Of a stretch of DNA of 64,000 bases, positions 1 to 64,000 are shown one piece after another. The notes beneath the pieces are model-generated. The model was not told the DNA's origin, ran no database searches, and worked only from the letters and a program-made list of their open reading frames with translations. The position numbers were made by a program, and so were the translations under genes. Source of the DNA: Balanoglossus misakiensis (lineage: Eukaryota > Animalia > Hemichordata); the NCBI GenBank assembly GCA_040954595.2, contig CM082591.2, positions 3,581,957 through 3,645,956 on the forward strand, read 5' to 3'. Numbering within the stretch: position 1 is the first letter of the stretch; each line of letters begins with the position of its first letter.

Positions 1-1728
1 TTTTTGATGAGTATTTTTAACTCAGAAATGGTCCTGTGAATTCTCCTTTTTTATCATTCAAAACGGAAATTGCAAATATATATAATCGTTTGCCTGGTGA
101 TGATTCAATAGCAGGATTAGAATAAAACCTTACACAAATACAGATTCATTTTGGAGACGAATGTGTCTTACTCTTACACATGCAGAAGACTTGCACATGT
201 AAAAGAGATTTGTTTTGGATGAAAATAATCCTTTTAGACATCTCTGATATGTTCATACTCCGTTTAATATTGTGCTCGTCCACAGACTGATTATCTGTGG
301 TACGTTTGTTGGTGACGTATAGTTGTTGTGAATCAGAAGATGTGACTTAAACAACGGCACACAAAACACTGTTTCGTCAATGCATACATACGTAATAAAA
401 TTTACGTCCTTGGGGTGGAAAAGACATGCAAACATGAGAAAATAATCCACATGAATTAAAATACACAAAATTTTCTGTATTCGGTATGAAATGCAACAAT
501 GTTATTGTATAATTCTACTGAAACAGTTTTTACTTGCACAAGGCAACGCTAATGCTAACCAAAGAATTTGTCCTTGTATTGCGGCGGTTTTCCGAAGGAA
601 TTCATAACTTTGTGCACAGTCCCATTCTGTACATAATAAGTCGACTTCAATAGATTAGCAGTAACCGAGTATACCCGGTGTTAGCTGGTGTAATCTTAGT
701 AAGAAGAATAACATAGACGCACAAAAGTAGCTTATGTCGAACACACGTGTACGCATTGGGTGTTAATTTCTTTAGTGTATAATTATGTTGCTTACATTTA
801 GTAGATAGATATCGGTAAGCTCTTTGAACATTATTCTACAAAGGCATGTAATCTCGGTGTTGATGAAAAGAGCAATTCCGGTGGGCCTCCTCTGATCGCA
901 AAGCTTTCGAAATGTACAAATCAGTCACCTTGCAAGAAACACATTTATATTCTTGCATTTCTTATTTCCCAACGGGCTATAGGTGAAGAAGGAAGCTCAT
1001 TATATGGGCACAGAATTGCACATTCAATCAAAATTGGCCCGCGGTGTACAATAAATATAGCATGTCCTCTTCAATTTAACATCAAAACCGGCTAATATGT
1101 TCTTCGGGTACAGTACACGCATGAATCAATAAATAAATATGTCGCGCCCCTATCTGCTCTGTATTTCCAATAATTTAAAGCAAGTGGTGTGGAATACCGA
1201 CTCTGAATATCCGTTGCTTATTTTAGGTCGGCTGCTTTCCTCTTCCCGGTATTACATCACAGAAATAACGACAGAACTGAACTGGAAACATTCAATTTAC
1301 CAGTGTTTAGATTCTATTAATCTCTGCGGGTAAACATACGTCATTTGCAATAACCAGTCGGCCAGGCACGACTGCTTGAGTTCATTTCAGTTCCTACATG
1401 TTTCTGTTACCAGTCATTTATTGGACTAGGTTTCCTGATGAGATATTGGAAGTAGGCTGCCAAGATATGTCTGAACCTTTCCTAAAGTGACACTTCAGTT
1501 TTGTAGGTTTGTACTCAAAGAATCAGGACGTTAGTGTCAACAATCTCATCCATCAATGCCTCCCTTCCAGGGAGATGATAAATCGGTTGATAACATTCAA
1601 TATGATAGGGCTGTTATTGTGCTGGTTTTGATGCACACGTATCACACGTATCATACTGTACAAACAAATGCCATCACAGCATTCCAATGGAGTATGTTTT
1701 GCATTTGGGTTGTGTTGCTAGGTGATAC

Positions 1729-1870
1729 TTAAAGGGACATTAGCTTCAACTTTTGGTTTTATATGCAGTACTTTTGTTCTGTGTATCAAATGCAATGTCT
1801 TGGTCTACTCCATACACCATGTTAATATACCCAGTACTCCACTCATCAACATATCCTGATGTTTGTCATT
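1729..1870. mobile_element. Truncated copy of the MITE family at 34550-34862
   Basis: ttaaagggacattagct...ttttgttctgtgtatc...cccagta aligns by eye to the left half of the 34.5-kb copy. Confidence 0.6.
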
Positions 1871-3964
1871 ATTGACAAATTTATTCTAAATAAAATCTAA
1901 CTACTGTCAGGTGGTACAAGATGTTTATAATGAGGTTGTTGTGACCAATCATCGATTCTAGATGTTTGAATCTCCTTCAGTCATTCTCAATGCTTCTTGT
2001 GGACAGGCAGGAGAAATATTTACATCGATGTGCCCAAAACCTATCACTGAATTAACTCAGCCATGTGAAGTTTAAACAGCACTTTATTTGCATCAAGTTA
2101 ATGATTTGAAGAGTGAACTTGTTGCAAGAAACCCAATACCGTCTTTTAAATGAACACACAGATGGAAGTTTGTGTTCTCAAAGAATGGTCGTAGACTTGG
2201 TTCAAGGCAAGAATCAATGAATTACACAGCTGGGAATTGAAGGACAGAACGGAATTGCAATTAAGGCATTGCAAATGAAAATTACAGAGCTGCTTACAAA
2301 GGTATGCCTGTCTCTTCTTCCGTCTGAATAAATTCCTATATTCCACTTGAGATGGTAGCGATTCATAAGAACGCCTGAACAATGTAGCAGAATATCCCTA
2401 TGTCCTCCTAACAAACAAACCGCGCAAGCAATTACTGTTCCGTCAAAATATCCACTGAGATCGATCGTGATTTATTGAGTACTGACCAAATTAACAGCCG
2501 CGGTTAGAGAACTGAGAAGTACCGATGATTTCCAAGAACGAAACAATGTATTTGAAGGCCGCTGCATTTTCTTCTGAATATTCACGTTCGTCAATTGATT
2601 TTTCATTCTTACACAAGTATGTACATAGGCACGTCCGTATCTATATGTTCTGTTAAAGTTGCCTTTTGATTAAAAAATTGATAATAGGAACTTAGTCGTG
2701 AAGATTAATAGCGTGTATTGCTGTATGTGATTAACGGCAATCGTGGTAATTTGTGTTAAGAAAGGGAAAAACTGTAACGTGACTATTCAACTCGGAGATT
2801 TGTATACTTATATTCGGGTTTCCAATTTCCAGCAATGTATGTTTTGTTATCCCGTGCTGCGCACCAAATTACTCTAGCACATAAACCTTTAAGGACCGTC
2901 ACTGACAAGGAAATTCAACGCATTTGCCATCCTTTATAACATTCTTGAGCGGCCCACTAATCTATAGAAACTTAATCAGGCAATAATGACCATTTAATGC
3001 TGTTTGAACTACAGGATTAAGTTTCTGTCGATTATCCATTCGATTTTCATATCCGATTTCCTAAGAATCCTAAGAAACAATTCATCATTAGAATGATATG
3101 TGACTTTCCCGATTCCGGGAAAAGCTAGGTGTGTCAACGCTACCCTAATCCTGTTTTTTAGTAATACTCCTGTGTCAATCAATGTTGCTGACAGCTAGGT
3201 AAATAGATGTCTTGTGCATGACAGGGCTATGGAATTACATGGACTAATTACAACTCGACGTTCACAAACGCTCCAATGCATGCAACGTCTGTACCGTCTA
3301 CCGTTTTGCCTTTTATTGTTCACTTGCTATTCACTCATACTGATGTCTTTCCTGGAGGCAAATGTTCTGAATTTAAATTAAGGGGCCTGTTACCCTTATC
3401 ATCTTGTAATGTAAAACTATATACACACCAATGCCATATTTATATTATTCTTCAAGAGATACACGTCGCTTTCTTGCAAGCAATATAGAATGTGTTGCAT
3501 TGGTATACGTGTTAACAAAATCAGAGTTTATCCTGATTTGATTATTAAACAAGTTCAAGGTCACTCCCATTTAGAACATCCAGGTACGCGCCACTGGTGG
3601 TCTCACACAAGGGCCAAATTTGCCGCGGATTTGTTCCTCTCGTTTCCTGTCTTTCAACAGAGTTTTTCCTCTTCTTGAGAAATATAGGATATCTAATTGT
3701 GGCTTCGGGGGGAAATCATCGGTGTATAGCCGGACCGCTGGTGGTTGTACAAAATCACCAGCCTTGTTCCATTGTCAGTCCTGCACAGTTCTCAGCTGGA
3801 TGGAAGCGATATCACTTTTCAGCGGACGGCAGTTGCGAGGAGAGTGACATCTACGCACAAACAGTCTCAGCGGTTTGACTATCCCCGAGGTAGCCACAAT
3901 TCCTGTTTTGAACATCCCACCTCTATGGTTTTTCGTCCCTGTTTCAAAATTGCTCAGTGAACAT

Positions 3965-4240
3965 CAATAGAATCCATACAAGTAGAACAGGATTTTCCGC
4001 ACATCGCAAGATGTCTCCGAGACAGGGTTAATTACTGTAGAAATGGTTGCTAGCCAAGTATATAATACAAGTCAAGGTTCGTGTGAAACTAGCATAGGTA
4101 CAGAGTTTAGCAAACATTGTAACTTTTGTGACGTTTAACGAAATGGACCATAAGAAAGTCTTCCCGTATAAAACTGCCTAAGCATGCAAGATCTCGCGGG
4201 GTCTGGTGCAATCCGGAAAAGCGTATATTGCTCCATTAGC
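3965..4240. repeat. Dispersed repeat, inverted relative to the copy at ~24700-24960
   Basis: gaaactagcataggtacagagtttagc here vs reverse complement gctcaactgtgtacctatgctagtttc (24834-24860); ggttaattac/gtaattaacc, ttgctag/ctagcaa and agatctcg blocks also correspond. Confidence 0.7.
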
Positions 4241-6098
4241 ATTGACATGGCTGTAAGTACATTAAACTCGTATCTCTCCATTTCTCAGAATTTATAAATT
4301 AGAAGGTGATTTTGGTGTAATTTTCTATAATATTTCTAAAAATAACATCAAATTTTCACTTGGGATGCCAATGGAGTCCTTGTAATCACCATCAACTCAC
4401 TATTTAGTGACAAGTCACAAGAGAGTTTATGATGAATGTGTTTACTTTTGAATGCCCTAAAGATGTGAATATCCATACTTTTGTTAGAAATATGACTGCA
4501 TGTGGTGTTACCTAACGACCGTGAAAAACAGACAAATCAACACTTTCTGAAATCTGTTATTGAACTAATAAAATAAGTATATCATTGAAGCGGTCAAACT
4601 GCCCCGGATTTTTCCTATTAATAATAAAGATTTTACAACATTAAAAAACGTGACTGTAATACAGTATATGATTTTGAAATATACAAATAAATCATATCAC
4701 CATTGTCGTACAAATAAGCATCGTTTGGAAAAAACATTAGAATGAAACCATGTCGTGTTCGTGGAAAATAGGTGGCAACTGATTATTATCATATATTTTT
4801 GTTATTTTTCAATAAGACTTCTATACTATATTTTTCAAGTTCAAGAAAGTCAGAAGTATAAAGCATTATCAAGTATCTAAAGTCTCGCCTTTCAATAGTT
4901 TCATTCTCCGAAAAATGTTTGTTGGATGTTGTTGGTCGTTCAACTGTGTTGCTAGGATACAGCGGTAATGAGCTATAAATACTTGGGGAGAGGCTGCGTG
5001 CTTCATGTAAGACGAATGTGTGATTGTACAAAGTGTGGTCGCATGAAGGATCTACGACACTGATATTGACGATCGGTGATCTATCGCAATCAAGCTACAT
5101 TATTTATGGTGAGTAGCCTTGCGTAAAACCACTGTATCTATTTGCATTGCGTGAGTGCTCTGTTAGTTTGTTTCTCAAAATTTGATTAAACCTGAACTCA
5201 GGTTTTGGCTGATCACTGCCCACTAAAATATTGAACTTTGAAAGTAGGATGATGTTTGAATATTCACAACGACATCGGCTTGAACCTTAGAGCTCTAAGT
5301 ACAGAAGTAGGCTGACATTCGTCAACCTCAAAGTGCTAGTGTCTGCCAGGGCAGGAATTGGCACCACACTCGCATCGTTATCAGTGTACTACAAGTAGCT
5401 GTGGTGGACGCGCGTTTTAATGGGAAAGTCTACGCCCCTGGCAAACCATTAACGTTTGACCACAGCCAGCGCAAAATGCGAGAAAACATACGTTGTGACG
5501 TACGAACGGGAAACAAATCGAAACAGAAAAATCCGCTGGGCCTGCAGTGATAGGAAATGATTTGCAAGAAGCTTGAAAAATGAAGACTGCCCCACTTTCA
5601 ACCAGACCTTGTCTGAGTCTCTCACATTAGTAACAAATGTAGCTATATACAATGTATAGAATGTGTGAAGATGTAATGCAATGTATTATTATATATCATG
5701 AGAAGATGAAATTACTATCATTTTCATTACTTCATGGTTTCTGATTCTGAGGGTCTCATCAGACGTCGGTGATTTTTACAGTTCAAGACACTTTCTGTCT
5801 TCTCGGTCGCCACTCATTTCTTAAACCCTGACTTCCCCGAAGCGATACATGGGACATCGTGCGTGCAAGCTATTCGACTCTGAGATGCTCCTTTGCTAAT
5901 GTTCACTGCTAGATTGGAGCTAAAACCCTGACACGGCTAACTACAGTGAGGTTGTTTTATACATCTTGGTACCAGAAATCCTTGCTAAAACTGCCTTTGG
6001 CAAAGATACTGAAAAAGCGAGTGGATTCAACTATGTTGCTAGGATACCTCAGCAATGAACTAGACTCTAGTACTTTGGTAGAACATTTGAAAGCAGAT

Positions 6099-6179
6099 GA
6101 TGGATGGATGGATAGATGGATGGATTGGTGGGTGGATGAATGGATGTATGCATGCATACATGCATACATGCATACATAC
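6099..6179. repeat. Compound microsatellite (GATG)n/(CATA)n
   Basis: Direct inspection. Confidence 0.9.
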
Positions 6180-8524
6180 CGTACATAAGGAAGTTGACCC
6201 CCACCTAATAGTTTAGACCTTATAAATCACGCATCCGGCGGGAACGTTTGATCGAGTCGCAGCAGTAATGGCGCGAAATGAAGACCCCCTTTTTCACAAA
6301 ATTACACGAAAATGGGTTTCGTTACTTTACAGGGGATATTTCATGAACAGCCATCCATGTTTGTAATGGTCTTTCATTTTTTCATCAAAATTCCATTTCC
6401 GTTGGTGCTTTAGACCAAGCTACTTTCTGCATCGCAGCTGCAGCATTCCGCATCACTGTGCACAACAAACCTCCAGCAGGACCAGACGCTACCAGACATA
6501 TTCAAAATTCATACACAGATCTACCAAGATACATCTATTCCAAAAGAATGAGCATAAAGGTTTGGACGTGCATGATCAATCAAACGTTTCCGAGTACCAC
6601 AGCTCCAATGTTCAATTTTAAACATTACCCTCGGTGGCTCGGTTCTTTAATGTTAGAGAAATACCAGTATAACCCATTACCTTCACTATAAACAGAAGTC
6701 CGATTGTACAAACATCCCACCTTTCAAAACTAAAAACTGAAACTGAACACTTGCCGCTATAACAGATATGTTTTCGCGACCTGTTTTAACTATTTCCCTG
6801 CTAGGCTTCTATTTCATAGACCAATCAACATTATTAAACGACAGGATATCATTTTCGTGAAAGTGTAGGTGGCTTTCACTAAACACATTTTCTCTCGCTG
6901 TTTTCTCAAGCTTCAATGAGTTCTACTACATTAGTCTACAAATCAAGTAAATGAGCCAGGTTAGTCCTGTACCCGATGGCATAAGAAGCTAGTTTTAAAC
7001 CATAGCAACTACTTTTTCTCTCTCAAAAGTTACTTGGAATAAGTCCCTTGATGCAAAGCGAGATTTGGAGCACTCATGAAATGAGTTAGTAATATAAAAC
7101 AAATCAAGGCTCACAGACCCAACAGCGTTTTCTACATGTATACCGGCACTTTCTAGAAACAAATCAACACTAAGTGAAACCCTGATATAAAAAAAATCCA
7201 TCAGAGTCGAAATTAATCTCAATTTGTGGAACGGGTATAGTGTACTTTTTGATTTGATGAATACCGGTATACGACTTCAGGTAAACAGAGCTTGCCAAAC
7301 CTGCTATCAAATGTTGCACCCGTAAACATATACCAAAATCAGAAAATTTGATCAGATTTTGGCGACATCCCACTCAATAATCAGATATCTGTTGACAGCT
7401 CATGTGTCACGTAAAACAAAAACTCTCTTGATATTCAATTCTTAAACATACAAAATTCACAAGATTAATCGTGGACTAGTATACCCTAATGAGATTTTGT
7501 GCGCCGTCGCGGAAAGGTCGAAGGTTCACGCAATGACTGCTTTGATATCGGAGGCAGTTGACTTCATTCAATCTGTTATATCTGGCCAATCGTGAACAGC
7601 TCGCGGTATTAGTGTCCCTATCCGTGTACGATCCTATTTTGTCTTTGAAAGGAACTAACTATGGTGTTTCTGTTTACAGTTGATTTCATCTTGAAGATGA
7701 CGCTGTTGGTGTGAAAATTGTGACTTTGGCCACATCGTCATCGAGAGGAAACGGTAAGCATAGCAACACAGTTTGGTGTATCTTGTCAAATGCATACACA
7801 GGCATCAGCTCTCATGTTTGAAATTCATGTGGCCAACTGGTTTTCTGCACACTCAGTTCGACTACATGTATCTATCCTTTTCTGGAAGTTGAAACCCCCA
7901 GATTTTGAAAAAGAAACTTTTAACAGGAAAAAACAAAAAGTTTTGAAGGCTACCCTTTAAACAGGAAAAACCCACAAAGTTTTGAAGGCCACCCAATACA
8001 AGTAATAGGACAGAAACAAGCAATTCCACCGCAAGCAACGGCATATGATGAACACGACGAAGCTATTTTAAGAAAATTCTGACTGCCAGGACAAACGAAG
8101 TGACAAAATGAAAAAGGGATCATGCGCATGCAGTAGCTGCTAGAGGCACATCAACGTGAGACAATGTGACCCCCTAGCTCAGCATTAATTACCTGTCGGC
8201 GTATCCATCAAATCATTTATTTAGCTGGCGTCCGATCGGAAATGTTAAGATGGAAGTCATACATAGTACTGTCCCATCAGTCTTCTGTAAACAGTGACAT
8301 ATAAATGTTTCTGGCAATCAATCTCTAATTCGTTGAAATTTCACATTCGGTTGAAAAGTCTGCTGTCCGTGTCCATTCCCTGTATTAAGGTAACCATAGA
8401 GACACGGACGTCAGACGTACATTTTTGTCTCCAAGCTTTTTTACTGATGAGCTGGCCAAATACCATGGTATCTTGTGCTGTTCAGTTATCTATTAAGGCT
8501 GTGATAGTTATAGTTTACTTTACT

Positions 8525-8890
8525 TCACTATACTATACTTAATTTAATTTAACTTAATTTAATTTAAATGAATTTAAGTCAGATAAGTTTATACAACATC
8601 CAATATCCATCACAATTATGCCAAATGACGCTCACGGTTAACAGAAACGTTCTTTAAGATAAGTAAATTTGGAGTCTGGATTTGAAGCTATCTACAATCA
8701 TTTGGGAACTGCACAAATGTCATTTGGAAACAAAATTATTCCATTAAGGAGATGAATGTGAGACTGATCGGTTCACTCTGATATTGGCTACACTGTGTAG
8801 TTTTGGATGATAGAACTGAAAGCCAGCCTAAGTGTTACTTTGTTAGATGAGGTGAAACAGATAGATGACATATCACGGCCACTGTACGTG
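8525..8890 (-). mobile_element. Decayed 3' end of a CR1/L2-type LINE
   Basis: Minus strand gives WNN (8735-8743) and DSFKSRLQIYLS* (8655-8692), resembling the LWNxLP...FKxxLKTxL end of CR1/L2 ORF2, followed by a short 3'UTR and a TAAAT-like repeat tail. Confidence 0.6.
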
Positions 8891-11800
8891 CCGCAAAACA
8901 TGAAGAAAAAAACAAGCATGCTACTAAAAAAAGAAATAATTGCTAAGAATCGTGTTCTGGTACCTAAAATCGTGCTAATCTTTTCTCCGGTGGGCAATTT
9001 CCAATGAAATTTCTAAAGAGAACACTCTGTTTTTAGGTCAAAAATTATTCGCTACTTAGACACAAATTTTGACATTAAGGCTCTGAAACTTAGGCAACAA
9101 TAGAAGTACAGCAAGGTACACTGCGAACAAAACACCTTGCTACGGAAATCTGTTTGTCCAAAGGCAATGACTTGCGCATGAGCCACTGTGATTGTATAGC
9201 AACGCAAGTTGCGAAACATGGTTGCAAATATTCCACACCAGATTTCAGTTTAACCCTGCTAAAAACAGCGCTGAGCTAACAACAGAATATGACACAAAAA
9301 GTATGTCATATGAATCGATTGTCAATGTTTAATGAAAAGGCAGTTTATATGCACGGCAAATTCTTTGAGGCACACTAAAAGTGTTACAAACACTTCAGAT
9401 AAAATGTGTTAACACAATCTTTTATTGCACGGTCTTTTAGAAGTGTTATCAAACCATTTAAAAAGACAATCACTAATGAATGCAACAGTTCAGGTTCATC
9501 TGGGTCGCACGACACATCACAGTGACTGTTTTCACAACTCTTAACTTCTTAATGCATCCGACTTCCAGTCTTTCACACCAAAACAATGCAAACACGACGC
9601 ATTGCTTACAGTGCATTTACAGAGTCCCGGTTACTTGCTGCCATGGCAATGTTAACTCATCACAAACACTGACTAATTCTAGAGAATGGGTACCGTTTCT
9701 CACATATGGAAACAAAAAATCCATTGCTCCAACAGAGTGTCCATGAAACACTGATTCCATGAAACTAACATATGGCGAAACAGCCAACATCATATCCATC
9801 TATAACATAAAGCACTTTACATTAGTGTCAGTTGTATTTAATAAACACAGACAAGGTAACTCTGTCTCCCTATATCTCTATCTCTGCTATTACCATTCTC
9901 ACTTATAAACATTCAGCAAATGGTCTTAATTAAAAATTCACATAAGGTTGGGTTCACGGAGAGCCAATGTGAATCAAAACAGGGAAAAGCTTTGATCGCC
10001 ACGACACTCCTTACAAAATTACCTTTTGGGAGTCCATTACAGAAAGCCTCATTGTATGCAGAATCAAATTTCATCCGCTACTGTAGTTCATTCACAAATC
10101 ATGAATAGTTAATACCAGAGTGCCGTATCCATCTGCTTTCTGCGCGCAAATATCAATTTCCAGATCAAATACGAAAGGACTGTTTATTGTTCCTATACAA
10201 AGGTATTGAGATTGGCCATACGAGAAGGCGACCAACACAATGTCTTGCCTTGGCGTTTCAATTTACAATCTACAGTCGACGGCTTGCTGTGAGGTCACAA
10301 GTGATAAATAGCACATGAAAATTTGATGATCTTTTATTAGCCTCGCGTCATGAAGAAGGCAAAACACGGTAAAAAGGACATTTTATATACTCTGTACCAA
10401 AATTATACATAACCTGTGAAACTGTTTGTTATTTACTATTATTCGAATTATATGGTCATCTGTATTATGTCCTATAAAGTCAGTGCTTTAGTAGCAGAAG
10501 ATCTTGTTCATATAACTCAAATGTAATCATAGTCAACCTAATTATATATTATTACTCATGGGAGTTGCTTTTATGCAATTTACCGAACACTAAATTGGTT
10601 TACGTGTATGTACAAGCATTATATACATAGTCACAGAAAGTAGTCTTCAAAACAGCTAGTCATTGAAAAGTCATCCAACGTTTCGTGTTTGTAGAATTTT
10701 TAGAGGAAGGGACGTAACTTTATATGAGTTTCATGTACAGTGTGGAGTGACTGTGTTTCATGTAAGCGGGATTTCAGCTTGCAAGAAAGAACAAAGCAGC
10801 CAGACACAACATTAACAGACTCAAAGCTGGCCCCACTGACAATTTGATGTTAATGAACATGGAAGAACTTCCTATTAGGCTGTGTCAGGAAGATTTTCGT
10901 GGCTAGAGCTAGTCAGAAACGGGATGAATTTGATTTGAAATAAACCTGATCACTTTGCCTGCCTGATTATGATTGTCAGCACCATTAACTGCATTAAGCG
11001 AGTGTTTAAAATCAAAGTCACTAAACCAACTTCATTAGCCCTGTTTTCAGCACACACTTCTCATTAATGCTACCTTGTGCAAATCAGAATTCAGAATCAG
11101 AATGGTTACACATGTCAAACAAGAACCATTTCGCAAAACAGTTGCCAGGTAACCACATCAGCCTTTTCATCAATAATTCGATGTGGACTTTTTGAATCAA
11201 CAAACTAGGCTGCTTCACCACCTGTTTGGGTACTTTATTGAGTTACACTGTTTACATATACCATTAGGCCTATAAACACAGATCCTCTGGTAAGTCGTAT
11301 ATCAAAGGTAATGATTACCAAAACAGCAGAGGGCATTGCTGCTATACCTACTGACACAGAAACCAAACCAGCACGTTCATCACCATTGATTTTGGCGATT
11401 GCGTAGTGTTGCGCTTAAGGTAGAATCGAAAATTTCTAGGTCTCACGTTTTTCCTCATATTTTGCTCAAGGAGACTTCAGATTATCCTCTCTTTGAAATA
11501 TTAAATTGCGAATTGGGGGCCAGTGCATAATTTTAGATGAGAGTGTACACTTGTCACGAATTGTCTCAAATCTGACACTCAAAATGGTAGCAAATGCCTG
11601 TGTTAAGTATATGGAGAAAATGTAAAGCAGTGATGTCCATGAAAACAAGACAGTGAGACCAATACAATAATATATAGCACCGAATTGGAAGATTTGCAAA
11701 ATATGTCCCCGAGACACATTACTGTAGAGTGTTTCCAGTCTTTGACAGTCATTGTTGTACTTCACTTTATGTACAATGAAAGATCGTTGCAGAATAAAAC

Positions 11801-13324
11801 TAACTAGGCTTGAAAAAGATATGGATTCGACAAATCAAAAGGGACAGCTTGTATTGAACATTTCCTGAAAACGGTATTGAAATAAATGTCTTCCTTTCAA
11901 ACTAACCAAAGGCCAAATACAACGTAGAGTCTTTTACAGGCGCTGATAATTCAAAGTCAAAAAGCGATTTTATCTTCACTGGCAAAGATAAAAAGGTTCG
12001 CTTCATTCAGTGCTAATGTAGCTTTATTGGTGACGTAAATATATATTCAAACTAGGCATAAATTTTATTGACATATAATAAAATCAATATACAGTGAATA
12101 CTTCTTCTGATAAAAGTTTCATCGTCGCTAGCCTGATTCCATCACCACACGACAAAAGGTCGATGCATGAATTTTGCCACATTTTACATGTTTCAATAAT
12201 TGTCTATGTCTCATATTGACGTTCATAACATTAACACATGATGGTTAAAAAAGGGGCGATCACCTGACAAAAGCCAATCTTTGCAAAATCTATTGACAGG
12301 TTCAGGTGGCACTACTTTTTTTGCAAATTGTGGTTGGCCTTTAGTGTAAGTCTATCTTTATGACAAATTTAAATGAACATAGATTGACTATATATTGGTC
12401 GATTTACCTCCCATTCTATTGAACAAAACGGCCATCATTTTTTTCTATTTATTTTGCACGTTTGGATTCGTCGTCTCTACATTGCATGGCCGGGATGACT
12501 GAAACAGACGAAAGTCAACAAATTTTCTATTCGATTCTAATTAAATAAGAGTGAAACCAAGTGGGATTTGATACAGAAGATCTGAACAGACCTATCTATT
12601 TAATTCAATGATTATATTTAACAAAGGGCATCAGGGGTGTTATCTTATAGAGGCCATTGGCCTTGCCTCTGGCCTTTTCATTTCAAAGAGAGATATATTA
12701 CGTTTCACGATTGCTGATATAAGCGCAGTAAATCGAAAACACACACCACACTTCCTTTCTACTTTATTTCCATTAGATTTGCTTCTATTCTCTCGCACAA
12801 AGTATGCATATATATTAGTCTTGGAATTAATTAAACGATGGTGCCACTTCTACTGAGATCAGACCCTTTCCTCGTATTTAAATTTGTCATGCATTAATAA
12901 AGGTGATAACCCAGGATAACGCTTTGACCCAGCGAATTATAGCTGCGTGATAAATTTTATCGATTACAGTAATCCCGTTTGACATCTCTGCTGATTGGTT
13001 GACTTTCTCATATTTCTTGCAAGTAATCTATAACCCCCTGGATAAAACCTTTGCCAAAGTTATCAATTGATTTCTGTGATTTATTACTGACCTGGATTAT
13101 TTTAATATATATCTTTATTGATGTCTTTTTCCCTTAGAAACACCGAACACACCTGAGGCATTTCAGACTACTGTGGTACATGAACAAAGATTATTGGTAG
13201 GTTGGAAGAAGTATTTTATCATGTTAGTCTGCACATGATGTGTTCGTTCAGAGAACATTCACCCTCTGGACAAGGCAGCTCCATCTGAACACGACTGTAC
13301 GTTAGCTGTGTATTGTTGTTGGCC

Positions 13325-14305
13325 ATGGCGTCAAACTTCACAAGTTCAGATTCTGATGCCACGAACACCATTCACGATACCCTGTTTAACGTTGCCATCG
13401 GAGTGGTGGGGATATCCGGCATCCTGGGGAATTCCCTGGTGTGCTGGGTTTTCCTGCGCATCAAGTCCATGCGCACGGTGACCAACATGTTCATCTTGAA
13501 CCAGTCCATGATAGACCTCGTCGGGTCGGCCGTTTTCCTTCTGAGTTACCTCGGTCCGACCATAGATCCACTGATAGACGACGTCAGCAGCACTTTGTTC
13601 TGCAAGTTCTGGGTGTCGCTCTACCCGCTGTGGTCTCTCTTCGACGCCTCCTCGCTCAACCTGACGGCGATCTCCTTGGAGCGGTACCTGGCCATAGTCC
13701 ACCCTGTGGCCCACCACAACAAGGTCAACAAACGGGGCGTGACGAGCATCATGGTGGCGATCTGGTTCTCGGGGTTCGTGGTGGAGTGGTTCTGGCCGTA
13801 CGTGCACTACGTGGAGAACGGGGTCTGCACGAACGCGTGGGACGACCAGCATCTGGAGAGGTTCGTTGGTGTTGTGGTGTTCATCGTCGAGTACGCGCTG
13901 CCGATGACCGTCTTCGTCTACTGCTACTTGAAGATATTCTTAACACTCAGGCAGAAAGTAAAGGATCATCAGGCAAACTCGATCTCTTCAAACCAAGGTG
14001 GTGGCACACTGTCGAAGGCGTCAAAGAACGTCACAAAAATGCTCTGCGTGGTTGTAGTTACGTATTTCCTGTGTTGGACTGTACCGTCGGTGGCATACTT
14101 TCAGAACTGGGTCTTTGGCGGCCCGCTGGATTGGAACGGGTCTTTCTACAAATTCACTGTCATATCCGTTTTCTTTAATGTCTGCTGTAACCCCATAATC
14201 TACGCCCTGATGTGGAATCACTTCAGGAAGGCCCTCAGGCAGGCCCTCCATTGTGGCGGCAAAAACAGGGTTAGTCCAGACCAAAGTTTAGAAACACAAA
14301 CATAG
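13325..14305 (+). CDS. Class A (rhodopsin-like) 7TM GPCR, orphan, galanin/allatostatin-receptor-like invertebrate expansion; 326 aa, intronless CDS
   Basis: Seven hydrophobic segments; GN (TM1), NQSMIDL (TM2), ERY, ECL2 Cys, CW..P (TM6), NPIIY (TM7); N-glycosylation site NFT. ATG 13325 in gccATGg context preferred over the TTG start at 13313. Candidate upstream acceptor gtctttttcccttag ends at 13137. Confidence 0.95.
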   Translation: MASNFTSSDSDATNTIHDTLFNVAIGVVGISGILGNSLVCWVFLRIKSMRTVTNMFILNQSMIDLVGSAVFLLSYLGPTIDPLIDDVSSTLFCKFWVSLYPLWSLFDASSLNLTAISLERYLAIVHPVAHHNKVNKRGVTSIMVAIWFSGFVVEWFWPYVHYVENGVCTNAWDDQHLERFVGVVVFIVEYALPMTVFVYCYLKIFLTLRQKVKDHQANSISSNQGGGTLSKASKNVTKMLCVVVVTYFLCWTVPSVAYFQNWVFGGPLDWNGSFYKFTVISVFFNVCCNPIIYALMWNHFRKALRQALHCGGKNRVSPDQSLETQT

Positions 14306-14754
14306 GTTGATTCAGTTTAAGGTAAAGAATGGATTATCTTTCGAATTATTAAAGCGCAGATTAATTTTCACTGTCAGTTATATATCGATCAACGTCTGAC
14401 TGGTTAATATTTATTTGTATTAAGATAAGTTCGTGCTTCACTCCTGTTTCAAAATTCCATGTCTGCTTATATACTGCACCCGATAGAATGCATGCACCAT
14501 AGAGATTTGGAACTACATCTTTAGTTGTTTATTATTATGAAGTGCTTTCATTATTGTACACAGTGTGATATTGGGTCTTGGTCAGAACTGTCACATCTGA
14601 ATTGTTCCTAATGTGATCAACTTCTAGTTGCTGAAGGCATGTGGCCCTATGGTTTCATCAGTGATCACTGTGGGAAGTCTCCATGCTCAGTTGTAAAAAG
14701 TATGTATATATTTATGTAAGCAGAAAAAATACATAGGCAGATAGATATAAATAT

Positions 14755-14810
14755 AGACAGACAGACAAACAGACAGACAGACTGACTGACTGACTGACTG
14801 ACTGACTGAC

Positions 14811-14849
<39 letters not shown>
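14755..14849. repeat. Compound microsatellite (GACA)n(GACT)n(GATT)n
   Basis: Direct inspection; probably in the 3'UTR of the + strand GPCR (AATAAA at 14894). Confidence 0.95.
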
Positions 14850-14850
<1 letters not shown>

Positions 14851-16641
14851 AAAACTGGTGTATATATACTAAGTTCGATATATAGATATCATAAATAAAG
14901 GATTCAATAATATCTTTTTAACGTAATTCATCGTTCATTTTATATGTATCAATACAAATTCAGGCTGCGACATGTAAAGACTGGGGGAAAAATATAGAAA
15001 GAGGAGCAACTGGGTTTGCTATTGAGCAAATTACATGACATTCGTCACTCAGAGAAAGTGAGGAAATTCTGGACAGACAAGGTTACTTATTCCCTTGACG
15101 ATGGAGTTTACAGTAATCACATTATCACATTGACAGGAGGGAACAAACACAAAGCAATATAATTATTATAATTTTGACCCTTGCGATCTCCCTTTTAAGT
15201 CAATCATAAAAATGACTTCTAAGTTATTATGACTGCATTTACATTTAATGTAATATATAAAATTTAACCTACCCAGTATCTTATTTATGTTGTAATTATG
15301 TATTTCATGTCATATTATGTAATTATGTTATCTTATCTTCGGATACTGGTAAATTCATATCATGAATAAACTGTTTTATTTCCCATCAAGCCATTGGTGT
15401 CTTTTTTCTAGCCTTGTGTTGCTTTAGTCAAAGGCAGTGCAATGTGGGTTATCCTTTTTGTGCACGACCGGTATCAATTAAGCTGCTTGGCTTACACCTA
15501 TGATTATGGTGATGACCAATAAACACATGGCCACAGGTAAGAATTGCCCGTAGAAGAAGATATCTGAGAAAACTGCGTTTGTCATGCACTACAACGAAGG
15601 CCGAATAAGAAATGAACTCTTGACTTAAGCTGCACACGGTGAGGGCGTACTGGGAACGTTTGGGACAATTAAGTTTTCCGTAAGACTGCCCTCAGTAGAC
15701 TGGTGTCTTGTGACAACACTGTAAGCTTGTAGAAGGGTTACGGTAAGTATACATGCAATTCTTCTAGACCAACACACAGCATTTATCTTGTGGTTTTTAG
15801 TCACTTTCGCGTCGAAATATTTGTCCAAGTTTTAAGATGAAAGCTTTGAGGGGAAGCAGAACTAGTAGAATATTCCCAAGAGTGCATTTACAATTGTGGC
15901 ACTGTACGAGGGAAAATTTAACGACCCATGGGAAATTAGCAAACCGTCTGTCAACATGCACTTTTTACCACTTTGCAAAATTGTTCTCTTAGAGCAGCCA
16001 GAATATAAAATTATTCTGTGTCGATTGTGTAATGGGCATAAGAATGCTAAAACGGCACGGCAGTCGACGGCTGCTTTTTGTTTGCACTACATGCAGCATT
16101 TAGCAAAAGTCACTCTGAACTGCAAAAGTTCAAAGAGTGAGGAGAGGTAGACAGATTCATATCCTGTATCGATCAGACTTTTCGAGTTATACAAAATCAT
16201 GAATATCGAGAGAGGGCGTAAGTCATCACCATATGTCAGTCTGACGTCATTCTGCGGACATGCACAAAGGGATGGAACAGACCCACTTTTCTGAGGCAAC
16301 CTCTTGAAATTAAATACAATTTTCGAAAGAAATAGGTGAAAGCAACCTTCCTTGGCAAACACAAATGCAAACCGCCTGGTGGTTTGTTTAACAAATTTAA
16401 TGGACGGGTCAACAAGGCTAAGTTTAGACTTCACCTCTCGTTTTGTGCTGACAAGAACATGACAGCTCTTAAACACAAGGCATCTTTCTATTTCAACCAA
16501 TTACACGTTTTAATAACATGTCAGGAAGAGAGTGCACAAGCTTACCCACTGTGTTTTTGACAGTGTCATCCGAATATGTGTTCATCGAACAAAATTCTTC
16601 ATATCTAATCTGAATTTACATTTCCAAATTATGTTGGAGAC

Positions 16642-16678
16642 TATGTATGTATGTATGTATGTATGTATGTATGTATGT
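16642..16678. repeat. (TATG)n microsatellite
   Basis: Direct inspection. Confidence 0.95.
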
Positions 16679-17993
16679 TTACTGATATTATTTATGTAAA
16701 CGTGATTTGATATAAAGTGAATCGCTTGTTAAGAAACGAGGTAATCTATTCTCCGAGTTTGATAACATAATAACTGATGATATTACAACAGATAATATCC
16801 AATTTAAATGCAATAACTTTACTATTACTGGGAACAAACAGAACAGTAGAATCCAATGGAATGATGGATAGCCATAATATAACCATACTTTACATGCGGA
16901 CAGATTGGAATAAATTTCTCAGAACACGCAACAACAACGAAGTTCACAAACATTCCTGTTCAATCCTTTCTGCGCCATCTGGTTGTCTAAGCGATAAAGA
17001 ATAAGCAAGCCATGTTTGAAAATTAAACACGTGATCATGAAACGTCATCAATTTCTTTGTGTCGATGCACGGATACGTTTAATGTACAACGCTGCCGGGT
17101 TATGGAGTACATGAACCGTACTCCCCTCGCTGAGTGAGTGAACTAAAGGGTTGTTGAAACAAAATGAGTCTATGTTAATCACGCTCTTGCATGCAACTTT
17201 TTAAAATCCAAATTCACTTCATTACAGCCGTGCCCAACCATTCGAGAAAAACCAATATCAGTTACTAAGCAGCGAGTTAAAACCTCCTTTAAAGGAAAAT
17301 CACCCGTACTTCAAATTCTCGTAATGTAATTTTGTTACATTAAATATGGATTATCTACTTCAAGCGATATTTCTTTCTCTGGCCATAACACTCAACCAAG
17401 GGGACTTCGACCCTTCCAGCGAATTTGATTAATAATCAGCACCTGGCTACACGAACATATGGCTGTAATCAACCCAAAAGTACCCCCCCCCCCCCACATC
17501 CAACCCTCACAATCAAACCAATGAGCTTGAAATACATTGCTAAACGCTTCTTTCATTCGGGATGATTGCACTACATCCTATTTGATTAAAGAATGCTTAT
17601 CTCAACTTAATTGGTTCATTATTCTTTGAAATACCATATTGTAAAACCTAGCTTAATTTCCTTTGGCTCATAATGTCAACAGGCCATTAGAGATAAAAAA
17701 GCACCTGATACTTGATGTTTATAACTATTCCTGGGCAATATATTTTTTTAAGTACAGTTTATATGAGTACCAATATGCTTTTTGGCATAAAAAGTCAATA
17801 ATTGCTCTTCTTTAATTCACAAGTAGAACTAACATACATGTATTATCTATGAGAATATTCATTTGGTATTTGTCGATCTTTAGAAAGTAAATGTTAGATT
17901 TAACCTGCGGGTATAGGAATCCAAATTAATGCAGTCATTATACAGCTACATTTACAGCATGCATGTAGTCCTCTCCTATTAGTCGAATCTCTT

Positions 17994-18328
17994 AAAGGCC
18001 ACAGGTATATGTACAGATATCACTAGTTCATGCTGTCATGGTTTTACGTCTGATAATATCTTACATACAAATTTATGCCTCGGTTCTAGAATGAGAATAT
18101 CCTGCCATGTTATAAAAGCATTATTATTTGTAGGTCTGTCTGATGTTCTGGCATCAAATTGCAAAGGCCACAGGTATATGTACAGATATCGTGTTTTGCC
18201 GCTTAGTTCGTCTGATATAACTGACGTAGAAATGCATCAGTTCTAACATGATAATATTCTGCACTATACTAAAAGCATTGGTTATATATTATTTGTATTA
18301 TGTTTTTCTGTCATCAAATTGCAAAGGT
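17994..18328. repeat. Diverged tandem duplication, unit ~165 bp
   Basis: aaaggccacaggtatatgtacagatatc at 17994 and 18163; catcaaattgcaaagg closes both units. Confidence 0.8.
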
Positions 18329-20684
18329 GATGTACACGACGCAAATTGAATGACTGCAGGATGACCTTTAGCGTCGGCGTTCTCACTGTTATTTCAAGTT
18401 GCACGTCGGTTCCATTTCACTGAATTACATGCAGGGAATTAAGTGTGTTAATTGGACAGGTATATATAGAATTATTCTAACCTCTTTTTTCCGTAACCTC
18501 TTTCTCCGATTTCAAACTCTCGTAGGTTTACAATAAAATTTCAAGAAGGGGATCTGGGAGGTACCCCCTCCCCTTCCCCATGACAGCTAAATTGGAAAAT
18601 CATGTTGGAAACCGGGTATATTTTGTCTTATGTAATTCAAAACGATTCGACAAATACACATTCGTCCTGTAGGGTCTGATTACAATGGTGGCGAACGGGC
18701 ACATTGGCGCCTTATTTTATTCATTTCTCTTTGTGTTGGCGGTGGCAACGGTTTGCTTGTCAACTCACATTTCCGACGACAAACAGCTACATTGAAAATT
18801 ATGAAAAGCGCAAGCGAATGTTATTTGGGGTGAAATAGAAATAAAATCCCATTGTAATTGTTTTGTGTTGACTGTTCTCATTTCCCATGAACACACAAGG
18901 AAAAAAATCAGTCGCATTGAAGTTATACATCATTAGTGTATAAGGTCATGAAATTACTCTGTGCACGGATCATTAGTTGCCCATAAGACTGTGATAAAAA
19001 TCTGCTTCAGCAAAGACGGCTCACGAATTGTATATTGTACACAGCTGCAAACATGTCAAAGTGTTGCCGTTTCTATAATGCAACTATGGAGAGTACATGT
19101 GAACCTATATCGTTCATTGTACTGTGCTTATAATGCTAAAATGCTACGCATATAAGTTGGGCTTAGTGAAGCACTCCATTCTTTAGGATGGAATAGTGTG
19201 TATTGCTGATGTGGATCTCTTATTGTGTACACAATGTATACACCGGTGTTCACTGTCAGTGATTGATGTCGTTGAGGGACAGATTTGCTGCATGTGGCAC
19301 ACACTGTATTGTGGAACTACGGAAAAGGACTCTAAGAGCACATTTCAATGTGTAATCCACAATAATCTCATTTTTTGGTGCAGCATATTAAAGAAGAAAA
19401 AATATCGCCAAGTATGCACATATGGTCACGAATCAAGCAACGTTTTGGAAGCAATACTTTGTCTTGCATTGTCATTATTTTATGCTTCCCGGTAGCCTTC
19501 AAAAGTCCAAATTCGAAACAATGAATCTGGAAATCTTTGTCCACATCCCAAACAGCGACGATGGCAACGGTCATTTTAGATAAACGGCATTCTAGCAAAT
19601 ATGATATAAATTATAACATAGACAATGATATTATATTAATTGGGCACAATATATAATTGATGACATGCGCACTTATCATTAACATTATACATGACAGAGA
19701 CCATGAAACCTTGCAAGGAACTTGTACTGGCAAGACACGTATCTCCGTTAACGTGACATAGACAAAACGACCATGCCTTTGACATATTCCTTCGGAAATA
19801 ATGGATACTGAGATTCAAGAATATACTATTGTGATGTGCATTTTCTCTAATTGTCTGGTGGTCAAGGCGAATGTTTTTGAGTGTTCTTATATATCCAACC
19901 CTGAGTCTCATTCAAGGCAGTTTATCCAGCTTATTAACTCAATTTGTTTTGTAGGGCAGAAATACGCCATCTTGAAATTTGGTCGTCACATGAGATACCC
20001 TAGGTAGCAAAAATGGAAACTTCTAGGTTAGAGTGACTTATAATAAACCTATATGACCCTTACACCAAACAAAAATGTCTTTTGCCAAACATTGCTGGTC
20101 ATGTAATACTGAGTGTCTGATTTTCTCTACATGTTTGACGCCATCACTTTCAAACCTTTCCTTGCCAATCAATTTTTATTACAGGGATTTTTATTCACAA
20201 ATCACGTAACCGCCTGCCGGCAATATGAACAAACAATGCAACATTTAAGCGGTTTCTTTGTGAACAGGAAGCGTTTATTGAAAATAGGAAAAGGTTTTTT
20301 TGCTCCAGCAGTTTCAAGATTTCCCCACTTTTCTTTCTGTTCTCACAACTTTGTCTGCATGTTTAGATTTGCATTGATTCTTAGTGCTCTCTGCTTTATT
20401 ATTTACTTCACGAGTTCTGATGATCGTGTCTCACACACAGAGTGTTGACTTATTGACAAAGACTTCTGCTTGGATGGTCCTGGTGAATGGCTCGACATTC
20501 TACATATTTATCAAGAGCGACGGACATTCATCTGATGAATGGGTAGTTGTTTGCTGGGCGGGTTGACTGTCTAGGTCGTTTTATTTGTTTTCTCGATCTC
20601 TGTTTTATCTGACTGTGTCTGCAGAGCCTTTAATTTCACCCTATGTTACATTGTGGGTTACCTGTACATTAATGTGATTGTCCA

Positions 20685-20950
20685 TTAATTAAAATCCCCC
20701 AAATTATGTTCACATAAATTCTCTGAATTATTTGGCAGAAATTGTTGTAATAAATTTGTGTTTGGATAATAAAACCAAAAGGTGTTCATTGTGACCAGGT
20801 CTGGTAATTGAACGTGATCACACTGGACTAACCATGTGGCCAGCTCAGTATGACCAACTGCAGATGGAGCTGGAATCATTTGTAGACAGAAGGTCTTTCA
20901 AGATACACACACAGAGCGCGAAATTGATTCAGAAACACTACACCTATGAC
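20685..20950 (-). mobile_element. Possible decayed LINE APE-endonuclease fragment
   Basis: Frame ending in LGDFN with an upstream aromatic YY-P motif; very degraded. Confidence 0.25.
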
Positions 20951-21435
20951 TAATTCAGAGCGCGAGAGTGCCTTCAATATGTCTCTTATGTCGCTTAACA
21001 CGTCACGACGTAACAATCGACGGTGTAATTGGCAGTTGGAAAGAGACGATATCACTCCACTTGTCGTGATGACTACTGTTTGAATGGCTCTCAACATTAT
21101 GTTGCTATGGCAGGAACACGCAACTGCGCCAGTCACCGTCATACAAAACGTGGCGTCGACATGCACAGTGACTGATGCATTAGCACCACCTACAGCAGAT
21201 TGCAAGCCGTTCACGAGCGCATATACCGCGATTATTGCCGTTCTGCGCGGCACATGAGTGGACTAATCACGTTTCCAACACGGACACTGAATTTGGTATG
21301 AGTGGTAGATATGATTATGCAATCACTGTCTTCATACTTTCATCCATCTGTACATCCATTCACCCATGCACTCACATGTCTACTCATTCATCCATCAACC
21401 CACCCAAGTTTCTGCCCATCCAATCCAACCATAAA

Positions 21436-21491
21436 ATACATACATACATACATACATACATACATACATACATACACACATACATACATAT
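21436..21491. repeat. (TACA)n microsatellite preceded by degenerate (CATC)n
   Basis: Direct inspection. Confidence 0.95.
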
Positions 21492-24400
21492 GAATGTACT
21501 ACTTTTGCTACCTTGTGGATAATATCGTTCTAGTGTTTAAATTAGACGAAATCAATTTTGTTACCCCTTTTCATGGTTGATATATGCCCGCTGGTTTAAT
21601 TACCTGGCAAATAAGGATGCTATTTAACTCTTCTGTCAGTCAGAATAAAAGTCTCTTAACAGTCCAATTTGGGACGTGTTTCATCACACGTTGCGTGTTG
21701 CTTTTATTGAACAGAAAATAATGAACTGCAGAGTATGCCTGGTTTGGGCAATCAAGTGAAGGGAAACTCGTCAATGTATACAGTCACAGAGGAAAGCTGA
21801 AGCTGTCCACACTAAGAGACTTTTTCAGATGGTGCTAATTGCTCGTCGGGGATATTTGTTGGCGTCTGCAAAAGGCTGCCCTAAATGTAACTGGCGTTGC
21901 ACTTACGCAATCACTTCAACAGACTACAGGGGTTGCGTTTATAAATTGAAGTATGGCTGCTTCAGGAACAGAAATCACAATCGCATTTGGGTTAATCATG
22001 ATGGAGTTAATATACATGAATGTCATTCACAAAGAGTGCCACTCAATTCTATCATGTCATTTTATTCTGATCGACAGAAGAATATCAAATCATATACCAT
22101 ATCATAGATCTCATGTCATATTTGCCAAGGTAGTAGATGTTTAATATTTCATTAAAAATGATGTGGCAGCCATTGAAAAATTAGCAAAGAACAAATGTTG
22201 AAGATTTAAAGCAAATATCTTGATTTTAACTGCTGAAACTTATTTTACAATCAGTGAATGACTGCGGGTAAAACGATTTCGGCAAAAACAAAGAAAAGAT
22301 TTTCAATTATACGCCGGTCTTGTGAATAATTTAAAATCAATAACGTTCATCATTTAAGAGCAGCTATATGCCAAATTTAAGTTATTCGTACAGATAACAG
22401 TCACAAGGTAAACACAACGCACTTGAATATACTAAAAGGGACTACTGCCAAGTCCTGTATATTGTGGTTTTGTTGGAAGACTAGTGAAACACTAATGTCC
22501 CGCCCACCAACTCGTGTTGCAACTTCTCCCAACTACTTTACACAATTCTTTTCAATTCAGCAACTTTGTTTTCAGCCTACTATTTCTGATACTTGTTTAT
22601 TAGCTGCATCCTGTTTTAAAGAGCTTTTAGTTTGTCGCTTTTAGCTAGTGCACATTTGCGAAGAAAGATCAAAGAATGCCGGTTGCGGTGGAGATATGAG
22701 AAAAAAATGATCCCAATACACGTCTGTATATCCTGAAGTATAGCAGACAAGACAAGAAAAAGGATCGCGGATGAATTGTTTTCTGTGAATGCACGCGATA
22801 CCTTAAGGATAAATGCGACGAACACGACCGCATGAAAGCCTACACTCTATCGACCTCTCTTTTGCAGCTTCAGACTTTTATTTTTTCATTTCCGTTGTAA
22901 CATAGCAGCCTCGACATTTACAAGAAGACACCGGGGGCTTCGCTTTGGCACTGGCAAGCATAGCAAAATTCTACCAGTCTCCCCCCCCCCCCCCTTTCCA
23001 AGCCACTGACTTGCTTATGTAGTTGCCTACCCACTGAATAAATTCGTGTCCAGATGATTACATGGCACAATCTGAAATGACGTACGTGTACATATAGAAC
23101 ACATGCCAAATGCAACAATCACGACTGCATGTGATTTTAGCACGACATGTAATTTGTAGGGATATTTCCCTTTTGGACTATATGCTGTGACAAGTGCTTA
23201 TAGGCACAGCGGTTTCTTTCTACATCTAGAATATAAATGATCCATTGATGAATATGGATAGGTTTGCTCTCACGAAGGAGTTGGAATTTTTGGCGTACAG
23301 CTGATTACACATTTAATGTCACGACCGCTTTGGTAGAGTTGTTTTCAGTAACTTAATTAACAGGCCTATGTTGGTTTGTTTTACTCGCCAATAAACAAAC
23401 GTTCACTTGAACATACATGCAGTGAAAATAATGAACAGAGTTTGCTAGAGCATGTACAGATAATAATAATAAAAAAATACTGATCGATACTAAATTTAAA
23501 GGCAATCAGACAAGTAGTATCAGAGAAGAGGTTATTATTGGAGGACGGTGAACGAATGACGACAGATGGACAGACATTCAGATTATGAACACCGTGTCAC
23601 AAGGGCCATCAAAAATAAGACACTCAAAAAGGCAAAGCTTGCGAGGTTATGTCGGCATTGCGTCTATCAAAGCTAATGGGCATACTTGTCTCAGTGTGAC
23701 TTCGACCTAGCTATACAAACTGCTAATTAACGACAACTGAAACATTGAAGGGTTTGGTGAACAAGTTGCTATTTCCGCATCTTTTTTTTGTTATTTTGTC
23801 ATATAAATATTACAATCTACTCATCCACTCATAACAAAGATGCTTTTAGAATCTGTCATTACAATTTAGGTATATGCTTGTATACGGCAGATATTCTTTG
23901 TAAGCTTTTACATGGAACATTTACGATTAAAAAAACTGCATTGTATCGGAACACACGTGTGCAAATAATGGCCACCATGCATTCTATCATAACAACGTAT
24001 TCACCATAGCGGGCCGTTTGATATATATAGTTCGGATGGCCATGGCGGCAACAACAAACGGGCATTGAGAGGTTTCGACAAGAAAACGTGGTTTAAGAGT
24101 GTTATCAGCCGTGTTGCGGCACACATTCGAGTTGGTTTGCGTGTAGTTCATGTCTACATTTTATCCGTAGCAGACAAATTGGACATCCTTTTTCCATTGT
24201 ACCGACTATACTTCACCCCTTTTCGGTCTGATTGAACTGCGGGAGACATCGAATGGACTTAATAACGCACACGAACTACATTTTTCACAAAACTGGGTTA
24301 TAAAATTTCATCACCTAACAAAATGAAATAAATCTATTCTACCAAATAGGTAGACAATCTGTCATTTATGGTTTTTATAAATTCACCATTCCATGGTGAC

Positions 24401-24699
24401 GAGCTAAAAATAAACTCCTTTTGTTCATTAAAGTGAAACTGGCACATTTCATGGTAGACAAACATATGTTGCCTTTGGCCTATTTACAATTATTGTATGG
24501 CATGTATGCTTCGCACTATCATCTAATAACCTGCTGCCTTCTGTATATATCTAGAAACTGTCATAAACGATAATGTTATTGCGACAGACGGGTGTTTGCA
24601 GTGAAGCATATTTATCGCGATTACGGATCAATGCTGAACGTGATAAAAGTGTAATTTACCCCTTTAAAGCTACATTATGCTAGCTGATCTCTTTATCAA

Positions 24700-24960
24700 A
24701 TGGTTGACACTTGTCCAATGGACTACTTTCCGAATTCTATGAGAACCTGCGAGATCTCGTGTGGCTTCGCAGTTTACATGGGAGGACATCTCCATGTGAA
24801 GATATATTAAATGGTACACAAGTAAGACTTTCTGCTCAACTGTGTACCTATGCTAGTTTCATATAAAGTTGGATTTTCTTTCTTTACCTAGCAACCTGTT
24901 GCTACGGTAATTAACCAAGTCTCACGAAATCTCGCGCTGAACGGAAAATAATCTATTGAG
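24700..24960. repeat. Dispersed repeat, second copy of the family at 3965-4240
   Basis: See 3965-4240; boundaries approximate. Confidence 0.7.
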
Positions 24961-25379
24961 CTGATCTGCATATTATGGTAATCGCCATGCGCACAGGTTG
25001 ACTACTATTTTATTACGCCAGTGATTATGATTTCGGTGCAGGGCACACCATAAAACATGTGTTCCTTTTAATCTTTAAAATGTCAAAATTGCTTCAAGTA
25101 TAAAGACTTCTGTAGATTAATGTAGAGTGATGCCGTGTGGGTGTCCACCTCTCAACTACTTTCAGTAGTCCTTACCAACTGTAACCGGAATATCATAGTA
25201 ACCTCAGGATAACAAAGTAGCTACACCGGATTCCATTAAACCATACATTATGTATATTGTGTAATGCAATACTTTTAGGCTTAAAAGGTACTTTACCTTT
25301 AATCTCAAACGTCCTTCAGAAATGCATGGAGGCATCATCTCATCACTTCCTGACCAATGGGTATGATATGAAAATATGG

Positions 25380-25760
25380 CAGAAGTCCTGTGCTGGATGC
25401 AGTCAAATGTTAGTATCAAGAGCCTTTCCTATAGAAAATGACAAGACAAAATATGAAAACATTACGCTTCGTCTGTCTGTCTGTCGTGTCCATTTGTTCA
25501 CCATCTGGTTGGTATTATGTTGTCAAAACAAAATAAAGAGGCTGGGATCACTGCTTTTTTTATTCACGAACAATATTACATTCAGTTTGCGAATTATCCT
25601 ATTTTCCCAGGGATACCTGATGTATATCGCATATTATCAAGGTTTATTTGACAGTGCCCATGAAAAGAAATGTGTCTTGGTGACCGCTGTAACCAGCTGA
25701 TTGACCCCGAGGTCTTCAATGAACAGTCAGTGGATACTGTACAATGTGCTTCCTATGAGC
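25380..25760. repeat. Dispersed repeat, same orientation as the copy at ~38590-38960
   Basis: Shared colinear blocks ggatgcagtcaaatg, atgaaaacattacgct, ttattca, and tgattgaccccgaggt / tgattaacctcaaggt. Confidence 0.65.
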
Positions 25761-28700
25761 ATCTACATGTAACTGTTTGCTGTCATGAAGCTGGTTGAAA
25801 CACCATTCTACACACAGCTAATGTGCACATGGCCATCAAGCAAGGCATCGTCTATCACATTCAATATCAAATGGCAACAGTTTGCACAGATTACGATAAA
25901 AAAATAATGAAATAAAAGATGACCATTTGTTTGCACATTATGTGCAATTTATTACAAAAAATACACAGAATTTGTGTCGGTATCACATAAAAAATGTACC
26001 GGCTTATTTTGGTGCTTAAATAATTTAAAACTACAAAAAGTACCACAAATTAATTCGCAAGTTAAGTATATCTGTGATTTTTCGCATGTGCATGGAAATG
26101 TTTATTGGGAAACAAAGGGCCAGTCTTGAATTATGGTGTCTCTGATGTGTTTGTATGGTCCAGCAGGCAAGTGAAGTAAAGCATTTGTAAAAGATAAGTC
26201 AAGCACGCGTGAATTCTCAATACATGTATATGCAGGGTTTTATATACAGGTCTCCCTGACCGGATAGTAACAGTTGTTTCTGATCCATAATCTGATGGGT
26301 TGGGTCCGTGGAGAGAAACCTCTGTATATGGGGATTGCGCGCATGAATGCTGAAGTCGTCACAGATGTGTGGGTTTTTTTTGCATGGAGGGGTCGGAACT
26401 ATCGATGCACACAATGACTAATGACATTACTTCTCTGAAACATTAATAAATGTGCTTTGTACAGTTAAAGCTAACAACATCAGGGTTCAGTTACCGATAA
26501 AATACTGTGAAAGTTGCTAACGGGAAATTCACTTTCCATGACTACTGTTCCATGAAATACGATCTGAGTTGACAACGTCTGTGAATGCATTTTACGTAAG
26601 GTAGTAGGCGTTTTGACTGATGTGAAATTTGATTGTCGAACGATGCCAACAGGGAACTTTGCAACCGTTCTTAATGAAAGATTAATTATAGTTTCTGGTC
26701 TGCGCGGAAAAGAAATTCATTAAAATGATGCTTGAGAGGATTGCGTGTGATGCAATCATTATAACAGAAACCAGGCACCAAAACTCATTCAGTAGGCAAA
26801 TATCTGAAACCTTAAGTCCCATCATTAGACTGCAGCTGTCAATACCATCGAATTCCCAATCAAGCAATTCACAAGTAACTACAAAAAACACATAAGTAGA
26901 ATCCCACATGGTGAAATTATACATTTGACATATTTTTTCTTCTTCAGAGTTAAGGCACTAGATGAAGAAAACTGATATAATTTGTAATGTGAGAATTATC
27001 ATTTAAACTGTATTTTCAGGGCTTCTATGGAGAGCCAACCCAAGAAAAAGAACACCCTACCAATAGCTGCTGTGCATTATTTTCATTATTTTAAGCAAAG
27101 TGAATGTTTGACCGCTAGCCTATAGTCAAACACTCTATTTTTTGAGAGATTTGCATTCCACAGCTGTACAGCAATGAATGATACAGTATCCAGCTGTGTT
27201 TGCACATGTGGTATCTATTAACAAGGTCAAAACGCAATCATAAGTAAGCAAAAAATACATTTATGCTGCCTCATTCTAGATTTCAGTGAAAGTAGGTTCC
27301 TGACCTCAAAATGTCACTAGGAATGGGGATGAGCACATATTTTGTCCATTCTACAGCTGTGACAATTTTTTTCAAAGCAGGGAATGGATATCATTAGTAT
27401 ATAGCAGGGAATCAGATCAGACCAGCATAGCATGGAAGAATCTATGAATGAATCCAATATCACTCCAGTTATAGCCTTACACAACTGAGATTTAGAATAA
27501 GGACATATTGTGGAGTTTTAACTTCAGCTGTGAAATGATCTGTGTGATTGATACTAGACAAACTGCTGGTTTATATTTTTATTTATTTTTTTATTTTGTA
27601 AAAACATTCCGAACAGCTGTGGTATCGATTAAACTATGTACTAGCAAACCCCATTCGCTGACAGCTGACATGATGTAGGCAGTTATGTATATACAGACTG
27701 AGATTTAAAAAAAAGATAATTTCTCTAGTTTAAGCTTTAACTGTCAAATGATATCTGTACATATATACCGGTACAAGGAACACTGTTTGGTATTTTGATG
27801 TTTTTATTTTTTGGGTCAACATGAACGCTGCACAGCTGTTAAGCCAATAAAATATATTCTCACCAGTTCCAAATACCGGTACACTCATACAACTGGCTGC
27901 TGATATGCATTTACATACACACTCAGGTACACATAGATATTGACACACATACAGAGACACATACACACTGAGGTATAGAATGATGTAATCTGTGTAGTTT
28001 GAGGCGATATTATTATTCTAACAAACATGATGGTTTATTCTGATTTGTTCTCCAGTATGTGATTTACATACTGTGTCACAAACAGAGATTCCACCTTCCC
28101 CTAGGGAATATTTAAGCTTAGTTGTGCCAACTGGCCCAGTACCTGTTATTTGCGTTGCTTGTTTTAATATGTACTGAACATTGCCTTCAGCGTGGCTTGC
28201 TGCATTGGCAGCAATGTTGAAAACACCCAAGTCAACGTAACTCTTTCCGAAACCGAATGCTTTCTAGGATAGCTTTCTTTGACTTAAACATGTGATGGAT
28301 TTTCTCTCAGTGAACTTTACAATGTTGAAACTTTGTGTTGTTGGGTTGGCTTTCTCTGGGATCCCTAATTTTGATGATGGTAAATTTGAGCAACTTTTCC
28401 CATAAATATATTCGTCTTGATGTGCAAATACTGAATGAAGATGATCGTTTGTTTAATCTCAACATGTCGACGATAATAATAAGTAACAAGTGGAAATAGC
28501 ATTATATCAAAATATTACAACGCGCAACAATGTGTAACTTGTTATCCTACTGTGCTCATAGCAAAGAATGTGCTATTACTTTTACCACATCCCTGCGTTC
28601 CTTTGATATCGCACGATTTGGTTGCTAGGGTCCCTGGGATCCAAGAGTGTTGTGCTGATGACATGTTTTACTTTAGGAACAGGGAGAAACACATACGTAA

Positions 28701-29382
28701 TTCCAACCCTTTGGAAACACCAATGTTCAGTGAGTAATAGGCATCAGAGGAAAAAACATATGTGCCAAACATAATCAAGAATTTACACCAACGTGCTGGC
28801 AAAATAGTGGCTAAAACTTTTCTATGTTTCTGTAATATTTTATATACGGTGTAAATGAAACCTCATCGCGCCATCCTGAACAGTTAATGGCAGAAAACCT
28901 TTTTTAATAGAAAATAAAATATGTGATTATGTGATGTGATTATACGCCAGATGTATCATGTAAATGCCCCATAAATATATAAGCCTATGTCTAGGATAAT
29001 AAATTATGAAGACAATTATATGTAAAATTTCATGTGCAGTGATAAGGCATAATATGGTCTCGCGTCGAAAATGGTCCCATATATTTAAGCAGAATTAACA
29101 ATTCAAAGTGAACGATTGACAACAGCAATGATATGGCTGTTGAAAGTAGGCCGTCGCCCTGTTTGCGGGTGATGGTATAGGTCCCCTGCGACACATTTGC
29201 TGGCAAATCAAGCAGGCGCAACGTCTAACTGCTACAATGTACATTATGCGTCGTCACATTTCAGAGTTATTTCGATATAAAATGTCTTCTCTGCCAGGTC
29301 TTCTCAGACAGCAGGAACAATGCTGACGGTTTGTTTATAAACAAAAAGGTCACACATGAGCAGTTCAGATGATCCTACCAAT

Positions 29383-30387
29383 TTAAGTCCTTGTAACGGC
29401 CTCGTTGGATTGTTCCGGCGATACCTGATTTCCTTTGCCTTTGCACCAGAATGTCTCTTTCAGGGCTCGTCTGAAGTGGTCCCACATTAACGCATAAATT
29501 ATTGGGTTACAGCACACATTGCAAAAGACAGATATCACGGTGAACTTGTAGAAATCGCCGTTCCAATCCATGGGTCCACCAAACACCCAGTTTTGGAAAT
29601 ACGCCAGCGAAGGGACGGTCCAGCACAAGAAGTACGTGACGACGACCACACACATGGTCTTCGTGACGTTTTTGGAGGCTTTGTTGAGGACCCCGTCGGC
29701 CTGGCTCGAGGAGAGATTGTTGGCCTTGTGGTCGATGACGCGCTTGCGCAACACGCGGAATATCTTCAGGTAGCAGAAGACGAACACGGTCATGGGGAAC
29801 GCGTACTCCACGACGAACACCAGCACGCCGATGAACCGCCGCAAGTGGTCGTTGGTCCACTCGTTGCGACACACCCCGCCGTCGTTGAAGTGCACGTACG
29901 GCCAGAACCACTCGTTGACGAAGCCGGCCAACCAGATGAAAGGCACCACGCAGCGCACCTTATTGATGTCGAATTTGTTGTGGTGCCTCACCGGGTGGAC
30001 GATAGCGAAATAGCGCTCGATGGTGATCGCGCAGAGGTTCAGCGACGAGGAGTCAAACAGAGACCACAGCGGATAAAGCGATATCCAAAACTTACACAGT
30101 ATAGTACCGCTGAGCCCCTTCGGGATGACGTCAACGGACGTGCCCAGGTAACTCAGCACAAAAATAAAGGAGCTACTCAGATCGATAATCGACTGGTTCA
30201 ATATAAACATATTTGTCACTGTTCTTAGCGATTTCACCCGAAAGAAAACCAGACATACCAGAGCATTTCCCACGATTCCAAGGGTTCCAACCACTCCAAT
30301 GCCAACATTGAAGAGAACGTCTTTGATTCCTTCATCGGTGACATCATCAGATGTTGTATTTGTCGAAGAGTTCATTTCGTCCATCAT
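29383..30387 (-). CDS. Class A 7TM GPCR, paralogue of the 13325-14305 receptor; 334 aa, intronless CDS
   Basis: Same motifs (GN, NQSIIDL, ERY, CWTVP, NPIIY); colinear with the other receptor and roughly two-thirds identical by eye; N-terminal sequons NSS and NTT. Confidence 0.95.
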   Translation of the reverse strand: MMDEMNSSTNTTSDDVTDEGIKDVLFNVGIGVVGTLGIVGNALVCLVFFRVKSLRTVTNMFILNQSIIDLSSSFIFVLSYLGTSVDVIPKGLSGTILCKFWISLYPLWSLFDSSSLNLCAITIERYFAIVHPVRHHNKFDINKVRCVVPFIWLAGFVNEWFWPYVHFNDGGVCRNEWTNDHLRRFIGVLVFVVEYAFPMTVFVFCYLKIFRVLRKRVIDHKANNLSSSQADGVLNKASKNVTKTMCVVVVTYFLCWTVPSLAYFQNWVFGGPMDWNGDFYKFTVISVFCNVCCNPIIYALMWDHFRRALKETFWCKGKGNQVSPEQSNEAVTRT

Positions 30388-30424
30388 TCTTTATAGATAC
30401 CACCTCTAAAGACGAAGATAAGCC

Positions 30425-30845
30425 CTGAAAAGCAATTAACAATTCTTGTATTTATAATAATCTTCTGCAATCAGTCTTTTGGTATAGTCTGTGCTGAGCA
30501 ATGTAGAAAATTAAAATTGTATTTAAAAGTGACATTTTTTCTTATATAAAGACATAACAGGCCTATATAATAAGGTATGCATACATACATTATACATACA
30601 TACATACATACATACATACAGTAATACATATACAGTAACACATACAGACACATACCGGTACAGTTATACATACAGTAATACAGCAATACATACTTACCGC
30701 TACAGTAATACATAATACACACACATACTGCAGAGACACACAAAAAAACACGGCATACAGACTGGAATTACAAACTTTGAAAAGTATAGTTTTAACGACA
30801 AGAACAACGATCATGATAGAAATATGCTATGGTATTAAATCCTAC
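30425..30845 (-). other. Probable 5'UTR intron of the minus-strand GPCR
   Basis: Donor GCAG|GTAGGA at 30845 and acceptor ttgcttttcag| at 30425, 37 nt upstream of the ATG; contains a degenerate (TACA)n tract. Confidence 0.55.
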
Positions 30846-33800
30846 CTGCACACTCTCCCGTGGTATTGGTTCTTTCTCTTCGCTGGTCGTTTGCTACTTT
30901 TGAGCGAACGCGTCTGGTGAGCAGCGCTTAATCAACAGCCGGCAACGTCACATTACGATCATATAGGATTATTCTGTGTGGACCTGTGATAAGAAACGTC
31001 AACATTTGTCATTCATAACGATTGCGAATTCTCTCTGTTGGTTTCTACACGGTGTATGAACACATTTCATTGCTCGAACATATCAATATTGCACAGAACA
31101 GATTCGGTTACATACATGATGACGAATATGGCTGCGCGGCTGCCGTCAAGAGAAGAAAACCTGGCTTTCCCGGCAGTTAGAAGGACCAAGCTACACCAAC
31201 TGACAGCTAACATTTCAACCACATTTCGCAGAGCGGCCAAACACGTCCTCCGAACACTGAGCAGACTTTCCAACAGTCGCACTCCCAATGATTACGAGAT
31301 TAACCGAGAAAACGTGCAGAAGTATGAACGTAAAACTAGGGGCTCCTGCGCAAATGGAACACGACGTTAGGGGCTCAACCCGAGCGTTAGTTACTTTGCT
31401 TGATTTGCAACACCATGGCTACGGCCTGGTGATGAATAAAATGAACTCCCAAACATCACAAATACGTACGTTTGGTTAATTCATAAACTGACAATAAAAA
31501 GACAGTTCCAATCATGACCTATAACGTGCAGTAGCTAAACGCTTCACCTTATGTTGATTTTTTATGTTGACTCATCTTCAGATTAACATCTATTATCACG
31601 TATACTCATGAAAAAATGAGTTTCCTTTCCAATTCCAATCCAATCAGAGGAAAGGAATTTTGCATTTGTAAAGGACATGCAATATGACATGAAAGGAATC
31701 GTTACAATTGGCGTGAATATATTAGCATACTCACGTATAGAAAAAATGAAAATGAATCAGCTCTTAGTCATTAGAGACAAACAATAATTACAATTACAGA
31801 ATTCTTCATTGAGGTTGGTGCACATATGGCTGAGAAACATTACTTTTGTGTTGTGGTTGTGGTGAGTATGAGTCATGATTATGTTCTGTCAAATGCAATG
31901 GCCAATTAGTGTATCCGCTACAGTCAACAGTGTATAAATAGACCATTTGTGAGTTTAGTAGACCACGTAATTGAAATCAACAACAACCGATTTGTTAATG
32001 TGGCATGGCTGGTTCAAGCTAAACACTTAAGACTAAATGAGTGGAAGTTCAGGTATGGTCAGATACTTTACACTGCCACCTTTCTTGCAAACTTGTGGGT
32101 AAATCATGCGTATTGCGGAAAACAACTTGTTTCTACATTTAAACTCTATTTCGACAGATGTCATGAGCTAATGGATAAGTACAATGTACCGTATGCTTTA
32201 AGCAAATGAATGCTTAGTGATGTCATCAACAACATTTGCCTTTGGTGAGTGACTACTTCCTATTTAGAGATTGATATTTGACGGGTGCCATATGTGGGGC
32301 AGGGTTTGCTTACTATTTTCAAGACACCAAACATCACTTGATTGCTACCATGTATTGTTTTATGACTGTTTGTCTTTGCAACTGGCCATCCAAATACCGT
32401 ATATTTGTCCTATTTACTTAAGACTATGGGTGGGAATATGATCACAGTTCGGACTCTATATGGTTATATTTCTGTCTTAAAGTACAGGTCGAGCGTGGCT
32501 CTTCAAAAGAAGCCCTGGCGACGTCAAGGCCTAAACAAAACATTTTACGCAGAGAGTGACATATCGTACCAATCGACGTGCTAGTTTGGTAATATAGGTA
32601 TTTGCGTTTTCGTGCGAATGTGTGTGAATCTATCAGTTTGAAGAAAATCATTCTATATATAGAGTAACAAAATAGCTATGTAATGTAGGAACGTGCTGAA
32701 TTCGCAGTTTTGTTCGAACAAGGTCATTCCACCCGTTCTTGTTTTAAAATGCTTTAGTATAATTTTGGATGTTATAATGATTATGATTACTAGGTTTTTG
32801 TATGTAAAATTTGTTTTCGGTTGGTTAGTTGGTTGGCTGGCTGGCAGGCTGGTTGGTTGGTTTATCGCTTCATTCATATTTTAACAAGATAGGGGCAGTA
32901 CTGCATGGAGGGCGTCATTTGTGAAGATTGGAGGCACCCTGTTCCCAATTTCCATTATAGTGCTTCATGTGACACGAATCCAATTATTGCGGAAAAATTG
33001 ATTGTTTCATTTAGGTCAAGTCTAGGTCGCATTCTTTGGTTGGAAATCCTTGCGTGCTGTCCACAAGCTTCAGTAAATAATACACATGTTTTAATACAGC
33101 GAAGCAATTGCCTGTAAACAAATACAACCGGACCGCCTGGCGCGGTTTTCTGATTTAATTACGGACGTCGCTGGACTCCTGCGACTTTTAATAGCATTGC
33201 CTTACCTACGTTTATCTAGAGTATAGTCCCACCAAAAATTGAGTCAGTGTTTCAGCTATTATATACGGTACCTACGTGAAGCAACCTACATGATTCAGCA
33301 CCAGTTATTATAATCTCTTATTCCGCATGCCTTGTAATATGCTTATGTAGCAGAAAAATCACTCTGGAAATATTGACAGCGGCGTTATGACACATAGCGC
33401 TTCAATCGCATCACATAATAACATCATAGAGCTACAATCTCTATATCATCCCGGACAAACGATTGTATTTTAAGCTCGTCACACGTCGCTTTGAGTGTGG
33501 CAGGAGCAATATGTCACTCACAAACATGCTTGCATTCCAGCGAACTCTCCCTACAGAGACGCAATTCTAAAGAATCCCCCGATGCGAGCGAACGCCGTAA
33601 AGGTGTAAAAGCGACGTCGGCTTCATGCGTAGTTAATTGCTTTATGCGACTCGAAGCACGTCTGCGTTTATGAAGTCTCGCGTAAAATTGAATTGTGCGA
33701 TTCTTCGGCGATAGAAATTGTACCGTACATGTCGCTCATCAGACATTGTAATTCGGACGACTTTGCACATAGGTTCACTGTAGTTGGCATGTTCAAGCGG

Positions 33801-34549
33801 TGAGACTTTGTATTCTCAAATACCCTAATCACTCAGTATAGAAGCAAGAATCTATTTTCCGTACAATGCAACACTATTACTTTATTTGATGTATTTTGAG
33901 TGAATTTACCGTAATTTAATTTCATGGCCTAATTTATATTAATGTTTGTGACCAGAATTATAAGTTCACAAAATTAAATTCAGCTATAGAAATTAACTAT
34001 ATATTAATCGATATCTGATGACAATGGAGATATTGGATACAAAATATATAAGCTGTGGGGAATTCCGTCGGTGACAATTTAAAGGCGTTACATGTATTGT
34101 CAAGACATTCGCTTCCATTCTTTGGACATTGTAAGTCAATATCCTCTCGTTGGTGAAAAATCGATATTACTTTATTACGTCAACATAAACTTACATTTAA
34201 AGCTTGTCAAAGTGCTGTCAATCTTCCATTTGGCTGAGGCCAAGTGTCAACGATTTTCAAATCAGAGCTATTAAGAAACATGGAAGTTTGAATAAATGGA
34301 AATCATTACATTATGAACTGCTGAACTTTAATAAAAATGACAGGAGATTATCGAAAACAAATATAAGCTTTCTTGGCTTTCTGCAAATAGCCTTACTTTG
34401 TTTCTATCTTGTAAATGACTTTAATTACTTTTATATACATTCTGCAGTTGATGTACATTTGATATTACACCTATATGTATACAGACGTACTTTTACAAGT
34501 CTGGATGTGACTGACCAGTCTTTTAACCTTACATTAACATTCCCAATGT

Positions 34550-34862
34550 TTAAAGCTCCATTAGCTGTAATTCTTTACTATGGTTTCTGTATTTTTGTTT
34601 TGTGTATCTACTGCAGTTTCTTGTTCAAATCTTAGAAGTGTGATGAAATGCCCAGTATCCAGCTTATTAACACAACCTAACATTGTTTTTGTGCCAAATT
34701 TGAATTAAAGTCTGGACTACAATTCTTGTGTCAACAATAACAATGTCTTTTACCCATACACAGGCTATGTTAACATGCTGTTTGGAGTTGAACAAGAAAC
34801 TGTATTTGGTACACAAAACAAAAATGCTGGAAATGAAGTTAAAATTGCCAGCTAATGTCCCT
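34550..34862. mobile_element. MITE with terminal and subterminal inverted repeats, TTAA at the left end (Kolobok/piggyBac-style)
   Basis: ttaaagctccattagctgtaatt ... aattgccagctaatgtccct; internal inverted pair tttttgttttgtgtatc..cagtttcttgttcaaatc / gagttgaacaagaaactg..ggtacacaaaacaaaaa. Confidence 0.7.
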
Positions 34863-37800
34863 ACAATTCTCAGACTCCTTCAAGTTATTTGAATATCATA
34901 ACACCCTGACGTGTACCATACTCAATTGAACATTCTTGATAGGGCAACAATGAAACGTTATGGTCTTTGACATTGCAAGAGTGCATTTTGATTCAAACTT
35001 CAAAATGGTTTTAAGTAGAAACTAGACCCACTATGTAAATGCCCCTTATTCCATTACTTTAACAGCTACATTGTGTAGGAAAGGTCAACAAACATGAAAG
35101 AATCTAAAAAAAGTAATTTGTAGTTTCCTTCCTGAAAATAAGACGCGCGTATGAATGAACAGAGCTGAGTGTTGCTGAAAACTGCTGAGTTACTGTGTAC
35201 TATGGGAGTAAAAGACCTTTTTCAAATCTCGGTCGACAATAATACAAGACAGATTTCTTTTCCACGCATAACAGTTAACTTCCTGTTGTTGCTTCAATCA
35301 TCTTCCCTTGAATCGATTACAGGAAAAATATAAGAAACAGACAAAATTGCAGGCCAATTTCAGATGAGCGTGGGTCTTTATAATAAGCGCAAAACAGCTG
35401 CGTCAAAAGTTTAATGACATATAAAGGACAATCCAAATTCTTAGGTTTTTCTCAACCGCCACTCCATTCCCTAAAACTTAACTGCCTTATTGAGTTTCTG
35501 CAAGGCAGTCTAAAATTAATTCATGGACCATCATCATCATCATCATCTTCATCGTCAATTCATAAAGTAAAACTTCTAATGTTAGCTACCAAGCATTCTT
35601 CATAAGTCCAAACATGACAGGAAAGAAAATTACAACCTAATGGATGCAGATATGGCCTCTGGTTGAAATATCAATTATGGAACAGAAGAGAAATGGGATC
35701 CAAATAATGGAAGACAATTGATCTATTTTGAAAATTGCAGCAATTTTTAAGTTCAGAACATATCTTGGTTTGCATGGGTTAATATAACCAAAATCTGTCT
35801 TTAATTTTTTTGCTAGTACAGATATACATAATATTAATTCTGGTTTGCAGCATCCAGTCAAGTTTGACATTCATTACGTGTCACTTCCAGATGCCACGTG
35901 TACATTTGACGTCATCATATACCCTAGATGTGTATCGAAGCCCGTAGGATAGTTCACATCGCAAAACGGGTTGCGATTCATTTTTCAATTGAAGCTACAG
36001 GGATCAAGCAGAGGTCATAGATAGCGTGCGAGCACACACAGACACTCACACATGAATAGTGATACTTTCACGCTGTTTACCAAACAATTGACCTATGTGG
36101 AAAAGTACTTTTCATTGGAATCGGGGGAAATTAACAGTCCGGGTCTTTCCTTCAATGAAATTAGCATACTCGGTGTAATGGGAGAATATGGTCGGGGGAG
36201 TTGTGGATAATTGCTTCTCGACATGTTCTTTTATTCAAGAGGCATTTACAAAGTAATTTTTTCCACACTGCGGGGCAAACAGTGAATGATTTAAAAGTCG
36301 CTAGCAAATAGACGTTTGCAATTTTTAGTTAAGTGCATTGGACATATTGACAAAATACCCAATAAACATGACTTTGTGGGTTTGGTTATACTTAAAACAC
36401 AAACTTAATTGAAACAGTCATTATAGGTGAGCCTGTCCTTGCTTGGTAGTGCTTGATTTGAATCTCTGTATCATACATATACAACTCAACTCAAAACATA
36501 CCTTCTGATGGATATAGCCAATGAAATCTGCCATATTTAATGTTTCATCATTGCAAAATTTTGTGCCATAGTGCTATTCATATACTATGCCCATATTGTT
36601 TAGTTGTAACAACCACTCAGTAAGGATATTTCATTGAGCAGAATAACATATAAGTTAAAGAAGCCTTTCAGAAGAAACAAAAATAACCACATTACTGTCA
36701 AAAGTGAGTGACTTTGTCCCTTTAACTTTCTGCCAGAGAACTTGTCCTGGGCATGGAAAAGTTCATGTATGAGTGTCAGCCAATCTAAGTTAACATATGG
36801 TATAGAGGTACAACTTTAACACAGAACACTGATTTGGGCCAAACCATGGTGGTGAAAGGGTTGAAATGAGCCGCGAACTTTCATGAAATAACTAGCATTA
36901 ATCAGATGCTCGCATGATGGATGCTGTATACTCCAGAACTGTGGGAGCTAAAGGTGACCAAGTTACAAAATAGGGCAAACACACATTTTTTTTATGAAAC
37001 CAATTCAGATCAATGGTGTAATTGTCACTTTCACATGGAGTGAGGGAATTATATATACTTGTATAGCTCCTAGGGGTGTGCTTTGTGTTCGTTACACGTT
37101 AGGGGGTCGTCCTGCGGTTAAAGTTATTAAAGATTCTTTAATAAATACTCGCCATGCGAATAGAGGTGGATATTAAAGTAAACACAGATGATGAAAAGAC
37201 AGGGCTTTCCTTTACAAATTCAATTGTGTCTTTATCTCCTAAGTTATCAAGAAAACTGTTGTGGATTCTCAAACATTATAATATCTGCTGTTATACATGG
37301 AATTCAATTAAACATCCTTGTCATAGAGAACGTTTACATCAACGATAGCAGTGGTATTTCAATTGTTAACACTCCACGCGTATGCAACAGTAAAAACTTA
37401 CAAAAGAAAGAATAGTATAACCTTGAATTCTACAAACCTCCAGCTAATTAAATCTAAGATTTCCCTACTTTTGTGATAATCGCATTCGGTTGAATTGACA
37501 TTGACATTTTCAAATAACTGTGGGGAAAAATGCACCTCTGCCTTGTACGCATTGATGTGTTAATACAATATACGTTTCCAACACTCACTGCAAATGTATG
37601 TAGCTGATGTTGACGCTACGATGTACATTACGCGGCCTGCCGACATGAAATGGCCTAAGGCAACGAACCCTTTATGGAGAAATTGCATGTGTGTGATGTG
37701 AAGCCATATATTGGGGAAGCGTTAAAACCTTTGTAACCGCGCCCGCCACTTGTTCGTTCAATTTCCTGCTGGTTGTACCAGGGATAATCTGTTCTTCTCA

Positions 37801-38310
37801 CCGGATAGACTCCTTTTTTCCAATCAAAGAAAGTGTATTGCAATGTATAATTTGTATTACTGAAATGATTTAACTTGCTTGTCGACGGTTCTTTAGACTT
37901 ATCCAGGGACGTAATGAACAGCACAAACTTTGATTGACACACACTCTAATCTTCAAAATACATGTCGTCAATCACGAACAAATTGAAGGGTTCAAAGGAG
38001 ACAAAATGGCATTTTTGCGTGATTGATCAATGTTATTAGGGCAACGTCAGGTACATGACAGGTCAGGTTCATAGAGAGGTCACTTCTGTTAATAACAAAC
38101 CATGTTTAATCAATCGAGCAATTAATTAGAGTGAGCAATTCGGCAAACGAGAAGGCACACAATTATTTGACATTTGTGTCTTATTTTATAATGATCTATA
38201 CAATACTCTTCATAGACAGTTTTACATGCTAACAACGTCCGATGGTTGGCATCTTTGAACACTGCAAGTTCAACTGAATAACTGCATTAATGAAGTATGT
38301 ATTACTGTGT

Positions 38311-38399
38311 GTATGTATGTACATGTATGTATGTATGTATGTATGTATGTATGTATGTATGTGTATGTATGTATGTATGTATGTATGTATGTATGTATG
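38311..38399. repeat. (GTAT)n microsatellite
   Basis: Direct inspection. Confidence 0.95.
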
Positions 38400-38589
38400 A
38401 GTGCGACTCAACAAACTGCATGATCTGTAATACCAGTATTTTATGCGTACAAGGTTCAATGGGATAAATTTAATCTCCGGTCTCCTTGAGACAGAATTTC
38501 AGTTTCTTACTTGGGATTAATATGGTTAGAATCTGTTCTCACCCACCACTGTTGGCAGCTGCTTTACAGATTTTAATTATTTTCTGCAA

Positions 38590-38960
38590 TTTCAAAGTGT
38601 CGTGCCGGATGCAGTCAAATGCGTATATATCGTTAGTCTCCCCTGGGATTCGATGAAAACATTACGCTGTCGCCGGTACCACTCATTTTTTTTCTTTTAA
38701 GTCTCATTATTGTATTTGCTGTCTGAAAATTTGACGAGGCAGAAATGTATGCATTTATTCATGGACAACAATTACACTCAAGATTTTGACAGTGTTTATC
38801 CATTTTTTTCCAGATAGGCCGTGTGTTTTAACCCGTTTTTGCGGATGTTCTTGTTAGAGAAAAACACGCTTGATTGGCCGTCCTGACTATCTGATTAACC
38901 TCAAGGTGTCCAACGCCTGGCAGATGTAAATTTCAATATTTTGTGCGATTCCTACGTGTA
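38590..38960. repeat. Dispersed repeat, second copy of the family at 25380-25760
   Basis: See 25380-25760; boundaries approximate. Confidence 0.65.
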
Positions 38961-41900
38961 TGCCCCCGTATCTTGTCATAAAGTGTTTCAGTTGTGCCAA
39001 TTTGTACAAAACTTGCGTGTATATAAACAGCAAATTAAAAAAAGATTTTGCTCACAATCAAATTTCAAATAACATCAATAAGCACGCATGGTGTCCATGT
39101 AAATGAAGAAATGATAGCTGGTCATTTAATTTTACGTCGCGTTCTTTTTATCTTTAAAACACGCAATGCGAGTCCATCTCGACAAAACAGAGAATAAAAC
39201 CACTGGCTAATATGCGGTGCTTGCCGGACAAAATAAACGACATGAGTGGTAAATCACTTAGCGTCGAAAACTACTTGCTTTTTGCTTACAGCGTCTGTTT
39301 GTTTTGCTACTGGATACGTCATTCACAATTCTCTGTTGACACATTATCGCCTTGATAGGTGATAGGGCACATCTGCTGCTTGCTGTCCAAACACCCAAAT
39401 AATTTGTCATCACTTACGGTGCTATTTTTACTGAACTCGCGTGTCTCAACGGACAAGTAATGCTTTGCACAGGTGATGATTCACACCTCATTCAGGAGCT
39501 GCAGACCCATCATCTGCTGAGCACGTGTCAGAGGATGACGAAGATGATGATGGCGGAGGTTGTATAGCGACGGTGTGAATTTCAGATTCATTGCCGCGGC
39601 TATCAAAACAAAATGGTTTCCATCAAAATCAGTGATGTTGTAATATAACTTTATTGAGAACAACCTGTCAGTTTTGTGCTAAAACAGCTTGAATGTAGGC
39701 TGTTATCACCCATATGTGAGCGCCATAAACTGACAAATGTGCCAATAGCACGCCAGTTTGAGACACGTCTAACAGACGAGACATGCTCCAAGCAGACAGA
39801 TTTTGTATAAATTTCGTGCTTCTTCTAAGGTCAAGGAGTGGATGCATAAATGCTTTCTTTAAGGCGATGGCATTCAGCATTGGCGACAAGGCAAAGATAT
39901 GTTTCCTCATAGACATATCTCAGTCAGAATGGTTCTGATTGTGCAGCATATACGCCGACTCAGGGGGCCGAACTCCTTGGGGACAGGGGCGTATACCACA
40001 TGGAAGCGAATGTGTTCCAAATTTGATGTTATGCAAGCAGAACAACCTGCACGTCTGTCCATTGCAAACACTTGTTTTCCATCAACTCATTACAATACAA
40101 GGTGAAAATGAGAGTGTTACAAAGTGATGCAAACGCAGAATACGTCTCTCTAATGCAAACACTTGACATCCACTACAGTACATTATCACCTTAGTATTAG
40201 GTGTTGGAGATCAAATGCATATGCTCGCTTCAAGTACCCCGGTATATGCACAGTGAGCCAGCTGGAAATAAGTAAAAGGTTGTAAACTAACAACACATCC
40301 GATTATGTAAATTTCTTAATCCTACACCCACACAAGATTCAAAGGATGACCTTTTGATATTGAGGTGTGGATGATTTGGGTTTATTTTTTCAACAAGGCT
40401 TTGTTTCAAATTACTGTGGAAAACAGAGAATACAGGAAGTATACTCAATTGTATTTTGGGGCTACACAAATAGAACATACATGGACCTATGTCCTCTACC
40501 CCATCTACCGGTAGAACACACATGAACCTGTCCTCCAACCCACGCCTATGTTATCGATGAAACATTAGAACTGTTTAAAGCTAGTGGCATCATACTTGTA
40601 ACACTCTTCCATTACAAGTAGATGTGGACACACAAGAGGATGTTCGGTTTTGTAATATTTTCTGGTTATCCGATCAGGATTATACTTAACATGCAGGATT
40701 AGTGATCAAACAATTTCTCCGAAAACAGGTTGCCAATCGGCTTTCTCCTAAAGCAGATTAACTTAAGATACATGCTTACAAATGTCGCCCAAAGCGTCAT
40801 CTCGAGAGACCAATGAGGCTATCATGCTCCACTAAAAGTTTTACGAATGTACGATAGCAACTTGAGACACACTAGAAGTAAACTTTTAAAAACTTCTGTG
40901 CGCACATTCCTGGTTGCTGTCGTGTCTGCGCAGATAGCATCATCAGGTTAGCCTATCATGACAGGACATCACCTCATCTATTGGTTTGCTAAAACTTTGA
41001 GAATAACGCAGCAATTGTATAATTCAAAGCGTACATTTGATATTTTCAATGTTGTACAACCATCATGAAAATCTTAAAGGTAGACTTCCATTACTATAAG
41101 TCATCTCTTAAAGCTACACTTCCATTACTAAGTCATTCATTATGTCTTATCTCACATCTCATATATTCATGTCTTATCTGATTTATTATATTACTGTACT
41201 TTATATGCATAAAACAGATAAGACTTGAGTTAAATAAAATAAAAGACGCGAAGTAACTTCTTGCGTCAATATTGTGACACAGAATCATATGTTATATCTC
41301 ATATATATTTAAATTTAACAGCAACTGCACGAATGCGCTGTACGGTATGTTGGAGAGGTTCTGTTCAGACGACAGTTGTACCTATGTTTGAAAGGAATTT
41401 CGAGTGTAGTCACCGTGCCAGGTGGTCATGCGATTATAGGACCATATGACAGACATAAGGGCGGAAATCGGTATAATATACATGTGATATCTTACAACAG
41501 GGTCGATATTCAAGGGAAGTTATAATGTAAAAACCCTTAACATCAGAAGCTGTATTGTAAATTCATATACTGACATCCTGCTTAGTTTTCATGCATGAGT
41601 CTGTGTTTAACCAGGCAACATAGATTACCCAAATTTCACTTAATCAGGGCACCATCAACCCCATATGAGATTCCTAAGGCTGTTGGTTTGATTCTACAGA
41701 TACTTGTCGAACGTGATGCAATGAATAGAGAATCTCTATACACTCTTCCTTAAAATGAACCATTTCATCGCTATCGTTGTATGACTCTGGCTGAGTTAAA
41801 AACTTCATCGATGACGTCAACCTTACATTTTTCTCGAGAAGCTGACACATGCACATATGACATATCATAGTGTTTGTACGATGAACCTGCAATTTGTTCA

Positions 41901-43750
41901 GGAAATTGCTCCAGTATTGCAATATATGTTCACATTACAATCTGTCGGAGCGGAAAGTCAGGACTTTACATCAGAGAGAAAGAAACTACATTTTTCACAC
42001 ATCCATTACTCAAATACATGGTGCATGTGTGTGCACTTTCACATTCTCCTATAGTATAAACAGTTCGTTATTCCCAAAATATACATTAGAGGAAAAATCT
42101 CTTTAGTATTATGTCTCCATTTTCTAGATTATTGACTTGGAACGAGAGTTTCAAGTGAGGGCCCCGACAAATGGTAAACGTTAGACAACATAACTACACG
42201 TATACCACAGCAATGACAATAATAGTCAACATATGCAGACTATGATTCACATATGCATTACAAATGAACTTTTCTGGCCTCAACAACGAGTTTCACATTG
42301 CACGTGCCATTACCTGATTCACGAAACGAGTTAAGAGTATATATAGCACAATTTACGAAATCACACAGCGTGCGCTATTATAGTGTGGGCAGATAATCAT
42401 GGGTAAATTAGACGGCGCGGTGTGACAACATTCGATACCTCATTGTTATCATCGCCATGTCATAACTTACAACATTTCGCTTCGGTTGGACTCCATACAG
42501 CAAAACCCTCCTGATTTGCTTTCGTATATTGTTACAATTTCATATAATCATGCGGAAACCAAATTCAGGCTAATAACAGCTTATTTGGGGCACAGTCAAC
42601 ATTCTGGGGAGGGGGGGGGATGAAAGTTGATATATCGAAAAATATTAATATTTATACAGACTGATACAACTTACAAATATTGTATTACATGCAGCGGTCT
42701 TATTGCCATATTATTTATGATTGGGTGTTATTTGCACGATGCACTCAGAAAAGTATCTTGAAGCTCATATAAATTGAATTATGATTAAGAATTGATAACT
42801 TGCAGGAATTAACACTGGTTTTCTGATCTCAGGGACCGCGACTTTTGTTTTGCATGCTTGGAGCGAAATAAACCACTGTTTCCATGGCAATTGCAGGTAC
42901 TCGAAGGGAAATTTTTCTACCAGACTGAGCTGACTTTTCACGCAAGACTGACGTAAAATGCAGAAGTGGGTCAAGACACAAACGGTCGCAAAACCATGTG
43001 CAGCACAGCACAACAATCAGCAAAAGACTTCCGGCAAAAACAGACCAGGAAGTGATGGTAGGGGTTTCGAAAATAGTAAGTAAACCCTGCACCAATGTGG
43101 CACCCACCATAATAGCAGTCACATACCAAAATGTACTATTTTGATGTGGCTGCAACACGTACAGGGACTATGTCAATGCCTGGTAGTGCTTATATTATTA
43201 TTGCTGCAACCATAAAATGTGCATGTTTTCATGTGTGCATGTAATCAGCGTTTACAAGGTTTACACCAGTTTACTGACAAATGGTTCAACTTGTCCTACC
43301 ACCAGGGTGGACATGGTGTCAAGGTAGCAGCGACAAAATTAATTTTAATTTTTTGCAAGATCCTGGCAAATTCTAATATAGAACTATTAAGAAATTTTGC
43401 CTGGAATGTGATTGCAAAGTCGCAGGAGAGACGCAGCTGGGGGCAGTTTATGAAAACCTTTGATGAAAGCACCGACAGCACGATTTCAGATAATCTGCAG
43501 GCCGTGAGGCATTCTAAAAATCAGTTTTCTCATACGTTATGAATACTGATATCAAATAAATATGCGGTGTGCCTTGAAAGGGCCGCGAAAGATTAAAACA
43601 AACAGAAAATGATACGTTGATGCACAGTCAAATCACGGACAGGTAAATTATTAATCAGGTATTAAGGATAAAATAATTAATTTTAATATTGTTCTGGGGT
43701 CCCTTTACCATAGGCATACTTAAGCTTAGACACATTGACATACATACCGT

Positions 43751-43847
43751 ACATACATACATACATACATACATACATACATACATACATACATACATGT
43801 ACACACACAGACAAACAAACAGACAGACAGACAGACGGACAGACAGA
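43751..43847. repeat. Compound microsatellite (ACAT)n/(ACAG)n
   Basis: Direct inspection. Confidence 0.95.
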
Positions 43848-46800
43848 AAGGAAGCAAGAAAGAAAGAAACACGTCAGGCTTTTTTATTGTGTTCTTCGAG
43901 AGAATCAATGCGCAATATTCTGAGCAGCTCCAACAGTTTTCAGTGTCAAGATATGATGCAGACATACTGTGTGGAAAACTGACATACGTCCCCGATCTAG
44001 TATTCGAGGGCGACAAATCCATCAAGAGGTGTGTGAAGCGATTTCTTCTACGTTCGAGCCAAAGCACTTTCTTATCTGCAGGCCATACAGGGAATAGAAA
44101 ACAAATTGCTAGGCTGATTTGCAACCGATAGGGAGATTCGTTCATATCTCCGAGTAACACACTGCATTCATTCTACGCTAACAAGGTGTTTTTTTCTGGC
44201 ATGTTTGATATGGCGAAGAGATACCGCGACGTCGAACGTAACGTGATTAATCACCCAAGCTCCTTTGCGTGTAATTTCTTAGCCGCGGTAAAGAGATAAA
44301 CGCCTTGCAATTAGATAAAGCAATAGCAATTGCTTTTTATTCGCTGGTGTCAGTTGGGGCAATTTATAGAGGTGTCACTTAAGTGTTCGACGAAACGGTG
44401 TTCTGTTATGTAGTGGCAAATTATTATGTATACAGTGTATATGTAGGTCAGTCAGTCAGTTATAGTCAGTCAGTCAGTATGTAAGTTTTATATGACCGTT
44501 TAGTCTCATGATTGATCAAGTGTTTGAAGTTTACTTTCACAGTTGGAATTGTACAATAGATTACAGTGTTCCATCCAGTATGGTACAAAAGGAGGGTTGC
44601 CCATTTTGCTAGGTTATTGGTGGGTGAGGAGGGGGGCTACTCTGGCAAGGGTGACTGTAATATCCTCGTGAGTATACATCATTTTAGTGGCGCTGGTCAC
44701 CTCTTTGAGGAATTGCTAGGGGCAGGGCTGCAAACATGTAACGTGGGGTGAATCATCCCCCTCCCCCATCTAGGAAACACTGGGAGCACAATGCAAATGA
44801 GCTCACGCGGACATGCATGTGACATAGACGACTTCAGACATGCGTGTTATCTCTTCTGATTCTATTGCAAACTAGGTAGAACTGCACACTGGTCGAATGC
44901 ATGAAACTTCAATAGATAGCGAAGCAATTACGAACGTTCCCCAGAGAATTGCTAGTTGCGATTTAATCCAGAATGATATTCGCTGAATTGATTTCTTTCT
45001 TAAGCAAATTCCATTTGAGCGGAGTCTCCTTCGTGTATATTTCCAGGTTTTATATCTAAATACTGATTAATTAATTTCCTTTACAGATCTATCTACATGT
45101 GCCGGGGTAGAAATCAATTCCTTGGGGATCTGTAAAAGATTTGCGTTATTCGATCGTCAACAGGCAATTACCAATGAGCCTGATGTAGAACCGAGCATAA
45201 GCATCGATAGATCGGCACTTCTATATCATTTCATCACTTTTCAGGCTACCTGTAAAGTTTCGTGACGACGATCTGAAGATTGTCAAATGAGGAACACCGG
45301 TACATTTACTTGTACAAAGTCAACGCGCTGTTGACATTTTCCCTCAACTCGCAGGAATTTTACTAATATATGATAGGAAGCTTGGGGTCGCGTTTCAAGT
45401 AAGGTAGGTCGGGTTTCCGGAAATTCACAGTAATATCCGAAGTAAACCCGGAAGCAGGTATCATATATATTCCTGTTACGAACAAAGACTTTCAAGTTAC
45501 ACTGAAACCGTTGGTTAAAGGGGAAGATCGTCTTAACTGCACATGTGCGACTTTCTGTTTATTGTAGATACACCATCAGCATTTTCCCCACTGTTTAAAA
45601 AAGACCCCGCCAACCAATACGTGTTATATCAAAGTAAATCTGAAATGTGATAAAATGTAATGACGAGAGACGCATTGCAATGCAATTATTTGACTTGCGA
45701 TTTTCGTGTAGTGTTTACCATTTTCGGAAGCTAACTTATGACGATCGTAGTAAATTATAAAGGTAATTTTCATGAAAAACACATATATCTCGGGTTCAAA
45801 CTAGGAATTATATTTAGCTTAGTCGAATACAAAAAGGAATTTTATCTACAAAACCAATTAGAGTGGTCAATGGGGCGATGTGAGATCCATCAATCTGAAG
45901 TCATTAAAGTGTAATTTGTTTGTCATATTGTGTAATTATATGTCTTCTTCAAAGCAAATGATAAACGAGATATTTTCTGGACGACATATGAACAATTAAT
46001 TATACTGACAGACAACTTTAAACACGGGTAATAATAATTTGACATGTAGCCAAAAGATTGATACGATAAACAAATTGTCCACGATCTGCCAATACTGGCT
46101 GCATGCCCGAATTCTGGTTTAGTTTCTTGTGTGGTTTAATTTATTGTTCTAGCTTTTTTGCAATTACAAGTAGATTGCCACTTCATCCTGACATATTAAC
46201 GTATTTCTTCACACGTGAATCAGGCAATCAACTGGTCAGCAATAGACGCTAATTGAAGTGGTATAAGGTGGCAATGACGCCATCTAAATAGGAAATGTCG
46301 CACATTTCTGGAGCACATTTGCATGAAAAAATGAAGAAGACACCTAATTGAGAATGCAGATTAAAAATCGGTAACATTGAAGAAAATGGTTTCTTTTGAA
46401 GGTCTGCTAATGAATATCGCCTAGATAGATTTCATTAACTACCATGGCAAAATGGTATCGAAAAGACATATACGTTGTGGATCGATGTTTGTGTACATAT
46501 ACATGTACGTTGATGAGGTGTTATAATTTCAAATCAATCATACATTTGGAAAAGAATATCTTGTCAATATCTAATGACGTGGTGCACATCTTTATCAGTC
46601 AGTCCGTGATATGGAAGCTTTTCTAGAAGCTTGAACACACTATGTTTAAGTTGTGCTGCATCGCAAAATTGAAACCACTGAATGCAAACCAAGATTATTG
46701 GACACCTGTTTATCTCTAACCACGAGACCGCAAACCCCGAGTACGTTACTCCGAAGAGACACCACAAGTAATTTGCACATGAGTTGGTAATTTACAATGA

Positions 46801-48658
46801 TTTCTCGGTAAATAATCGTGTCTTGCGACCAGATAATGCTACTTTTGGCTTACCGCTTGCTGCAGTCACCTCTTTGCGGTAGCAGTGCTTGTTTCTCGGA
46901 GGCTGTGCGTGTATTCTCTAACCATGCAGTCGATGGCGCCAAGCAGCGATTACTTTTTCGCGATCACCGCAGACTTCTGAGCTGGGAGTTGCCATCCACT
47001 TGGTTATTTACGTCCAGGTATACATTACGTCTCCTGGCAACCACATGTGACATTTGCCTTATAAGGAAGACGCGATCTGAATAAAAATCTCGCTTCTTTG
47101 CCCTCTGGGTTTTTCGTTAGAAACCTTTTTAATCAGTACCCATGTTTTTCGTTTTACTTGTCTCGCTTAATTCACGTCTGACTGTTGATTTCGCTTACAC
47201 GATGTTTAATGCAACAATGTCATCGAGACCAGCTGCATCACGTCGCAAAAAGGTCCATCGAGGTGCCATGTTCCCGTTAGAAAATCCGAACAGATGGAAA
47301 ACAGATAACAAACTCTCACATCGATCGATTCTCATTGGGTTACCTGTTTCTACGATACACGTTACCTTCATTAACCACCTGCTAACACGACTTTGATAAA
47401 AATCCTCCGGCTCCAATTTAATTTCTGACGTTATCATCTGAGACCACATATAAGGCACGCATTCTATGACAATTTTAAACAACAATCTTGACTTTCTGTG
47501 CCCTTCTCAAGTAACATAACCGACAAATGAGCTTAATAAAACGATCGCACCACGCCTAATATCCAAGCTGCAAAAACGATCTCACACAGAAGAACAACTT
47601 CAAGACGTCAAAATATTTGTAGGTGTATGTACCATCTACATTTCCCGAAGGAGGGCGTCTTTAAATAATTGCGTAACTGTTTTGAAGGACATATGCAATG
47701 AATGATACTATGAACTCTCTGTTGTTCACGTGGAATTTGATTCATTCTCCGACCACATACTGCTAAACGAATTAATTTTTTCGCTGCAAGAAAGGGGTTT
47801 CGGGGGATCAAGGGTGCTAAGGCATTTAATCGACTGTCTGCTGCTTACAATGTTGTTCCCGCGAAACATGGCTATTCGTCGCTGACAGATCTTTTAACCA
47901 GTTGATTTCTTTTGAAATAACGGGAAAACGGAAGCATCCATACGTGCATGACGGTTGGCTTGCAAGATTTCGTGCATAAGCCCTGAGGTTGTGGGGTAAC
48001 ATTCATCTCTATGGGTATGAGTGGTAACTATCACATATCCAGTTGAAATGGCTGGTGTCATTTCGTTTGCGACTGCATGTATGGGTCCCATATGACACAT
48101 TTGCTGGCAAGTCAAATTGTAACAGCTAAAATGTACATATACTGCATCATTACGTCGTTCTTTTATCACAATTACGATATACTTTAATACAGCATGTATT
48201 GGTTGGCAAGGTCACAGAACGGTCGCACATGTGCAGTTGAGACGACCTCCTTCCTTTAAAGTCACAGGGATAAGTGTGACGAAACACGCATGTAACGGAT
48301 AGCTGTAAATGAATATTTTAATCCGGGGCTTATCATTGAGATTTGATATCCTCAAGAAGGATATCCGTTGCTGACTCTTGTAAGCTTAGAACGTTCTTGA
48401 CGTGACAAGCTGGCGATGAGACCGACGTCGTTTTGCATTGCGCCGCCGCGTGCTCAGTTTTAAGACTCGCGTTCTGTTTGTAAACTCATCCTGTTCTCGG
48501 AGATTCGAGAGAACTTGCATGGCCCAGTCTAGCAGCTTATAGTTCACATTATTGGTGAAGAAAGCGTGAAAGGGAGAGAGAGGTACATAGACCAACAGAT
48601 GTGGGCACACATAGACACACATAGACATAAGGACGGACGGACGGACAGACAGCGAACA

Positions 48659-48661
<3 letters not shown>

Positions 48662-48688
<27 letters not shown>
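48662..48688. repeat. (CA)n microsatellite
   Basis: Direct inspection. Confidence 0.95.
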
Positions 48689-48689
<1 letters not shown>

Positions 48690-51600
48690 CAACACGATAC
48701 ATGACGGTCTCATCATGTTCAAACTAGGAACAAAACTTGACAGTTGCTATGTATGAATTTCAGTCGCTGAGAAATGCGTGCGTCGCGCACATGATCGGAA
48801 AGCTGTCATTCGAAATTGCCCTACATTCTCCTTACGCAGAGCGCAGTTGGATCGCCACTATAACCACTGTTTTCACTGTGAGCGAAACCCACATATTAGG
48901 ATGTCGTAATTGACTGTGTCAGTGAGCTAGGATTGTACTTAAGTGACAATATTATCCTGCAAAGTCAGCAGGATCCATCATTACGCTGCACGGTCCAATT
49001 GACGGGGAATCTGAGACAATCTGCTAATCATTACTCCTTCAGCATGTTGCGAGTAACGAGCATGGAGAACAGCCGACAAAAACAGGAAAACCACATTTGG
49101 TTTTTACAAAACTGTAATGCCCCATTTTCTAATCCGCTGAACAGTGTACAAACACGGCCCTGGCCTTGGCAATGATATCGCCAAAGCGCCGACGTGTTAT
49201 GTGGATGAAACACTAACTAAGCCTTTTTCTGGTTCCGAAACTATCTTTCGATAACACTTCGGGGGTTTGTGGATATATGTACACGTAGTGTGGCACCAGT
49301 CTGCTCCACAGAAGCAACATTCCTTCTGTAATCTTTAAGCGGCATTCGGATTACCGGGAGGTTATAGAAACCCGGTTAGCACCAGCACTGAAGTCAGCGC
49401 TCAGGGCGCCATTTCGACTTCCTTTTGATTAAGACAATTATGTTCGAGAGCGGGGCTGAGCGTTTGTATTTAAACTGAACAGTTCCAATCAGATTATTTT
49501 CTGTAAGCAACACGGGGATCTTCGTTATCATTTTGCAATCAGTTGAACAGCAGGGGATGGAGTGTGCGATTTAGCTTTATCTCGCCGATCTGATTTTTTT
49601 GCATCGATCGCGCCCAGGAGCTCTCAAAAATGGAAACCTCTTATAAAGTTTCGAAAATGATCGCAGGGCAAACAGTTGAATTGCTGCAAGTCTGGTACTG
49701 TTGACACATATTTAAATTTCATGTTTTTTGCTCATTTATTTCACACTGACCCAGCTCTGTTGTCGCATCTTTTCAAATTACTTTTCTACATGTTTTTACT
49801 TATGATTATATTCTTACGTTAACATCCACGAAATTACACCTGACGCCACACTGACACGCATGTAATCCCAACGATGAACAGGTTAACGAGTTTTCGGATT
49901 TCATTACTGTTCTTTAAATGCGCTCTTCCCATGAATCGCTTTGGCTGCATCGCTATATACGCATTGCTACTTTATCAAGAAACAATAATGCACGTAGATG
50001 GTGCACACACAAATATTATTTCAACATTATTTCAACGCTTGTACATTATTTCAATGCTTCTGTAGTTATTACTGAGCATGTTTTTTTATAATTTTGGGGA
50101 AATAACTTTATAGCCATCTGTAAAGAGCATATCGCGAGAAAATCAAATCAACAGGATGATGTGATAAGGAATGTCTACTAAGGCTTTTAATAAACTCCGT
50201 GTGTCAACCACATCTCGGAGGGCAAACAGTTCCTTTTTACGTACCGTTATCGTAAACTTCAAGTGGTCAATTGATACGATTTGATTTGCACGTTTGTGTG
50301 TTAAACGATCTCATTACCCGCCGGTGCCCCATTCAGGCAAATCACCCGATGTACACTACACCCTGAAATCATAAAGAGCGTTCTCACCTTTGGGTAATCT
50401 TCATGATGAGCGAGTGACTGTGGCTGACTGTATGGAGAGGGTCTCTTCAGAACCTGCGTTCGGTGTCCGGGCAGCATCAGTCTTCATCGATGCCGTGTAA
50501 CATCTGCACACGTCGGTGTCTCAAGTCGAACCTCTTATGCACCTACGAAGTTCATCCTATCGAGCAAAATTATATAAAACCAGAATGAATATCTTTCGTA
50601 AGTCACTTGTCCGGTCTTTGACCCGTCACGTGACACCACTAGAGAACGATAGTACTTCAAAACGCATATGCGCAAGGCTGTCTTATGAAGTACATGTATA
50701 GGGTGCCCATATGAACTTCTTGTTGCTATTTCTTATGAAATGATCTCAGATAACGTACAACTCGCAGTTCTCGTGACGCATCACAATATCGGGAACACCA
50801 CAATATGCATTGACAAAATCATTTATCCACGGATAAAAACTGCACAGGCGCACCTATAGCATTCAATCTTGCTTTCACAATTATTGTATTTCGATTTCCT
50901 CTCGTCTTTGCATCTTTCAATTTACGAAATGGACATAGAACAGATCACTATATTACGATTAACTAAACCTCATTAATCAAAATAACTAAGTAGCCAATTC
51001 TGATGTGATGTTTAGAATATGTCTGATAAAAGCACATTATAGACATTTGGCCCGATGTGTACGACATACCACTGAAGACTTTTGACGTTGATTTTTAATT
51101 GTTGTGTATCACAGTGATATACGTATTTGTACATCGTCATCACCATTGTCTAACACTAGTCTGAGAAGAAATGTTCGTACATTATCCACGATATTAAGTT
51201 ATTCGGACTATTCTAATGATTTCATCCCCACCATCTGATAGGAATGTGTTCAAAACACCTCCTGGTTATGCAGCTCGTCCATTCCTGCAACACTCAACCC
51301 AAAGACACGTAACGCATTGTCGTTCCCCCTATGGAACCTACATGTACGTAATACACGAAATTATGAATGTATGCAATATGCCGGAAATGTCTACCATTTA
51401 TACGTGAATTGATGAGCCCGGGATTTGCTCCGTCGAGTCGGAAAAGTGGCGGAATTAGTCGGTCCACCTTTTAACCCACTTTCTCTGGGAACTGAATTGA
51501 CTTCATTTGGCGGTGTTCAAATAGTGCGAGTCGCAGACGACACCCAGCTGCCAATCACCGTGGACCACTCTAATCATCCCATTCCAAATGAATGGTTAAT

Positions 51601-52806
51601 TTATTGAATTAAACAGTGGCTGGTACATTCCGATGAAAGGGGTGAATGACAACTCATCACCGCTGTCTCGTCCGCTTGGTGTGCTGTACTCGGCCGGGAT
51701 GGACGGGGGGGGCTGAAAGGATCCAGACACTCGTGGAGAGTCACGTGATCCGCTCTCCGCCACTCGCGCACCAGTCGTGTTGCGTTCAACAACCGCTGGG
51801 AGTGTGAAAGCAAGCAAGCCGTCGCGATGTTGTCACGCGATTGCCTAACTGCGTGTTCAATTGCCCGGCGAGCGCAAATAAAAAAGTTTGCAGAGAAACA
51901 CCCGTCTGTTTGGATGAGCGTTCGCCGCAGACTTCACGTCGCAGAACCGCGCATCGGATCATTGACGAATGTCGTGACTGCTGGCGGACCACAAAAAAAA
52001 CTCGCCGTCTGGGTTAACACAGGACGTGCACGTCTTCCGTTCTCACCCTCTCATGTAAATGAGCTTTCCTGGAAACGTGGAACGAATACCCTACAAACCA
52101 TTTCCTCGGGACGTTCGTGTTATGTCACTTCCTTGTTAATGTTAATTGTACGAGCGAGGAAATTTGAGTTGGAAACACACAAAATTAAAAACTTTACATG
52201 TCTTTAGGCCCGGGATATCGGAAACGATCCGAATTACCATAATGGCATGTGCAGACTTGCGATTTACTCAAAAGACGAACAGCTTAGCTCATTAATACAG
52301 ACAATGGTTTAGAAGCACTGGAGCTTATTTGTTCCTTTACACTTTCATTTCACTGTCGGTAAAGTTTTCTTCTGCACATTAACTTTCGTTTCCAACACTT
52401 ACCTTCATCCGTAGTGAATGTCCTTTATCCGGCTTTAATTCTGCAGATAACTCTAGTGATTTGAAATCTGTAGATTTTGTAAACTCTTTAGACGAGATGT
52501 GATCACTAGGGTCCTTTTCATGTGTCGCAAAGTAGTAGGCGCTAAAAATAAAATTGCTTGTGTTATCAGAAAAGTGATAATAATACGCGGAGTAAATAAT
52601 TGCTTGCGTACTTATTATTTTTGGCGCGACCAGACGTCATTCAACACCCCATGGACCTCACGAAAGGTCATTGTGATTTTACAAGTGTGAAACAGGTTTT
52701 TACGCAATCTGTATATTTTTAAAAATTGAAGAATATCTGGGCAAACATAATCCAATCATACCCTTAAAAGGGACAAATCGTTAACATCTGACAATAGTTT
52801 GGCTAT

Positions 52807-52945
52807 ATAAGCCTGATATCAATAAACTCATTAAAATGCTTAGACAATTTCACATGTTATGTCCATGTGTCTGACATAAGCCCTATATCTATAAATTCTT
52901 ATTAAAACGCTTACACAACTTCACATGTTATGTCCACGTGAGTGT
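52807..52945. repeat. Tandem duplication, unit ~70 bp
   Basis: ataagcc..tatc.ataaa..attaaaa.gctta.acaa.ttcacatgttatgtcca.gtg occurs twice. Confidence 0.8.
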
Positions 52946-53169
52946 CGGATATGGTCCCGTGTTGTGCGCTTATGGCACTTGAGGAGAACGACAATCCTTC
53001 TTTTTTTTTAGTTGGCCTACTGGTGGCGCTTTAATTTCCTTACCTGTTTTCTGGTCTTCCCATGAACGGATGGTTGCTGCCATGCGCCACGGTGTGGCAA
53101 GGTTGTCATAAACTGTCGCGCTGAGAGGCAAATTAGAGAAAATGTTAAATTGTTGTCCAAACAGACCTT

Positions 53170-53447
53170 ACAGGGCGATAACCGTCTTATGCGTGTGGTA
53201 ACCAGAGAATCTCCTTACAAAAATTGTATACAGTCAATGCCATAAGGCAGTGAGTCGGCCTAGCAACAGACAGGATGGTGGCGAACATATTTGTGTCGGA
53301 GATTGGGGAAAGACAGCATATTTGGAGAAAAGAAGGGACACAACTAAAGTCTACTTATACGGTGGGCATGAAATATGGAAGGAAGCGAAGGCAGTCCGTG
53401 ACTATTTGAATGCTTCGAAGTCAAAATTTGCAGAACATTTGGAATGA
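53170..53447 (+). pseudogene. Possible decayed Mutator-like transposase fragment
   Basis: SQCHKAV..EHICVGDWGKTAYLE resembles the C..C...HxCxxNWxxS(S/A)xxME pattern of Mutator-like transposases; the frame has stops upstream. Confidence 0.3.
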
Positions 53448-56222
53448 ACGTATTGATTGTACACACGAATGTACGCACATGCGCATAAGACGACCGTCGT
53501 CCAAATAGTATTTACGCAACTCAGAAAATCATCCGAAGACTTTCCAAATGACAACGTTTTAGCCCCTAGAAGTCGTCCAGCCGTAGTTCCCGCCAATCTC
53601 CGTATGACCTCGTTTAGAATCATGTGAATTATTTCACCGAACCGTAAACAACCCCATCAAATGTTGCCAATGCTATCGGAATTCTAAGGAATATTGCTAC
53701 ATTATCATTTCGGTTCGCCAGAGGTCATGACCTGAGAGAAAGTCTTCTGAGCGGCCGGCGCGGAGTACCAATAGAAAGTTCTATACGGGTCATATATATA
53801 GTTTATTTGCGTACCCCAATAAAAGATTAATTTTCAGAATACATCATTTTAAAGTTTATGTTCTATCGACAGTTGATCTCAAAACGCGCGTACATGGCAA
53901 GGCCCGCTCCTGGTTAATGGCGATTGCAAGGAAGGATGTGTAGCTGTACCTGAGTCGACTTTTTCACTGGTACGATTCTGGATTTTCCCGCCTCCATCAA
54001 TTAATGGTAGATTTTCGCTTGGGATGTTTATGCAGAGCATTGTTTGCGTTCCCGCCATGAGGGGCCACGGCGCCGCACGTCCGCCCGCCTCCGCAGAGGC
54101 GCAGACATATATTGATACAATTTGTATTCCCACGCCATGCACATATATCTCATTTACATGAACACAATACACTGTACAACCAAGTCCGGCCAGCACTGCA
54201 GATATTTAGAGAAAAATAAAAGCCACGTTAAAGTTTTCTACCGACGATTTTCAAATTAAAACAGATTTCATAGCATACGGTGTCAGATAAACTTTCATTC
54301 TCATATGATCTGGTGTCGCTAACCTGTTCTGCCATGAATATGCATGATGCAATCGCCCGGCTTCGCGCACGTACTAAACACATGCACATGATATGCAGTA
54401 ATACTTCAAGACGTGGAACCAATAGATGTCTAAGTATATCGTCTACGTAGTGCATACTTGGCAAATCTCTGCTTCGAAAATTCACTAAGGATGTAAACTA
54501 TTACCTTAACAAACCTCCAAACATCGGGAATCGTACGTTTTGCTCAACGTGTCGGTGAAATTTGCTGTGCCGTTCGCAGCTACCAGACAACGCACATGTC
54601 TCCTCAAGGCTCAGGTCACGAATGGCTACCCATAGTCCTTAGCGAAAGCATGCTTTATTGCGCAATCCCCGAGCCAATCCGAGATTATCTCCGATCGCTT
54701 TTGCTCGTGTTCGGATCAAATGTTTCAATTGTTTGTTGAGATTGTTTGAGTCTATAGGCCCGTCACTTGATGCGAAAATATTGGGAAACTTGATCGAAAC
54801 AGCTTTCGTTGATTTGCACACAATTTTTGTAGCGCTTGTGATGATCATACATGTATGCCCATACTCTGTGCTTCTACGTAGGTTACCATGTGGTAACGTA
54901 ATTACTTACAATATGGTAGACGGCTTTTAAAAGCAGTTTAGGCGGTTTCATGGTTTTATGCTGTTGGGCGACTTGTTGAAATGCTGATGTGTTTGGAAAG
55001 TAAACACATTGTACCATGCGGATGTGCCAAATAAATAAATAAAGGGATCAACAAAAAGAATCTGTATAAGCAATACTGGTGATAAACTATGATGAAGGCG
55101 GGAGTTGAAATTAGCACAAATAACTGAAAATCTGTGACTGGCTAGATCTGATTTTGCCATGGTAACTATAGCTAATTTTCGAAAGGTGACCGTAGGCCTA
55201 TAACTTTAACGCACTGTGCATTCAAAACCAGAGTTCACTGAAGTCTGTAAGTAGAACAGCCGGTAATAAAGTCGAAATAAGCCTTAGGAAAACGAAGAAT
55301 TCAAATAAAAAATTGTGATTTAATGTTATCTCTACAGTCTATAGAAATTCTGGAAATGGTTTCGCGTGGTTGTATGCACACACAAAAAGTGTCATACTGG
55401 GGACCACGTTACCCTGGTGACGTATTTCAGAGTGCACATTTTGCCATGATTATACCCAGCTGTTACGTTATCCGGATTAATGTATGGTCTTTTTACCATG
55501 GGCCTTAGTGATGACGTTCCTGTCCCATTCAGCGAAATGACAAACGACCAGAATCTGTACAGGTTGGTACAACATACATCTGACGAGTAATGCGGCATGT
55601 CTGGTGATAGACACGTCCAACAAAATGCACGATATAATGTGTAGGTTATTGGCAATAACCTGCACATTATCGCTAGACTTTTGACATTATTTACTAAACT
55701 GTGTACATATATCTAGGTAATTGTCGGACACGCATAATACACATTGTGGTTGGTGTTAGGCCTAAATCAAGATTTCTGTAGCAAAATAAACTTGCCCTTT
55801 TATTTAGCAACAACCATATGAAAAAAAAATAGCTAGAAAAAAAATTGAAAACACACAAAAACAGATCTAGAGAACCTAGTACATTAACACTGACAAAAAG
55901 AAAAATGCGTCGTCGCCCCATTTTGGTTAAAAGCATTTACCAGAAACAATTTTGTTTTCGGTTTAACCTATTATGCTGCACGTTTCAAAAGAGTCGTCAA
56001 ATACTGAATGACTATGAAAAAATAAACTTGGGATGCGTCCAGGCGCTCCGTAAAGGAAAAAAAATGTCCCGTCCTGGCGGGATTTGCATCTCATTTTAGT
56101 AATGATAGTGTGGGTTTATGGAATAGAAAATGATGACAGTTTAACCAGCTGCTGCCTGATGAGTTGGTATGGTAGACTGAGTAGAATGGGAACGCAGATG
56201 TGACGTACTGAAAGATCCGGGT

Positions 56223-57452
56223 TCAGGGTCTAGTCATCCACGAGAAATTACGGTGAACTGTTTCTGCCAAGAGGCGGTCGAAGGGCCTGTAAAAGTCCTT
56301 CAGATCTTGAGTGACTTTCTCGTCAATTGCCGGGTGTTCTCGCCCCTTGTTCAGGGGCAGACAGTGGTTTCTCGGGAAAGTGACGCAGTGGAGGCCCCTC
56401 TCCTCGTTAAACTCGAAATGCTCCTCCCGGAAAAAGTGCTGCAGGCCCAGGAAGGTTTCGATTCTCTGGAGTTCCGTTGTGGGATCCTCAGATAATCTGT
56501 CTCCGTCCACGAGGTGTATTCTCTCGCGGGGGATGTAGTCATACCACCGCAGCAGATGCTTGATGTAGACCCCCAAATCGATGATTTCGTTCAGTGTGTC
56601 GAGACCCATCTCTCGGTGCATCACAGATTTCTCGAACGTGTCCGCGATGTACTTGTGCAGGCCGAAGACTTCAATTTCGCTCGTCCGCTTTCGGTTATAC
56701 TCAAGGTAGTCAGACACCGCCCTGCGCACGGGGTCGCACAAGGAAATGATGAATTTCGTCTCCTTGGGCAAGTCTTTGGACAAGATCTTCGGGAGGTCGT
56801 GCGGCCGGAATAGGTACGACGGGGTCTTCTCCATGGTTACCTGGTAGGGCGTGGTGTACGGCATCTGTTTGCGGTAAGAGTCGTAGCCGGCCCTGAACGT
56901 TTTCGCCGTGTCGAAGAAGTGAACTTCCAGAATCGGCCCGGTTATGTTCGGGTGGGTGGTCAGAAAATGCTGCAGGGCTCCCGTGCCGCATTTCCTCACC
57001 CCGAGTGTGATGACCTGCGGGAGCCGTTGCAGGCACTCCCGGCGTTTCATCTCCCCCTTGTCGAGCAAACGTTTCGGCACGTACACTGGCATCCCGGGCT
57101 CGTAGCAGGAACTCCCGAACTTGGCCTTCAAGTAGGCGTCTTCCTCGAAGCTTGCTGGCCACGTGACCTCAATCCTCTCTTCGGCGGTTGGCTCTTCATC
57201 CACAAGAGAAGAATACAGATCTTCATCCGAACCATCGGACATGGACATGCTCGCCATGACGACCAGTGGATCCTCTGTGGCGCGCGGCCGCGCTGTTTCC
57301 ATGGAGCGCTGATGGTATCCATCGCTGACATCGACCTTTTGCTCGGGACACTGCATGTCGATGGACAGGAGGAAGATGGACACGTAACAGGTCGAGACGA
57401 GGAGAAGAAAGAGGAGGGAATTCTTCAAGAATAAACATGTCCGGCCGATCAT
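56223..57452 (-). CDS. HS3ST: Heparan sulfate glucosamine 3-O-sulfotransferase family protein (type II Golgi membrane sulfotransferase), 409 aa, intronless CDS
   Basis: N-terminal TM anchor (LLFLLLVSTCYVSIFLLSI), acidic stem, then RLPQVITLGVRKCGTGAL (5'-PSB loop), EVHFFD (catalytic Glu/His/Asp), EKTPSY, DPVRRAVSDY (3'-PB) and C..C..KGREHP. Orthology within the family is not resolvable here. Confidence 0.93.
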   Translation of the reverse strand: MIGRTCLFLKNSLLFLLLVSTCYVSIFLLSIDMQCPEQKVDVSDGYHQRSMETARPRATEDPLVVMASMSMSDGSDEDLYSSLVDEEPTAEERIEVTWPASFEEDAYLKAKFGSSCYEPGMPVYVPKRLLDKGEMKRRECLQRLPQVITLGVRKCGTGALQHFLTTHPNITGPILEVHFFDTAKTFRAGYDSYRKQMPYTTPYQVTMEKTPSYLFRPHDLPKILSKDLPKETKFIISLCDPVRRAVSDYLEYNRKRTSEIEVFGLHKYIADTFEKSVMHREMGLDTLNEIIDLGVYIKHLLRWYDYIPRERIHLVDGDRLSEDPTTELQRIETFLGLQHFFREEHFEFNEERGLHCVTFPRNHCLPLNKGREHPAIDEKVTQDLKDFYRPFDRLLAETVHRNFSWMTRP

Positions 57453-57891
57453 CCTTTCCTGTGGACGGACGTTGCTACAGACCTACACGCAGTCTGGTTG
57501 TGTCTGTCAACTGTAGTTTCTCTTTCCCTGCAACCTGTCCACGCATGTGGCGCCTGTGGTGCCGACATTTCATTGAAAAGAGGACATGCCCAGCCCATAA
57601 AATGATAAATGGTCGTCCCTTTTCTCCCAATCTGTGCACAGATTTGCGCGAGGGGAGCTTACAACTGAATTAGCATAAACATATATGTCGAAACGTTGAA
57701 TACGAAAAAAGTGTCACTCATCATGTAACATCTGGTCGGGCGTCGAAAAGCCACCTTAAAATAATCACAATAAAAAAATACATGTGACATGCTGGGATCG
57801 TTTCTTCTTTTCCACGATAAAAATTCGTGCTTACATGCAGCACCAATGCATCAAAGTATTATCATATACACGTTCAAAGGTGTAGTATTTA

Positions 57892-58204
57892 AGCAATAAA
57901 ACACCCCCAGCCATGGTATATCACGAGATTTTGACCAGTTCACGACATATACGCACGAGCGATAGCGAGTGCGTATATGGAGTTGAACTGGTCAAAATCG
58001 AGTGGTATACCATGGCTGGGGGTGTTTTATTGCTATTATATTATGCCAGTATATTGAAACTTTGCATAAAACATTTTTAAAAGGAATTTTCTTTAACTAT
58101 GATATATGACTGTGGTATATGGCTAATATATCACGGTCACGTGTCGTGTCTCGACCAATCAAATAGCGTGATTTACACCATCAATATACTGGTATAATAT
58201 AATA
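57892..58204. mobile_element. Non-autonomous palindromic (MITE-like) element
   Basis: Imperfect long palindrome 57892-58034 (agcaataaaacacccccagccatggtata.../...tataccatggctgggggtgttttattgct) followed by a second inverted pair, tattatattatgccagtatattga (58034-58057) / tcaatatactggtataatataata (58181-58204). Confidence 0.75.
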
Positions 58205-58239
58205 CCTGATAACAAGATACCATACTTGAAATTTGAATG

Positions 58240-58245
58240 TTTATT
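58240..58245 (-). terminator. Candidate polyadenylation signal AATAAA for the ArsS-like gene
   Basis: The minus-strand AATAAA I could find downstream of the SECIS, about 300 nt past it. Confidence 0.5.
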
Positions 58246-58548
58246 GATGTTATATGAAGCTGCGTATATGTAAACTAATATTGATTTACAAATAATATAT
58301 ATGTGTGTGTAAAAAATAGACAGGTTGAAATTTTGCATTTAACACACACATGAAAAAGACACATAAAGTTGACATTTCATTGAATTTTGTCTTACAAACT
58401 CACACATACACACGTGTTTACTTGTGTGTGTGATAAAATATACACCAGCCATGGAGGTATCGTCTTTTTAAGACTCTTCCTCTGTAAATGGTTACATAAA
58501 TTTTCAGTGGGTTATTGTTTCACTGGAATGGCCCTAAACAAAACTTGT

Positions 58549-58633
58549 GCTTCCACATCAGAGTGGCATCGAAGATTGGCTACCTATTATTTCAAAGTTT
58601 TACGCCAATCTTGTCATAAACTGAGTTGAAAGC
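58549..58633 (-). promoter_or_regulatory. Eukaryotic SECIS element (selenocysteine insertion sequence) in the 3'UTR of the ArsS-like gene
   Basis: Minus strand reads GCTTTCAACTCAG-TTT-ATGAC-AAGATTGGC-GT-AAAA-CTTTGAAATAATAGGTA-GCCAATCTT-CGAT-GCCACT-CTGATGTGGAAGC. It has an AUGAN/NGAN core (58617-58613 / 58571-58568), a perfect 9-bp helix II, apical AAAA 11 nt after the core, and helix I (GCUUUC..AC.UCAG / CUGA.GU.GGAAGC). Confidence 0.9.
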
Positions 58634-58871
58634 AACAAATATGGTCTGGCCTCGTAACATCATGATTCATGTCACATATGATTCATATGCTAGACATCGT
58701 GACTGAAATTTGTAATTATACTTCACATAAAAGTTACAAACAATTGCTGCATTACAAACACCAACGTAAGCTGCCCAAATTGTATACATTTTGGAATTCT
58801 GCGAGTACTCTTTTTGAACTCTGACCCCATGACAGCATGGTTACTGAGCTCTGACCCCATGACATGCACAG

Positions 58872-59026
58872 TTACTGTGCAGTGACCCCCTGTCAGCTGC
58901 TTCCCATACCGGCTGTGCATCCAAAGCAATGGTTGTCAGTTGCGATTCTGATATCGTGGAGATCCTCTGCCGATTCAATATCCCATATTGAAAGGAAATT
59001 AGATTTCACTTGTCTGTGATGAGCAG
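58872..59026 (-). CDS. arsS: ArsS-like gene exon 8, coding part (…IATDNHCFGCTAGMGSSUQGVTAQ*) containing the Sec UGA
   Basis: Acceptor gtctcttttaatag|CT; reads CAT TGC TTT GGA TGC ACA GCC GGT ATG GGA AGC AGC TGA CAG GGG GTC ACT GCA CAG TAA. Confidence 0.92.
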
Positions 59027-62000
59027 CTATTAAAAGAGACAGAAACATTTAGTCATTTTTTTCTGATAGTCCTAAACAGTATTTTGGTGTCTGCAATTCC
59101 CTTGTGAAAATGTTCTATAGAATAAACATTATCATACTCACCCAATTTCTTTGCACTAACACCAATATCTAGCTGTTGATTCAAATCACAGTCAAACAAT
59201 TTGCCATTGTAGTTGACACTTAGTGTATTGTAACACATCAGACCTTCGGCAGTAGTAGGGTTGAAATTACGAACCAACAAATCCATGTACCCTTGCAACT
59301 CATTTCTGGAAAGTAAGAGAGGACATTGAACTTTGTCACTTTATTTTTATTGTAAAGTCATAATGAATACACGTCCATCTTAACTGTAGCGTGGCAACGA
59401 AGCATACACGTTAATCTGATTGATATATGATTTCTTACTGTGTATCTCTTTTTGTGTATGTGTGTTTGTGGATGTCTGTATGTATATTTCTTCCTTACCT
59501 TCTGTACAGAAAATCGGCGAATCGTTTGATGGGCACATTGGTGAGTGTGAACAGTCTGTTGAACTCTATCCCGAAAGTCTCCAGCAGTTCTTCCTTGTAT
59601 TTCTCCTCTAGTTCCTTCTGAGGTGGTGGAAGAAAACCACCTGGCAAGGTATAATATCATACAGACCATTGGTTGAAACACAGTGAGAAAGTTTTTTGGG
59701 GGGACTTACACGAAAGCACAAAAAGTAAAACTGAAAATATTGCGATTGTGATGCCAACAAGCCACCATCAGCTGTAACAACGACTACTTACCCAATGGAT
59801 TATAAATCAAATTGAGCTCCAGACCAGTACCATCTTTGCCGTATCCCAACGAATTCAGCACAAGCAAAGCTTGGATACTTTTATCGAATACACCCTGACC
59901 CCTCTGCAAGTTGACATTCTTCTTACTGAAAAATAAATACAGGTAGATTATTTTAATGATACAATGTCAAGTCACACGTATTTATGATTTAACTCATTAG
60001 AGTCCCATTGGAAAGCTACTTGCACATATAAATACTTGCTGACATCATTTTAGGTACATACCAGAAATTGTTATTGAAATTTTGACTGGTTTTATTCTCT
60101 TTCTATGCAAGGTGACAGCAGATCAGAGCAAAAGCACTCGAAAATAATCAAAATTACATATTACTCTATTTCATAAAAACGGCATTAAAAACAGAGTAAG
60201 ATCATTATCATCTACTGGGGGCGCTATAACACAGACAGAAGTTTGTTTGTTTCTGTGATCAGAACATCTGTCATCATGACTGGGGTGTTTTTAACCAGCC
60301 ATATGGCAAACAGTCTAACAGGTGTTAATCTGAATAGTTTTTTTTTTTGCAAAGTCACACTATTTTTATCACTGACTTATAAATACAGAATTCTATTTTT
60401 TTTAAATATATGTTTCCCAGAGACTGATTTCCTTCTTCTTGGTATATTTACAAAACGTTTTTTTTTTCAATGCTCTAAGTCAAAGCCGATATAAATTAAA
60501 GTAGACATTTTTGCTTTATATTTGTACTTAAATTACATTGACATATAATATATATGTAAAAATCAGGAAAATTACAATATTTTAAATTTTGAGTAAACCA
60601 CTAACTTAAATGTTCACAAAATTTAAAGCAGAAATACTATTGAATACAAAAACTGCAATATCTAGTCAGACATTTACCTGTAGCATGGCAACGAGGCAAA
60701 AACTTTAATCTGATTGTCAGCTAAGAATTTAGCGGTGTCCTCCTGACCTGGCTCCAACAATCCTGTCAGATTGCACCTGTCAATCACTTGTTTGCCGAGG
60801 TCTCTTCCAGACTTGGCGAGATACCGGAATTCCTGGCACAGCTCTGGAGCACCCCCTGGCATGAAGAGAAAAATATCCAGACATTTATCACTTATTTTCA
60901 TATTTTATATTTAATTTTTTTTAATTTTAATTTACACACAAGCTCAGGCCCCAGACAAAAATGGCAGCTGACAACACTGAAATTCCAATTGGTTTACATC
61001 TTGTCAAAAACAAAAATTAGTAAAATTTTTATTGACAAATACTAAGTTGTGAACCCTAATACATTTATGCATACTACAGATGGTGTGAGCTCAGCACACA
61101 CATGAAATCGTTATATCAAAATAGTCTGCATAACAAGATGGTCACCTAACTAATTTACATACCCTCTAACTTTTGACTTATTTCCCTGGGGTTTATTGTC
61201 CTATGTAAACAACTTCAGTTTCCCATAAGACTTCAAAATGCATGATTAAATGCCTAGTCATAGCTACTATTCTTGACAATTTCCGACCAGCAAAAAATAC
61301 ATGGGCAGTATATTTCATTATATACTCCATTCTTCACAATAAAAAATGCAATATCATCATTACCGGTACAGATATTCAAATGAGCCCAGCCCTAGACACT
61401 GAAACAGCCCTGACCTGTGATATTGGATAACAGTATTTAATCTAAGAAAACATAACCTTTGACATCAGACAACATAACCTTTTCAAATTGCACTGGGCAA
61501 GTGCCAAAACACAGTCAGACTGTGTCAATAATCTTATCATAAAATGTAACAGTGTGTGTAATGTACTTGCTTTTTGTCATAACTGTGTTAAACAACAACT
61601 GTCTCGTCTCGTGATCTGGCCATATGTCAAGTCACAATCACTTCAGAATCTGGTTGCCTGTGTTATGACATAGAACATTTATACCTACAACCACCACAAC
61701 CATGGAAACTCCAAAGTCTGCACTGGAGGTGACAAGGGGGGGTTAAAATCACAACATGGAAAGCTATGTGTTTTTACCTGTCAAATCTAATGTATGAATG
61801 GATGGACTCTTCCGAAGGAGGTCAATGCACTTTTCAGCTGTTTGCCTGCTCATCATTTCTTTCCTCTTGGGGGAGGACTCAACATGGCAGTGGTTGCAGG
61901 CTTGGTTGCAATACAATCCAATATTCAACTGAAGTACGTCTGTCTGTCTTCTCTTCAAGAGACCTTCCACTATAAAAAAATATATAATCATAATTGTATT

Positions 62001-63140
62001 AGTTAGGATATTAAACTCATTAAACTTTTTTCACATTTTATAATTTTTTCTGTTAAAAAGTTTCAGAATGACCCATCATCACTGAAGCTTATGAACTCCC
62101 ATTTCTTAAACATGGCAAAAATCGGCCATCTTGAAATTGTGTCGGCCATCTTGAAATTGTGTCGACCATATGAGATTTTCATCACTCACTTAGGTAGTCA
62201 TTGCAGCAAGCACAGTCAGCTTTCCTCTAAAATATCATTGGATGACATTACCTGACATTTCATGCTTCTTCAGCTGTTGTTTAACAAATTCTCTGAAATG
62301 CGGCACTCCTAGATTGTGCAATGCTCTCTGCCTTTGCTTTCTCTCCTCTCGAGTCAGTTTAGCCTGGCCAAGCTTTCTCAGGTTTTCAGCTGTGATTTTG
62401 AAGTCCTCGTTTTCTTCCATGTACTTCAGTGTTTCGGGAATTAGAGAGCCCTGTATACGACGAAAGGATCAATCAATCAATCAATCAACTGGTGATTTAG
62501 CAGTAAAGGCAAACCCTACCAACCAAAACAGGTTGCACAACTCATAGTTTAAACCTCAAACGTCAATGTGTGATGTTTGAGGTTTAAACTATGAGTTATG
62601 CAACCTGTTTTGGTTGGTGAGTAAAGGACCAACGAAAACCAACAATGCACAATCGCATATTTTGGACCTTCTATAACAAAGTGAAATTCGTCCTCAAGTA
62701 AAGACACGTATGTCAGTTTCACTTTTTTATCACTGGAGCGCCTATAACTCTACATCCGATTTTAAACAGATTGTAATTTGTACGGCGTTTCATATCCCAA
62801 AACTTTCGTTTATATTGGGGGATTCGGGTGAGGGGTCGCAATTAATCCAGTATTAATCCGTTTAGCCTACCTGAGCTCTTTTCTCGAGGTTCTTCAGTCC
62901 AATCCATGTTGGTTCTCTACGCGGCGGGGGTTTCTCGGGTCGCTTGAGTTGGTGTTGGTGCGTGTTGACGTCGGTGTTGTAGTCTGGTAGCTGTGTACTC
63001 TTCACGGCTGCTTCGCGCATTTCGCTGGACGTGCTCAAGCGAGACGAAGCTATCGGCTGGATGAGCGACAATATGCGAGGAGTCCGACAACATATTGTCA
63101 TACTTCGCGAAACGTGTCTTTGCGTGAGAAATAACGCCAT
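58872..63140 (-). CDS. arsS: ArsS-family radical SAM / DUF3641 selenoprotein (arsenosugar biosynthesis radical SAM homologue), 8 exons, 477 aa, Sec at residue 471; complement(join(58872..59026,59142..59305,59499..59640,59792..59925,60678..60855,61778..61969,62252..62450,62871..63140))
   Basis: All 7 introns are GT..AG with consistent phases (0,1,1,2,1,2,1); exon lengths sum to 1434 nt = 478 codons. The spliced product has LQLNIGLYCNQACNHCHVESSPKR (CxxxCxxC), DLTGGAPE, IDRCNLT, ASLPCYS, QRGQGVFDKSIQAL, LNLIYNPLGGFLPPPQ, FNRLFTLTNVPIKRF, LMCYNTLSV..GKLFDCDLNQQL and HCFGCTAGMGSS[TGA]QG, recognised as ArsS/TIGR04167 + DUF3641 motifs. TGA at 58893-58895, TAA at 58872-58874. Confidence 0.93.
59142..59305 (-). 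CDS. arsS: ArsS-like gene exon 7 (NELQGYMDLLVRNFNP...LMC...DCDLNQQL...)
   Basis: Acceptor ctcttactttccag|A, donor TTGG|GTGAGT. Confidence 0.93.
59499..59640 (-). CDS. arsS: ArsS-like gene exon 6 (GFLPPPQKELEEKYKEELLETFGIEFNRLFTLTNVPIKRFADFLYR; start of DUF3641 region)
   Basis: Acceptor ccttgccag|GT, donor GAAG|GTAAGG; the correct frame differs from the ORF-track call 59358..59681. Confidence 0.93.
59792..59925 (-). CDS. arsS: ArsS-like gene exon 5 (KKNVNLQRGQGVFDKSIQALLVLNSLGYGKDGTGLELNLIYNPL)
   Basis: Absent from the ORF track and translated by hand; acceptor tatttttcag|T, donor TTGG|GTAAGT. Confidence 0.93.
60678..60855 (-). CDS. arsS: ArsS-like gene exon 4 (GGAPE motif to ASLPCY)
   Basis: Acceptor ttctcttcatgccag|GG, donor TACAG|GTAAAT; joining to exon 3 rebuilds DLTGGAPE. 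Confidence 0.95.
61778..61969 (-). CDS. arsS: ArsS-like gene exon 3 (radical SAM CxxxCxxC motif)
   Basis: Acceptor tttttttatag|TG, donor ACAG|GTAAAA; encodes LQLNIGLYCNQACNHCHVESSPKRKEMM...TLDLT. Confidence 0.95.
62252..62450 (-). CDS. arsS: ArsS-like gene exon 2 (GSLIPETLKYMEENEDF...KKHEMS)
   Basis: Acceptor tatacag|GGC, donor TCAG|GTAATG; open and in phase with exons 1 and 3. Confidence 0.87.
62518..62618. repeat. Near-perfect ~100-bp palindrome in intron 1 of the ArsS-like gene
   Basis: accaaccaaaacaggttgcacaactcatagtttaaacctcaaacgtca, short loop, then tgatgtttgaggtttaaactatgagttatgcaacctgttttggttggt; arms of about 47 bp with 2 mismatches. Confidence 0.9.
62871..63140 (-). CDS. arsS: ArsS-like gene exon 1 (putative mitochondrial presequence and linker)
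   Basis: ATG in aacATGg context; donor CAG|GTAGGC at 62870; 90 codons, phase 0; first 39 aa are R/S/T/L-rich with no D or E. Least conserved exon, so least certain. Confidence 0.78.
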
Positions 63141-63537
63141 GTTCAGTCAACGCACTGGCATGAACTTTGAAGTTACGTGACACGCATCCTTATCACGGAC
63201 TGTGCATATACAATGTGCGCCAAGCTTGGCCCAAAGGAGGAAAATATCAGTAACCTTTGGCCAATATCGGATACTATACGGTTCTTTCGTTTTTGTATTA
63301 AACGTAAACTGTCGACTGCAGTATCAAACTTTACAAGTAATTTTGAAACAAGAAATGTGGCCAATTGCAAATTTTACCTAGAAATTATTATCGGTAGGTA
63401 GTTTATTACACGTATTAATTTAGATGCAACGATCAACCAATCCAGGACTTATGCTCTGCCAATGTCTTAGTACGGAATGTAGAAGGGAAAAGGGAACGTG
63501 CGAAAGCATGGCTCTTGAGCATGCTTGTATTGTCACA

Positions 63538-63551
63538 GCGCCCCCTAGAGG
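63538..63551. promoter_or_regulatory. CTCF-like motif ~400 bp upstream of the ArsS-like start codon
   Basis: GCGCCCCCTAGAGG, one mismatch to the CTCF core GCGCCCCCTNGTGG; motif match only. Confidence 0.4.
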
Positions 63552-64000
63552 TAAACAGTAAAGAAATACCACATCTATTTGCATATGATGAATCACAACA
63601 TCTGTTTTAATATGAAGACACAGTAACCTTTTTTCTAGTGTTTGACTACAACTGTTGGCTCATTACGGCAACTGGATTAATTTTACTCGAGTTTTTGATT
63701 CATATTAAAAGGATATCTGATGTTTCCTCAACAAATAAAGTGACCATTACTTCATATTTCAAAAGGAAGAAAAAAACAAACAAGGGGTAAATGAAACAGA
63801 CCCCATTTCTTTAACAGCGGGCAGAACACACACAATTCAAATATAAATACATTTTGATGTCAAGAAAAAAAGGTACAAAATTAAGAAAATAACTGTTCTC
63901 CAAAGAAATACACTTTGAAATTGCAAAAAATGTATGTCTATCGAGGAAAAATCACTGTGGTCGATTACATCACAATGGAGAGGAAGACAGAACTGTTTTT

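What the first reader, a model, noticed from the sequence alone, without database searches (positions are those of the whole stretch)
58549..63140. Hidden animal radical SAM selenoprotein: ArsS/DUF3641 homologue with in-frame UGA and SECIS
Seen in sequence: eight phase-consistent exons give a 477-aa radical SAM protein ending HCFGCTAGMGSS-TGA-QGVTAQ-TAA, with a canonical SECIS core about 280 nt after the TGA. Established: bacterial ArsS-family proteins (TIGR04167, C-terminal DUF3641) end in roughly HC(F/Y)GCTAGxGSSCxG, and some carry Sec at that last Cys; this family is not among the 25 human selenoproteins. Inference: the TGA is decoded as Sec471, so automatic annotation would truncate the protein by 7 residues and miss the redox/arsenic-binding residue. 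From memory, a Sec-containing radical SAM gene has been listed in some algal or mollusc selenoproteome surveys, so novelty for this lineage needs checking; I know of no functional characterisation in animals.
Basis: partly seen in the sequence, partly recalled or inferred. Interest (0 to 1): 0.95.

Follow-up and report, generated by a model that had tools for sequence, protein, structure and literature searches.

The report
Acorn-worm ArsS radical SAM selenoprotein
This eight-exon acorn-worm gene encodes a relative of the bacterial arsenic-sugar enzyme ArsS, and its apparent UGA stop very likely codes for selenocysteine; it is predicted to work in mitochondria and may let marine invertebrates attach arsenic to sugars themselves.

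Summary
Observation confirmed. Eight GT-AG exons give 477 codons with one in-frame TGA (codon 471, 58895-58893). In 152 related loci that carry the motif, this codon is TGC, TGT or TGA, never TAA or TAG. The five residues after it match the Cys homologues' tail better than those after any other of 2,709 TGAs in the window. A SECIS-type hairpin 276 nt downstream is the only strict hit on either strand. Similar hairpins follow 15 of 20 TGA loci but 0 of 31 eukaryote-like Cys loci. The protein belongs to TIGR04167/ArsS and groups with acorn worms. Of 29 named animal homologues, 21 database entries stop exactly at this column; echinoderms and Priapulus have Cys. Sec is about 95% likely. ArsS chemistry, mitochondrial import and arsenic binding by Sec are inferred, not tested. 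The bacterial Sec form is in print. I recall an oyster 'RSAM' selenoprotein (Baclaocos 2019) but could not open that paper. This scan earlier noted ArsS in Ostreococcus and in bacteria, not an animal Sec form. Verdict: new member of a known kind.

The parts
62871..63140 (-). coding exon 1 (aa 1-90): basic, acid-free first 35 residues (predicted mitochondrial presequence), then the start of a eukaryote-type N-terminal extension
   Evidence: composition R+K 5, D+E 0; alignment
62252..62450 (-). coding exon 2 (aa 91-157): conserved helical N-terminal extension of the eukaryotic proteins
   Evidence: helical in the orthologue model
61778..61969 (-). coding exon 3 (aa 157-221): start of the radical SAM core
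   Evidence: TIGR04167 E 1.4e-20
61887..61910 (-). CxxxCxxC motif (C177, C181, C184), ligands of the SAM-binding [4Fe-4S] cluster
   Evidence: invariant in 75 of 75 aligned homologues
60678..60855 (-). coding exon 4 (aa 221-280)
59792..59925 (-). coding exon 5 (aa 280-325)
59499..59640 (-). coding exon 6 (aa 325-372): start of DUF3641
59142..59305 (-). coding exon 7 (aa 372-427): C396 and C411, predicted auxiliary-cluster ligands
58872..59026 (-). coding part of exon 8 (aa 427-477 and TAA): C460, C463, the in-frame TGA and a six-residue tail
58893..58895 (-). in-frame TGA, codon 471, inferred selenocysteine
   Evidence: column holds only TGC/TGT/TGA in 152 loci; tail score
58557..58625 (-). 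eukaryotic SECIS element, type-II-like (core 58617-58613 and 58571-58568, helix 58612-58604 with 58580-58572, AAAA at 58601-58598)
58240..58245 (-). only AATAAA in the 670 nt after the stop; candidate poly(A) signal, downstream of the SECIS
   Evidence: use not shown

Best explanation
This is a spliced animal gene of the ArsS (TIGR04167) radical SAM family whose UGA471 is very likely read as selenocysteine under its 3' SECIS, giving a 477-residue enzyme that is predicted to enter mitochondria and most likely to join the adenosyl group of SAM to dimethylarsenite, with Sec471 inferred to hold the arsenic. Steps: (1) shown: exon structure, single TGA, SECIS-type hairpin, family membership. (2) Strongly inferred: SECIS-directed insertion of Sec; without it the protein ends at Ser470. 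(3) Inferred from composition: the first ~35-40 residues are a presequence. (4) From established radical SAM chemistry: C177/C181/C184 bind a [4Fe-4S] cluster that cleaves SAM to a 5'-deoxyadenosyl radical. (5) Inferred: C396/C411/C460/C463 fill an auxiliary Twitch-type cluster, which leaves Sec471 free on a mobile tail. (6) Inferred by analogy with ArsL and from the affinity of selenolate for As(III): the tail captures DMAs(III) and presents it to the radical, giving DDMAA, the arsenosugar precursor. The confidence given is for this whole chain; for the Sec reading alone it is about 0.95.
For: Sec: 152 of 160 loci carry the motif, and the next codon is TGC 74, TGT 56, TGA 22, TAA or TAG 0; after TGA the frame goes on with a Cys-type tail. 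Of 183 proteins from two searches, 88 end exactly at the motif, 50 continue with Cys, 45 lack the motif, and none has another residue there. SECIS-like hairpins lie within 400 nt after the stop in 15 of 20 TGA loci, 0 of 31 eukaryote-like Cys loci, 4 of 97 other Cys loci and 1 of 20 TGA loci read antisense. Family: exon-wise TIGR04167 scores add to about 340 bits, a rough sum; whole homologues score 400-410 against a cut-off of 300, among them Ptychodera, 78% identical to this protein. Bacterial homologues sit beside arsenosugar-type genes: TIGR04283-type in 43 of 80 loci, TIGR04282-type in 31, ArsM-like in 28. ArsS adenosylates DMAs(III) to DDMAA (PMC13598754, passages). The C-terminal Cys motif of ArsL binds As(III) and is not a cluster ligand (bioRxiv 10.1101/2024.02.01.577332, passages). 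A model of the sea-star Cys orthologue matches SPASM/Twitch radical SAM enzymes (SkfB Z 18.2, rmsd 2.9, 234 aligned; BlsE Z 17.0, rmsd 4.4, 254 aligned) and has a low-confidence tail (last block pLDDT 47). N-termini of nearly all animal homologues are basic, acid-poor and unconserved.
Against: No transcript, peptide or activity data for this gene. The SECIS scores under Rfam's gathering threshold, and Rfam found no SECIS in any of the 22 TGA loci, so their support rests on my own pattern. Its looser version was set after I had looked at those loci; the stricter version finds 5 of 22. The loci are not independent (many diatom-like, one near-duplicate pair). I saw no DNA for the named animal homologues; only one TGA locus looks animal (L053, best match a copepod). 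The characterised cyanobacterial ArsS is not in my tree. The animal gene has no arsenic-pathway neighbour that I found: the next long ORF is a sulfotransferase. Whether this animal has an As(III) methyltransferase or the later arsenosugar enzymes was not tested. The ArsM-like representative scored below every ArsM cut-off. No targeting predictor was available, and no coordinates were available to measure Cys-Cys distances.
Confidence: 0.55

Rival explanations
1. It is a true selenoprotein, but the eukaryotic clade does other radical SAM chemistry in mitochondria (another metalloid, thiol or cofactor substrate), or the family's main job is not arsenosugar synthesis.
For: Eukaryotic members form their own clade (100/99) and carry a ~110-residue conserved extension that most bacterial matches lack. 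No pathway partner was found beside the gene. The gene is kept from a sponge to amphioxus and in fresh-water mussels.
Against: Core identity to bacterial ArsS-family proteins is 46-55% for the sea-star orthologue, all motif residues are kept, and animal proteins pass the equivalog cut-off by 100 bits. The algae that carry it include brown algae, the classic arsenosugar producers (own knowledge).
Confidence: 0.27
2. It has ArsS activity and Sec, but Sec471 serves as a ligand or redox partner of the auxiliary Fe-S cluster rather than as the arsenic-binding group.
For: The Cys/Sec column is as strictly kept as the other C-terminal cysteines. Twitch/SPASM clusters vary in their ligands (own knowledge).
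Against: Four other invariant cysteines are enough to fill a cluster. The tail is low-confidence in the model. The ArsL tail precedent points to As binding.
Confidence: 0.13
3. TGA471 is a genuine stop (or a sequence error), the protein ends at Ser470 and the hairpin is chance.
For: 88 database proteins end there. The SECIS is under Rfam's gathering score.
Against: A true stop would drift to TAA/TAG and lose the downstream peptide; neither is seen in 22 TGA loci. The tail is the best of 2,709. Hairpins go with TGA and not with Cys. Contigs of two runs show TGA (one sample, perhaps the source).
Confidence: 0.04
4. The gene is bacterial contamination or a recent horizontal gain.
For: The family was defined in bacteria, and no vertebrate is among the named top hits.
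Against: Seven spliceosomal introns, a eukaryotic-type SECIS, GC like the rest of the window, and a tree that recovers acorn worms, echinoderms, amphioxus and bivalves each as supported clades.
Confidence: 0.01

Closest known systems
ArsS, arsenosugar biosynthesis radical SAM (seleno)protein (NCBIfam TIGR04167; Pfam DUF3641 C-terminus); DDMAA synthase of Cheng et al. 2021, as cited in PMC12159101 and PMC13598754
   Same: Collinear match over profile positions 2-302 of 303; CxxxCxxC; four C-terminal cysteines; the final GxxC/U motif.
   Different: Spliced nuclear gene with a 3'-UTR SECIS; about 155 extra N-terminal residues (presequence-like part and a conserved helical extension); no arsM or glycosyltransferase neighbour found; activity untested.
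Bacterial 'radical SAM domain protein' selenoprotein, TIGR04167, motif GxxU, example AAR34688.1 (tables in PMC13188914 and PMC9312934)
   Same: Same family and the same GxxU motif at the C-terminus.
   Different: Listed there as a predicted prokaryotic selenoprotein. All 79 bacterial genome loci with the motif in my sample have Cys, whereas most named animals appear to have Sec.
'RSAM' selenoprotein of the Pacific oyster selenoproteome (Baclaocos et al. 2019, J Mol Biol 431:4381; the name and the listing are recalled, the paper was not readable)
   Same: Magallana gigas has this family, annotated as uncharacterised and cut at the same motif (XP_011440909.2, XP_034299572.1), so a Sec radical SAM gene in oyster would most likely be this orthologue.
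   Different: Not verified. I recall no link to arsenic chemistry, mitochondria or hemichordates there.
ArsL / RCCLKC-tail radical SAM enzymes (NF040542)
   Same: Works alike in part: radical SAM C-As bond formation with a C-terminal chalcogen tail, which in ArsL binds As(III).
   Different: Different family; ArsL transfers the aminocarboxypropyl group and has three tail cysteines. The exons hit no ArsL model.
Twitch/SPASM radical SAM enzymes SkfB, SuiB, BlsE, EpeE
   Same: Predicted fold of the orthologue (Z 15-18) and a weakly aligned C-x14-C stretch.
   Different: 13-18% identity; other substrates; no Sec tail. A shared fold does not show function.

Membership tests
ArsS (TIGR04167) | HMM score at or above the curated cut-off of 300 bits | tested here: met
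   Indirect: six exon scores add to about 340 bits (a rough sum, not a whole-protein score); the 78%-identical Ptychodera protein scores 400.8.
ArsS (TIGR04167) | CxxxCxxC radical SAM motif and C-terminal DUF3641 | tested here: met
   C177/C181/C184; DUF3641 above gathering in exons 6, 7 and 8.
ArsS (TIGR04167) | final Cys or Sec in the GSS-C/U motif | tested here: met
   TGA in that column.
ArsS (TIGR04167) | genomic link to arsM and arsenosugar glycosyltransferases | tested here: inconclusive
   Seen for bacterial homologues. Not expected in an animal; ORFs of 90 aa or more in 40000-58500 showed one long ORF, a sulfotransferase. No whole genome was held.
ArsS (TIGR04167) | makes DDMAA from SAM and DMAs(III) | not testable with these tools
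   Needs an enzyme assay.
Eukaryotic selenoprotein | in-frame UGA aligned with Cys in homologues | tested here: met
Eukaryotic selenoprotein | conserved coding sequence after the UGA | tested here: met
Eukaryotic selenoprotein | SECIS in the 3' UTR, same strand, at a workable distance | tested here: met
   Rfam SECIS_1 E 0.0029 (28.7 bits, below the gathering score of 35), 276 nt downstream, unique in the window. That it lies within the mRNA is not shown.
Eukaryotic selenoprotein | Sec machinery in the genome (tRNA-Sec, eEFSec, SBP2) | not testable with these tools
   No genome held.
Eukaryotic selenoprotein | selenium found in the protein | not testable with these tools
   Needs 75Se labelling or MS.
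Twitch/SPASM radical SAM | auxiliary [4Fe-4S] cluster in the C-terminal domain | tested here: inconclusive
   Four invariant cysteines and fold similarity; geometry and metal content not measured.
Mitochondrial matrix protein | cleavable N-terminal presequence | tested here: inconclusive
   Composition fits in this protein and nearly all animal homologues; no predictor or localisation.

The most novel reading that the evidence does not exclude
Marine invertebrates from sponges to amphioxus carry an ancestral mitochondrial selenoenzyme that builds the arsenosugar precursor DDMAA, so part of the arsenosugar and arsenolipid pool of shellfish and other invertebrates is made by the animal and not only eaten. 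It would be an animal radical SAM selenoenzyme that uses selenium to handle arsenic, cut short by 7 or so residues in every Sec-type database entry that I saw, and switched to Cys in the echinoderm ancestor and in priapulids.
Probability: 0.4. Interest if true: 0.8.

Novelty: new member of a known kind. Interest (0 to 1): 0.52.

Why it matters
It adds a non-vertebrate-type family to the deuterostome selenoproteome and shows a systematic annotation error: none of the 232 retrieved proteins carries U, and the Sec-type entries stop just before the last conserved residue. If the ArsS activity holds, marine animals could make arsenosugar precursors themselves, which bears on seafood arsenic speciation and selenium-arsenic interplay (arsenosugars in animals are usually taken as dietary; own knowledge). 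The natural pair of acorn-worm (Sec) and echinoderm (Cys) orthologues, 60-65% identical, makes both the function and the role of Sec directly testable.

Tried and rejected
First exon boundaries were off by 1 nt at four places and broke the frame; corrected. No RNA holder listed for the locus, which is no evidence either way on expression. A 2-nt insertion behind 63032 (exon 1) in one contig of one run could not be examined further; it may be half of a longer indel or a second allele and stays open. Rfam found no SECIS in the 22 TGA loci. Plain alignment of 12 SECIS candidates was too poor to build a model. MFE z-scores do not single out the SECIS. No solved structure is close by sequence (0 hits; best E 3e-6, core only). 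No viral homologue in one scan. The Atlas search of the N-terminal extension gave only scores of 0.76, below the lead threshold. Splicing the TGA out was rejected: the nearby GT...AG spans only 19 nt and would remove the conserved GMGSS. The animal clade is one side of a branch but not strongly supported (93/75); 22 of the 80 bacterial loci were used in the tree, and unnamed proteins were left out. No vertebrate, tunicate, insect, nematode or cnidarian name appeared in the 120 listed rows of either search; only the top rows are shown, so this is not absence. Literature: ten searches listed no paper whose title or abstract describes an animal Sec form. Term searches inside PMC3753652 (text, section 13, 2 of 3 supplements), PMC7539508, PMC3473315, PMC6627142, PMC13134290, PMC12822975 and PMC7435645 found no 'radical SAM' or 'RSAM' eukaryotic selenoprotein. 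The algal paper lists 'FeS oxidoreductase' and 'FeS reductase' families that I could not match to sequences, as its supplement could not be read; UniRef names some algal and mussel homologues 'Fe-S oxidoreductase', so one may be this family. The two papers most likely to hold prior art (Baclaocos 2019; Tico and Mariotti 2025) are not in the library.


Full report
The observation. Reading 58000-64000 on the minus strand and joining exons by coordinates gives eight coding exons, seven GT-AG introns and 477 positions with one internal stop, TGA at codon 471 (58895-58893), followed by QGVTAQ and TAA. Exons 3-8 match TIGR04167 (ArsS) in order over profile positions 2-302, and exons 6-8 match DUF3641. 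The closest named protein is from Ptychodera flava, 78% identical over 466 aligned positions, then Saccoglossus at 69%, so the window most likely comes from an acorn worm. The splice model rests on signals and homology; there are no RNA data.

Is the TGA selenocysteine? Four lines were tested. First, of 183 proteins from two homology searches, 88 end exactly at the GSS motif, 50 continue with Cys, 45 lack the motif (fragments or other models) and none has any other residue. Second, in DNA from 80 metagenome and 80 prokaryote-genome loci, 152 carry the motif and the next codon is TGC in 74, TGT in 56, TGA in 22 and TAA or TAG in none; the TGA loci continue with tails such as QGTTA. Third, against a profile of the 50 Cys-type tails, the five residues after this TGA score 15.8 bits, the best of 2,709 TGA triplets in the window, next best 8.6. 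Fourth, Rfam SECIS_1 matches 58557-58625 at E 0.0029, though at 28.7 bits against a gathering score of 35. The element has the AUGA/GA core, a 9-bp helix and unpaired adenines, 276 nt after the TGA, and is the only hit of my strict pattern on both strands of the window. In related loci the strict pattern finds 5 of 22 TGA loci, 0 of 21 eukaryote-like Cys loci and 2 of 109 other Cys loci. A looser pattern, set after I had inspected those loci, finds 15 of 20, 0 of 31 and 4 of 97, leaving out loci with under 150 nt downstream. Rfam itself found none there, and the loci are related, so the contrast is support but not an independent count. Contigs from one DNA sample, perhaps the window's source, carry no other letter at the TGA or SECIS. 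I put Sec at about 0.95.

Distribution and origin. In a 68-row tree (45 named eukaryotes, 22 of the 80 bacterial loci, and this protein), eukaryotes are separated from bacteria at 100/99. This protein joins Ptychodera and Saccoglossus at 100/99; echinoderms, amphioxus and bivalves each form supported clades; animals as a whole get 93/75, neither shown nor rejected. That fits vertical descent. Of 29 named animals, 21 end at the motif (sponge, copepods, bivalves, brachiopod, annelid, nemertean, amphioxus, acorn worms) and 8 have Cys (7 echinoderms and Priapulus). I saw no DNA for these; the TGA is directly seen mostly in alga-like loci and one copepod-like locus. Oyster and mussel RefSeq entries are 'uncharacterized' and cut at the motif, and no retrieved protein carries U.

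How it most likely works. Whole animal homologues score 400-410 bits on TIGR04167 against a cut-off of 300. Bacterial homologues lie beside TIGR04283-type, TIGR04282-type and ArsM-like genes in 43, 31 and 28 of 80 loci (one representative per cluster scanned, the ArsM-like one below its cut-offs). ArsS joins the adenosyl radical of SAM to DMAs(III) to give DDMAA (PMC13598754, passages; PMC12159101, passages). Seven cysteines are invariant in 75 of 75 aligned sequences: the CxxxCxxC triad and four C-terminal ones (C396, C411, C460, C463 here). An AlphaFold model of the sea-star Cys orthologue, not of this protein (mean pLDDT 83.4), matches SPASM/Twitch enzymes, and its tail is low-confidence. 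I infer an auxiliary cluster on the four cysteines and a free, mobile Sec471. In ArsL a C-terminal Cys motif is not a cluster ligand but binds As(III), and its loss stops C-As bond formation (bioRxiv 10.1101/2024.02.01.577332, passages); this is the model for the Sec tail. The first 35 residues hold five basic and no acidic residues, and nearly all animal homologues look alike in this while differing in sequence, which suggests mitochondrial import. None of these functional steps is shown. The whole chain gets 0.55; another mitochondrial reaction 0.27; ArsS activity with Sec as a cluster or redox partner 0.13; a true stop 0.04; contamination or recent transfer 0.01. I could not test whether the animal has an As(III) methyltransferase; DMAs could also come from food or microbes.

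What is known. The Sec form of TIGR04167 (motif GxxU) is tabulated among predicted prokaryotic selenoproteins (PMC13188914, passages; PMC9312934, passages). Ten searches of the open library (listings only) and term searches in seven eukaryotic selenoproteome or methods papers showed no eukaryotic radical SAM selenoprotein by that name. The algal survey lists Fe-S oxidoreductase families that might be this one; its supplement was unreadable. I recall, with about 75% confidence and without having seen the text, that the oyster selenoproteome in Baclaocos et al. 2019 includes an 'RSAM' family; that paper and the 2025 metazoan review are not held. The oyster does have this gene. Earlier notes of this scan cover ArsS in Ostreococcus and in bacteria and bacterial Sec-tail radical SAM genes, none an animal Sec form.

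Verdict. It is best filed as a new member of a known kind: a known family, known to use Sec in bacteria and probably already listed in a mollusc. What looks unreported in what I could read is the link of the animal selenoprotein to arsenosugar chemistry, its likely mitochondrial location and the Sec-to-Cys switch in echinoderms. These make a clear experiment possible. Interest 0.52; 0.8 if synthesis by the animal is shown.

Noticed in passing
window 59380-59422 (-), intron 6: A 43-nt, 86%-identical copy of the 3' end of exon 4 (60674-60716), with the donor site and the Cys codon changed; looks like a decayed partial exon duplication.
   Followed up: no
window 62003-62198, intron 2: A ~194-nt high-copy repeat (depth thousands of times the flanks) that another haplotype of the same sample lacks, with 57 other letters in its place; contains a 20-nt tandem duplication.
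   Followed up: no
window 62518-62618, intron 1: 48-nt inverted repeat, 96% complementary with a 5-nt loop, MITE-like.
   Followed up: no
window 63032, exon 1: One contig of run X1 shows a 2-nt insertion here; it would shift the frame unless compensated, and two indel rows were not shown.
   Followed up: no
window 56223-57482 (-): Single 419-codon open frame with a Sulfotransfer_1 domain (E 2e-19), heparan-sulfate 3-O-sulfotransferase-like by recalled motifs, about 750 nt downstream of the candidate poly(A) signal, same strand.
   Followed up: partly
window 63538-63551 (-): Sole match in the window to a recalled CTCF-like core pattern, about 400 nt upstream of the start codon.
   Followed up: no
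window 58815-58864 (-): A 20-nt direct repeat with 30-nt spacing right after the stop codon; both copies hold an AUG.
   Followed up: no
P0001 and P0184; P0190 and P0191; P0107 and P0123: Ptychodera flava, Magallana gigas and Priapulus each have two gene entries of this family; duplicates or assembly haplotypes.
   Followed up: no
L016:1151: A eukaryote-like homologue whose frame ends right after the conserved Cys, with no tail.
   Followed up: no
L134:2544-3731 and 17 other bacterial loci: A SelD-associated-type pyridine nucleotide-disulfide oxidoreductase (TIGR03169-like, just under cut-off) lies beside arsS in 18 of 80 loci, many of them Psychrobacter.
   Followed up: no
protein residues ~50-155 (exons 1-2): Extension conserved from algae to animals, helical in the model, absent from most bacterial matches; no family found.
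   Followed up: partly

Follow-up and report, generated by a model that had tools for sequence, protein, structure and literature searches.

A spliced hemichordate gene for an ArsS-type radical SAM protein, likely a selenoprotein and possibly a DDMAA synthase

Synechocystis ArsS, the prototype of the TIGR04167 family, is reported to be the synthase of dimethylarsinoyl-adenosine (DDMAA). ArsS was already known as a family that includes selenoproteins, and some mollusc copies carry automatic annotations. In marine animals, arsenosugars are described as rising through the food chain from algae (PMC10456119, as excerpted), and DDMAA is described as isolated from giant clam kidney (accessible part of PMC9919133). 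Since the giant clam is a host of algal symbionts, this kidney compound was not necessarily made by the host. Our literature search, with subscription journals largely outside its scope, returned no paper on an animal ArsS or on endogenous arsenosugar synthesis in animals; two sets of supplements may be relevant to priority, those of PMC7539508, on an 'FeS oxidoreductase' family, and those of PMC4729200, on candidates for transfer.

Here we describe an ArsS gene in a 64-kb stretch of Balanoglossus misakiensis DNA (the window). In our assessment, this spliced host gene encodes an ArsS radical SAM protein with a likely selenocysteine (Sec) at position 471 and a predicted mitochondrial location, which more probably than not would make DDMAA. 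What is new is an N-terminus that resembles a mitochondrial presequence and, near the C-terminus, a set of four cysteines, almost invariant, whose arrangement is reminiscent of a Twitch-like site.

Structure, family and ancestry of the gene

The gene runs on the minus strand from 63140 to 58872, and its eight exons splice into one reading frame, 477 codons long and closed by TAA, in which the sole internal stop is a TGA at codon 471 (58895-58893). The seven introns are all GT-AG, measure 115-922 nt and have consistent phases. The features are as follows:

62871..63140, minus strand: exon 1, ATG at 63140; residues 1-90, a presequence-like N-terminus and then LPDYNT, the start of the eukaryote-type extension
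62252..62450, minus strand: exon 2, helical N-terminal extension
61778..61969, minus strand: exon 3, in which the radical SAM core begins; TIGR04167 positions 2-61, E 1.8e-21
61887..61910, minus strand: CxxxCxxC (C177, C181, C184), predicted to coordinate the SAM-binding [4Fe-4S] cluster
60678..60855, minus strand: exon 4, GGAPEL, RCN and PCY motifs; TIGR04167 positions 59-119
59792..59925, minus strand: exon 5; TIGR04167 positions 118-165
59499..59640, minus strand: exon 6, start of DUF3641 (PF12345); TIGR04167 positions 165-211
59142..59305, minus strand: exon 7, C396-x9-G-x4-C411 (codons 59235-59233 and 59190-59188); TIGR04167 positions 209-268
58872..59026, minus strand: coding part of exon 8, C460/C463 (CFGC; 58928-58917), U471 and TAA at 58874-58872; TIGR04167 positions 264-298
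58893..58895, minus strand: in-frame TGA, putative selenocysteine 471, then QGVTAQ-stop
58557..58625, minus strand: eukaryotic SECIS-like element, AUGA core at 58617, 9-bp helix II, unpaired AA, 3' GA
58240..58245, minus strand: candidate polyadenylation signal, the first AATAAA 3' of the SECIS

An alternative acceptor for exon 8 further upstream (59062) was ruled out by a stop in its frame. The earlier note on this DNA had counted seven spliceosomal introns in an interval, 58872..62450, that begins at exon 2: the count stands, but since that interval leaves out exon 1 and intron 1 (62870-62451), it is correct only when exon 1 is added. The animal neighbours that it mentioned are indeed present in the window, two rhodopsin-family GPCR genes and one sulfotransferase gene lying beside the ArsS gene.

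Exons 3-8 match the ArsS model TIGR04167 in consecutive tiles that cover positions 2-298 (E 1.8e-21 to 3.5e-7). Scanned one by one, these six exons add up to 347.5 bits, which is a sum and not a whole-protein score, the curated cut-off of the model being 300 bits; the closest relative, a Ptychodera orthologue with 77% identity, reaches 400.8 bits, and all 8 homologues tested pass the cut-off. The architecture is Radical_SAM plus DUF3641 with a Cys-rich C-terminus. Membership in the ArsS family, as first proposed, is supported, and every motif that had been named was found in the translation (CxxxCxxC at 177-184, RCN at 248, PCY at 278, LMC at 396, DCD at 411, CFGC at 460/463 and U471). Among 197 aligned sequences, all have Cys at the positions of C177 and C184 and 196 at that of C181, while C396 and C411 are each matched by Cys in 195. 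The claim that the additional cysteines are conserved stood for LMC, DCD and CFGC, whose C-x9-G-x4-C...CxxC pattern occurs in 32/32 named animals, but less so for RCN (23/32) and PCY (31/32); the PCY site is a His in the cyanobacterial ArsS from an arsM-arsS operon. The core shares 45% identity over 311 aligned columns with the Pseudanabaena (cyanobacterial) ArsS of an arsM-arsS operon, and its motifs all agree with those of ArsM-linked bacterial enzymes. A sequence search found no solved ArsS structure.

Orthologues were found in a sponge, a priapulid, copepods, an annelid, a nemertean, a brachiopod, bivalves, amphioxus and echinoderms, with identities of ~60% between animal phyla; since they occur in so many invertebrate phyla, this is an old host gene. 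A scan of genome contigs gave only 2 loci, and a metagenome scan gave 80, most of them from bacteria and none that could be recognised as animal. In a tree of ArsS sequences only, rooted arbitrarily on a cyanobacterial ArsS, the eukaryotic sequences form a clade (SH-aLRT 96.7 / UFBoot 100) that lies within the bacterial ArsS, some of which come from ArsM-flanked loci; this agrees with the ArsS clade expected for this protein. Its placement with Ptychodera and Saccoglossus receives 100/100 in IQ-TREE, and other animals likewise group by phylum; one FastTree run joined all animals in a single group (0.907), another placed the copepods outside, and IQ-TREE left animal monophyly unresolved. Contamination, a symbiont source or recent horizontal acquisition would fit a family that is mainly bacterial and algal, whose listed matches include no vertebrate, insect or nematode by name and whose best 120 include no vertebrate. 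Against this stand the seven spliceosomal introns, the animal neighbours and the hemichordate grouping, with the other animals clustered by phylum, so that we give such an origin next to no probability; a recent foreign origin is already refuted and the claim of a host gene holds.

The two ends of the protein

Judging from the sequence, residue 471 is likely a selenocysteine. The TGA aligns with the Cys of echinoderm, algal and cyanobacterial orthologues whose tails run on as QGTT/QGAT or similar, the six codons past the TGA match the tail of these Cys-bearing orthologues, and the column holds Cys in 115/197 aligned sequences. TGA-QGTTA-stop was also seen in three other loci of the metagenome scan. 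A SECIS-like element lies 255 nt downstream: Rfam SECIS_1 matches at 58625-58557 with 28.7 bits (E 0.0068 for the 2.6 kb searched), and nothing else in the whole window matches SECIS_1 (the E-value of this match is 0.17 at that scope). A strict SECIS pattern scan of both strands gave this site alone, and none in 20 simulated 64-kb sequences; the folding energy by itself is unremarkable (z -1.73). The recoding and the eukaryotic SECIS proposed earlier are therefore both supported, the first by the aligned Cys and by conservation that continues past the TGA, the second by a canonical core that is unique in the window, though under Rfam's gathering score of 35 bits.

Were the TGA a genuine stop, the protein would end at GMGSS without a terminal Sec or Cys, exactly where 24/32 named animal database proteins terminate; the SECIS score below the gathering threshold and the lack of a SECIS_1 match in 4 other eukaryote-like metagenome loci scanned, 3 of them with TGA, point the same way. 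However, the Cys column, the codons after the TGA, their recurrence in three more loci, the single SECIS-like element in the window and the listing of the ArsS family as a GxxU selenoprotein (PMC13188914, in the part available) make a true stop very improbable, and we flag the 24 records that end at the putative Sec codon as an annotation error. The residue-471 column is Cys in the remaining 8/32 named animals (7 echinoderms and Priapulus), and the natural Cys forms of echinoderms could be expressed without Sec machinery. The link between selenium supply and arsenic detoxification that the earlier note drew is weakened because these eight animals use Cys and because the known ArsS reaction is described as redox-neutral (PMC13598754, as excerpted).

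C396, C411, C460 and C463 resemble the ligand set of a Twitch-type auxiliary cluster more than a flexible arsenic-binding tail, C396 and C411 being the predicted first two ligands. In a predicted structure, the CFGC pair sits in a confidently modelled helix (block pLDDT 91), and only the last 10 residues, including the Sec-equivalent, have low confidence (pLDDT 47). The best structural matches of the model are SPASM/Twitch enzymes (SkfB, SuiB, BlsE, EpeE and anSME; Z 16-19), aligned over ~240-257 residues with rmsd 3.3-6.0 and 12-23% identity, and several of these alignments reach model residues 473-478, i.e. through CFGC. SPASM PF13186 was matched weakly, in 3/38 C-terminal pieces (best E 0.0056); a search of the PDB with the C-terminal profile recovered no radical SAM chain, and a profile comparison with a MoaA-like protein covered the SAM core alone. 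An alternative would be that C460, C463 and U471 form a mobile three-thiol/selenol tail that binds or reduces the arsenical, like the RCCLKC of ArsL, without an auxiliary cluster. The Cys-rich tail of this related enzyme is described as binding As(III) and not an auxiliary cluster (bioRxiv, as excerpted), and the sequence evidence for Twitch/SPASM is weak; yet the modelled helix around CFGC, its company with C-x9-G-x4-C in all 32 named animals and the structural alignments that pass through it make such a tail unlikely. The flexible Cys/Cys/Sec tail imagined earlier is not supported as written, since CFGC is well modelled and only the Sec-equivalent lies on the low-confidence end. As a mechanistic variant, a mobile tail is compatible with DDMAA as the product.

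At the other end, ~165 residues are added compared with bacterial ArsS. The helical extension among them is common to animal and many algal/protist ArsS, is absent in the bacterial ArsS examined, and opens with a conserved LPDYNT motif at residue 51. The first 25 residues hold 4 Arg and no acidic residue, and the alignment with Ptychodera begins at residue 1. A presequence-like composition was found in 30/36 N-termini versus 201/2658 internal windows (7.6%), the call being a composition rule with internal windows as control rather than the output of a trained predictor; mitochondrial import is predicted on this basis. The exon 2 extension has no Pfam match, and an Atlas structural search with the N-terminal extension gave no look-alike above 0.77.

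Arsenic context and candidate substrates

An ArsM-like gene adjoins ArsS in 21/80 metagenome loci and in 12/32 loci of at least 5 kb; 18 of these 32 longer loci carry ArsM or a glycosyltransferase and 14 carry neither. In 6/17 long representatives, ArsS and an arsenite-methyltransferase-like domain form one protein, with either of the two in front, these fused domains scoring under their own curated cut-offs. Neither an arsenite methyltransferase nor a TIGR04283/TIGR04282 glycosyltransferase was found within the 64 kb window. AS3MT is reported from Saccoglossus, Branchiostoma floridae, Lingula, Crassostrea gigas and Strongylocentrotus (PMC5398495, in the part available), and all five (acorn worm, amphioxus, brachiopod, oyster and sea urchin) are ArsS carriers. 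The same excerpt gives no AS3MT for the crustaceans searched, whereas copepods carry ArsS, and AS3MT-bearing vertebrates are not among the best 120 ArsS matches. The capacity to form an As-C adenosyl bond, which the earlier note had suggested for this animal, is plausible in view of the ArsM-linked family context and of AS3MT in five ArsS carriers.

In the mechanism that we propose, the UGA would be decoded as Sec via the 3' SECIS and the Arg-rich, acid-free N-terminus would be cleaved as a mitochondrial presequence, while C177/181/184 would hold the SAM cluster and C396/411/460/463 one Twitch-type auxiliary [4Fe-4S] cluster. By the chemistry described for ArsS (PMC13598754, as excerpted), the enzyme would attach the 5'-deoxyadenosyl group of SAM to dimethylarsenite, giving DDMAA, the first arsenosugar precursor. 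The Sec or Cys on a short mobile tail may be the free nucleophile, which would bind DMA(III) or assist in reducing DMA(V) and would present the arsenical to the adenosyl radical; the DMA could come from the animal's AS3MT or from the breakdown of dietary arsenicals. More tentatively, marine invertebrates of many phyla, sponges and amphioxus being the ends of the range, may have inherited a mitochondrial ArsS selenoenzyme and make DDMAA from AS3MT-derived dimethylarsenite.

The long eukaryotic form could instead have been kept for another substrate, with arsenic adenosylation as a side activity; methylated selenium or sulfur species and a mitochondrial housekeeping metabolite are candidates. 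The ~60% identity across animal phyla, which suggests steady selection, would fit this, as would retention in the freshwater bivalves Potamilus and Dreissena, an N-terminal domain of no assigned function, a range that differs from that of AS3MT in crustaceans and vertebrates, and a predicted mitochondrial site when AS3MT is cytosolic. We nevertheless consider it a serious but rather less probable account, given that the core motifs all match ArsM-linked bacterial enzymes, that ArsM neighbours and fusions recur in the family and that arsenoriboside-making algae come from groups whose ArsS has this long form too.

If DDMAA is indeed the product, animals would make the first arsenosugar precursor themselves and not only eat it, and an arsenic branch would join animal mitochondrial radical SAM chemistry. 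On the more tentative reading for many phyla, seafood would owe some of its arsenosugars and arsenolipids, and perhaps of its arsenobetaine, to synthesis by the animal, and the DDMAA pathway would have been lost in vertebrates. With a conserved orthologue of DDMAA synthase in oysters, mussels, scallops, sea cucumbers and acorn worms, the origin of seafood organoarsenic becomes open to experimental test.

Comparison with known systems

Like bacterial ArsS (TIGR04167), the animal protein combines Radical_SAM and DUF3641 with CxxxCxxC, C-terminal cysteines and a GSS-C/U tail; unlike the bacterial genes, the animal gene is nuclear and spliced, has a eukaryotic 3' SECIS, encodes ~165 extra N-terminal residues and lacks an adjacent arsM or glycosyltransferase. 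Baclaocos et al. are said to have described, in 2019 (J Mol Biol), a radical SAM selenoprotein 'RSAM' in the Pacific oyster selenoproteome, and the oyster orthologue found here, which ends at GMGSS, is presumably that gene; to our knowledge, the report made no connection to arsenic chemistry, mitochondria or hemichordates. The Twitch/SPASM enzymes (SkfB, SuiB, BlsE, EpeE and anSME) are the top structural matches, and the spacing of their cysteine motif resembles C-x9-G-x4-C...CxxC, but they share 12-23% identity and act on other substrates, and the auxiliary cluster of ArsS is a prediction.

Long-form ArsS also occurs in brown algae, cryptophytes, chlorarachniophytes, Triparma and the holozoan Chromosphaera, and these algal and protist proteins share with the animal copy the N-terminal extension, the alternation of Sec and Cys and a single eukaryotic clade; the host of this copy is, in contrast, an animal, where arsenosugars are described as food-chain derived (PMC10456119, as excerpted). 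ArsL, of the arsinothricin pathway, likewise forms a C-As bond from SAM and has a C-terminal Cys motif described as binding As(III) (bioRxiv, as excerpted), but it transfers an aminocarboxypropyl and not an adenosyl group, carries an RCCLKC tail and belongs to a separate family.

Gene structure and surroundings

The window holds a single ArsS copy on the minus strand. Its seven introns all follow the GT-AG rule and agree in phase; splicing yields a frame of 477 residues, interrupted only by a TGA at codon 471 (putative Sec471). Scanned singly, exons 3-8 matched the ArsS model TIGR04167 at successive positions, and DUF3641 was matched too. The family assignment of the earlier note was correct. 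Its host gene is also real, considering the seven GT-AG introns and that the closest relatives are those of enteropneust hemichordates (74% identity for Saccoglossus, 77% for Ptychodera); its intron count held, but its interval (58872..62450) opens at exon 2 and leaves exon 1 and intron 1 just outside. GC content is 34% in the introns and 46% in the coding sequence. The window further contains one sulfotransferase and two rhodopsin-family GPCRs. Neither an arsenite methyltransferase nor a glycosyltransferase of the arsenosugar type was found within the 64 kb.

Features of the window
63140 to 58872, minus: ArsS gene, 8 exons, spliced frame from ATG to TAA
58625-58557, minus: SECIS_1 match, 28.7 bits, under the Rfam gathering score of 35
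62518-62618 (intron 1) and 57883-58043 (beyond the 3' UTR): near-perfect inverted repeats, MITE-like hairpins, arms of 48 nt (96%) and 60 nt (88%)
58815-58864, just past the stop codon: short tandem duplication, 20 nt, spacing 30
62122-62161, intron 2: short tandem duplication, 20 nt twice
56226-57482, minus: Sulfotransfer_1 domain in one open frame, directly downstream of the ArsS gene
13289-14302, plus, and 29386-30390, minus: two similar GPCR open frames in opposed orientation

The sulfotransferase resembles a heparan sulfate 3-O-sulfotransferase. Both hairpins draw sub-threshold microRNA matches. Intron 6 carries, at 59380-59422, a 43-nt stretch that repeats the 3' terminus of exon 4 (60674-60716) with 86% identity and is still readable as the end of that exon; it is a degenerate duplicated fragment or pseudo-exon.

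Selenocysteine and conserved cysteines

The six codons past the TGA (QGVTAQ) agree with the tails of Cys forms, and homologues aligned at the TGA column have Cys (115/197) or a gap (80/197). When each of 32 named animal species is represented by a single protein, setting aside incomplete records, isoforms, additional copies and other Mytilus and oyster species, 24 stop exactly before this codon, where we infer a TGA, and eight have Cys (seven echinoderms and Priapulus). TGA-QGTTA-stop was seen directly in three metagenome loci, in which no Rfam SECIS match was found. TIGR04167, with GxxU, already figures among the catalogued selenoprotein families of prokaryotes (available part of PMC13188914). 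A candidate for the eukaryotic SECIS reported earlier was recovered as the sole such site on either strand of the window, 255 nt beyond the ArsS stop and ahead of the first AATAAA; 20 simulated windows gave none, and its folding z-score is only -1.73.

C396, C411, C460 and C463 occur in 194-195 of 197 sequences, in a pattern (C-x9-G-x4-C...CxxC) similar to the Twitch Cys motif and to the ligand positions of EpeE and anSME. RCN is kept in 23/32 animals and PCY in 31/32, with His at PCY in the cyanobacterial protein, and therefore neither is essential. Of the extra conserved Cys proposed earlier, these two are not strictly kept. The Cys form from Acanthaster has an AlphaFold model with a mean pLDDT of 82.5, whose best structural matches are SPASM/Twitch enzymes (Z 16-19), with several alignments extending to the CxxC. 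According to the available part of PMC10177961, one auxiliary cluster is bound per Twitch domain. Sequence support was weak, SPASM being matched in 3 of 38 C-terminal pieces and the EpeE and anSME stretches staying sub-threshold, and a C-terminal profile search against the PDB found no radical SAM chain. The four Cys are likely cluster ligands and, once they are so assigned, Sec471 would be the sole free nucleophile of the tail. The flexible Cys/Cys/Sec tail of the earlier note was not borne out, since the CFGC Cys sit in a confident helix; low confidence is limited to the last ten residues, which may partly be due to alignment rows ending at the UGA.

Range, ancestry and N-terminus

Named orthologues were found in Sycon, Priapulus, Owenia, Lineus, Lingula, two copepods, three amphioxus and many bivalves, and also in the holozoan Chromosphaera; among echinoderms, every main class except brittle stars is represented. 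Of 7998 candidates that were scored, the best 120 include none named as a vertebrate, insect, nematode, cnidarian, gastropod or tunicate, a weak negative considering that many rows are unnamed. An IQ-TREE analysis of 63 sequences (SH-aLRT/UFBoot) grouped hemichordates (100/100), amphioxus (100/100), echinoderms (97/78) and a eukaryotic ArsS clade (96.7/100), outside which two unnamed loci fall; animals as a whole did not separate from chlorarachniophytes, and two FastTree runs conflict on copepods. On its orthologue range and tree groupings the gene is thus old in animals, and it may have come by early-eukaryote inheritance or by early uptake from an alga. The two near-identical records each of Ptychodera (P0002/P0269) and Pacific oyster (P0225/P0226) are local duplicates or haplotypes. 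An unnamed animal-like paralogue (P0302) has CxxxCxHC followed by L, with DCD and C-terminal tail altered, and is possibly a diverged or inactive copy.

Ahead of the conserved LPD[YF]NT, where present, lie 27-64 unconserved residues. The first 25 residues had at least 3 basic and at most 1 acidic residue in 30 of 36 proteins (the window protein, 34 animals and Chromosphaera) versus 201 of 2658 internal windows, which are an imperfect control. Mitochondrial presequences are basic-rich and acid-poor, and the ArsS N-terminus is predicted to be presequence-like. The protein also shares with algal ArsS a helical extension, some 110 residues long, for which no recognised family was found.

Arsenic pathway and known systems

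ArsS converts dimethylarsenite into dimethylarsinoyl-adenosine (DDMAA), the first arsenosugar precursor, by a redox-neutral radical adenosylation (available parts of PMC13598754 and bioRxiv 10.64898/2026.04.29.721666). The core of the window protein is 45% identical to the Pseudanabaena ArsS of an annotated arsM-arsS operon. Among 80 metagenome loci, a few of them eukaryotic, an ArsM-like gene adjoins ArsS in 21 (12/32 when only loci of 5 kb or longer are counted), and glycosyltransferases of the arsenosugar type occur in 9 and in 5 of the 80; methyltransferase fusions, scoring under the ArsM cut-offs, occurred in 6 of 17 long representatives chosen by length among 150. Two other fusions (P0345, P0385), to a flavin-reductase-like or CMD/AhpD-like domain, hint at a possible reductive partner.

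In the available part of PMC5398495, the animal arsenite methyltransferase AS3MT is listed for Saccoglossus, B. floridae, Lingula, C. gigas and S. purpuratus, all five of which carry ArsS here, but was not found in the crustaceans searched, whereas ArsS is present in copepods. In vertebrates the mismatch runs the other way, AS3MT without an ArsS name among the best 120 of 7998 candidates. DDMAA was isolated from Tridacna kidney (PMC9919133, available part), but giant clams host algae and it need not be a host product. DDMAA synthesis is somewhat more likely than not the in vivo role of animal ArsS; that the enzyme acts on another substrate is less likely. As(III) is bound by the C-terminal Cys motif of ArsL (bioRxiv 10.1101/2024.02.01.577332, available part), by analogy a precedent for a role of Sec471. 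The selenium-arsenic link put forward earlier is reduced to a modest one because echinoderms manage with Cys.

Two bivalve records are already auto-named 'Arsenosugar biosynthesis radical...', and Baclaocos et al. in 2019 reportedly had an 'RSAM' selenoprotein among those of the oyster. Passages searched in the main texts of PMC3473315, PMC7539508, PMC13134290, PMC4729200, PMC7435645, PMC12693785, PMC10456119 and PMC12608789 did not mention ArsS in animals, and a literature search of incomplete coverage found no proposal of animal ArsS activity. Altogether, the window protein is by sequence tests a member of the ArsS family and would work like ArsS; the family and its Sec are already known, and what appears new compared to the searchable literature is an animal-wide, putatively presequence-bearing form with which invertebrates may begin arsenosugar synthesis themselves.
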